Source: Candidatus Electronema aureum
Lineage (GTDB): Bacteria > Desulfobacterota > Desulfobulbia > Desulfobulbales > Desulfobulbaceae
NCBI GenBank assembly: GCA_004284765.1
Contig: NQJD01000002.1
Coordinates: 1-32,000, forward strand
Reading direction: 5' to 3'
Length of the DNA: 32,000 bases
Positions 1 through 32,000 of the stretch are shown piece after piece. Made by a program: the position numbers and the translations under genes. The notes beneath the pieces were generated by a model. It was not told where the DNA came from. It made no database searches and saw only the letters and a list, made by a program, of their open reading frames with translations. The stretch's first letter is position 1. Each line of letters starts with the position of its first letter.

Positions 1-27
1 GTAAAATGTTGTAATCTTGAGTTCCAT
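1..27 (-). CDS. 5' end of a leftward-reading gene cut by the window edge (MELKITTFY...)
   Basis: ATG at 27..25 with a GGAGGAG Shine-Dalgarno (complement of 31..37) 3 nt upstream. Only 9 codons are visible, so the product is unknown. Confidence 0.3.
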
Positions 28-140
28 GCTCTCCTCCGTGTGCGGTTATATTCGTGCCAGACAGCAGAAGTATACCATACGCGGGGAAGCATGGATTTTT
101 CAAGAGTTATAGGTCACAACTTGGGTTGGTTATATAATAA

Positions 141-851
141 ACCTCTTGCATAAGTTAGAATCCACGTACATACTTTGCACATGAGATACGAAACAGTGCA
201 GTGCCTCAGCGATGCAGATCTTAAGCGTTCAACCGGAGTTTACCGTTCAACTTCTGATAAAATGCGGTACGTTATCGAGCGCAATTTTGGCAGGCCACCA
301 AAGTTGAGCCGTGCTGACCAACTGTTGCTATCAGCGAACTGGCTGTATGTCGGACGATTCAAAAGATTGAAAATACGCTTATGGAAATCGGAACATTTCA
401 CCTGCCCAACAAAAAGGCACTTCAAACCAGCAGCATAGAATTTGAAATTGTCCTTGTCGATGCGACCGTTCAACCGGTTGAACGCCCTCAAAAAAACAGC
501 GGCAGCAAACACGATTTTCAGGTTTTCAAAGAAAGCGGCTTCGGACTGTCATCGCATGTTCTGCTGTTCGCTGATGCCGGTTATCAGGGCGTGGCTCAAA
601 TACTACAACATCCCAACAGCCAGACATCGACCAAAAAAACAAACTAGATCCGTTAGGTAACGATTAGAAAAAGAACAACAAAACGTTATCTCGGAAACGC
701 ATCCTGATTGAACATATCTTGCGCAGGCTTAAAATTTTCCGCATCTTGCGCGAGCGGTCAGGAGAAAGCGTTTCGGTCTCCGCTTCAGCTTGATCGCCGC
801 CCTCTATAACATGGAGCTAAAAAATGCGGGCGAATGACTTATGCAAGAGGT
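141..851 (+). mobile_element. Decayed insertion sequence (IS5-like, HTH_Tnp_4/DDE_Tnp_4-type transposase) with intact terminal inverted repeats
   Basis: ACCTCTTGCATAAGT at 141..155 is the exact reverse complement of ACTTATGCAAGAGGT at 837..851. These repeats bracket the frameshifted transposase remnants. At 711 bp the element is far shorter than a functional IS of this type. Confidence 0.7.
175..837 (+). pseudogene. Transposase pseudogene (frameshifted, internally deleted)
   Basis: Family-typical pieces lie in different frames: GRPPKLSRADQLLL (HTH part, 175..438 frame); VDATVQPVERPQK, HDFQVFKES and ADAGYQG (DDE part, 381..647 frame); KKNNKTLSRKRILIEHILRRLKIFRILRER (about 668..757); RRKRFGLRFSLIAALYNMELK (about 760..825). 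The segment normally found between the first and second catalytic Asp regions is missing. Confidence 0.75.
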
Positions 852-977
852 CTAATGGGAAAAGGATTGCAGGATATGCGCTGTCCGGTATTTTCTTGAT
901 TCCATCCGGGCTACCTGCTATGCTGCTTCAATTAGTCGCGGTCAACTATCACAATCATTCTCCTGCGGCAAACACTG

Positions 978-1334
978 ATGCGCCTGCTGAATCTGATCAG
1001 AACCTACTGGATAATTTGCACAACCTTCACGCTGGCAGCCATTACTGTCCTCTCGCTTCTGCCGCTGCCCACCTTGCCCCCTGTGCCGGGCAAAGACAAG
1101 ACCCTGCACCTGATCGCCTACGCCGCACTCATGTTCCCGGTTGGTCTGCGCCGCTCGATGCGCATCTTGGCGATATTCCTATTGTTCGTCCTCTACAGCG
1201 GCATGATCGAGCTGATCCAGCCTTATGTGAACCGCTATGGCGAATGGTTGGACTTAGCCGCCAACACCCTCGGCCTTGCCTGCGGCCTGCTGCTTGCTGA
1301 GATGCTCCGCCGTCTAAACGACCGCAGAGTATAA
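978..1334 (+). CDS. VanZ-like family membrane protein
   Basis: 118-aa protein with 4 predicted TM segments. Carries the pattern DK.LH...Y..L and ...E..Q......R.....D...N..G typical of VanZ-like proteins. The overlapping 824..1300 ORF is in another frame and has no recognisable features. Confidence 0.65.
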   Translation: MRLLNLIRTYWIICTTFTLAAITVLSLLPLPTLPPVPGKDKTLHLIAYAALMFPVGLRRSMRILAIFLLFVLYSGMIELIQPYVNRYGEWLDLAANTLGLACGLLLAEMLRRLNDRRV

Positions 1335-1415
1335 ATCCTTTTCCCTCCATCTCCACATCCAAAGCTACTGTGGTGAATCGCACCATGCTACGGTAAAAAC
1401 ACAGACCGTTTGATA

Positions 1416-1946
1416 ATGAAACAGTATTTTCAGCGTATGAAAGCGACCGGAGTGTGTCCGCCGCGAAAGCCTGTCAGCAAGATAATCTGGTCATGGTTTG
1501 GTGCCTTTCTCGGCATTATGCTGGTGCAGGCAGCTTCCGGGCATGCGAACGGGTTGTTTTTGATTGGCTCATTTGGAGCCTCAGCCGTTCTGATTTACGG
1601 CACCCCGATGGCAGAATTCGCCCAACCTCGAAATCTCGTCGGCGGACACGTTGTGTCGGCTCTCGTCGGCGTGACGGCCTTCTTCATCTTTGGCAGCAGC
1701 AGCTTGGCTGCTCCGGCAGCAGTTTCTCTGTCTGTTGCGGCGATGCACCTCACGCGCACCCTGCATCCGCCGGGTGGCGCAACCGCCTTAATTGCAGTGA
1801 TTGGCGGCGACAGCATTCACGCCTTGGGCTACCGCTATGTTGTTTCGCCAGTGCTACTCGGCTCGCTTCTCATGCTGCTGGTTGCCCTTTTGGTCAACAA
1901 CATGTCTGCCAATCCGAAACGGCATTATCCGGTCTATTGGCTGTGA
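1416..1946 (+). CDS. HPP family membrane protein
   Basis: Polytopic membrane protein carrying the eponymous motif LHPPGGATALIAV. The ORF opens at TTG 1410; the first ATG is at 1416. Confidence 0.85.
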   Translation: MKQYFQRMKATGVCPPRKPVSKIIWSWFGAFLGIMLVQAASGHANGLFLIGSFGASAVLIYGTPMAEFAQPRNLVGGHVVSALVGVTAFFIFGSSSLAAPAAVSLSVAAMHLTRTLHPPGGATALIAVIGGDSIHALGYRYVVSPVLLGSLLMLLVALLVNNMSANPKRHYPVYWL

Positions 1947-2274
1947 ATGTAGTTCGAGAAGGTTGATCTGCTCTGTCTACCTGCCCCAAAGACTGAGACC
2001 GGGACGTTTCTCGCTCAAAGATCGATTAAAACGATAAATATCAAATTACTACAGATTACTATTGTTAAGCAACAGCTTTGCTCCGAACGTGAATAGTTCT
2101 GATTTCTCTAACACATTTGAATCGCTGCATTAGATTATAGTCAAACCGATGAGGTTTTCCGTCACTTAATTTAAGCAAGGTAATTAACTCACTGAGGTCA
2201 ATCACGTGATAAAAATCGAGACTCTTGACAACAGGCACGACGGTATCTACGTTAGGAGATAAACAACAGCAAGC

Positions 2275-2730
2275 ATGTATCTTATGCAGAACCAGAGAAG
2301 TGCCATCATGAAATGCAGCCACTGCGGCCATGAAGTATCCATGTACCGGAATCCGTTGCCAACAGTCGATATCATCATTGAGCTAGAACAGGGCATTGTG
2401 CTGATTGAGCGGAAGAACCCACCTGCGGGCTGGGCCTTACCCGGTGGCTTTGTTGATTACGGTGAAAGCTACGAACAGGCAGCGATGCGCGAGGCTAAGG
2501 AGGAAACCGGGCTGGATGTCACGCTGACGCGCCAGTTTCACACCTATTCTAATCCTAACCGAGACCAGCGCCAGCATACTGCCTCGACCGTGTTCATCGC
2601 CAAAGCTGACGGACAGCCGCAAGGTTTAGACGATGCTTTGCAGGCCCAAGTGTTTCGCCGTGACACGCTGCCGCCTTTAGCCTTTGATCACGCTCAGATA
2701 TTGGACGACTATTTCAGCGATAGGTATTGA
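2275..2730 (+). CDS. NUDIX hydrolase with short N-terminal CxxC segment
   Basis: Nudix box [25 protein letters not shown]-terminal CSHCGH. Start uncertain (ATG at 2275, 2284 or 2308). The stop overlaps the next gene's ATG (TGATG at 2728..2732). Confidence 0.85.
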
Positions 2731-3710
2731 TGAAAGCAGCCTTTGTGTTAGCCATCCTTCTTTTGGTGATAACGCTGTCAGGCTGTGGTGGGTCGTCAAG
2801 CGCAGAGCTTCCCCTCGTGATCTTGGATACCGATATTTCGTCCGATGCAGATGACGTAGGCGCGGTGGCTATCTTGCACAATTTGGCCAATCAGGGTAAG
2901 GTCAACGTGCTCGCTATGATGGTCTCGTCCGGTGATCGGTGGAGCGTCCCTTGCTTGCAGGCCCTTAATGTTTGGTTCGGGCGGCGGCCAGAGATTCCTA
3001 TCGGCAAGGCGCAGGACGGGATTGTTGGCGATGAATCAAGCTATACCCGTGCAGTGGCCGAAGAATTCGCACCCAGCACGAGTACGGCGACAGTACCGGA
3101 CGCAGTGCAGCTTTACCGACGAGTCTTGGCTGCGCAAGCGGACAGCAGCGTGACTCTTGTCAGCATCGGTTATTTGACCAATCTGCATCATCTTCTTCAA
3201 TCAAAGCCGGATGCGGTTTCTCCCTTAAACGGTGCCGCTCTGGTTCGCCAAAAAGTGAAACGTTTAGTCTGCATGGGCGGTCAGTATCCTTCAGGCCGAG
3301 AATGGAATTTCTATCAGGATGCGAAAGCAGCGATGGATGTGATCAGCCATTGGCCTGTGCCGATTGTCTTTGTCGGCTTTGAGATCGGTAAGGATATCAT
3401 GACGGGGGCAACGCTACGGAATCTGCCAGCACCAAATCCTCTTCGCCGTAGCTATGAATTGCATAACAAACTGGCAGGTCGTCCAAGCTGGGATCAGCTT
3501 GCGGTTTATTATGCAGTTATGACCGCAAACGGAGAACAAAGTGATTGGTGGGCAAAGGTGTATGGCCGTAATTCTGTCCGCGACGACGGCAGCAACTCTT
3601 GGCTCAATCAGCAGCAGAGCAAAATTGATCATGCGTATCTTGTTCAGCGCGGTGAATCTGCAACGATTACTGCGAAGATAGAACAGCTTATGCTGACTTC
3701 AGCCCAATAA
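2730..3710 (+). CDS. Lipoprotein, inosine-uridine-preferring nucleoside hydrolase-like fold
   Basis: Signal peptide plus lipobox (VITLSGC). The N-terminal Asp cluster ILDTDISSDADDVGAV resembles the DxDxxxDD metal/ribose-binding signature of IU nucleoside hydrolases. The rest of the protein could not be verified by eye. Confidence 0.55.
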   Translation: MKAAFVLAILLLVITLSGCGGSSSAELPLVILDTDISSDADDVGAVAILHNLANQGKVNVLAMMVSSGDRWSVPCLQALNVWFGRRPEIPIGKAQDGIVGDESSYTRAVAEEFAPSTSTATVPDAVQLYRRVLAAQADSSVTLVSIGYLTNLHHLLQSKPDAVSPLNGAALVRQKVKRLVCMGGQYPSGREWNFYQDAKAAMDVISHWPVPIVFVGFEIGKDIMTGATLRNLPAPNPLRRSYELHNKLAGRPSWDQLAVYYAVMTANGEQSDWWAKVYGRNSVRDDGSNSWLNQQQSKIDHAYLVQRGESATITAKIEQLMLTSAQ

Positions 3711-3720
3711 GGTTCTTCTT

Positions 3721-5805
3721 ATGCTTCCCTTGTCCTCCCTTCATTCCGGCAGAATGATGAACATCCTGCTGCCTGTCTGCCTCTTTTTCCTCTTTCTGCT
3801 TTATTTTGTCTTTGGCGCAGGTTGGTATGAGCCAACCAAGTTGGTTCTACGCGGGCAGGCATCGTCAGGTAGTTCGTTGATTAAGGTACGTTGGGATAGC
3901 GGAGCAGGCTTTAACGACTATGAGCAGCGACTGTTCCAACCAAACATCCAGCCGATAGATGGACAAGTCAACATTAGCATTGGTTCTACGGGTCGTTCTC
4001 TGAACAAAGAGGTGGTTTGTGAGGCAGTGCTGGTTGACGGAAAAGAAATTGATCTTAACACCATCGCTGCCGAGCCTCTGCGTACCCAAAGCGGGCTACG
4101 GTTCAAGGACGCAGAAAACATCTCTTTCCGCATACACGCTACCTCGCATATCGCCTTTAGATTCCGCACCGATACCAGCTCTGGCATCGCTTTTGTCTCT
4201 GTCAACGACACAAGGACGGAGCATGACCTGCACATGGACAATGTTGAGGCGAAATTCAAGCAGCTTGATTATTGGCTACTTCAACCGGACGGCTCATTCA
4301 CAGTGGAAACCAACTTGCCGCGCTATTTAGTTCATGTGTTGGAGATAATAAACGGTAATGTTGCCAGTCCTGTGCGGCTTACCTCCGCTGAACTGCACGG
4401 CAAAGGGAAGGTTGTTGATCTGCTGCACGGTCAGCCAATTGAACTCAGCAGCATTCGCTTCAGCAATGTTCTTGACGGGATGTACTCGTATTTTCATCCA
4501 CTGCAATTCGTGCAGCAAATCCTCTTTGCCCTTTTCTCGGTCTGGCTGCTTACCGCCTTGCTCCGTCTTTATTCAAGACTCGGTGGGCTACGTGGCTGTG
4601 TTTTTGCCGAAGGGCGGTGGTGGTTCTGGTTAATGCTACTCGTCAGCCTGACAGTGTTTGGCATTTGGTTAGCAGCGTTCTGGCCCGGTGTAATGTCGGT
4701 TGATTCAATGAAGATATGGCGGGCAGCCAGTTTGCCAGATATGTATATCAACGACCATCCGCTCTTGAACGTCATTCTCTATAAATACCTGCGCCATCTC
4801 TGGAATAACGTTGCTCTTGTGCCGATTACACAGGTTTTCCTGACCAGCCTGCTGATTGCTTGGTTCGGCTTCTGGCTTTATCGACAGGGCGTGTCTAAGT
4901 CAATCCTGCTGCTCTGGCTACTCTTCATACTTTGCTCGATTCCAGTTGGTTTGTACAATATCGTCTTGTGGAAGGATATTCCTTTTGCCCTGCTGGTAGT
5001 GTTTTGGGCCTGTTCTTTAGTGAAGCTGTGGCACGAGAAACAGCAAAATCAGTTGAGCTGGACAGTTGAGCCGAGCTGTGCCTTGATCTTACTCGGCTTA
5101 TCCTTGGGCCTTATTCGGCATAACGGGCTGATTTATTTTGTCGTCTTGCCCGTGCTGCTTCTGGTGCTTGGTCTTGTGCCGCTGAAGAAAGCATTGACAG
5201 GGTTAGCTGTGCTGGTGTTGACTGCTGGAATCAGTTTTGCATTATTGCAAAGCAGAATTGTGGATTCTGGCTTCTTTACGCGGTCTATACAAGGCTATAG
5301 CGGAATGCTGAAGTTAGAGAATGTTGCAAAGGATGTAAAACGGACAATACATGACTCTGCAACGGTGTTAGACATCAATACGCCTGAGTATCAATCGAGT
5401 AAATTTCATTATTACTTTCAAGACCGTTACGCTTGGTGGTTTCTACTTCATTCTGGTTGGTGGGATGTGTATCCGTATCATAAGGAAGTGGTTCCTTTTC
5501 CAAGGCTGCGGCAGAAGGTCATGCAACTCTATGAACAGAGTTATCAAAAACCTTGGATATGGCTGACGTGGAATCCGGTCTGGCTGCTTGCGCTGCTGCC
5601 GCTACTGACCTTACTTTTCCGCTGGTTCCCAGCTACGGCAGTGCTGGGTACTATGCTGATGGCTGGTACGCTGCCTTTGGTCTATTTGCATATTCTCAAT
5701 TGGCGCTACTATTATTTTCTCTATTTTGGTCTGCTCTTCCTGCCCGCCTTTATCAGTCTTGATTTCGCCTGTCGCAGCAGTAAACAATGCGCTTCTCCAT
5801 CATAA
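3721..5805 (+). CDS. Large polytopic membrane protein, possible GT-C-type glycosyltransferase
   Basis: 694 aa: an N-terminal TM anchor, a ~230-aa non-membrane domain, then at least 10 hydrophobic helices rich in W/F/L. It overlaps the downstream GT2 gene by 19 nt. The functional call is inferred only from topology and the GT2 neighbour. Confidence 0.5.
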   Translation: MLPLSSLHSGRMMNILLPVCLFFLFLLYFVFGAGWYEPTKLVLRGQASSGSSLIKVRWDSGAGFNDYEQRLFQPNIQPIDGQVNISIGSTGRSLNKEVVCEAVLVDGKEIDLNTIAAEPLRTQSGLRFKDAENISFRIHATSHIAFRFRTDTSSGIAFVSVNDTRTEHDLHMDNVEAKFKQLDYWLLQPDGSFTVETNLPRYLVHVLEIINGNVASPVRLTSAELHGKGKVVDLLHGQPIELSSIRFSNVLDGMYSYFHPLQFVQQILFALFSVWLLTALLRLYSRLGGLRGCVFAEGRWWFWLMLLVSLTVFGIWLAAFWPGVMSVDSMKIWRAASLPDMYINDHPLLNVILYKYLRHLWNNVALVPITQVFLTSLLIAWFGFWLYRQGVSKSILLLWLLFILCSIPVGLYNIVLWKDIPFALLVVFWACSLVKLWHEKQQNQLSWTVEPSCALILLGLSLGLIRHNGLIYFVVLPVLLLVLGLVPLKKALTGLAVLVLTAGISFALLQSRIVDSGFFTRSIQGYSGMLKLENVAKDVKRTIHDSATVLDINTPEYQSSKFHYYFQDRYAWWFLLHSGWWDVYPYHKEVVPFPRLRQKVMQLYEQSYQKPWIWLTWNPVWLLALLPLLTLLFRWFPATAVLGTMLMAGTLPLVYLHILNWRYYYFLYFGLLFLPAFISLDFACRSSKQCASPS

Positions 5806-6578
5806 CTCCAAACTACAACGGCGGTAGCTTTCTTGAGCAAGCCATTACCAACATTATTAGTCAGGTTGGTGATGGCATTAAGCTGGAATATATCATTATT
5901 GATGGTGGCAGTACCGATTGCTCACACGAGATTATGGCAAGATATTCATCAAAGATCGCCATAAGTATCATTGAAAAAGACAACGGCCCAGCCAATGCTA
6001 TCAACAAGGGATTAGCCTTAGCGACTGGCGACGTGTTGGCGTGGCTAAATGCTGATGATCTCTATTATCCGGGAACGCTACAGCGGGTGCGACTGGCAAT
6101 GGAGTGCAGACCGGAGGCAGCAATCTGCTTCGGTAGCTGTCCGATCATTGACCAGCAGGGGAAGGAAATTCGGCAGAACATCAGCCGCTTCAAAGAATTC
6201 TTCTATCCCTTTTCCTCACGATTCACCTATCAGTGCATCAACTATCTGTCCCAGCCTGCATTGTTTTTCCGGCGATCAGCCTTTGCGCAAGCCGGGCCGC
6301 TGCGTGAAGATATGGTTGCAGCGTGGGATTATGAGTTCATCCTTCGGCTCTGGCGTTGTGGTAATGCTGTACACGTACCGGACACGCCGCTGGCGGCCTT
6401 CCGCTGGCATGAGCAGTCGATCAGTGGGCAAAATTTCAGGATTCAGTTCCAAGAAGAATACGAAGCAGCGCGTGCTGACGCAGGCCGCTTTTCCCCGCAA
6501 ACGTTTATTCATTTCTTTGTCCGTTGGGGGATCGTTGGTATTTACTCGCTGATGGCGTGGTTGAAGAAGAGGCTATAA
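5787..6578 (+). CDS. Family 2 glycosyltransferase
   Basis: N-terminus FSIITPNYNGGSFLEQAITNIISQ, IIDGGSTD and LNADD (DxD-like) are classic GT2 (GT-A fold) signatures. Confidence 0.85.
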   Translation: MRFSIITPNYNGGSFLEQAITNIISQVGDGIKLEYIIIDGGSTDCSHEIMARYSSKIAISIIEKDNGPANAINKGLALATGDVLAWLNADDLYYPGTLQRVRLAMECRPEAAICFGSCPIIDQQGKEIRQNISRFKEFFYPFSSRFTYQCINYLSQPALFFRRSAFAQAGPLREDMVAAWDYEFILRLWRCGNAVHVPDTPLAAFRWHEQSISGQNFRIQFQEEYEAARADAGRFSPQTFIHFFVRWGIVGIYSLMAWLKKRL

Positions 6579-8333
6579 CGGCAGGCGAATCGAGAAAACA
6601 CTCCCCCTACCCAGCGTACTTTCCACAACAATTGTCCCATGATGCGCCTGCACAATGTGCTTGGCGATAGCTAACCCTAAGCCAGTGCCGCCCAGCTTGC
6701 AACTGCGGGCTTTATCAACCCGGTAGAAACGTTCAAAGAGCCGGGCGTGATGCTCTTTACCAATACCGCAGCCGAAATCTTGGACCGAAATGACTACTCC
6801 ATCACTCGTCACTTTCACGACTTGGAGAATGACTGTGCTGCCTGCGCTGCTGTATTTAATTGCATTGTTTAAGAGATTGACCACAGCCTGCTCCAGTAGC
6901 GCGCTGTTGATCTGCGCTTTGAGCGCATCTTGGCAGGTCAGTTCTACGCTGATGCCTTTCTCCTCTGCCGCCTGAGTGCAAACCGCCGCTGCGTTTTCCA
7001 ACACCGGTTTGATTGCCTTCCAGCTCAGACTGATCTGACCTTGTTCCTCGTCCTGTTCCAGTCGCGCTAAAGCGAGCAAGTCTTCAATGATCGCGTGCAA
7101 CCGTCGGACGTTGCGGGCGATGATCTCCAGAAAACGTGCTGCATCCTCTGGTTCATGCATCGCACCGTCACGTAGAGTTTCAACAAAGCCACTGATCGCC
7201 GTGATTGGGGTCTTCAGCTCGTGCGAAACATTGGCAGCAAAATCGCGGCGCATAGTCTCTAACTGCTTGAGGCGAGTGATGTCGTGAAAGACCAAGAGAG
7301 CACCTCCGTCTTGGCCAATCTCGCCACGCAGCAGACATCCGTGGGCGTTGAGGATTTTCTCTGGGCCTATACTGACTGCAATGATTTCCTCGGTTGGCCC
7401 GCCGTTTTTTAGCGTTCTTTCGAGGAACTGCTGCACATCGGCATGACGGATGATCTCTTGGATATCGCGTTGTGCAACCGCAGCGGGATCGAAACCGAAC
7501 AGCCTACCTGCGGCCTGATTGCAGCGGAGCAACCGACCGTCTTTATCAATAACAATCACCGCTTCGGCCATGCTGCGAAAAGTAGATTCAAGCAGGCCAA
7601 GCTGCTTTTTAAGCACAGCGGTCTGCTCATCTAATTGCGCGGCCATTCGGTTGCAGGATTCGGATAGACTGGTGATTTCTAACGGCCCGGCCACATGAAT
7701 TCGGTGATGCAGGCTGCCTTGCGTGAAGCGCAGCACGCCTTGTTCAATTTCTTCTAACGGCCTACTGATGCGTAGCGCGAGCAAAAAGCTGGCAACCGCA
7801 GCGAGCAGCAAGGCCGGAAGCGCAGCCAGCAGTAACCTACTGTGGAAGACAAGCTGCTCATCAAGCAGTTTTGCCGGAAGTGCGGCTCGTACAACACCCC
7901 AAACGATGCCGTTCTTACGCACCGGTACGGCCACATAAAGCAGCTCTTTATCCAAACTGTGGCTACGTCGGAGAGAAACACCGATCTCTCCGGCCAGCGC
8001 GGCTATAATTTCTGGGCGGTCAGCGTGATTGTTCATCTCAGCCGAGTTTTTTTCTGAATCAGCTAAGACCTGTCCTGTTGCGACAATAACGGTGATCCGA
8101 GAACCAAGCTCCGCACTGAACTCAGCGCAGAGCAGATTGATTTCCGCCGCACTCAATGCAAAATTTTTCTCCACACTGCTGCGGAAAAGGCGAGCTTGAG
8201 CTTCGAGCTGATGGCAGGCTTGATCAAGATGAAATTGCTTGAGAAGAAACGAGGCGATAATCAGACTGATACCGAGGGTCAGCACGGCTAAAAGCAGATA
8301 CGAAAAACAGAGCTTCCAGAGCAGCTTTTTCAC
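6573..8333 (-). CDS. Sensor histidine kinase (TM-periplasmic-TM, HAMP, PAS, HisKA, HATPase_c)
   Basis: Two TM helices flank a ~130-aa extracytoplasmic region. PAS-like SMAEAVIVIDKDGRLLRCNQAA; H-box SHELKTPITAI; N-box LLNNAIKYS; G-boxes DFGCGI and GGTGLGLAI. No response regulator is adjacent. Confidence 0.9.
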   Translation of the reverse strand: MKKLLWKLCFSYLLLAVLTLGISLIIASFLLKQFHLDQACHQLEAQARLFRSSVEKNFALSAAEINLLCAEFSAELGSRITVIVATGQVLADSEKNSAEMNNHADRPEIIAALAGEIGVSLRRSHSLDKELLYVAVPVRKNGIVWGVVRAALPAKLLDEQLVFHSRLLLAALPALLLAAVASFLLALRISRPLEEIEQGVLRFTQGSLHHRIHVAGPLEITSLSESCNRMAAQLDEQTAVLKKQLGLLESTFRSMAEAVIVIDKDGRLLRCNQAAGRLFGFDPAAVAQRDIQEIIRHADVQQFLERTLKNGGPTEEIIAVSIGPEKILNAHGCLLRGEIGQDGGALLVFHDITRLKQLETMRRDFAANVSHELKTPITAISGFVETLRDGAMHEPEDAARFLEIIARNVRRLHAIIEDLLALARLEQDEEQGQISLSWKAIKPVLENAAAVCTQAAEEKGISVELTCQDALKAQINSALLEQAVVNLLNNAIKYSSAGSTVILQVVKVTSDGVVISVQDFGCGIGKEHHARLFERFYRVDKARSCKLGGTGLGLAIAKHIVQAHHGTIVVESTLGRGSVFSIRLPL

Positions 8334-8359
8334 GCTTCGTTTTGAGAAATCTATACAGG

Positions 8360-8721
8360 AACCCGATAGAAAAATTTTGGGCTTCCATGAAGGCGAAAAT
8401 TAAAAAATAGCTGACGGCATCAAGAGGTTAAGCGTTTGCGTCGAGACGGTTTTCCAGACGATCTAAAAACTGAAGTACTATACGCCATAATCCCCATGTC
8501 AAGGCTGTCTATGAGCGACTGCTTGCTCGCGGCAAATCCAAAATGTCCGCTCTCGGTGCCGCCATGCGCAAGCTCGTTCATCTCTGCTTCGGTGTACTAT
8601 AGTGTTTCAGTTTTTAGATCGTCTGGAAAACCGTCTCGACGCAAACGCTTAAACTCTTGATGCCGTCAGCTATTTTTTTAATTTTCGCCTTCATGGAAGC
8701 CCAAAATTTTTCTATCGGGTT
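8360..8721. repeat. Long inverted duplication (arms 8360..8474 and 8606..8721) around a 131-bp core
   Basis: Base-by-base comparison shows the left arm (115 nt) is the reverse complement of the right arm (116 nt), with one C/A mismatch and one single-T indel. The right arm is the 3' end of the IS630-type transposase fragment. Confidence 0.9.
8486..8602 (+). pseudogene. IS110-family transposase, C-terminal 38-codon fragment
   Basis: Translates to HNPHVKAVYERLLARGKSKMSALGAAMRKLVHLCFGVL*, the characteristic C-terminal tail of IS110/IS1111 (Transposase_20) proteins. No upstream part of the gene is present. Confidence 0.7.
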
Positions 8722-8940
8722 TAAATCAGGGGAATAAGGCGGCAAAAAAAGCAGCCTGCAAGAAAACTTTTTCACAAGCTCCTTCGTTTTTTCTGATTTA
8801 TGAAAACTTGCGTTGTCCATCACAACAAGAGAATTTTTGGGAATTTCAGGAAGAAGCGAATGTTCGAGCCAGAAGTTAAATATTTCAGCATCAGTGCTGC
8901 ATTCATAAATCATCGGCGCAACAATATTGCCCCCTGACAA
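8614..8940 (-). pseudogene. IS630-family (DDE_3) transposase, C-terminal fragment
   Basis: VVMDNASFHKS...LLFLPPYSPDLNPIEKFWASMK is the DDE_3 C-terminal catalytic region. The N-terminal about two-thirds of a normal IS630 transposase is absent. Confidence 0.8.
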
Positions 8941-9129
8941 TCCGGCAATAAAAAAATAACCTCTCAGGTCGTAAATTATAACACAACTGATTTAAAACTT
9001 AAACACTATAAAAACACGCCTTCCTTATCAGCCAAATTATGCGCCGTCTTGCATGGCAGGAGGTCTTTCCTCTTGACAGACAAGACGGTATCTACTTTTC
9101 TGAGCGAACGGGTTATGCAGGAGGTCTAA

Positions 9130-9570
9130 TCAATCGCCGTTGACGTGTTTCTCTTTGCCAAACAGACGGTTGCTGCTCTGTACGCCGATGTGGCAGAGCG
9201 TACATCTGGTCTTAGCCGCAAAGGCGGAAGAACCGTCGTGGCAGCGGGCGCAGCTGCCTTGATCAGTGGCAGCAAAGGCGGTGCTGCCGTCGTGGCAGGT
9301 GCCGCAGTATTTGCCCTGATCAAAGGCGGACATGGTGAAATCGCCCGCCGCTTTGGCCGAGCCGCCAGCCTGCTGAAACAGGCTGTTGTGGCAGTCAACG
9401 CAGTTGAACCCCACCTTGTTGACATGAAAGTCATGGCTGAAGCGGGAAACGTCAGAGGTTGGCATGGCTGCGGAAGCGGTTGTCACCGGCACTTGCGGCT
9501 GCGCCGCCAAGGCAGATCCGCAGGCCGCAAGTCCAAGGGACAGCACCACCCCCAATCTCTTCGCTTTCAT
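9130..9570 (-). CDS. Tetrahaem cytochrome c (class III / c3-c7-like), probable lipoprotein
   Basis: Four CxxCH motifs (CVDCH, CGTCH, CARCH, CTLCH). Signal peptide MKAKRLGVVLSLGLAAC with lipobox. The ORF extends to 9606, but the ATG at 9570 removes the overlap with the upstream gene and starts at the signal peptide. Confidence 0.85.
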   Translation of the reverse strand: MKAKRLGVVLSLGLAACGSALAAQPQVPVTTASAAMPTSDVSRFSHDFHVNKVGFNCVDCHNSLFQQAGGSAKAAGDFTMSAFDQGKYCGTCHDGSTAFAATDQGSCARCHDGSSAFAAKTRCTLCHIGVQSSNRLFGKEKHVNGD

Positions 9571-9580
9571 GTCGAGCTTT

Positions 9581-10402
9581 TTATTCGTGCTTGCTGCTGG
9601 TTTCACTGCTGCTCATGCCGCGTGGCAGGGCCGGTGGCGGTTCAGGTTTGACCGGATTAAAGCGGTGCTCCTGAATAGTGTGGGGATTGTGGCATTCTGT
9701 GCAAGTCCACCACCGCTTTTTCCCGCCCACTTTCCACTCGCCCGTGCGCTTGCCGTGGAGGCCAATCCGCCATTTGCTATAGGTGTCACCGTGACAGCTG
9801 CCGCAGAGCTTATAGGATTCATCAAAGCTGACCTCGTTCTTTCGGCGGTCAACAAGGGTGTCACGATTGGCAGCGTTATGGCAGTCCAAACACCAAATGG
9901 CTCCCCGGCCATGCTGCAATTTACTGGCATCGCTGATGATATCTTGATGCATCTGGAGCTGGCGAGGCTCATTTGGCGGAGCGGCGGCCTGAGCTGTGCC
10001 GGGATGACAGCCGCTGCACTGCATGGTTGTTTTGAAGTGCTTCGTCCGGGAACGGATGACTGCCTGGGCAAAGTCGCCATCCGTCTCATCGCCGAACTTC
10101 GGCATTTCACCCATGGGCACAGTATCCGTGTAGGGATCACCGTACCAAAGAACTGCTCCAGTGGTTGGTGAACACTTCACATTGGGATAGCCGAACTTGG
10201 GGTTTGCATTCTCCACCTTTGTGAGATTGGTGGAGTCTTTGATGCTTTCGTAGCACTCAACTGATGCCGCTCCAGCCTTGTCTTGCGCTGGTGCCGCATC
10301 GGATTTGCCCTCTTCCGCCGTCGCCTCATTTTGGAGCATCACGCCGCCTGCCAGCAAGACAAAAAGGCCGTAGAAAACTCCTGCTCTCATGTAGTTGCTC
10401 AT
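9581..10402 (-). CDS. Tetrahaem cytochrome c, membrane-anchored/periplasmic
   Basis: N-terminal hydrophobic anchor plus four CxxCH motifs (CSGCH, CLDCH, CGSCH, CTECHNPH). 4-nt overlap with the upstream NrfD-like gene. Confidence 0.85.
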   Translation of the reverse strand: MSNYMRAGVFYGLFVLLAGGVMLQNEATAEEGKSDAAPAQDKAGAASVECYESIKDSTNLTKVENANPKFGYPNVKCSPTTGAVLWYGDPYTDTVPMGEMPKFGDETDGDFAQAVIRSRTKHFKTTMQCSGCHPGTAQAAAPPNEPRQLQMHQDIISDASKLQHGRGAIWCLDCHNAANRDTLVDRRKNEVSFDESYKLCGSCHGDTYSKWRIGLHGKRTGEWKVGGKKRWWTCTECHNPHTIQEHRFNPVKPEPPPALPRGMSSSETSSKHE

Positions 10403-11673
10403 TTCGCACCTCCACCTGCTTCCACTGTTTTGCTATCCCGCACCTCGCCGGTCAACACGCCAATCGCGCCCTTGGTGAGCAGGGTCAGCATGATAAAGCC
10501 GACCGCCCAGATAAACAGGACGTTGCAGATTTCAATCAGGGTTGGATGATACACGGCGTACTCGCCCAAGGGAGTCGGGCTGAAGGCCGGGAAAACCAGC
10601 ACTGCCGGTTTCTCGATCAGAATGGTCAGGAAGACCACCGAGCAGATCACCGGCAACAGGCTGTTGTAGCTCTTCCGTATGGTGGTGTTGAGCAGCAGGA
10701 TGAACGGAAGGACAATCAGGGTCATGGTCATCTTGAACCACGGAACATAGGCATCCAGACCGTGGTGACCATCGATCATGAACTCCAAGGAAGCAGCATG
10801 ATGAGTGCCTGAATACAGTTCAGTGAAAAACTCGGAGATAAACACCAAGATGATGAGTCCCAAGCTCCAGACAATGACCTGCGAGAAGAAGTCAATCACC
10901 GAGTCAGCAATCTGTAGTTTGCTGAATTTGCGGATCAGGAGGAACATCAGGATCACCAAGGAGGAACCTGACGCGCCCGCCATGGATAAAAAGGCGAAGG
11001 GGAGGACAGCAGTTTTCCACGAGTAAATCGCCGCGTTGCTGCTGAGGATGAAGGCGGTGACGATATGAATCAGCGGCCCCCAAGCCACAGCCACGTAAAT
11101 CAGCGGGGTGTAAAATTTGGTGTTCATCGGCTGACCGAGATAGCGCATGTACAGCAGATAGGACACCGCCACCAAGTTGATAGCGAGGTATGTGTTCAGG
11201 ACAATGATGTCATAGGTGAGCATCGAACTGGGAAAGTTGAAGATGCCCAAACCAGGAATTGCGTGCCACGCCCGGTCTATCCGGCCCATGTGGTAGAAGA
11301 TGAAGTTCAGGCCGATAATCACGAAGGTCAGGGCGATGATCTCGCCAAGCACGGCCAGCTCCTTCATGTCTTTGCGCTTGTAGATATACGCGGGGATCAC
11401 CACCAGCACTGCCGCCGCCGCAATATGGGCGGTGAAGATGAAGTTGGAGATGAACAGCTCCCATGTGATTTGGTCCGTGGCCCCGGTGACGATGAGGCCC
11501 GTGGTCATCTGCACGTAGGTGGTGAAAAGACCTGCGATCACAAAAAAGGAAAGAAAGAGCAGCCAGCCATAGTAAAGGTTCCCTCCTTTAATGGCATAAC
11601 TGAAAAAATCACGGGCGAACGCTATGGGCTTTTGGGAAGCTGAAGCTATTTGCTGTTTCATGGTCATTGTCAA
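10399..11673 (-). CDS. NrfD/PsrC-family integral membrane quinone-interacting subunit
   Basis: 424-aa protein with about 10 TM helices, located directly after a Tat-exported 4x[4Fe-4S] protein. Size and topology fit the NrfD/PsrC/DsrP/ActC family. Confidence 0.8.
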   Translation of the reverse strand: MTMTMKQQIASASQKPIAFARDFFSYAIKGGNLYYGWLLFLSFFVIAGLFTTYVQMTTGLIVTGATDQITWELFISNFIFTAHIAAAAVLVVIPAYIYKRKDMKELAVLGEIIALTFVIIGLNFIFYHMGRIDRAWHAIPGLGIFNFPSSMLTYDIIVLNTYLAINLVAVSYLLYMRYLGQPMNTKFYTPLIYVAVAWGPLIHIVTAFILSSNAAIYSWKTAVLPFAFLSMAGASGSSLVILMFLLIRKFSKLQIADSVIDFFSQVIVWSLGLIILVFISEFFTELYSGTHHAASLEFMIDGHHGLDAYVPWFKMTMTLIVLPFILLLNTTIRKSYNSLLPVICSVVFLTILIEKPAVLVFPAFSPTPLGEYAVYHPTLIEICNVLFIWAVGFIMLTLLTKGAIGVLTGEVRDSKTVEAGGGAK

Positions 11674-11680
11674 TCCCTCT

Positions 11681-12712
11681 CTAATCCATGTAATAGAAGA
11701 ATTTTGGATCGGTGTTGAACTCTTCCTTGAACCGGAACACCTGTTTGGTAGCCAAAACCTTCCTCACCTCGCTTTCAGGATCGAGCAGGTTGCCAAATTT
11801 TCTTGCGCCCACCGGACAGGCTTCCACACAGGCTGGATAGCGTCCATCTCTCACCCTTTGCAAACAGAACGTGCATTTTTCCATGACCCCGCGCGGGCGG
11901 GGACGGTTTCCCAAATAATGGGTCTTGGGATTCATCTCCTCACTCGGCAGCACCGGTTCGCCCCAGTTGAAGCGGCGCGCCCAATACGGACAGGCCAATT
12001 GACACATCCGGCAGCCAATGCACCAGTTGTAGTCAATCACCACGATGCCATTGGGATCACGATACGTTGCCCGAACCGGACATGCCTTGACGCAGGCCGG
12101 TTTTTCGCATTGCTGACACTGCACCGGAAAATAAAAGGCATTGTCTTCTGGAACCTGCTCCGGCTCATAGTAATGATCGGTGTAACCAGAAATGCCAACA
12201 GGTTTACCAGCATGGCCGCCGGACTGAATGCCGTGGTCTCCCAAGGAGCTGCTGCTGGGCTTGCCCGCATTCAAATCTTTCGCGTCGAACGTGACATTGC
12301 CTTTCTCCATCCGCAAGACGCGAATCCACTGAATTGCTGGATCGCGGGATTGATTGTTTTCCCTGACGCAGGCTTCAACGCAGCGGCGGCAGCCAATACA
12401 TTTAGAAATATTGAGCGCATAGCCAAACAGCACTCCATCCGGGGCAGGCGTGTTGGCCACTGTGGTCTGCTTGCTGAACTGCTCGCTGTAGCGCTCTTCC
12501 AAGCGGGCAATGGCCTTCTGCTTTTGCTCGTCACTCATCAGCTCAAAGTGACCCTGCAATGCTTCGGCTATGCTCACGGCCTTGGCGGTGGCTGCTGGAG
12601 CGGCTGCTGTCGCAGCGGCGGCAACACCCATCTTCTTCAGGAAATCACGGCGGGATTCTTTCACCTGCCCGTCATCCTGTTCGTCAACCATTTCTCTTTT
12701 GTCCTCAGACAT
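11681..12712 (-). CDS. Tat-exported 4Fe-4S ferredoxin-type subunit (NrfC/HybA/DsrO-like)
   Basis: Twin-arginine signal SRRDFLKKMGVAAA. Four Cys clusters: CIGCRRCVEAC, CQQCEKPACVKACP, CIGCRMCQLACP, CTFC...ACVEACP. Confidence 0.9.
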   Translation of the reverse strand: MSEDKREMVDEQDDGQVKESRRDFLKKMGVAAAATAAAPAATAKAVSIAEALQGHFELMSDEQKQKAIARLEERYSEQFSKQTTVANTPAPDGVLFGYALNISKCIGCRRCVEACVRENNQSRDPAIQWIRVLRMEKGNVTFDAKDLNAGKPSSSSLGDHGIQSGGHAGKPVGISGYTDHYYEPEQVPEDNAFYFPVQCQQCEKPACVKACPVRATYRDPNGIVVIDYNWCIGCRMCQLACPYWARRFNWGEPVLPSEEMNPKTHYLGNRPRPRGVMEKCTFCLQRVRDGRYPACVEACPVGARKFGNLLDPESEVRKVLATKQVFRFKEEFNTDPKFFYYMD

Positions 12713-12751
12713 TGCGCATCGCCTCCGTTATATGGTGGAACAGGAATATCC

Positions 12752-13060
12752 TCAAGATACTGTCCGGTAATGGTTGCGCAGGATACGGTCAAGCATCTGC
12801 CGCTTCTCTTCCTGGGTCATGAGCGTCAGCGTTTTTCCCGCCATGATCTGCTGCTGCCGCAAATCTTCCTCGGCGCAGCGGGCGCGGGCGTTCGTATCGC
12901 CGACTTTTCCCGCAGATTTCATGACCGCCGCTCCGGTCAAACCGGCAGCCGCCACGACACCCAGCGCAGCCGCAGCCCGCTTGAGAAAGACCCGCTTGTC
13001 GGCAATCACCTCATCCTGCCCTTTGCGCGCGCTCACCTTCACCATCTCTTGTTCAGCCAT
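12752..13060 (-). CDS. Small protein with Tat-like (KR variant) signal, first gene of the redox operon
   Basis: ATG at 13060 is preceded by AAGGAGG with a 5-nt spacer (the ORF-track start at 13084 lacks this). DKRVFLKRAAAALGVVAAAGL resembles a twin-arginine leader with K-R in place of R-R. The C-terminal part is polar and helical. Confidence 0.55.
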   Translation of the reverse strand: MAEQEMVKVSARKGQDEVIADKRVFLKRAAAALGVVAAAGLTGAAVMKSAGKVGDTNARARCAEEDLRQQQIMAGKTLTLMTQEEKRQMLDRILRNHYRTVS

Positions 13061-13429
13061 AACGGCCTCCTTGTTGTATAACATGCTTATGCCTTATAAA
13101 AGGCAATCTTTTCAGATTGATCCGCCAAATACATAGGTCGGTCAGTGTTCACAGACACAGAGGCACCCGAATACATGCGGGGGAACATAATTTATTCTTA
13201 CTGTTACCAAGACCCTTCCGCCTCAAAAAACGGCAGCTACTGATTAACTACAAACCACGCTGGCAGTCAAGGAAAAAAGCTCCTGTTTCAGACTGAAGAG
13301 GAGGGGTAGAAAACTTCATGTCCGCGACCGGGAAGGATTGAAAGGATGTCAAGCAATATATTTATATTACTACTTAAAACGGAAATTCACCGTGATATCT
13401 CTGAGCGCAGTTAAACTGTTTATTTTTTG

Positions 13430-13458
13430 TTGACATATATCACGTAAGGTGTTTTATA
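13430..13458 (+). promoter_or_regulatory. Sigma70-like promoter for the small Lys-rich ORF
   Basis: TTGACA (13430..13435), 17-nt spacer, TTTATA (13453..13458; alternatively TATATA at 13455..13460), about 80 nt upstream of the ATG at 13538. Prediction by consensus only. Confidence 0.4.
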
Positions 13459-13537
13459 TAAAGTATGTTTTTCCTGACTGTAGCTCGTCAGGTTGATTAT
13501 CACCTGATAAAAACTTATAACATGGAAGGAGAAGGCT

Positions 13538-13654
13538 ATGGGAGACAAGGGCGGCAAGAAAGATAAGGACAAGAACAAGAAGCAAACAGCTCAAAAGCAT
13601 GAGCAAAAGGACAAAGAAACAAAGGAGAAGCAGCCGAAGAAAGTAGAAAAGTAA
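13538..13654 (+). CDS. 38-aa lysine-rich small protein (MGDKGGKKDKDKNKKQTAQKHEQKDKETKEKQPKKVEK)
   Basis: Below the ORF-track size cut-off. GGAGAAGG Shine-Dalgarno ends 3 nt before the ATG, a consensus-like promoter lies upstream, and a strong hairpin follows 8 nt after the TAA. No homology could be assessed. Confidence 0.45.
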   Translation: MGDKGGKKDKDKNKKQTAQKHEQKDKETKEKQPKKVEK

Positions 13655-13661
13655 GAAGTAC

Positions 13662-13692
13662 ATCCGGGCTTTCTTTTTGCGAAAGCCCGGAT
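13662..13692. terminator. Hairpin terminator between convergent genes (small ORF and glmM)
   Basis: 12-bp perfect stem ATCCGGGCTTTC / GAAAGCCCGGAT with 7-nt loop TTTTTGC. On the minus strand it is followed by a T-rich tract, so it most plausibly terminates the cdaA-cdaR-glmM transcript. Confidence 0.7.
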
Positions 13693-13711
13693 TAATGAAG
13701 AGTTCCCGACC

Positions 13712-15064
13712 TCACACCCTGTCCGCTCGCCTAATCACATCGCACAGCTCTAAGGCGAGGTCTGAAATCTCCTTCTCATCTTCCCCCTCAGCCATCACCC
13801 GGATCACCGGCTCAGTGCCAGAGGCGCGTACCAGTATCCTCCCTCGGCTACCCAATCTTTCTTCTGCCGCTTTTAATGCCTCACTGAAACCCCTGATCTG
13901 CTCCGGCGCAATCCGGCTGGACAGGCGGACATTCTCCAACACTTGCGGATAGGCAGTCATGATTTTGGCCAGCTCTGAGAGCGGTTTTTTCCGTTTAATC
14001 ATGATCGCCAGAAGCTGAAGCGCAGCCAAGGTGCCGTCGCCGGTGGTGTTGTGGTCAAGGAAGATGAGGTGGCCAGACTGCTCGCCACCGAAGTTGCAGC
14101 CTTTGGCTCGCATCGCCTCGACCACGTAGCGGTCGCCGACACTGGTGCGGAGCAGCTTTGCGCCTAAGTCACTCAAGGCTTTTTCCAAGCCTATATTGCT
14201 CATCACCGTGGCGACTGCGGTCTTTTTTTTCAGCTTGCCTCGACTGATCAAATCAGCGGCGCAGATGGCCATGATGTGGTCACCGTCAACGATTGCGCCT
14301 TTTTCATCGCAAACGATCAGCCGGTCCGCATCGCCGTCCAAAGCAAGGCCGATGTTCGCGCCGAGCTGCCGCACCTTTTCCGCCATCAGCTCTGGGTGGA
14401 GCGCGCCGCAGTCTCGGTTGATATTTTTGCCGTCCGGGTCCACACCGAGACAAGTGACTTTTGCGCCCAGCTCGGCAAAAACAAAGGGTGCAACCTTATA
14501 AGCCGCACCGTGGGCACAGTCTAAGACGATGTGGAAATCGTCGAGCGTGTACTTGTTCGGGAAGGTGTTCTTGAGGAAGACGATGTAGCGGCCGCAGGCA
14601 TCATCAATCCGGGCTGCCTTGCCCACCTCGTCGGCCACCGGACGCAGTGCCGCCATTTTTTGCGAAAAAATCAGGTCTTCAATGTCTAATTCGACCTCAT
14701 CCGGCAGCTTGAAGCCGTCGCGCGAGAATATCTTGATCCCGTTGTCTTGAAAAGGGTTGTGTGAGGCAGAAATGACCACACCCGCATCCGCCCGCATCGA
14801 GGTGGTGATGAAGGCGATACCCGGCGTGGGCAACGGGCCGAGCAACTGCACATCCACGCCCATTGAGCAAACTCCAGCGGCCAACGCATTCTCGAGCATA
14901 TAGCCAGAAAGCCGAGTGTCCTTGCCGATGACAATGTGATGCCCTTTGGTCTTTTTCTTGACGATGAACGCGATAGCCCTGCCAATCTGCATGGCAATTT
15001 CGGTGGTCATCGGATAGATATTGGCAGTGCCACGCACGCCGTCAGTGCCGAAAAGCTGGCGCAT
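13712..15064 (-). CDS. glmM: Phosphoglucosamine mutase
   Basis: 450 aa. N-terminus FGTDGVRG, phosphoserine loop [20 protein letters not shown]-type metal loop (LDGDADRL). Conserved position after cdaA-cdaR. Confidence 0.95.
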
Positions 15065-15082
15065 AATTTTTTAGAGGCTGAG

Positions 15083-16123
15083 TTATTTTTTCTTCCGGTT
15101 TTCTTTCTTCGTTTCCTGTTTCAGTTTGGCCGGTTCCGGTTTGTTATCTGGCAGCAGGATTTCCACCTCCTGCGGGGTGTAAGACTTGATTACCGTTGGC
15201 TCATGGCCAGGCATGGTTGCCGCAAAAACTTCCACTGGCGCAGTGCGTGGTAGTTCGCCGCTGCCTACATAAACTGAGGCCCGGAAAAGCATAGGCTGTG
15301 CCAAGGTGTCTGAAAGCAGGCTTTCTGGGATGCTGGCAAAAACTGAGATAACATCGGGCTTCAGCACGACTGGTCCCATAGCATCGCGAGCACTGACCGG
15401 GATGCTATGGATAATTTTTTCGACAAATTTTTCTTTGACCGTGATTTTGACTGCTACTGTGGTTTCGCCGATCAAACTCATCAGTTCAGGCGAGAGAGCA
15501 AGATGCACGGGAACCGTAGCAGAACGGGTCATTCCTTCCAAGGGAATGACGTACGTCTTCAGGGCTTGCTGCCGCTCTAACAAAGTTTTCGGCCCCGATA
15601 CCAAAATGTTATCGGGGTTGAGACTGATTTCTTGTAGCGTATAGCCGGGTGCAACTTTCCCTTCGGTTGCTGCCGTAATCGGTATCTGTTTTTGCACCAG
15701 CTCGTCAATCGACAGACTGATACTGGCAGGCTGCATCCGTACCACAGAAACGCCGCCAGGCAGCGGAAGCTGGAGCGTATCTGTGTTCAGCACCACCGTA
15801 TCCGGTACCGCTCCAACTAAATCGATGGGCAGCGAGAGTGTTCGGCTGCGCATTTCTTGCATAATGCTGCGCGGGCCGCTCAGGGTCACATTTACCTCTT
15901 TCTGGTACTGGTTGTAAATGACCAAATTTTTAGGCAAATTGAGAAACTCAATCGGCACGGTGAGTGTCATAGCCATTTGGTCTGCACCAACCACTAAAAA
16001 CCAAATCAGAATACCGAGGGAAAGCGAAACAAAAAGCAGCAAAAATTCTTTGCAGCGTTTTTTGCTGTTTTGCAGAAAGTGGATTGCCGACGGGTTCACT
16101 AAGGACGTTTTTTTTTGATCCAT
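15083..16123 (-). CDS. cdaR: YbbR-domain protein, CdaA regulator
   Basis: N-terminal TM anchor followed by repeated YbbR-like modules (e.g. LTVPIEFLNLPKNLVIYNQYQKEVNVTLSGP). Located between cdaA and glmM. The ORF opens at GTG 16132; the first ATG is at 16123. Confidence 0.75.
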   Translation of the reverse strand: MDQKKTSLVNPSAIHFLQNSKKRCKEFLLLFVSLSLGILIWFLVVGADQMAMTLTVPIEFLNLPKNLVIYNQYQKEVNVTLSGPRSIMQEMRSRTLSLPIDLVGAVPDTVVLNTDTLQLPLPGGVSVVRMQPASISLSIDELVQKQIPITAATEGKVAPGYTLQEISLNPDNILVSGPKTLLERQQALKTYVIPLEGMTRSATVPVHLALSPELMSLIGETTVAVKITVKEKFVEKIIHSIPVSARDAMGPVVLKPDVISVFASIPESLLSDTLAQPMLFRASVYVGSGELPRTAPVEVFAATMPGHEPTVIKSYTPQEVEILLPDNKPEPAKLKQETKKENRKKK

Positions 16124-16914
16124 CGTTGCCACAGGGGAGCTTTTTTTTCCCGCACTAAAAAAATATCTTTGAGAACAGTCTCTAATTTTTCTTCATCCCG
16201 CATTGGCGTGATGACTCCGCCTCGGACCACTGAGATTTCTTGGGTTTCTTCGGACACCGCCAAAATCACCGCGTCAGTCATTTCAGAAAGCCCCAGTGCT
16301 GCTCGATGCCGCATCCCGTAGCGCTTGTCGATGCTGAGATTTTTCGATAAAGGCAGTACACAGGCGGCAGAATGAATTTTTCCTTTCTTGATTACTACCG
16401 CGCCGTCGTGTAACGGCGATTTAGTCAGGAATATTGCCACTAACAGCTCTTGAAGCAGCTTGCTGTCGATAATGAAGCCAGTTTCTACATATTCCTGCAA
16501 GCCAGTTTCACGCTCAATGATAATCAACGCACCGATACGCCGCCGTGACAAACTTACTACAGCGGAGATGATCTGGGTGAGGTCATCAGCAGCGATATTG
16601 CTACTTTTTAAAAAGGGCGTTTTGCCCATTTCGGTTAAAGCGCGACGGATGTCATCTTGAAAAATGATCACCGTGATCAGCAAAATTGAACTAAGCAAAG
16701 AACGCAGCAACAACTGGAGTGCCAGCAAGTCCAGAGCAGTCGAAAGAAAATAAAGCAGCGCGATGACCAAAGCACCGGCCAGCATTTGCACCGCCCTCGT
16801 TCCCCGAATCAGAATGATAATACGGTAAACGATGAACGAGACGATCAGAATATCAGCGATATCCTGCCATCTAAAGGAGCTGGGGAAGCTGAACGTGCTG
16901 AACAAATCGGGCAT
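16099..16914 (-). CDS. cdaA: Diadenylate cyclase (c-di-AMP synthase), membrane-bound
   Basis: Three N-terminal TM helices with IRGTRAVQML. DAC domain motifs RRIGALIIIER, PLHDGAVVI, GMRHRAALGLSE.TDA..LAVSEET. ATG 16914 gives a length and N-terminus matching characterised CdaA; the ORF extends to 16977. Confidence 0.9.
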   Translation of the reverse strand: MPDLFSTFSFPSSFRWQDIADILIVSFIVYRIIILIRGTRAVQMLAGALVIALLYFLSTALDLLALQLLLRSLLSSILLITVIIFQDDIRRALTEMGKTPFLKSSNIAADDLTQIISAVVSLSRRRIGALIIIERETGLQEYVETGFIIDSKLLQELLVAIFLTKSPLHDGAVVIKKGKIHSAACVLPLSKNLSIDKRYGMRHRAALGLSEMTDAVILAVSEETQEISVVRGGVITPMRDEEKLETVLKDIFLVREKKAPLWQRWIKKKRP

Positions 16915-17103
16915 GAATATAAAGGCAGCAGAAGCAAAGCAAGCTGGAACATTTTTTGCAGGGTGAAAAATTGGCATTTTTTTTATAACATGTTACCCTG
17001 ATTCTGAACAGAACAAAGCGGAGTAACCTACAATTTTTTTCAGCGCAGGATACACAATAGGGCTGCTCAGAGTTCTGCAAAAATTACGTCTGCTCATTTT
17101 AAT

Positions 17104-18192
17104 ATGCACACCATCACCTCATTCCGTGCCGGGCTTCTTCCTTGGTTTACCGAACATCAGCGGCCTTTGCCTTGGCGCAAGGATTATCAGCCCTATCAGA
17201 TCTGGATTGCTGAGATTATGGGCCAGCAGACCCAGATGGAACGGGTTGTGGTCTATTTCCAGAGCTGGATTCAACAGTTCCCAGACATCCGCGCCTTGGC
17301 CGCTGCTTCAGAGCAAGAAATTTTCAAGGCTTGGGAAGGGTTGGGGTATTACAGCCGGGCGAGGAATCTCCGCAAGACTGCCGAGCTGCTTGTCCGCGAC
17401 CATCACGGCGAGTTGCCCAACGAAGAGGCAGCACTACTGGCTCTGCCCGGTATCGGGCCGTACACGGCAGCAGCGATTCTCTCTATCGCCTTCAACCAAC
17501 CAGTGCCGTTGCTGGATGCCAATGTGGAGCGAGTGCTGTGTCGAGTGGAAGATATTGATTCACCGCCTAAACAAAGCGTAACGCGAAAGCAGCTGCTCCA
17601 GCTTTGCGCGGAACTGCTGCCGCCAAATGAGCCGCGCAATTTCAATCAGGCTCTGATGGAGTTAGGTGCGCTCATCTGCACGCCGAAAAATCCGACCTGC
17701 GCCGCCTGTCCAGTGCGGGAATGCTGCCGCGCCTTCGCTGCTGGGACAGTTAATCAGCGGCCTGTTTTAGTCAAAAAGCCGGATAAAATCAATATTATCA
17801 TGGCATGTGGAATTATCGAACAGGACGGACGATTCTACATTCAGCAGCGGAGAGAGGAGGATGTCTGGGGCGGACTGTGGGAATTTCCCGGAGGAAGGCT
17901 CAAAGAGGGCGAAACACCAGAGCAAGCGGCAGCACGGGAAATTGCCGAAGAAACGGAATTTCGGGTGATTCATCTGCGTCCTTTCACCACGGTAGTGCAT
18001 CATTACACCAAACACCGAGTGACGCTGCATTCATTTTTTTGTAACTTACAGAACGAACAGTCAACGGAGCCGGTCTTACATGCAGCCAGTCAGTTTCGCT
18101 GGGTTAATCAAAAAGAATTAGACAGCTTTGCTTTTCCATCTGGTCATCGTCAGTTGATCAAAAATATGGCAACATATATATTTGACGCATGA
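17104..18192 (+). CDS. mutY: A/G-specific adenine DNA glycosylase
   Basis: HhH-GPD region (LPGIGPYTAAAI), [4Fe-4S] loop C-x6-C-x2-C-x5-C (CTPKNPTCAACPVRECC), and a C-terminal MutT-like domain (GLWEFPGG). Confidence 0.93.
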   Translation: MHTITSFRAGLLPWFTEHQRPLPWRKDYQPYQIWIAEIMGQQTQMERVVVYFQSWIQQFPDIRALAAASEQEIFKAWEGLGYYSRARNLRKTAELLVRDHHGELPNEEAALLALPGIGPYTAAAILSIAFNQPVPLLDANVERVLCRVEDIDSPPKQSVTRKQLLQLCAELLPPNEPRNFNQALMELGALICTPKNPTCAACPVRECCRAFAAGTVNQRPVLVKKPDKINIIMACGIIEQDGRFYIQQRREEDVWGGLWEFPGGRLKEGETPEQAAAREIAEETEFRVIHLRPFTTVVHHYTKHRVTLHSFFCNLQNEQSTEPVLHAASQFRWVNQKELDSFAFPSGHRQLIKNMATYIFDA

Positions 18193-18806
18193 AAATTACT
18201 CTATCCATTTTTTGGATTTGTTGGTGTGCTTTGCACAGTCTGCTGATTTCCGCTCCGGTTAATGACTGGCTCCAACGAAAAGGCGGCGTTGTACGCGGCA
18301 CCCACCGGATAGCCTATTCGTTGTTTTCCGTCCTAACGCTGATTCCGCTGCTTTGGTATCAATACAGTCTGCCACAAGAGGTGGTTTTTTCTTGGTCAGA
18401 CTGGCTACGCATTCCGCAGGCAATGCTACTACTCTATGCGCTGATCATGTTGCACGGTGGATATCTGGTTTATAACATGGGGCATTTGCTCGGCTTCAGC
18501 CAGTGGCGGAGCTGGCGGCAAGGAAGAGAAAATCCGGCTTTACCGTTCTCGTGCGAGGGGGTGCTGCGCTACGTTCGCCACCCTTGGTACAGCAGCGGTC
18601 TGCCGATTTTATGGACAGTCGGCCCGATTACCGATGCCAACCTTTTTACCCGGATTATCCTCAGTCTTTACCTTGTCATCGGCACGTTATTGGAAGAACG
18701 AAAGCTGCTGCATGAGATAGGCGAATCGTACCGCAGTTACTGCCGACAAGTACCAATGCTCATTCCTTGGAAGGGGAGAGTGAAGGTGCGCCTTTCCTCG
18801 GAATAA
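18189..18806 (+). CDS. Membrane methyltransferase, ICMT/PEMT-like family
   Basis: Polytopic protein with RYVRHPWYSSG and LEERKLLHEIGESYRSYCRQVPMLIPW, the C-terminal signature of isoprenylcysteine carboxyl / phospholipid methyltransferase-like proteins. Start overlaps the mutY stop (ATGA). Confidence 0.7.
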   Translation: MKITLSIFWICWCALHSLLISAPVNDWLQRKGGVVRGTHRIAYSLFSVLTLIPLLWYQYSLPQEVVFSWSDWLRIPQAMLLLYALIMLHGGYLVYNMGHLLGFSQWRSWRQGRENPALPFSCEGVLRYVRHPWYSSGLPILWTVGPITDANLFTRIILSLYLVIGTLLEERKLLHEIGESYRSYCRQVPMLIPWKGRVKVRLSSE

Positions 18807-18902
18807 ATCTGCCAAAGTCCGCATGATTCTTGCAGCATCGGCCTTGATGTGGTAAGTCTCTGTGTTGGCACAATTTTAATCTTTCAAAAAGGAGATGTTG
18901 CG

Positions 18903-20075
18903 ATGAAACGTTGCTTTACCGCGCTCTGTGCGCTGGCGTTCTGTTTTCCCTTGGCTTCCTGTCGATCCGACAGAAAAACCGTGATCAAGGTAGGCATTAA
19001 CGCCCCGATTACTGGCGATATTCCCAAGGTCGGCGAAGGGACTAAATATGCAGCAGAGTTGTGGCTTGAGGACATAAATAAAGCAGGTGGCATTGAGGTC
19101 GGCGGGGTGAAATACCCGGTTGAGTTAGTGATTGAAGACAGCGAATCCAAAGCCGAATCAGCGGTTAAGGCCAGCACGAAGATGATCACCCAAGATGAAG
19201 TGTTGGTCATCATCGGGCCGCAGGCTTCCAAAGAGGCTATTCCAGCGGGTTCGGTGGCTAACGACAAGCAGACCCCGATGATCAGCCCGTGGTCAACCAA
19301 CCCAGACACCACCGCAAATCGGCCTTATGTTTTCCGCGCCTGTTTCCTTGACCCCTTTCAAGGGCCGGTGCTGGCCAATTTCATCAGTGACGAGTTTAAA
19401 TTCACCAAAGCGGCAGTGCTGTACGACGTGGCCAGCGATTATCCTAAAGGCTTGGCGGAATTCTTCAAGAAAGCCTGGGAAGAAAAGCACGGTGCTGGTT
19501 CCGTGGTCGCTTATGAGAGCTTCACCACCAAGGACACCGATTTCAGCTCTCAGTTGACTAAGATTATCCGCTCTGGCGCAGAAGTGCTGTTCACGCCGCA
19601 ATATTACAACGAAGTGGCTTTGATCGTGCAGCAGGCCAAGGCACTCGGTTGGAAAAGTCCGGTGATCGGCAGCGACAGCTGGGGTTCTGCTGAGACCGTG
19701 CAGCTCTGCGGCGAAGCCTGTTATGGTCAATTCTTCAGCACCCACTATGCTGCGGCTGGAGCGCAAGGGGCAACCAAGGCGTTTATCGACCGCTACAAGA
19801 CCAAAAACGGCTATGTGCCAGATGACGTGGCCGCACTGACGTGGGATGCGCTGCGACTGGCGCAGACCGCCATTGAATCTTCAGGTAGCCTCAGCGGTGA
19901 TATCAAGAAAGATCGGACAGCGGTGCGCGATGCGTTAGCCAAAGTGAAAGATTTTGACGGCATTACCGGCAAGATGACCTTTTCTGGCACTGGCGACCCG
20001 ACCAAATGCGCTGTGATTGTTAAGATCAGCGAGAAGGGAGAGTACGAATTCTACAAGTCAGTTTGTCCTAAGTAA
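18903..20075 (+). CDS. ABC transporter substrate-binding lipoprotein, LivK/branched-chain amino-acid type
   Basis: ATG 18903 preceded by AAAGGAGA. Signal plus lipobox (FPLASC). The IKVGINAPITGD... and ...IIGPQAS.. pattern is typical of Peripla_BP_6. No permease or ATPase genes are adjacent. Confidence 0.85.
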   Translation: MKRCFTALCALAFCFPLASCRSDRKTVIKVGINAPITGDIPKVGEGTKYAAELWLEDINKAGGIEVGGVKYPVELVIEDSESKAESAVKASTKMITQDEVLVIIGPQASKEAIPAGSVANDKQTPMISPWSTNPDTTANRPYVFRACFLDPFQGPVLANFISDEFKFTKAAVLYDVASDYPKGLAEFFKKAWEEKHGAGSVVAYESFTTKDTDFSSQLTKIIRSGAEVLFTPQYYNEVALIVQQAKALGWKSPVIGSDSWGSAETVQLCGEACYGQFFSTHYAAAGAQGATKAFIDRYKTKNGYVPDDVAALTWDALRLAQTAIESSGSLSGDIKKDRTAVRDALAKVKDFDGITGKMTFSGTGDPTKCAVIVKISEKGEYEFYKSVCPK

Positions 20076-20081
20076 ACCTAT

Positions 20082-20121
20082 AAAGCAATGCGGATAACAA
20101 GAGCTGCATTGCTTTATTCTT
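20082..20121 (+). terminator. Probable rho-independent terminator after the binding-protein gene
   Basis: 10-bp stem AAAGCAATGC / GCATTGCTTT (20082..20091 and 20106..20115), 14-nt loop, then ATTCTTC. The large loop lowers confidence. Confidence 0.5.
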
Positions 20122-20147
20122 CAAAAGAAGAAAATTTATTGAGCGAT

Positions 20148-21242
20148 ATGATTCAGCAACGTATTGACAAATTGCAAGCAGCTCTTCGGGGCCGCAATCT
20201 TGATGCTTTTTTGGTTACTGAACCAGCCAATCGGCGTTATCTGAGTGCTTATACCAGCACTGACCACGGTATTCAGGAAAGCTCTGGGGTGCTGCTGATT
20301 CCAAAAAAAGGCAGACCGTGGTTGCTAACCGATTCTCGCTTTGAGCTACAGGCCAAAGAGGAGACGCAGGGCTTCACCGTTGAGCTGTACAAAAAGGGGC
20401 TGTTCGTTCTGCTGAAAACGCTGCTGGCTGGGCTGGGTGCGCGGCGGTTAGCCTTTGAGAGTCATTATTTTCTTCATGCCGCTGTTGGCAGAATGGAAAA
20501 AGTCTTGGGCAACGATGTTGAGCTGGTGCCTGTTACTAACTTGGTTGAGCGAATGCGGCTGATCAAGAGCGAGGAAGAAATCGGTCGATTAAAGAAAGCT
20601 GTCCTGTTGAATGAGCGGGTTTTTCAGCAGGTTCACAGCACGGTGGTTCCGGGTATGACTGAGATTGAAATTGCCCTGACCATAGAACGCATTATGCGGG
20701 AAATGGGTGCAGAACGACCGAGTTTTGAAACCATTGTTGCCTTTGGTTCCAACGCAGCCAAGCCGCACGCTGTACCCTCAGACCGTGTACTGAAAGAGGG
20801 TGAAATTGTCTTGATCGACATGGGCTTAGTGCTGGAAGGCTATTGCTCTGACATGACCCGTACTTTTACGGTTGGGAAGCCGGACAACCTTTTTATTGAT
20901 CGGCTGCGGGTAGTGCGCCAAGCGCAGTTAGCCGCGACCAAGGCTCTTCGTGCTGGTGCAGTGTGCCGCGAGGTAGATTTGGCGGCTCGGCAGATTATCG
21001 TTGATGCGGGCTATGGCAGCTGCTTTGGCCACGGCTTAGGCCACGGAGTTGGCCTTGCTGTCCATGAGGCCCCGCGCCTCAGTTCCCGAAACAGGAAACA
21101 GCTGCGAGCTGGAATGATTGTCACTATTGAGCCAGGCATTTATTTTCCCGGCTGGGGTGGTATTCGCTTGGAAAACATGGCTGTGGTACGCGAAGACGGC
21201 TGCGAGCTGTTCAATGAAGACCTAACTGGGCTAGATTTATGA
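20148..21242 (+). CDS. M24B family Xaa-Pro aminopeptidase/dipeptidase
   Basis: Creatinase-like N-domain plus a pita-bread domain with metal ligands in DMG...CSDMTRT, HGLGHGVGLAVHE and TIEPG..IRLEN. The ORF-track start at 20088 lies inside the upstream terminator hairpin, so ATG 20148 (MIQQRIDKLQ) is preferred. Confidence 0.85.
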   Translation: MIQQRIDKLQAALRGRNLDAFLVTEPANRRYLSAYTSTDHGIQESSGVLLIPKKGRPWLLTDSRFELQAKEETQGFTVELYKKGLFVLLKTLLAGLGARRLAFESHYFLHAAVGRMEKVLGNDVELVPVTNLVERMRLIKSEEEIGRLKKAVLLNERVFQQVHSTVVPGMTEIEIALTIERIMREMGAERPSFETIVAFGSNAAKPHAVPSDRVLKEGEIVLIDMGLVLEGYCSDMTRTFTVGKPDNLFIDRLRVVRQAQLAATKALRAGAVCREVDLAARQIIVDAGYGSCFGHGLGHGVGLAVHEAPRLSSRNRKQLRAGMIVTIEPGIYFPGWGGIRLENMAVVREDGCELFNEDLTGLDL

Positions 21243-21260
21243 TGCGTTTCGCTGCTGACT

Positions 21261-22037
21261 CTATCGGTGATGCGTGCTACGAGCGACGAAATATAAAGGT
21301 TGATAGGTTAGGCTGACCCCGCTGGCTGTGCTGAACCGTTGGCGGTATTCTGCGGAGAAATGCTGGAGCCGAGTACGACTCCACGGGCTGCGGTTGATGG
21401 CGTTGACTCCGGTTTGACGCAGATGGTGGAGGACTTCCTGTGGGCTGGTGAAATAGAGGATTTCCTGCTGGCTGCTGCTGTGGAGCAACTTGAAATGCCT
21501 ACGGACAATAGTTTCAATTTCCGGCAGACTAAGATACTCCAAGCCGATGCCGGTTAGTTCGTCTATTTCTCGCAGATTGTCTGGCCCGTAGAGTGAAAAA
21601 GCCAAGGTGCCACTAGGCTCTAAGGCAACGGCCAATTGCGCCAGCAGGTGGTCGAGATCGTGAAGCCAATGAAACGTCGATGAGGAAATAATCAGGTTGA
21701 ACGTGCCCGGCAGCGGTAGGTTTTCGATGTCGCCGGGCAGCAATCGTATCGACGGAGCAAGAGCGGCGATATTCATGCGAGCGGCAAAGTCCGGCACGAT
21801 ATCATTAAGAACTAATTCCTTCATTCCTTTGACCCGCTCGATGAGTCGGCGGGTGAGCAAACCAGTGCAGCAGCCTATTTCCAGCACTCGCTGCGGCGGT
21901 GTTGTTCCACCGTGCTGTGCCAGCAGATCAAGCAGATGCTCTGCTGTCCGTTGCTGAATCAAAGCTTGCTGCTCGTAGCTGTTCGCTGCTCGTTGAAACT
22001 GGCGACAAAGGAGCTGTTTGTCAATGCACTGGGGCAT
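21261..22037 (-). CDS. bioC: Malonyl-ACP O-methyltransferase (biotin synthesis) / class I SAM methyltransferase
   Basis: The N-terminal F.RAA.SYEQQA.IQ pattern, SAM motif VLEIGCCTG, GDIENLPLP and the C-terminal LTYQPLYFVA parallel E. coli BioC recalled from memory. No other bio genes are in the window. Confidence 0.65.
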   Translation of the reverse strand: MPQCIDKQLLCRQFQRAANSYEQQALIQQRTAEHLLDLLAQHGGTTPPQRVLEIGCCTGLLTRRLIERVKGMKELVLNDIVPDFAARMNIAALAPSIRLLPGDIENLPLPGTFNLIISSSTFHWLHDLDHLLAQLAVALEPSGTLAFSLYGPDNLREIDELTGIGLEYLSLPEIETIVRRHFKLLHSSSQQEILYFTSPQEVLHHLRQTGVNAINRSPWSRTRLQHFSAEYRQRFSTASGVSLTYQPLYFVARSTHHR

Positions 22038-22067
22038 GAGGACAGTTTTTCACCTAAGACTTTCAGA

Positions 22068-22096
22068 TTGAACAATTTTATTCATTTTGGTACAAT
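22068..22096 (+). promoter_or_regulatory. Sigma70 promoter with extended -10 for the toxin-antitoxin pair
   Basis: TTGAAC (22068..22073), 17-nt spacer ending in TGG, TACAAT (22091..22096), i.e. a TGnTACAAT extended -10, 39 nt upstream of the antitoxin ATG. Confidence 0.55.
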
Positions 22097-22134
22097 CAGC
22101 TCTATTGAAGATACTTCCACCGAAGGAGGATGTT

Positions 22135-22371
22135 ATGATTGTTACTATTTCCAAGGCAAAAATCGATCTTTCAAAGTTAGTGAAGAGGGCCTGTCATGGT
22201 GAAAGAATCATTATTACCAAAAACAATCTACCGCTTGCCGAGATAGTGCCGCACAATGTCCAAGGAAAGAGAATGCTTGGGACTTTTGCAGGGAAAGTTG
22301 CGTTGCCGGATAATATAATGGATGAGGATGAAGAGGTAAACGAAATGTTTTATGGCAAAGCTGAGAAATAA
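22135..22371 (+). CDS. Type II antitoxin, Phd/YefM family
   Basis: ATG 22135 preceded by GGAGGA. MIVTISKAKIDLSKLVKRACHGERIIITKNNLPLAEIVP is a typical Phd/YefM N-domain, followed by an acidic C-terminal tail. Located immediately upstream of a PIN toxin. Confidence 0.8.
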   Translation: MIVTISKAKIDLSKLVKRACHGERIIITKNNLPLAEIVPHNVQGKRMLGTFAGKVALPDNIMDEDEEVNEMFYGKAEK

Positions 22372-22389
22372 GCGAGGTGTTCGCGTTGA

Positions 22390-22761
22390 ATGAAGATACT
22401 TATTGATACGCATATTTTTTTGTGGGCGATAGCCGATCCAGCCAGAATCAGTGCTGATAAGAGGAAAAGACTGGAACAACTTACAAATACTGTCTATGTG
22501 AGTTCAATCACTATTGCTGAGATTATGATCAAGTCATCCATTCAGAAATTGAAGATTGAATATGATCCTCTTGATGCAGCCAAGCAGAGCGGTTTTCAAT
22601 TCCTCAATTTCCGTGCTGAAGATGCCCTGTTGCTTCTCAATTTACCCTTTCATCATAAAGACCCATTTGACAGGATGCTGATAGTTCAAGCCATTGCTAA
22701 CGACTGTTATTTGATGACAGACGATAGCAAGTTTCGTGCGTATGAATGCCGTCTTCTATAG
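22390..22761 (+). CDS. vapC: Type II toxin, PIN-domain ribonuclease (VapC family)
   Basis: MKILIDTHIFLW (first acidic residue), SSITIAEI, the DPFDRMLIVQA and LMTDD motifs of the PIN/COG3744-type toxin. 18 nt after the antitoxin stop. Confidence 0.85.
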   Translation: MKILIDTHIFLWAIADPARISADKRKRLEQLTNTVYVSSITIAEIMIKSSIQKLKIEYDPLDAAKQSGFQFLNFRAEDALLLLNLPFHHKDPFDRMLIVQAIANDCYLMTDDSKFRAYECRLL

Positions 22762-23946
22762 CTTAACCCGCCCGTTGCGCTTCATCACCCGCTTAAACCC
22801 ATCCCCAGCCTTCCTGATTCGCTCCTCGTCCACGCAGAAAGCCAATCGGATATGTCCCGGTCTACCAAACCCCTGTCCAGGCACAGCCAATATCTTTTCC
22901 TCCAGCAGCAGTTGGCAGAATTCCACCTCATCAATCGGGGTTTTAGGGAAGAGATAAAAGGCTCCCTTGGGCCGGACGTACTCAAAGCCCGCCTCGTCGA
23001 GAATTTTGCAGAAGATATCCCTCCGCCGTGCATAGATAGATACATCTGCGCTCACATCCTGAAGCTGCGCTACCGCCCGCTGCATCAACGCTGGAGCATT
23101 GACAAAACCAAGGATGCGGTTGGCTAACGTCATAGCATTAAGCAAGGCAGTCTTATCCGGCATATCAGGATGCACGGCTAAATAACCGATGCGCTCGCCG
23201 GGCAAAGATAAGTCCTTAGAATACGATGAAACCACGATGGTATTGACGCTGGCAGCCATAACCGAAGGCACTTCCAATCCGTCATAAACAATCTTGCGGT
23301 ACGGCTCATCAGCGATGATATACAGCGTGCGGCCAAACCGTTCCCCCGCGTGGTCTAACAGCTTGCCCAGCGCGACTAACGATTCTGCGCTATACACTTG
23401 GCCAGTGGGATTGTTGGGACTATTCATCAACACCACCTTGGTCTTCTCGCTCAAAGCTGCCTCGATAGCCGCCACATCGAGCTTGAATTCCTCGTCCGCT
23501 GGCACAATCTTGCTCACTCCGCCGTGGTTATCAACGTAAAAGGTATATTCGACAAAGAACGGACTGATCAGGATAACCTCATCGCCGGGATCAAGCAGGG
23601 CTTTCATCGCTACATTGAGCGCACCAGCAGCTCCGCAGGTCATGAGAACATCGCTTGCGCCGATGCCCGCGCCTTGTTCTCGTGCCAAACGAGCCGCTAC
23701 CGCCTCTCGCACGTGAGGATAACCGCTGTTCGGCATGTAGGCGTGCATTCCCGGTGCAGTTGATTGCGCCAGTTCAGTCAGCACGTGCAGAAATTGAGGC
23801 GGAGGCGGTACATCCGGGTTGCCAAGGCTGAAATCAAAGACATTCTCTGCACCGAACTGAGCCTTCATTCGGGTACCTTCCTCAAACATCTTACGAATCC
23901 AAGAGGATTTCTCGGCAAAGGCCAACATTTTCTGAGAAGCTGTCAT
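22756..23946 (-). CDS. Pyridoxal-phosphate-dependent aminotransferase, class I/II (Asp/Ala aminotransferase-like)
   Basis: 396 aa with FSLGNPD, NSPNNPTG, the PLP-lysine motif SYSKDLSLPGERIGY, and the C-terminal IRLAF. Confidence 0.9.
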   Translation of the reverse strand: MTASQKMLAFAEKSSWIRKMFEEGTRMKAQFGAENVFDFSLGNPDVPPPPQFLHVLTELAQSTAPGMHAYMPNSGYPHVREAVAARLAREQGAGIGASDVLMTCGAAGALNVAMKALLDPGDEVILISPFFVEYTFYVDNHGGVSKIVPADEEFKLDVAAIEAALSEKTKVVLMNSPNNPTGQVYSAESLVALGKLLDHAGERFGRTLYIIADEPYRKIVYDGLEVPSVMAASVNTIVVSSYSKDLSLPGERIGYLAVHPDMPDKTALLNAMTLANRILGFVNAPALMQRAVAQLQDVSADVSIYARRRDIFCKILDEAGFEYVRPKGAFYLFPKTPIDEVEFCQLLLEEKILAVPGQGFGRPGHIRLAFCVDEERIRKAGDGFKRVMKRNGRVKL

Positions 23947-24134
23947 GGTGTGCTTGTCGTTTATAATGGTTTTTCATTGAACGGAGAGTGCCGACTATGC
24001 TGCTGGGCTGGTGCATAAAGATTCTCCTCCTCTCAAGCTGGGCTTTGCCGCATCAAGCAGACAATCTGACCGCCAACAGCTCTGTTCTTCGCAGCCTGAA
24101 ACTATAGCTGAAGCAGCATAAAGTGAACTTGAAT

Positions 24135-24205
24135 GTCATTCCGAGCAAAGCGAGGAATCTCCTCTTCGTCCTTGGCGTGAGATTTCTCGCTCCGCTCGAA
24201 ATGAC
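24135..24205. repeat. REP-like imperfect inverted repeat
   Basis: GTCATTCCGAGCAAAGCGAGGAATCTC (24135..24161) and GAGATTTCTCGCTCCGCTCGAAATGAC (24179..24205) are reverse complements with 4 mismatches, separated by 17 nt. Intergenic location. Confidence 0.75.
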
Positions 24206-24251
24206 AGATACGACGGTTCAAAGTATGTTGCTCTGGCTATACTCTCTATCA

Positions 24252-24384
24252 GAGACAGTATAGTGTCTCTTGCGGAGTCACTACGGTGTCTCGGCTGGAG
24301 ACACTATGGTCACTCCACTGGAGACACTACGGTATCTCCCAAGGAGACACTATGGTGTCTCGGTTGGAGTCACTATGGTGTCTC
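24252..24384. repeat. Six tandem 23-bp units, each an 18-bp hairpin palindrome (consensus GAGACACTATGGTGTCTC) plus a variable 5-nt spacer
   Basis: Units start at 24252, 24275, 24298, 24321, 24344 and 24367, an exact 23-bp phase. Stems are GAGACAC/GTGTCTC with loop TAYG. The 5-nt sequences following units 1-6 are TTGCG, GGCTG, CACTG, CCAAG, GGTTG, CGCTT. The array ends 19 nt from the stop codon of the MmeI-like gene. Confidence 0.9.
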
Positions 24385-24403
24385 CGCTTTGACACGGCGT
24401 ACC

Positions 24404-27187
24404 CTATCCATCAGCCTTCTTCCTGCGGCCCGGCTTCTTCCCTTTTGCCGCAAGAGGCAGCAGGCTGGCGGTGTATTTCTGGTACAGATCAAAGAGGAAG
24501 GCCACCCGCTCGGCCTCGGATTTGAAGTCACGCCGACCGTAGGTAGCATCCACCGCCTTGTCTAACGCGCGATGTGCCTTGAGCAGCACGGGCGGCATGG
24601 TCAGCGGGTCGTAGAGATCAGCGAGCGAGGAGTCCGGGAACTGAGCGCGGGCATTGAGCACGGTCTGCGCCGCAACTTCCACCGCCTGCTGCTGCTTATC
24701 GCTTAGGCTTGGCGGCCACGGGAACGTATTGTAGGTGAATTTTACGGAATATCGTATATCGTTTTTAAGCCGTCCAGAGGTGATATTCACCCAAGCCTTG
24801 TGCATGATGCTGGCGAGTACACCTAAACTGTAAAGACTAGCAGATGGAACGAGCTGCAAATCATTGGCAGCCACAACCTCGCCTGACAAATAGCCAATTG
24901 GCAGGTACTGTCGGTTCTCGGAAGAGGTACGGGGAATAGCGAGATAGTCACCATCCGGCTGGCGGTTTTCCGTAAATAATGTTGGAATGTTCGCTTTCTC
25001 TTTGGTGGCTTCCTTTGGACTCTGTTGCCGCATACAGCGAACTGCCTTAACTCTCTCAAGAACCAGCGGCATTCTCTGTAATTCGTCGGGCGGACAATCA
25101 ACTAGCCAGAGGCAATAGCGAAGATCGTTATGAATGAATCCTTCAGCTCCGAGATAGGGTCTTATCCACTTTGCAGCAAGTGGTTCAGCTGAAAGAAACT
25201 CGTCTTTCTCTTCTGGTGTGAAGATTAGGTTGCCACCATCTGCCGGAATGCTGCCGTTGACAATCTCCTGAACTAGACAGATTGGCTTCATCCTCCCATA
25301 AACAATAATATCAGGCCCGTCAATCAGATAAGGACTGATGTTCTTTGCTTGAATGGAATGCGCCTCGCCGCGAATGTCCTCATACTCGAACAGCAGCTTC
25401 GGCTGCACCTCCTCGCAGGCAAAGCCGACAATCACGCAATGCACGGCGGCCTTGCCCCGCGCCTCGTTATTCCATTGAAAGGTGCGGTGGGCGAAGAATA
25501 TACGGCAGCCCTGTGAGAGCAGCCAATTCCACAGCACACTGACCTGCTCGCCTTGACAGATGGAGTTCGTGGAGACAAAGGCGCAGCGGATGGCGGTGTT
25601 CCGCAGCATCTGCGCCGCCTTCACATACCAGGCCGCAACAAAGTCGAGCAGCCCTGCATTCTTGATGCCAGCGAAGACGGCATTCACGTCGGCCCGCTGC
25701 GCTTCGCTCATGAACTTTGCGCCCACAAACGGCGGATTGCCCATGATGTAACTCAGTCGCTCCACCGGAACTACCTCGTTCCAGTCAAGGCGGAGAGCAT
25801 TGCCGCAGATGATGTTCGGACTGGTTTTCAGCGGAATGCGGGCGAAGTAGAGACCGAACTCCTCGGAAACCTGCTGGTTCATCTGGTGATCGGTCAGCCA
25901 CAGAGCCACCTGCGCAATCTGCGCGGGGAACTCCTCCAGCTCAATGCCGAAGAACTGATCAACATTCAGGCGGATGAGACCGCGCACATCCAAGCTCTGC
26001 TGCACCTTCTCAACCTCGTTCCGCACGCTGGTGTGGAGGACGCGGAGAATGTCCAATTCGAGCAGACGCAGCTCACGATAGGCAATAACGAGAAAGTTGC
26101 CGCAGCCGCAGGCCGGATCAAGGAAGCTCAGGCTGCGCAGCTGCTGATGGAACTCCTCCAGCTTCTTGCGATTGCCCTTCACCTTGCCGAACTCCTCGCG
26201 CAGGCGGTCAAGAAAGAGCGGCCTGATCAGCTTGAGGATGTTCTGCTCGCTGGTGTAGTGCGCGCCGAGGTTGCGGCGGGCCTGCTTGTCCATGATTGAC
26301 TGGAACAGCGAGCCGAAGATAGCAGGCGAGATGCGCGACCAATCTAAACCGCAGCAGTCGAGCAGACTCTGGCGCATGACCGTGTCAAAGGAAGCGGGTG
26401 AAAGAACTTCCTCGAACAGCCTACCGTTGACAAAGGGAAAGGCGGCAAGCTGCTCGTCAAGGTTCTTTAGGCGGTGGTCTTCCGGGCTGTTGAGGATGTG
26501 GAAGAAGACCGAGAGCTGCGGGCCAAGATCGCTGCCGTCCTCGCCTGTGCGCTGCTCGATGAAGTCCTGAAACTGCTGCTGTTGAAAGATGCCGGTGTCC
26601 TCGGCAAAGAGACAGAAGAGCAGGCGGACAAGATAGACCTCCAGCGCATGGCCGACGTAGCCGGTCTCCTTCATCAGGTCGTGCAGACGGCCCATGCGCT
26701 CCGCCGCCTTGATGTTCACCGGGTCCTGCTCGCGCACGGCGTGGGTCTGGTAGCCCGCGATAAAGCCGAAGAGTCGCAGGTTCTTGTGCAAGTCCTTCAG
26801 CGCAAAGTCGTGGCGGCTGTCTTCCTCCAGATCATAGAGCCGGAAGCGGGCGAAGTCGGAAACAAGGATGCAGCGCGGCAGCTCGCGCTCCTTCAGGCCG
26901 GGGAAATAGCCAAGTGCCTGCTGATGGGCGCGGTCAAGGTCTTTGCCGCGTGACTTGTGTTCAATCAGCAGCATCCCTTTCCAGAGCAGATCAATGTAGC
27001 CGTCGCGGCCATCCAGCTTATTCACCCGCTGCTCAAAGCTGGCCACCCTGCGTCGTTCAATGCCGAAGACGTGAAAGAACGCATTCCAGAAGGTCTTGGC
27101 TTCTGCATCTTCAGAAGCCTCGTCCGCCCATTCGCGGGAGAAGGCGAGAGCGCGGGATTTGATTTCGTTCCAGCTTAAAGGGGGCAT
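24404..27187 (-). CDS. MmeI-family Type IIL restriction-modification enzyme (fused endonuclease, N6-adenine methyltransferase and target-recognition domain)
   Basis: The N-terminus is collinear with MmeI as recalled (LSWNEIK..A..FS..W, FGI.RRRVASFE, IDLLWKGMLLIEHKSRGKDL with D66-x9-E76-x-K78, LPR..LVSDF.RFRL, FGFIAGYQT). SAM motif FLDPACGCGNFL (26090..26125). Catalytic NPPF in IMGNPPFVGAKF (25727..25738). The 927-aa length is close to that of MmeI. Confidence 0.9.
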   Translation of the reverse strand: MPPLSWNEIKSRALAFSREWADEASEDAEAKTFWNAFFHVFGIERRRVASFEQRVNKLDGRDGYIDLLWKGMLLIEHKSRGKDLDRAHQQALGYFPGLKERELPRCILVSDFARFRLYDLEEDSRHDFALKDLHKNLRLFGFIAGYQTHAVREQDPVNIKAAERMGRLHDLMKETGYVGHALEVYLVRLLFCLFAEDTGIFQQQQFQDFIEQRTGEDGSDLGPQLSVFFHILNSPEDHRLKNLDEQLAAFPFVNGRLFEEVLSPASFDTVMRQSLLDCCGLDWSRISPAIFGSLFQSIMDKQARRNLGAHYTSEQNILKLIRPLFLDRLREEFGKVKGNRKKLEEFHQQLRSLSFLDPACGCGNFLVIAYRELRLLELDILRVLHTSVRNEVEKVQQSLDVRGLIRLNVDQFFGIELEEFPAQIAQVALWLTDHQMNQQVSEEFGLYFARIPLKTSPNIICGNALRLDWNEVVPVERLSYIMGNPPFVGAKFMSEAQRADVNAVFAGIKNAGLLDFVAAWYVKAAQMLRNTAIRCAFVSTNSICQGEQVSVLWNWLLSQGCRIFFAHRTFQWNNEARGKAAVHCVIVGFACEEVQPKLLFEYEDIRGEAHSIQAKNISPYLIDGPDIIVYGRMKPICLVQEIVNGSIPADGGNLIFTPEEKDEFLSAEPLAAKWIRPYLGAEGFIHNDLRYCLWLVDCPPDELQRMPLVLERVKAVRCMRQQSPKEATKEKANIPTLFTENRQPDGDYLAIPRTSSENRQYLPIGYLSGEVVAANDLQLVPSASLYSLGVLASIMHKAWVNITSGRLKNDIRYSVKFTYNTFPWPPSLSDKQQQAVEVAAQTVLNARAQFPDSSLADLYDPLTMPPVLLKAHRALDKAVDATYGRRDFKSEAERVAFLFDLYQKYTASLLPLAAKGKKPGRRKKADG

Positions 27188-27205
27188 GGGGCTTTTATTA
27201 TTTGT

Positions 27206-30200
27206 TTATGCCTGCTGCGCATCTTCTTCCGACAAATACGCTCTCAGCCAAGGCCAAAGCTGGTTTTCCTGCACTTTGCAACCCACCAGATTTTCCTGAA
27301 GTTTAAAGTGGTTCTTCTCATTTTTACGGGTTGCCTTCATTATAGAGTCCCGGCAGGCTCGGTAATGCTCAAACCGTTCATAAGGTACCTCCGGCGAGTA
27401 AATCATTTCTTCTCCCCAGAGCCAGAACCTTCGGTCAACGCATCGTAAGAACAGGCGAAATGCCGCCCATGCCTGAAGCGTTTCTTCGTGGGTGATAAAA
27501 CGTTCAAACCAGTGATGCGCCCATTGATTGCGTTCATGGATTATCTTTGCTTTTCTGGCGCAATCGTGCAGCCAAGACGGTTTCTTTTCCGCTATCCAAG
27601 CGTCCAGCCGTTCACCCGCTGAATGATCATCCATGAAGCCAAGCAGGAAAAGGCCCTTGGCGTTATCCAAAGCAAAATCAGATTGGAGATATTCGGTGAT
27701 GGTTCCTTCAAGCCATTCATTCCTGTCATGCTTTTGCGCAAGGAAGGCTATTTCAAAGAGTTCATCGTCGTAAAGGGCATTATCCAGCAGAGATTTTCTG
27801 AGATTGCAAACGGTCTCTGAATTTCCTGCCCGAAAAAGGCCGAATAACAGGTTAAGTATTTCAGTTGTATAATCAATCAATCGGAGCCTGTTTTCACGAT
27901 GAAGCCGCCGAAAAAGCCGTTCTCCCTGTTTCGGTTGATGCTCCAATAGGATTTCGCATAAGGCTTCATAAAATCCCCGGCAACGAACAAGCATTTCGGT
28001 ATCTTGTTTCAAGGCGGTTATCAGCCATTGGTTGACATATTCAGGACAGGCAGCAACAACTTCAGCAAGTGCATCTATACGGAATTTTTCTATGAACAGA
28101 TTGTTTCCTGTTTTTCTGAGAGAAACGGCGAAGTTATTCACCTTGTCTTTTACTTGTTGATTTTTGCTGGTTTGCAACTCAAAGTTCATCGAATCCTGAA
28201 AGCTGGTTTCTTTTTCGTCATCTTTCCCAGAACTTCGGTAAGAGCTTCCGCCCCAAATGGATGTCGGTGAAACAATTTTGAACCCAAGGTTGTCATTTGT
28301 ATGCAAAGAGTAATCGCATTCATGCTCCGGTTCAGGAAGATTGATTTTGACTGCAACCTGATCTGCCTCTATTGGGATTTCAAACGGTTGCATTGCAACG
28401 CTGTGCCAAAGTTGATGAAGAGTCTTCCCGTATGCAGCGATTTCATCGTTCTTGCAGTCTCGTTTTTTGACAGCATACCCCAGCAGTTGAAGAGAAACAC
28501 GCTCCAATATTTCGGAAAAAGGCAAGTCCAGACCATGCTCGGCCAATAATCTGCTGCCCCAATACCGTTCAAAATCGCTGCCAGCCTTAGCTGAACCCCA
28601 ATTGCTCTTCAAGATTGACTGAATTCCTTGCTTATTTTTGGTACAAGTAAAAAGTTCCAGTGCATGGTGGATACGGGCAAATCTGTTATCAATTTCCGAA
28701 AATTCAGGAAGCAACTCCATTATCTGCTGGTCAATCTCAAGGAGAGAAGGAAGGAGATTGATAAGAAATTTAAGCCGTTCTGATGGCATTTGTATGTTCG
28801 CAAGTTTTTCAGTTACACAAGCTAATTTTGAAGAATCATCAATGTTTTTGACAAAAGGAAACCTTCCTCTGCACCATGTGTAATCATCTGAACAGCGTTC
28901 TTTTATGAGATCAAGTTGCTGATTCAAGGCTTTTCCTCTTGACACACACGCAAAAAGGATTGTTTCCGTAAAGAACGCATCATTGTGCCCGGAAATCTCG
29001 GATAGACTGCTTCGCCATGCCTCTTCCACGGCTGAACGCGCCTTTTCACTCAGAATCATAATATGCTCATAGATGAACATCGACAGCAACCAGCGCGACG
29101 ATTGCTCTCTTTCCGGGAAAAGACAGGCAAGCTCATTAATGATTTCAGAAAATCGTTCCGGGCAATAAGAGCATAATGCAGGTTCAATATTGCGAATGTC
29201 TATATCTTCTCCAGTTTGCCCGTTCTCATTTGATTTAAAATATTTCAAGTCAATCTCTTTTCCTGTCCGCATAAACAGCAGCTTGAATTTTTTCGGTACT
29301 GTACATGATGGATCTACAGCAACATCCCTTAGTTTAGAAACAATGGCATCGATATTAGCAGGAGAGCTTTCGAGAAAGCCTAAACATTCCAAATAATATT
29401 CACGAGTCCAGTTGTATAATAAATTTATACAAGGATACTCTTTGTAAAGCTGGTACATCAAATTTTCCTCTTTGTATTCAGAAGGGATTTTTTTGTCCAT
29501 CTGCCAAGATGTTTCCGTTCCTAAGGCTCGCAGGAGAAAGACAGCAGTTCTCTGCGCAACACATTGAGAATTTTTTAAAAGCTCTTCTATTTCTATCAAG
29601 ATGTTCTTTTCAATATCATCCTTCGCTGTACGCAATACCCAAGAAAGCTGCTCGTAAAAATCAGGGTAGCCCATGACCATCCCAGCGACAACACCCGTTA
29701 TCATAGCCCGAATATATGGAGCGCGGGGCTGCTGCGAAATAATAGCGAGAGCAAAACGGGATAGCCTCAGAAGCCCTTCGTCTTCTGTCCGGGTCAGGCG
29801 AAAACCGAACAGCTCGCACTGATCTGCTGAAAAATCATGCCCCAGTGCCCGCCGTACATCCCGCCTGCCTTTTTCGAGTTTGCTTTGATCGTCACGGGCA
29901 TGTCTGCCTTTATGCCCGTCATGATGGACAAATCCCATCCAGCGTTCAAACGTAGGTATCAGGATTTGCTGGACAGTTCCCTGTCCGCCGAATTTCAAAA
30001 AACCTGACATGAAGGCATTTTGCAACCCCATGTTATTTGCATTTTCCGACCATTCCTGCTCCATCATCCGCAGATAGATTTCAGGTCGAACCGGGAGATA
30101 GGATGTAATGCGCCACCAATCATCTTCTTTTATATTCCTCCCGGAAACCCACGCATTGAACAACGCCAGATGAATTCCTTCCGGCCATTCCTTTTTACCA

Positions 30201-31924
30201 AGCGCATGATAAAGAGCCATAGCGCAGATAGAAACTTTAATGTCCATATCCGGCTGCGGCTCTTGGAAATGCGCTATTACTTCAGCAAGATTATTTTGCG
30301 CTTCCAGCGCATCTGCCACCTCATAAGCAAGCAGCAATCCCAGACCAAGAATCAGATAATCTCGGTTGATTGTCCATCCGCTACCATGTTTTTGAAGAAC
30401 ACGGCCCGTACTTAACTCGGTCAGCAGAGAGTTGCTGTCACCATATCCAGATAGCTCAGTCTGCAATTCTCCCCGGAAAATTCTTTTGCTTTGCTGTATC
30501 CGATTGCTTAGATTGCAGATCAATTCCTGAAATGCTTCGTGGCTCAAGGAATTACCCAGCTTGCGCTCTTGCTTATCCCGCCAGTCTTCGTAAATCAGAC
30601 GCTCTCTGGTGATTTCGCCTTCGCTGTCCATGCGCTCCCACAGGCGTACAGTCAGATCAAAGTAGCGGGGAATACGAAGCAGATCGATGAGGTTTTTATC
30701 AAAATGATCAGGAGTCAGATTCTTGACAGCAAGTGCCGACTTTAATTCCGCATCGTTGTATGGGCCTAATGTGAAGACAGCGGCTCCTACAGAAGACAGA
30801 TGTTCATCCCAGAATTTTTTGCGGCAAGTCATCAGCACTGCTGTACGATTGCACCACGGTTCCACAGCAAATTTTGCCAAAAGCTGCCGCCATTCCATAT
30901 CAGGACGCTCATTCAAGCCGTCCATGACAAGGAGAAAAAGCGGCGTGTCGCCAGCCGGACGTTCCAGCCAACGCTGCAACCGTTTCTGCCAGTATCCTTC
31001 GTATGGTTCTTTTAACTGCTTCGCAAGAATTTCAGGCAAGAGAATGTCAAATTCTTTTAAATCAGCCATTCCGGAGGGAAGGAAGATGACAGGAAAACCA
31101 TCTGACAGCTTGCCGTAGAGCCAATCTACAACCGCCCAGGTTTTGCCGTCGCCTTCTTCGCCAAGAACAACAAAAAACTTGTGCTGCTCATGCCAATTGG
31201 CAAACCAGTTGTCCAGAGCTTCCTGCGCTGCTTTGCGGGGAATGAAAAACTCTCCTTCAGCCCGCACCGCCAAGTTCTGTGAAAAGGCCGCTTTTGACTC
31301 ATCCTTATTCCGCAACCGTCCGCACAGCCAAGCATTTTGCTCTTCCAGCCAGTGATCATAACCGATATTCTGCGCGGCCAGCTCCTGCTTGAGTTTTTCA
31401 GACTTGTCCGAAACCTCTTTATTTTCTTTTAGTGATTGTAGATAGCTGGAAAATTCATCAGCTTCTTGTTTGTCAGCGAAATATTTTTGCAGATGCCTGA
31501 CGGTGATCTCCGGTGCATAAGCACATAATGCGGCAAGAAAGCTCTTCTCTTCCCCTTGAGCATCTATAGAAAAATAAGCAATCCCAGAGTCCTGACTGAA
31601 TTGCCGAAGTGGATTATGATGCTGGTCACTCAACCGCTTGGTGGTGACAACCATCCAAAGATCAGGCTTTAAACTGTTCTGGGCGGCAGCGGTGAATTTA
31701 GCTAACAGCTCATCACTTTTGAGCTTTGTTGCATCATCGTATCTTTTGCATTCCGCCATCAAGAAATTGCTGGCCATGTCCCGGCCTCCCTGATCGCCTG
31801 AACGCGAAAGATGAAAACGCTGCCCGGTCAGCCGCTCAAGCAGCTTGGCGACAAGTCCTTCAAAGCCATCCTGTCCGGCGGCGGGCTGTTTCCAGATGAT
31901 TTGCAGAAATTGTTCAAAATTCAT
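27206..31924 (-). CDS. Giant STAND-type defence protein: Mrr-like PD-(D/E)xK nuclease + NACHT-like P-loop NTPase + ~1100-aa unassigned helical C-terminal region
   Basis: Nuclease: FEGLVAKLLERLTG...SGDQGGRDMASNFLMAECKRY (D..ExK, 31745..31780). Walker A: VVLGEEGDGKTW (31139..31162). Walker B: PLFLLVMDGLNE (D at 30920..30922). Start ambiguous: ATG 31924 (MNFEQFLQ, begins right at the nuclease domain) or ATG 31987 (the ORF-track start, adding 21 odd residues); neither has a clear SD. The upstream region is cut by the window end. Confidence 0.8.
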   Translation of the reverse strand: MNFEQFLQIIWKQPAAGQDGFEGLVAKLLERLTGQRFHLSRSGDQGGRDMASNFLMAECKRYDDATKLKSDELLAKFTAAAQNSLKPDLWMVVTTKRLSDQHHNPLRQFSQDSGIAYFSIDAQGEEKSFLAALCAYAPEITVRHLQKYFADKQEADEFSSYLQSLKENKEVSDKSEKLKQELAAQNIGYDHWLEEQNAWLCGRLRNKDESKAAFSQNLAVRAEGEFFIPRKAAQEALDNWFANWHEQHKFFVVLGEEGDGKTWAVVDWLYGKLSDGFPVIFLPSGMADLKEFDILLPEILAKQLKEPYEGYWQKRLQRWLERPAGDTPLFLLVMDGLNERPDMEWRQLLAKFAVEPWCNRTAVLMTCRKKFWDEHLSSVGAAVFTLGPYNDAELKSALAVKNLTPDHFDKNLIDLLRIPRYFDLTVRLWERMDSEGEITRERLIYEDWRDKQERKLGNSLSHEAFQELICNLSNRIQQSKRIFRGELQTELSGYGDSNSLLTELSTGRVLQKHGSGWTINRDYLILGLGLLLAYEVADALEAQNNLAEVIAHFQEPQPDMDIKVSICAMALYHALGKKEWPEGIHLALFNAWVSGRNIKEDDWWRITSYLPVRPEIYLRMMEQEWSENANNMGLQNAFMSGFLKFGGQGTVQQILIPTFERWMGFVHHDGHKGRHARDDQSKLEKGRRDVRRALGHDFSADQCELFGFRLTRTEDEGLLRLSRFALAIISQQPRAPYIRAMITGVVAGMVMGYPDFYEQLSWVLRTAKDDIEKNILIEIEELLKNSQCVAQRTAVFLLRALGTETSWQMDKKIPSEYKEENLMYQLYKEYPCINLLYNWTREYYLECLGFLESSPANIDAIVSKLRDVAVDPSCTVPKKFKLLFMRTGKEIDLKYFKSNENGQTGEDIDIRNIEPALCSYCPERFSEIINELACLFPEREQSSRWLLSMFIYEHIMILSEKARSAVEEAWRSSLSEISGHNDAFFTETILFACVSRGKALNQQLDLIKERCSDDYTWCRGRFPFVKNIDDSSKLACVTEKLANIQMPSERLKFLINLLPSLLEIDQQIMELLPEFSEIDNRFARIHHALELFTCTKNKQGIQSILKSNWGSAKAGSDFERYWGSRLLAEHGLDLPFSEILERVSLQLLGYAVKKRDCKNDEIAAYGKTLHQLWHSVAMQPFEIPIEADQVAVKINLPEPEHECDYSLHTNDNLGFKIVSPTSIWGGSSYRSSGKDDEKETSFQDSMNFELQTSKNQQVKDKVNNFAVSLRKTGNNLFIEKFRIDALAEVVAACPEYVNQWLITALKQDTEMLVRCRGFYEALCEILLEHQPKQGERLFRRLHRENRLRLIDYTTEILNLLFGLFRAGNSETVCNLRKSLLDNALYDDELFEIAFLAQKHDRNEWLEGTITEYLQSDFALDNAKGLFLLGFMDDHSAGERLDAWIAEKKPSWLHDCARKAKIIHERNQWAHHWFERFITHEETLQAWAAFRLFLRCVDRRFWLWGEEMIYSPEVPYERFEHYRACRDSIMKATRKNEKNHFKLQENLVGCKVQENQLWPWLRAYLSEEDAQQA

Positions 31925-32000
31925 AGCTGGTGAGCGAATAGATGATTCCTGACAGCAAGAGAGACTGACGGCAAGCCATCCTATCATGTGGCGGCAGGCA

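Follow-up and report, generated by a model that had tools for sequence, protein, structure and literature searches.

Results

Layout of the locus

The stretch of Candidatus Electronema aureum DNA analysed here, called the window throughout, is 32,000 nucleotides long (contig NQJD01000002.1, positions 1 to 32,000), and its ORF listing places two ORFs on the minus strand: 27206..31987(-), of 1593 aa, which encodes a STAND protein, and 24404..27187(-), of 927 aa, which encodes an MmeI-family Type IIL/IIG restriction-modification enzyme. They are separated by an 18-nt intergenic spacer on the same strand (27188..27205, ACAAATAATAAAAGCCCC) in which no Shine-Dalgarno sequence, promoter or hairpin is obvious. 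Scanning found no promoter-like or terminator-like site inside this gap, the closest promoter-like match on the minus strand being at 28854, and terminator-like matches over the region were not above chance (8 observed against 9.1 expected). The original prediction of a minus-strand pair with an 18-nt gap is thus confirmed from the ORFs and the gap sequence, and the claimed absence of a promoter or hairpin between the genes is borne out by the scan; as read from this arrangement, co-transcription of the two genes is plausible. The composition break between them, which the original prediction had also pointed out, is real: the STAND gene has a GC content of 0.457 and a GC3 of 0.458, the MmeI gene 0.566 and 0.703 (GC3, rounded, 0.46 against 0.70).

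The prediction had further allowed for additional operon partners beyond the window edge. In the same genome, the gene 5' of STAND, just outside the window, is an AlbA_2/HATPase_c_4 gene in divergent orientation, and the operon therefore has no further partner there. Other neighbours of the pair are an aminotransferase gene, a PIN/Phd pair and housekeeping genes. Searches of the whole window for tRNA genes and, at gathering thresholds, for Rfam families found nothing, so the window holds neither a tRNA-anchored island boundary nor a known RNA element. Neither complete E. coli genomes nor PLSDB plasmids gave a Megablast match to positions 24000-32000.

On the 3' side of MmeI lies an array of six palindromic 23-nt units (24252..24384, no strand assigned), which we treat as context only. 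The array itself, noted earlier as six hairpins, stands (10 pattern matches observed against 0 expected), but its supposed role as an intrinsic terminator was rejected: the units are without a T-run and were not called in the scan for terminators, so that 'terminator' was an assumption. At a related locus, L001, one array unit together with flanking homology is also found 3' of the upstream MmeI copy.

The STAND gene and its product

The STAND gene probably starts at M22 (31924) of an ORF that at its longest reaches 31987, judging from the homologues, every one of which starts with MNFEQF or MNFEKF at this point. It would then occupy 27206..31924 on the minus strand and encode 1572 aa, with an Mrr-like nuclease, a NACHT-type NTPase and a HEAT-like solenoid. 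The Ca. Electronema aureum protein P0001 (UniRef 'NACHT domain-containing') is 1572 aa long and 100% identical to it. Pfam, PADLOC and NCBIfam gave zero matches on the window STAND protein alone, and domain identity was therefore taken from homologues and structure; an alignment of 23 diverse homologues shows conservation along the entire length.

At the N-terminus (aa ~1-150; 31475..31924, minus strand) lies an Mrr-like PD-(D/E)xK nuclease domain, in which D49, E58 and K60 are invariant across the 23 homologues. Of these, 14 match Pfam Mrr_cat, with a best E value of 8e-5; the protein from the window falls below the threshold. The NACHT-type STAND NTPase (aa ~245-420; 30665..31192, minus strand) carries Walker A GEEGDGKT at aa 255-262 and Walker B DGLNE at aa 335-339, both invariant in the same set. 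This Walker A fits GxxxxGK[ST], in keeping with the P-loop STAND NTPases (with winged-helix extension, Apaf-1/CED-4/NLR fold), and the Walker B, D335-G-L-N338-E339, misses D[GAS]hDE by one position, N338 being invariant in all 23 homologues. Pfam NACHT (PF05729) matches 17 of the 23 (best E 3.4e-8) and is precomputed on many database homologues; the window protein has no match to it at E<=0.01. An AF2 model of the N-terminal part (545 aa, pLDDT 81) gave as its top Foldseek match EcAvs4-portal (8dgf; E 1e-10, 563 aligned columns, aligned from the N-terminus), with further matches to CED-4, Apaf-1, Dark, the plant NLR RPP1 and NLRP14. When the STAND family HMM was run against all PDB sequences, chance-level P-loop matches alone were returned, none better than E 0.29.

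The C-terminal ~1030 aa (27209..30289, minus strand) are modelled by AF2 as an all-helical alpha-solenoid (pLDDT 79), presumably the sensor, for which Foldseek returned only generic HEAT/karyopherin matches (TM 0.15-0.25). Between two related loci, L043 and L088, the solenoid is the most diverged part of STAND, with 78% identity against 92-97% in its flanks, and other relatives swap the N-terminus for TIR_2, caspase or trypsin domains. A search with aa 1-1200 of the STAND protein as the query puts the family at 593 representatives at E<=1e-30, or about 600 clusters at 50% identity. The invariant motifs, the Pfam matches of the homologues and the EcAvs4 fold match together uphold the originally proposed identity of the gene as a STAND nuclease, and describe it as an Mrr-like REase joined to a NACHT-type STAND and a long repeat sensor.

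The MmeI gene and its product

The 927-aa product of the second gene is assigned by Pfam and PADLOC. All five MmeI models of Pfam match with E values from 1e-24 to 1e-96 and near-complete model coverage, describing a full-length five-domain protein: MmeI_N (aa 12-174), MmeI_hel (aa 180-258), MmeI_Mtase (aa 335-600), MmeI_TRD (aa 623-826) and MmeI_C (aa 829-909). PADLOC REase_MTase_IIG matches aa 4-907 with 1200 bits, and the translation retains D66/E76/K78 (PD-ExK), SAM motif I FLDPACGCGNF and motif IV GNPPFVG. The description of this gene as a complete MmeI-type enzyme with D66/E76/K78 and NPPF is accordingly correct. Its target-recognition domain (24710..25321, minus strand) is a compositionally distinct swapped segment, its GC content being 0.49 where the remainder of the gene has 0.58-0.60, and nucleotide homology to other Electronema MmeI copies breaks at ~25310 and restarts at ~24810.

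The methyltransferase region also shows weak PADLOC and NCBIfam similarity to PglX, DrmMI and mad2, and one might on these grounds assign the gene to a multi-gene system, BREX-like or other, in which it would serve as the PglX-type methyltransferase and STAND would be a new component. We consider this highly improbable. In PADLOC the stand-alone Type IIG/MmeI model leads by far, with 1200 bits where PglX gets 25, and the two NCBIfam BREX PglX models, whose cut-offs are 900 and 500, score 25 and 16 bits. The protein also has the complete MmeI set of five domains, N-terminal nuclease included, and no BREX, DISARM or MADS partner genes occur in the 32-kb window or in the 1.7 kb upstream of it.

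The same MmeI lineage is found elsewhere behind unrelated genes. STAND is absent from the loci of the nearest MmeI homologues, L087, L085 and L086, which are 94%, 91% and 87% identical outside the target-recognition domain, and in two of them MmeI begins 6 nt downstream of another gene, an ABC-3C DUF2326 gene in L085 and an amino oxidase gene in L086. Homology among the MmeI copies starts merely 3-5 nt 5' of the ATG, which leaves no room for a conserved promoter, and read-through from whichever gene is upstream probably drives the expression of each copy. Such read-through, here from STAND, makes co-transcription likely, and it would reflect insertion of an MmeI cassette, not functional dependence. 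The conserved ends of the MmeI gene show signs of being recombination breakpoints at which defence cassettes are shuffled in cable bacteria.

The pairing within cable bacteria

The original prediction joined the two genes into a coupled module after the manner of PrrC, with STAND monitoring or backing up the MmeI enzyme and firing when a phage blocks restriction or escapes it via methylation, so that the pair would form a two-layer system. The co-orientation of the genes and their 18-nt gap free of promoter and terminator are what such a guard might look like, and the adjacency has been kept to some extent: of the 9 loci in the cable-bacteria clade, 6 have the STAND-MmeI junction, which is found in two settings, with either AlbA_2 or YEATS on the upstream side, and persists down to 61% STAND identity. 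Nucleotide homology across the junction is shared by the window, L001, L002, L088 and L091. The spacing is always tight, with 18 nt in the window and in L002, 14 nt in L091, a 13-nt overlap in L088 and 4 nt at a rebuilt junction in L043, which would suit both co-transcription and translational coupling.

Against a guard, the MmeI gene decays beside STAND ORFs that do not. In L001, whose STAND is 88% identical, MmeI has lost 2.5 kb internally and the adjoining STAND ORF, of 1600 aa, is intact; in L002 the STAND ORF is likewise intact, at 1484 aa, and the MmeI beside it is a stump of 236 aa; and MmeI is missing altogether from three relatives, Electrothrix scaldis, L041 and Electrothrix AR3. In L043 (GCA_052784985.1) the MmeI copy looks re-imported from an ABC-3C context into the same position, which could reflect selection for an MmeI at that position. 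In our reading the adjacency goes back to one event in an ancestor of the Electronema/Electrothrix-type Desulfobulbaceae and has been inherited, eroded and rebuilt afterwards; a single evolutionary origin lends the pairing zero statistical weight in favour of a guard.

A repeat upstream of STAND in L043 and L088 was considered as a tandem STAND duplication and rejected, since it matches the 3' end of the ABC-3C DUF2326 gene and the 5' end of MmeI.

The pairing across the STAND family

A check of whether STAND and MmeI are conserved neighbours in unrelated genomes went against the original expectation. Of the 31 STAND sub-clades (55%-identity clusters) that could be assessed, 1 has an adjacent MmeI, and MmeI lay within 10 kb of distant STAND relatives at 0 of 45 loci (587 kb of flanks), both being raw counts, uncorrected for a matched defence-island background. 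Downstream of the STAND family, 119 ORFs match 143 Pfam families, with no more than 3 ORFs per family. In a second sub-clade (L027/L056/L063) a different large DNA methyltransferase, PglXI-like, lies 14 nt downstream of STAND, which speaks for a guard to the extent that another methyltransferase has come to occupy a similar position.

The presence of a methyltransferase beside a nuclease-bearing protein, and nothing else, would also suit another proposal, in which MmeI methylation marks host DNA and thereby spares it from the Mrr-like nuclease of STAND, the two genes together making up one restriction-modification pair. This we hold to be very unlikely, because more than 45 loci encode a nuclease-STAND without an adjoining methyltransferase of the MmeI kind, and STAND ORFs stay intact where MmeI is deleted. 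Moreover, MmeI has its own nuclease domain, with D66/E76/K78 intact, and is therefore a complete restriction-modification enzyme alone. Mrr-type domains in Avs proteins are kept inactive through the NTPase switch, not through methylation.

Discussion

We read the STAND gene as encoding an antiviral STAND protein of the Avs/bNACHT type that works alone, and favour, with a probability of roughly 0.8, the view that it and MmeI are anti-phage genes acting autonomously, brought together by stacking in a fast-turnover defence island of a cable bacterium. Single-gene action has been described for bNACHT and Avs proteins (bioRxiv 10.1101/2022.07.19.500537; PMC12803255). The ~1000-aa HEAT-like solenoid would bind a phage-derived protein; the NACHT-type NTPase, thus released, would bind ATP and perhaps oligomerise; and the oligomer would gather the N-terminal Mrr-like PD-(D/E)xK domains for indiscriminate DNA cutting, with abortive infection as the likely outcome. 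The MmeI enzyme, also as a single chain, would methylate one strand of an asymmetric site and cut unmodified DNA about 20 nt off. Stacking in a defence island had been raised in the original prediction as its own alternative, and the narrow inheritance of the pairing and the decay of MmeI beside intact STAND ORFs now make it the better-supported reading.

A STAND protein guarding the restriction enzyme, on the other hand, we think unlikely. The pairing is confined to one narrow clade, with the sub-clade and distant-locus counts given above, MmeI has been lost or truncated next to STAND, unrelated genes precede the same MmeI lineage elsewhere, and the STAND family has a self-contained architecture of effector, NTPase and sensor, like the single-gene Avs/bNACHT systems. 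It is doubtful to a similar degree that the two genes, in cable bacteria, would make up a co-transcribed, co-inherited two-layer unit with epistasis, and that the STAND family more generally would tend to recruit large DNA methyltransferase or restriction-modification genes directly downstream (MmeI in one sub-clade, PglXI-like in another); in such a unit STAND may, for example, fire when an anti-restriction factor blocks MmeI or a methylated phage bypasses it. The pairing was not recognised as a described system in the original prediction, and a search of the literature on MmeI/Type IIG, on NACHT/STAND/Avs and on cable-bacteria defence likewise found no description of it.

If true, the coupling would be the first case of a STAND/NLR-type sensor wired to a restriction enzyme, a PrrC-style guard on an NLR scaffold. 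Most likely, however, the STAND-MmeI locus is an ordinary defence island that lends no support to a new coupled system. As a negative result it is useful: co-orientation and tight spacing of defence genes are not evidence for a joint mechanism, and this caution is strongest for genes of the MmeI type, which settle in these genomes a few bases behind whatever gene happens to be upstream. Of modest value is the populous Mrr-NACHT-solenoid family itself, which escapes recognition by PADLOC v2 and Pfam in the window protein and of which no tested member was identified here.

Comparison with known systems

The PrrC/EcoprrI Type Ic RM locus resembles the present one in that a latent suicide nuclease adjoins an RM enzyme in the same orientation. 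The link to the hsd genes is a defining, conserved feature of that system; in contrast, the STAND-MmeI association is limited to one narrow clade, was repeatedly lost and lacks conserved adjacency. Unlike PrrC, STAND has its own ~1000-aa sensor and would need no partner to detect infection.

The bNACHT25-type proteins share with the STAND protein an N-terminal Mrr-like REase and NACHT followed by a repeat or 'antigen-receptor-type' C-terminus, as well as single-gene action and effector swaps among relatives (TIR, peptidases) (bioRxiv 10.1101/2022.07.19.500537). The STAND protein differs from them in its Walker B, DGLNE and not the D[GAS]hDE of Kibby et al. (bioRxiv 10.1101/2022.07.19.500537), and in that the Pfam NACHT threshold is reached by its homologues, not by the window protein. 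EcAvs4 (PDB 8dgf), the closest solved structure to the N-terminal 545 aa, is likewise a single-gene system of about 1540-1580 aa with an Mrr-like nuclease, a STAND NTPase and a long helical C-terminal sensor. However, it has no sequence similarity to the STAND protein that the family HMM could detect among PDB sequences (best E 0.29), and, unlike EcAvs4, the STAND protein bears NACHT-type motifs in its NTPase and a solenoid that gives generic HEAT/karyopherin matches, not the Avs4 sensor. The Avs models of PADLOC do not match the window STAND protein, and 1 of the 23 homologues matches Avs2 at 3e-5. The window enzyme, for its part, follows the MmeI prototype in its ~920-aa chain and five domains (PD-ExK nuclease, helical spacer, gamma-class N6-adenine methyltransferase with NPPF, TRD and C-terminal domain), and departs from it in having as its TRD a compositionally distinct swapped segment.

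Gene pair and chromosomal setting

The two minus-strand ORFs lie where the original prediction placed them, the STAND gene at 27206..31987(-) (1593 aa as the longest ORF) and the MmeI gene at 24404..27187(-) (927 aa), separated by an 18-nt spacer that reads ACAAATAATAAAAGCCCC. Judging from the alignments, the STAND start is most likely M22 (31924), giving 1572 aa, because all homologues begin with MNFEQF or MNFEKF there and the identical database protein P0001 has 1572 aa. The gap was described as free of promoters and hairpins, and our scan indeed found no promoter-like or terminator-like site within these 18 nt; the sharp composition break between the genes is equally real (GC3 of 0.458 in STAND vs 0.703 in MmeI). 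A six-hairpin array behind the second gene does exist at 24252..24384 (10 pattern matches vs 0 expected), but the terminator role given to it did not hold up: its units have no T-run and were not called by the terminator scan, and terminator-like matches over 23500-32000 show no enrichment (8 observed vs 9.1 expected). The array consists of six tandem 23-nt units directly 3' of the MmeI stop, each an imperfect 7-bp palindrome (GAGACAC-CATA-GTGTCTC). In Electronema sp. KV, the MmeI copy upstream of STAND is likewise followed by one unit with surrounding homology (L001 8726-8743); the array therefore moves together with some copies of MmeI.

Both gene products have identical counterparts in Candidatus Electronema aureum, a cable bacterium (Desulfobulbaceae) from freshwater: STAND matches a hypothetical protein at 100% identity, and MmeI is the protein annotated as 'YeeA' methylase. 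The remaining window is chromosomal housekeeping (glmM, ybbR/cdaR, cdaA, mutY, M24 peptidase, periplasmic binding protein, aminotransferase), with no tRNAs or Rfam families in the window and no similarity found to E. coli genomes or plasmids. A cdaA-ybbR(cdaR)-glmM cluster occupies 13712-16977 (-) of this deltaproteobacterial-type genome; such an organisation of the c-di-AMP cyclase operon is most familiar from Firmicutes. Between the aminotransferase and a SAM methyltransferase gene lies a toxin-antitoxin pair of low GC (0.40; 22087-22761 (+)), its first gene encoding a Phd/YefM-type antitoxin (22087-22371 (+)) and its second a PIN-domain toxin (22390-22761 (+)).

Further operon partners 5' of the STAND gene had been considered possible. 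Contig L038, a public sequence of the same organism, reaches 1.7 kb past the window end, and there the upstream neighbour, 61 nt off (L038 294-1658 (-)), is a divergent gene with AlbA_2 (Schlafen-like) and HATPase_c_4 domains; STAND is therefore first in any operon, with no further co-oriented partner. Farther out is a frameshifted fragment of an MmeI-like methyltransferase gene (L038 2-314). The AlbA_2/HATPase_c_4 gene shares 91-95% identity with its counterparts in L001, L002 and L085, comparison loci from other contigs, and appears to be a conserved anchor beside which STAND, ABC-3C and MmeI cassettes are gained and lost.

Both proteins are complete, with intact catalytic motifs

Searched alone, the STAND protein has no match in Pfam, PADLOC or NCBIfam, and the family HMM matched no PDB sequence. 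The family is nevertheless large and conserved over its full length, with 567 matches in a word-indexed search and 593 cluster representatives at E<=1e-30 in an exhaustive one. Across 23 aligned members, the most distant at 31% identity, the PD-ExK residues D49, E58 and K60, the Walker A motif G255-E-E-G-x-G-K261 and the Walker B residues D335-G-x-N338 are invariant, and E339 is present in >=90% of sequences; when members were scanned singly, Pfam NACHT was matched in 17/23 and Mrr_cat in 14/23. Some relatives have the N-terminus swapped for TIR_2, caspase or trypsin domains, and effector swapping is a hallmark of antiviral STANDs. Modelled with AF2, aa 1-545 (pLDDT 81) have as their top Foldseek match EcAvs4 with portal (8dgf, E 1e-10), followed by CED-4, Dark, Apaf-1 and plant and animal NLRs; the C-terminal 1052 aa are modelled as an all-helical solenoid (pLDDT 79) with only generic HEAT/karyopherin matches (TM 0.15-0.25). 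The single chain thus holds effector, switch and sensor. By sequence, the protein falls outside the described Avs families, PADLOC giving 0 for the window protein and, on the 23 homologues, a single Avs2 match at 3e-5.

The MmeI protein matches five of five Pfam MmeI domains full-length (E 1e-24 to 1e-96) and the PADLOC Type IIG model with 1200 bits over aa 4-907, with far lower scores for the PglX, DrmMI and mad2 models; D66/E76/K78, motif I and NPPF are intact in translation. We also considered BREX PglX, and rejected it on NCBIfam PglX scores of 25 and 16 bits vs cut-offs of 900 and 500. The target-recognition domain (TRD) segment, 24710-25321, has a GC of 0.49 vs 0.58-0.60 in other parts of the gene and is the only part that fails nucleotide alignment with other Electronema MmeI copies, a pattern consistent with a swapped module that changes specificity.

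The pairing across the STAND family

If the two genes formed a coupled module, as originally predicted, they might be expected to be neighbours in unrelated genomes. We gathered 91 loci, about 70 of them non-redundant STAND loci, and tblastn with the window MmeI gave STAND-adjacent matches only in the window's own sub-clade. None of 45 distant loci (STAND <55% identity, complete 3' end, >=300 nt downstream; 587 kb of flanks) has an MmeI homologue within 10 kb, and clustering at 55% identity yielded 41 STAND clusters, 31 of them assessable, with MmeI adjacency in one. Downstream, 119 ORFs within 4 kb match 143 Pfam families, each in <=3 ORFs, the most recurrent being CHAT (3), N6_N4_Mtase (3) and MmeI_N (2). 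STAND neighbours elsewhere are typical defence-island content (BrxL, CHAT, TPR-S, AlbA_2; in L045, Type III RM and UvrD helicase upstream).

A second methyltransferase neighbour occurs in another sub-clade, whose members (L027 14664-19737; L056 5120-5639; L063 8027-8191) are 71-77% identical to each other in STAND. The STAND of this sub-clade is 31% identical to the window protein and is followed, 14 nt downstream, by a PglXI-like 926-aa DNA methyltransferase and then by NsnA/NsnB homologues; in L063 the methyltransferase has decayed to a 55-aa remnant. This is a second, independent lineage-restricted adjacency, also decaying.

The junction within cable bacteria

Within the cable-bacteria clade, nine non-redundant loci with STAND identities of 55-100%, MmeI is intact behind STAND in the window, in L043 (61%, 4-nt gap) and in L088 (67%, 13-nt overlap), and lies at a contig edge in L091 (66%, 14-nt gap). 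In L002 (66%) it is cut to 236 aa and followed by a second AlbA_2-type gene, and in L001 (Electronema sp. KV, 88%) it is a remnant of nt 1-65 joined to the last ~160 nt; the STAND ORFs beside these decayed copies are intact (1484 aa in L002, 1600 aa in L001). L001 has a second, intact MmeI upstream of STAND, behind an ABC-3C system and with the opposite-strand AlbA_2 gene between. MmeI is absent in Electrothrix scaldis (75%, hydantoinase gene next), L041 (75%, Uma2 on the opposite strand) and L090 (Electrothrix sp. AR3, 55%, DUF218 next). Homology among the junctions of the window, L002, L091 and L088 is plain to see and nucleotide alignments continue across them, so the adjacency has one origin and carries no statistical weight as conservation in unrelated genomes.

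A lineage-specific synergy between the two genes might still be argued from this clade. The adjacency is kept down to 61% STAND identity and in two flank contexts, with AlbA_2 or YEATS upstream. L043 and L088 share a near-identical YEATS flank (99.5% protein identity; 97.5% nucleotide over flank and STAND 5' end), the NTPase-distal and sensor part of STAND is 78% identical in nucleotides (L043 3439-6498 vs L088 1471-4545), and the TRDs differ; in both genes, therefore, the region that sets specificity is diversifying in situ, and the mosaic divergence of STAND points to recombination or diversifying selection acting on the sensor. In L043, sequence like the 3' end of the ABC-3C DUF2326 gene stands in place of the last ~10 STAND codons and the spacer, which implies that an MmeI copy was imported from an ABC-3C context into the same position. 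Together with the PglXI-like methyltransferase of the other sub-clade, these observations favour a functional link, but all are equally expected from co-inheritance and recombination of paralogous cassettes in a defence hotspot, and we regard synergy as improbable.

STAND in L043 and L088 is also flanked by a ~100-nt direct repeat of the DUF2326 3' end and the first 60 nt of MmeI (L043 2820-2911 and 7262-7363; L088 798-889; compare L085 7960-8000), and it looks as if STAND had been inserted there at a former DUF2326/MmeI junction.

MmeI copies outside the pair and possible cassette shuffling

MmeI homologues of 65-83% identity abound across many unrelated taxa. The three closest outside the pair are all without STAND: L087 (83% identity overall, 94% outside the TRD) follows a cytochrome-c-domain gene, L085 (80%, 91%) starts 6 nt downstream of an ABC-3C DUF2326 gene, and L086 (Electronema sp. 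VV; 77%, 87%) 6 nt downstream of an amino oxidase gene. A neighbour-joining tree built on positions outside the TRD places the window MmeI among these copies without STAND linkage, with the L043/L088 copies as sister group. Homology among the copies begins only 3-5 nt ahead of the ATG; there is therefore no conserved MmeI promoter, and the gene docks tightly behind any upstream gene. Tight spacing here thus comes with the MmeI cassette itself and does not mark a tie to STAND. MmeI is probably co-transcribed from the STAND promoter, as the gap is only 18 nt and MmeI carries no promoter of its own.

The ABC-3C-type system has three genes (CTD10, MC6, CTD10+DUF2326), matches PADLOC PDC-M68B and lies directly upstream of MmeI, with a 6-15 nt gap, in two Electronema-type genomes (L001 3060-5925; L085 5132-7994). 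Short remnants of MmeI, consisting of ~60-115 nt from its start, ~110-160 nt from its end, or both, recur around cable-bacteria defence genes (L001 14728-14964; L043 2820-2911; L088 842-889; L089 303-356; L085 3465-3578; L086 11563-11673; L091 2-61; L038 47-314). One example is an internal deletion that runs from codon ~21 to codon ~866; in another, a Gp49/HTH toxin-antitoxin insertion is followed by a copy of the gene's last 111 nt. The pattern suggests that cassettes are shuffled by recombination at the conserved MmeI termini.

Comparison with known systems

With a single origin of the adjacency, and MmeI decayed beside intact STAND ORFs in two loci and absent from three others, the proposed coupled module is not supported; each gene persists independently of the other. 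The locus is an ordinary defence island, combining a STAND of the Avs/bNACHT kind with a typical MmeI-family enzyme. By analogy with established MmeI enzymes, MmeI would restrict incoming unmethylated DNA, and by analogy with Avs and bNACHT proteins the STAND solenoid might bind a phage protein, upon which the ATP-bound protein would oligomerise and unleash its Mrr-like nuclease, leading to abortive infection; the two would then provide layered yet independent defence.

What is new here is a further protein of the Avs/bNACHT kind. At least 90 defence-associated STAND families have been counted, most of them untested (2026 preprint, PMC12803255). The closest described analogues are bNACHT25, which likewise joins an Mrr-like REase to NACHT (Kibby et al., bioRxiv 10.1101/2022.07.19.500537), and Avs4; the Walker B motif of the window protein, DGLNE, differs from the NACHT signature D[GAS]hDE of the same study, and both analogues act as single genes.

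Follow-up and report, generated by a model that had tools for sequence, protein, structure and literature searches.

The locus

The window, by which we mean the whole 32,000-nucleotide stretch of DNA that was analysed, carries on its minus strand an open reading frame (ORF) that runs without interruption through 1,593 codons (27206..31987). This ORF holds the gene of interest, and a second gene lies next to it:

27206..31924, minus strand: STAND protein gene; likely start M22 (31924), stop codon 27206..27208; the ORF reaches 31987 upstream
24404..27187, minus strand: MmeI-family type IIG restriction-modification enzyme, 927 aa, 19 bp downstream of the STAND gene

The original prediction was of a ~1590-aa protein. 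The ORF itself is real, but its likely product is shorter: translation most likely starts at M22, which would give 1,572 aa, because ORF residue 22 is where the alignments of all 120 homologues begin and because the NCBI protein of the same sequence is of that length. This protein, TAA75907.1 of Candidatus Electronema aureum, is 100% identical to the gene product and is labelled "NACHT domain-containing" in UniRef. What we call annotated numbering is therefore the ORF numbering minus 21. The gene is intact and full length when set against homologues of about 1,560 aa, and its GC content is lower than that of the flanking housekeeping genes.

The 927-aa neighbour matches all five MmeI Pfam domains, together with the PADLOC model REase_MTase_IIG at 1200 bits. 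No terminator-like site was predicted in the 19-bp gap, and the two genes are probably co-transcribed.

The nuclease head and its replacements

The protein had been described as a three-part chain of nuclease, NTPase switch and sensor. Each of these domain assignments holds when homologues and predicted structure are considered, and all of the motifs that had been cited are found at their ORF positions and are invariant in the family. The N-terminal part consists of the following:

31550..31924, minus strand: Mrr-like PD-(D/E)xK nuclease effector, annotated residues 1-125
31778..31780, 31751..31753 and 31745..31747, minus strand: catalytic codons D49, E58 and K60, respectively (ORF D70, E79 and K81)
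31235..31549, minus strand: helical linker from effector to NTPase, annotated residues 126-230; helices at 129-214 in the model

ORF residues 67-70 read GGRD and residues 78-81 read AECK, and the annotated residues D49, E58, C59 and K60 do not vary among the aligned homologues. Because the catalytic residues and those of the NTPase motifs are invariant in this way, the motifs are not chance matches. The motif context, GxQxGRD...ECKRY, resembles Mrr_cat, and the AlphaFold model of the head displays the PD-(D/E)xK core fold (alpha-beta-beta-beta-alpha-beta), with D49 opening strand 2 and E58-C-K60 within strand 3. Mrr_cat (PF04471) is matched by 6 of 30 family members at E<=0.01 (best E 8e-5), while the family consensus reaches E 0.12 and 12.9 bits (cut-off 21) over model positions 6-97 of 115. 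The core fold and the invariant residues support the assignment of an Mrr-like nuclease.

Of 223 family members, 181 have an Mrr-like head. In some relatives the nuclease is replaced by a TIR, CHAT, caspase, trypsin-like or, in one member, EAD10 head, on the same NTPase and sensor; these alternatives join within or just before the linker at annotated residues 126-230, and the homology of the head-swapped relatives starts at ORF residues 158-235. Since effector swapping on a constant NTPase and sensor is a hallmark of antiviral STAND proteins, it supports the reading of the layout given above. Among the 30 members PADLOC reported single Avs1b and Avs2 matches, along with TIR and caspase matches. 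All of these appear to come from swapped N-terminal heads, and the Avs NTPase and sensor models of PADLOC-DB 2.0.0 gave no match in the NTPase or sensor of these 30 proteins.

The NTPase switch

30725..31234, minus strand: P-loop nucleotide-binding domain, annotated residues 231-400
31139..31162, minus strand: Walker A GEEGDGKT, ORF residues 276-283, including K282
30908..30934, minus strand: Walker B LLVMDGLNE, ORF residues 352-360, including D356
30815..30829, minus strand: sensor-1-like TCR, within the nucleotide-binding domain
30365..30724, minus strand: helical domain 1 and winged-helix domain, annotated residues 401-520; in the model a beta hairpin (510-519) follows the helices
30656..30673, minus strand: conserved PRYFD motif, in the helical domain 1/winged-helix part

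The P-loop NTPase that had been proposed, with K282 in Walker A and D356 in Walker B, was recovered, and its Walker A fits GxxxxGK[ST]. In the annotated numbering G255, E257, G258, G260, K261, D335, N338 and R368 do not vary across 120 sequences, and Pfam NACHT (PF05729) is matched by 20 of the 30 family members at E<=0.01 (best 9e-8). With 25.8 bits (E 1e-5), the consensus of the family falls just short of the PF05729 cut-off of 26.7.

The description of the Walker B motif as NACHT-style stands in part. The hhhhD pattern and D356 are present; however, the NACHT signature of Kibby et al. is D[GAS]hDE, whereas the family has DG[IL]NE, with an invariant Asn (N338) in place of the first acidic residue; the small residue and the second acidic one are unchanged. 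This substitution, read from sequence, may therefore alter ATP hydrolysis.

It had also been suggested that the central domain belongs to the STAND/NACHT clade. Structure places it among the STAND NTPases rather than with helicases or ABC ATPases, and its motifs are NACHT-like. The AlphaFold model of the N-terminal 739 residues (pLDDT 86) shows a nucleotide-binding domain followed by helices and then a beta-hairpin wing. Foldseek against the PDB ranked Avs4 (8dgf, E 3e-8) and Avs3 (8dgc, 1.7e-6) best, with low TM-scores of 0.2-0.3, and then NAIP/NLRC4, NLRP3, Dark, CED-4, NOD2, RPP1 and AVAST5. The alignments to Avs4, Avs3 and the NLRs extend across helical domain 1 and the winged-helix region.

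The sensor

28415..30364, minus strand: main body of the alpha-solenoid sensor, annotated residues 521-1170
28082..28414, minus strand: optional insert, ORF residues about 1192-1302; small beta hairpin and disordered polar linker
28133..28246, minus strand: polar linker SSYRSS...KVNN, ORF residues 1248-1285
27209..28081, minus strand: C-terminal helical sensor module, annotated residues 1282-1572

The C-terminal 994 residues are modelled by AlphaFold as all-helical (pLDDT 88.4, pTM 0.90), forming an irregular HEAT/ARM-like alpha-solenoid. The sensor was predicted to be free of TPR, WD or LRR periodicity. This is so at the level of sequence, where hhalign profile self-comparison gave no internal repeats (probability below 1%), but the model still predicts a solenoid of helical repeats. 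Similarly, the sensor keeps its status as a region with no family assignment: no Pfam or PADLOC model matched it significantly, HEAT_2 alone appearing below threshold as one unit over consensus residues 1422-1461 (23.7 bits, cut-off 27.7). Foldseek of the sensor model found generic HEAT/ARM solenoids at TM about 0.2 and no specific structural relative. The sensor is thus confidently modelled yet matches no characterised sensor. It is about as conserved as the NTPase and is kept family-wide, rather than being peculiar to the Electronema protein; its most divergent folded part is annotated 861-1170. The trigger may differ from known Avs triggers, as had been proposed; a search for a trigger candidate identified none.

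The polar linker that had been noted in the sensor is indeed there and is disordered in the model. It belongs to an insert of about 110 aa in which conservation is lowest and alignment gaps are most frequent, and where pLDDT falls to 41-67 (sensor-model residues 621-670). The insert is missing from the relatives P0005-P0009, P0061 and P0105. From single-HSP BLAST alignments these same relatives had seemed to carry a swapped C-terminal module, a candidate that was rejected when all HSPs were considered, as these show loss of the insert and the same C-terminal module.

The C-terminal module is found in all relatives, including those that do not have the insert, and is modelled mostly at pLDDT 90-98. 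It has the conserved aromatic motifs WAxHWF, AWAAFRLFLRCVDRRFWLW and QLWPW, and W1451, W1486 and W1503 are invariant. It had been called rich in W, F and H; the enrichment exists but is mild, at 3.3% versus 2.8% overall for W, 6.3% versus 5.1% for F, and 3.3% versus 2.4% for H. As a separate observation, the tail of P0036 appears to be the product of a frameshift.

Family distribution and genomic neighbourhood

The family comprises 971 clusters at 50% identity and is patchily distributed across many phyla and on plasmids. Many carriers grow as filaments or are multicellular, among them cable bacteria, relatives of Beggiatoa, Desulfonema, Anaerolineae, Ca. Amarolinea, Ca. Vecturithrix and filamentous cyanobacteria. 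The family also occurs in unicellular Acidobacteriota, in Methylobacterium, on plasmids of Sphingobium and elsewhere. The Electronema protein had no significant match in Pfam, PADLOC, NCBIfam or PDB sequences (in Pfam and PADLOC, none at E<=1), and the PADLOC 2.0.0 defence HMM set misses the family. When the family profile was run against PDB sequences, it returned the phage Sf6 terminase at E 0.025, which we rejected as a chance P-loop match. Phage-borne copies were sought in IMG/VR and not found, and our literature search found no experiment on any family member.

The neighbouring genes vary from locus to locus, but restriction-modification genes and other defence functions are frequent among them. 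Restriction-modification genes lie <=5 kb away in 7 of about 48 independent loci, for which the binomial P is 8e-6 against a published null of 0.0153 that was derived from other data by another method. Other nearest defence neighbours include PglX, LmuB, HEC-06 and PD-T4-6. Avs proteins in the broad sense are recognised by a defence-type effector domain and/or enrichment beside known defence genes (PMC13581612); here we find Mrr-like and other effector heads, and restriction-modification neighbours.

Interpretation

We consider it probable that the product of the gene is an antiviral STAND receptor in one chain, of the Avs/bacterial-NACHT kind, a reading supported by the domains, the invariant residues, the Avs/NLR fold, the effector swapping and the defence neighbourhood reported here. 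If the protein works as Avs3/Avs4 and bNACHT25 do, its NTPase and C-terminal alpha-solenoid would keep it an inactive monomer at rest. During infection, the solenoid would bind a phage-derived protein or an infection-induced cue, the lock formed by the winged helix and NTPase would be released, and the NACHT-like modules, with ATP, would oligomerise. The oligomer would gather the N-terminal Mrr-like PD-(D/E)xK domains into an active nuclease, and indiscriminate DNA degradation would halt phage replication and sacrifice the cell, which in a filamentous organism would protect neighbouring cells.

We are more doubtful about a stronger form of this reading, in which the family is a distinct Avs/bNACHT lineage, with an aromatic-rich irregular solenoid, a variable middle, the optional 110-aa insert and a trigger new among Avs proteins. 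That trigger could possibly be a protein of phages of cable or filamentous bacteria, or a host factor, and the apparent excess in filamentous taxa would then reflect altruistic suicide that protects the filament.

Three other explanations should be weighed. The same STAND and nuclease machine might sense an endogenous signal (the state of a host chaperone or client, as with bNACHT25 and DnaJ, damage, or a kin/self-recognition cue) and cause programmed death within multicellular filaments. Many of the carriers are filamentous or multicellular, and the EAD10 head of one member is an adaptor characteristic of conflict systems in multicellular bacteria; however, the family also occurs in unicellular Acidobacteriota, in Methylobacterium and on Sphingobium plasmids. 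A sensor about as conserved as the NTPase would fit a conserved host ligand, but within an Avs family, sensors for conserved phage folds are well conserved too. Infection is detected via host DnaJ by bNACHT25, whose head is of the PD-(D/E)xK type (PMC12169576). The defence-gene neighbourhood favours an anti-phage role either way, and we judge an endogenous signal unlikely. Less credible still is a non-immune STAND protein with an inactive nuclease-like head, either a scaffold or an ATPase that signals or regulates in the manner of MalT/AfsR. The published tree intersperses defence and non-defence STAND clades, and the Electronema protein has no direct match to any defence model; against this, a DNA-binding output domain is absent, the D...ExK residues are invariant, the alternative heads are all toxic effector types and the gene lies in a defence-gene context. 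Of all the readings considered, we give this one the least credence.

Scarcely more plausible is a functional partnership with the adjacent MmeI-type enzyme, for example as an NTP-driven Mrr-like (type IV-style) nuclease in a two-gene restriction module. In its favour are the shared strand, the short gap and the lack of a predicted terminator. In addition, an MmeI-like gene or its remnant adjoins the STAND homologue in two related Desulfobulbaceae genomes, unrelated type IIG enzymes adjoin the distant homologues L006 and L022, and RefSeq names one homologue "restriction endonuclease". Yet all-against-all clustering of flanking ORFs at 57 loci yielded no conserved partner gene, and type IIG enzymes, although the largest neighbour cluster, are found at 5 of the 57 loci only. 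In Ca. Electrothrix, a close relative, the neighbours of the STAND gene are unrelated genes, and in sister genomes an intact STAND gene is followed downstream by a decayed MmeI copy. MmeI-family enzymes are, moreover, self-sufficient single-chain systems, and swaps to TIR or protease heads make no sense for a restriction partner.

If the antiviral receptor reading is correct, a large family of NLR-like receptors, with about 1,000 clusters at 50% identity, is spread among cable bacteria and many other filamentous bacteria of the environment. The concept of bacterial STAND immunity would be unchanged by it, but the family would add one more bacterial pattern-recognition receptor that is tractable for trigger discovery. 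For Candidatus Electronema, about whose phages very little is known, this would also be a first defined immune gene.

Comparison with known systems

Avs4 (EcAvs4 with phage portal, PDB 8DGF) and Avs3 (PDB 8DGC) are the best structural matches for the N-terminal 739 residues. They share with the Electronema protein a single chain in which an N-terminal nuclease is followed by a STAND NTPase and a long sensor of helical repeats, a size of about 1,500-2,000 aa and modular effector swapping. Unlike them, it has NACHT-like NTPase motifs, and PADLOC Avs models and PDB sequence and profile searches gave no sequence-level relationship in the NTPase or sensor. Its sensor model matched generic HEAT solenoids instead of the Avs3 and Avs4 sensors. 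Lee et al. 2026 (PMC13581612) distinguish 589 STAND clades and 684 sensor clusters, the tested clusters being Avs7-24, and find the alpha-solenoid to be the commonest Avs sensor type.

Among bacterial NACHT proteins, bNACHT25 and bNACHT32 of clade 6 likewise have a PD-(D/E)xK DNase head, a central NACHT and a C-terminal helical domain, and most members of our family match Pfam NACHT. Clade 6 is marked by its NACHT phylogeny and by the NCH1 C-terminal helical domain. The active-site Asp of the bNACHT25 head is D48, and D48A abolishes defence (PMC12169576); the Asp of the Electronema family is at annotated position 49. Within the published N-terminal fragment of bNACHT25, by which the two were compared, the motif context differs, GADFVI...VICKVGK standing against GGRDM...AECKRY. 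The Walker B motifs differ (D[GAS]hDE versus DG[IL]NE), and the need for host DnaJ is a feature of bNACHT25.

The NLRs of animals and plants and the apoptosome proteins (NAIP/NLRC4, NLRP3, NOD2, CED-4, Dark and RPP1) share the fold of the nucleotide-binding domain, helical domain 1 and winged-helix domain (Foldseek E 3e-5 to 1e-3), and they too are built in three parts as effector, switch and sensor. The Electronema protein, however, has an enzymatic nuclease head where NLRs have a CARD, PYD or TIR adaptor, and a HEAT-like solenoid where they have LRR or WD40; identity is 11-16%. HEAT/ARM solenoids such as karyopherin-beta (RanBP5/Kap121/Kap123), SF3B1 and CAND1 resemble the modelled sensor in their stacked helical hairpins (Foldseek prob 0.97-1.0), and there are weak HEAT_2 Pfam matches in the family. 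With TM 0.13-0.22, about 10-12% identity and no internal sequence repeat, the likeness of the predicted structure is one of fold class and not of family membership.

The NTP-dependent conflict systems of multicellular bacteria described by Kaur, Burroughs, Iyer and Aravind (2020) have a STAND core with swappable caspase/CHAT, TIR and EAD heads and are frequent in cyanobacteria, deltaproteobacteria and other filamentous taxa; they are a broad class and not this particular family. The architecture and logic seen here are already established in Avs3/Avs4 and bNACHT proteins, as, probably, is the mechanism. The protein is probably a further member of the Avs/bacterial NACHT kind, and as such a sound but fairly ordinary example among known anti-phage systems.

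Gene, start and motifs

The gene of interest encodes a nuclease-headed STAND protein:

27206..31987, minus strand: STAND ORF, 1,593 codons, uninterrupted

All the motifs of the original prediction were found where it had placed them, namely D70 within GGRD, E79 and K81 within AECK, Walker A GEEGDGKT (ORF 276-283), Walker B LLVMDGLNE (ORF 352-360), and the polar stretch SSYRSS...KVNN (ORF 1248-1285, window 28133..28246). A protein search returned TAA75907.1 from Candidatus Electronema aureum (1,572 aa; UniRef name "NACHT domain-containing"), which is 100% identical to the ORF product. Because the alignment begins at ORF residue 22 in this protein and in all 120 homologues among the matches listed, the true start, as judged from sequence, is most likely M22 (31924); annotated numbering is therefore ORF numbering minus 21. 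The 21 codons 5' of M22 (MIGWLAVSLSCCQESSIRSPA; window 31925..31987) are matched in none of the listed homologues and are probably 5' sequence that is not translated, outside the protein.

Family and domain assignment

Searched alone, the protein gave nothing significant in Pfam (top match nSTAND3, E 0.097) or among PDB sequences and 0 matches in PADLOC and NCBIfam; a 65-homologue profile returned nothing from PDB sequences except a chance P-loop match. The family is nevertheless large and coherent. The first protein search gave at least 567 matches, and searching with just the sensor in a full HMMER scan gave 971 clusters at 50% identity (618 with E ≤ 1e-10), nearly all carrying it at ~590-1560 in proteins of ~1,560 aa. 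Full-length identity to the query is ~31%, cyanobacterial homologues included. When 30 members were scanned one by one, NACHT was matched in 20 (best E 9e-8), Mrr_cat in six (best E 8e-5), and TIR_2 in five, while caspase and trypsin-like domains had a single match each. With the family consensus, HEAT_2 is matched at E 5.9e-5 and Mrr_cat at E 0.12. In public databases, members go by the names "NACHT domain-containing" and "restriction endonuclease."

Several residues are invariant across the family alignment (annotated numbering). The nuclease head contributes D49, E58, C59, and K60, Walker A contributes G255, E257, G258, G260, and K261, and Walker B contributes D335 and N338; R368 sits in a TCR motif resembling the NACHT sensor-1 signature, T[ST]R. 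Walker B (window 30908..30934) reads DG[IL]NE family-wide, with an invariant Asn where the canonical NACHT signature D[GAS]hDE (Kibby et al.) has its first acidic residue.

The effector is swapped within the family. Among the 223 relatives having the NTPase, 181 carry the Mrr-like head and the remainder carry TIR_2, CHAT, caspase, trypsin-like, or EAD10 heads, joined inside, or immediately ahead of, the helical linker. The few PADLOC matches among the 30 members (ThsB-like TIR, caspase, one Avs1b, one Avs2) appear to be due to these swapped heads, since each Avs model matched at most 1/30 members.

Predicted structure

Two AlphaFold2 models were built from family alignments. The N-terminal model (annotated residues 1-739, pLDDT 86.1, pTM 0.77) runs through nuclease core, helical linker, P-loop domain, helical domain, winged helix, and solenoid start. 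Its nuclease core has alpha-beta-beta-beta-alpha-beta topology, in which D49 opens strand 2 and E58-x-K60 lies within strand 3. The top Foldseek PDB match is portal-bound Avs4 (8dgf, E 3e-8), followed by terminase-bound Avs3 (8dgc, E 1.7e-6) and then by NAIP/NLRC4, NLRP3, Dark, CED-4, NLRP9, NOD2, RPP1, and an AVAST5 filament. Mixed in with these are ORC/Cdc6 and clamp-loader AAA+ proteins, which make up most of the list lower down. This supports the proposed STAND/NACHT-like central domain; the refuting outcome named beforehand, a placement with helicases or ABC ATPases, did not arise.

The C-terminal model (ORF residues 600-1593, pLDDT 88.4, pTM 0.90) is nearly all helical and resembles nothing more specific than generic HEAT/ARM solenoids (karyopherins, SF3B1, CAND1; TM 0.13-0.22, ~10-12% identity); no Avs sensor or viral protein was matched in this comparison. 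The claim that the sensor lacks periodicity stands for the sequence, where a profile self-comparison found no internal repeats, but not for the fold, which is modelled as an irregular helical-repeat solenoid.

The sole poorly predicted stretch of this model, ORF ~1220-1269, includes the polar segment. On alignment evidence, the linker lies inside an optional ~110-aa insert, because relatives whose C-terminus had looked different simply do without ORF ~1192-1302 and keep the C-terminal module. The idea of a module swap in those relatives was abandoned on the same grounds. Conservation differs fairly little from one end of the protein to the other. It reaches about the NTPase level in the first half of the solenoid and in the last 290 residues, and is lowest over the insert and, among the folded parts, over annotated 861-1170. 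It is a reasonable guess that the variable solenoid middle forms the specificity surface.

Genomic neighborhood

The features around the gene are as follows:

24404..27187, minus strand: complete MmeI-family type IIG restriction-modification enzyme, 927 aa (Pfam, PADLOC)
22390..22761, plus strand: PIN-domain protein (Pfam PIN, E 7.5e-15)
22087..22371, plus strand: small Phd/YefM-like ORF (MIVTISKAKIDLSKLV...), assigned by eye only
13712..22037: housekeeping block (phosphoglucosamine-mutase-like, YbbR, CdaA diadenylate cyclase, MutY-like, NnrU, periplasmic binding protein, M24 peptidase, methyltransferase)
L001 (same-organism contig) 294..1658, minus strand, past the window's high end: 454-aa protein with SLFN AlbA_2 and HATPase_c_4 domains

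The MmeI gene follows the STAND gene on the same strand after a gap of 19 bp, and its product matches 5/5 MmeI Pfam domains and PADLOC REase_MTase_IIG (1200 bits). Past it lie an aminotransferase, a likely toxin-antitoxin pair whose antitoxin was assigned by eye, and the housekeeping genes; a PIN gene paired with an RHH partner adjoins a distant homologue (L006) too. As the rest of the neighborhood is housekeeping, the defence genes form a small islet bordering a core-genome block. Over the STAND gene (27001..32000) GC content falls to 42-49%, versus about 50-59% nearby and 52-59% in the adjoining MmeI and aminotransferase region (23001..27000), consistent with separate horizontal origins for the STAND and MmeI genes. 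Upstream, the AlbA_2/HATPase_c_4 gene is divergently oriented, and an additional MmeI-like fragment lies past the window end. A sister Electronema genome (L007) has an intact MmeI homologue (78% identical) upstream of its STAND homologue and only a remnant downstream; a related Desulfobulbaceae MAG (L008) has a truncated downstream copy, and the neighbors in Ca. Electrothrix are unrelated.

Across 57 loci, no conserved neighbor was found. Type IIG enzymes adjoin homologues in 5, type I HsdM/HsdS genes are near 3-4, integrases near 4, and AlbA_2/HATPase_c_4 genes, which match pAgo-associated PADLOC models, near 4 (L007, L008, L022, L046). Further nearest neighbors include PglX, LmuB, HEC-06, PD-T4-6, and caspase and TIR proteins. 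Restriction-modification genes lie ≤5 kb away in 7 of ~48 independent lineages; published work gives a background of 0.0153 for any defence gene (PMC13581612), and the resulting binomial P of ~8e-6 is to be read only as a rough guide, since the null was obtained by a different method. At seven loci (L025, L031, L035, L038, L041, L044, L049), other very large ORFs (1,300-2,460 aa) flank the homologues; by BLAST they are not STAND-family paralogues, and they may be further large defence proteins.

Hosts span Desulfobacterota, Beggiatoa relatives, Cyanobacteria, Chloroflexi, Acidobacteriota, Firmicutes, and Alpha- and Betaproteobacteria, with plasmid-borne copies in alphaproteobacteria; no copy was found among IMG/VR viral contigs.

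Proposed mechanism

The best-supported reading is a single-chain antiviral STAND protein; what the analysis shows directly is the identity of the domains, the invariance of the catalytic residues, the relationship of the fold, the swapping of effectors, and the setting among defence genes. Its solenoid would sense an infection cue, upon which the NACHT-like module would switch and oligomerize, and the clustered Mrr-like domains would then cut DNA and abort the infection. Analogy with Avs3/Avs4 and bNACHT25 would predict autoinhibition, oligomerization, DNase activity, and protection.

In the main rival reading, the same machine would respond to an endogenous signal, for example a host factor or one that triggers cell death at the level of the filament. 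The large number of filamentous carriers, together with the EAD10 variant, suggests this reading. A functional pairing with the adjacent MmeI enzyme is unlikely, given that the association is sporadic and the MmeI partner decays independently.

Comparison with known systems

This STAND protein would work like Avs4/Avs3 and the PD-(D/E)xK-headed bNACHT25/32. It belongs to the STAND superfamily; NACHT membership is borderline, with the consensus slightly below the Pfam threshold (25.8 bits, cut-off 26.7) and DG[IL]NE in place of D[GAS]hDE, and HMMs do not assign it to Avs1-5. The predicted Avs/bacterial-NACHT layout is borne out by family matches to NACHT and Mrr_cat, the Avs4/Avs3 Foldseek matches, and the swapped heads. 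A 2026 survey reports 589 STAND clades and 684 sensor clusters, mostly helical-repeat sensors (PMC13581612), and this family is very probably among those clades. Both the observation and its interpretation as an Avs/bacterial-NACHT-type protein are solidly supported, and since that catalogue and existing database labels cover such proteins, it belongs to a known kind.
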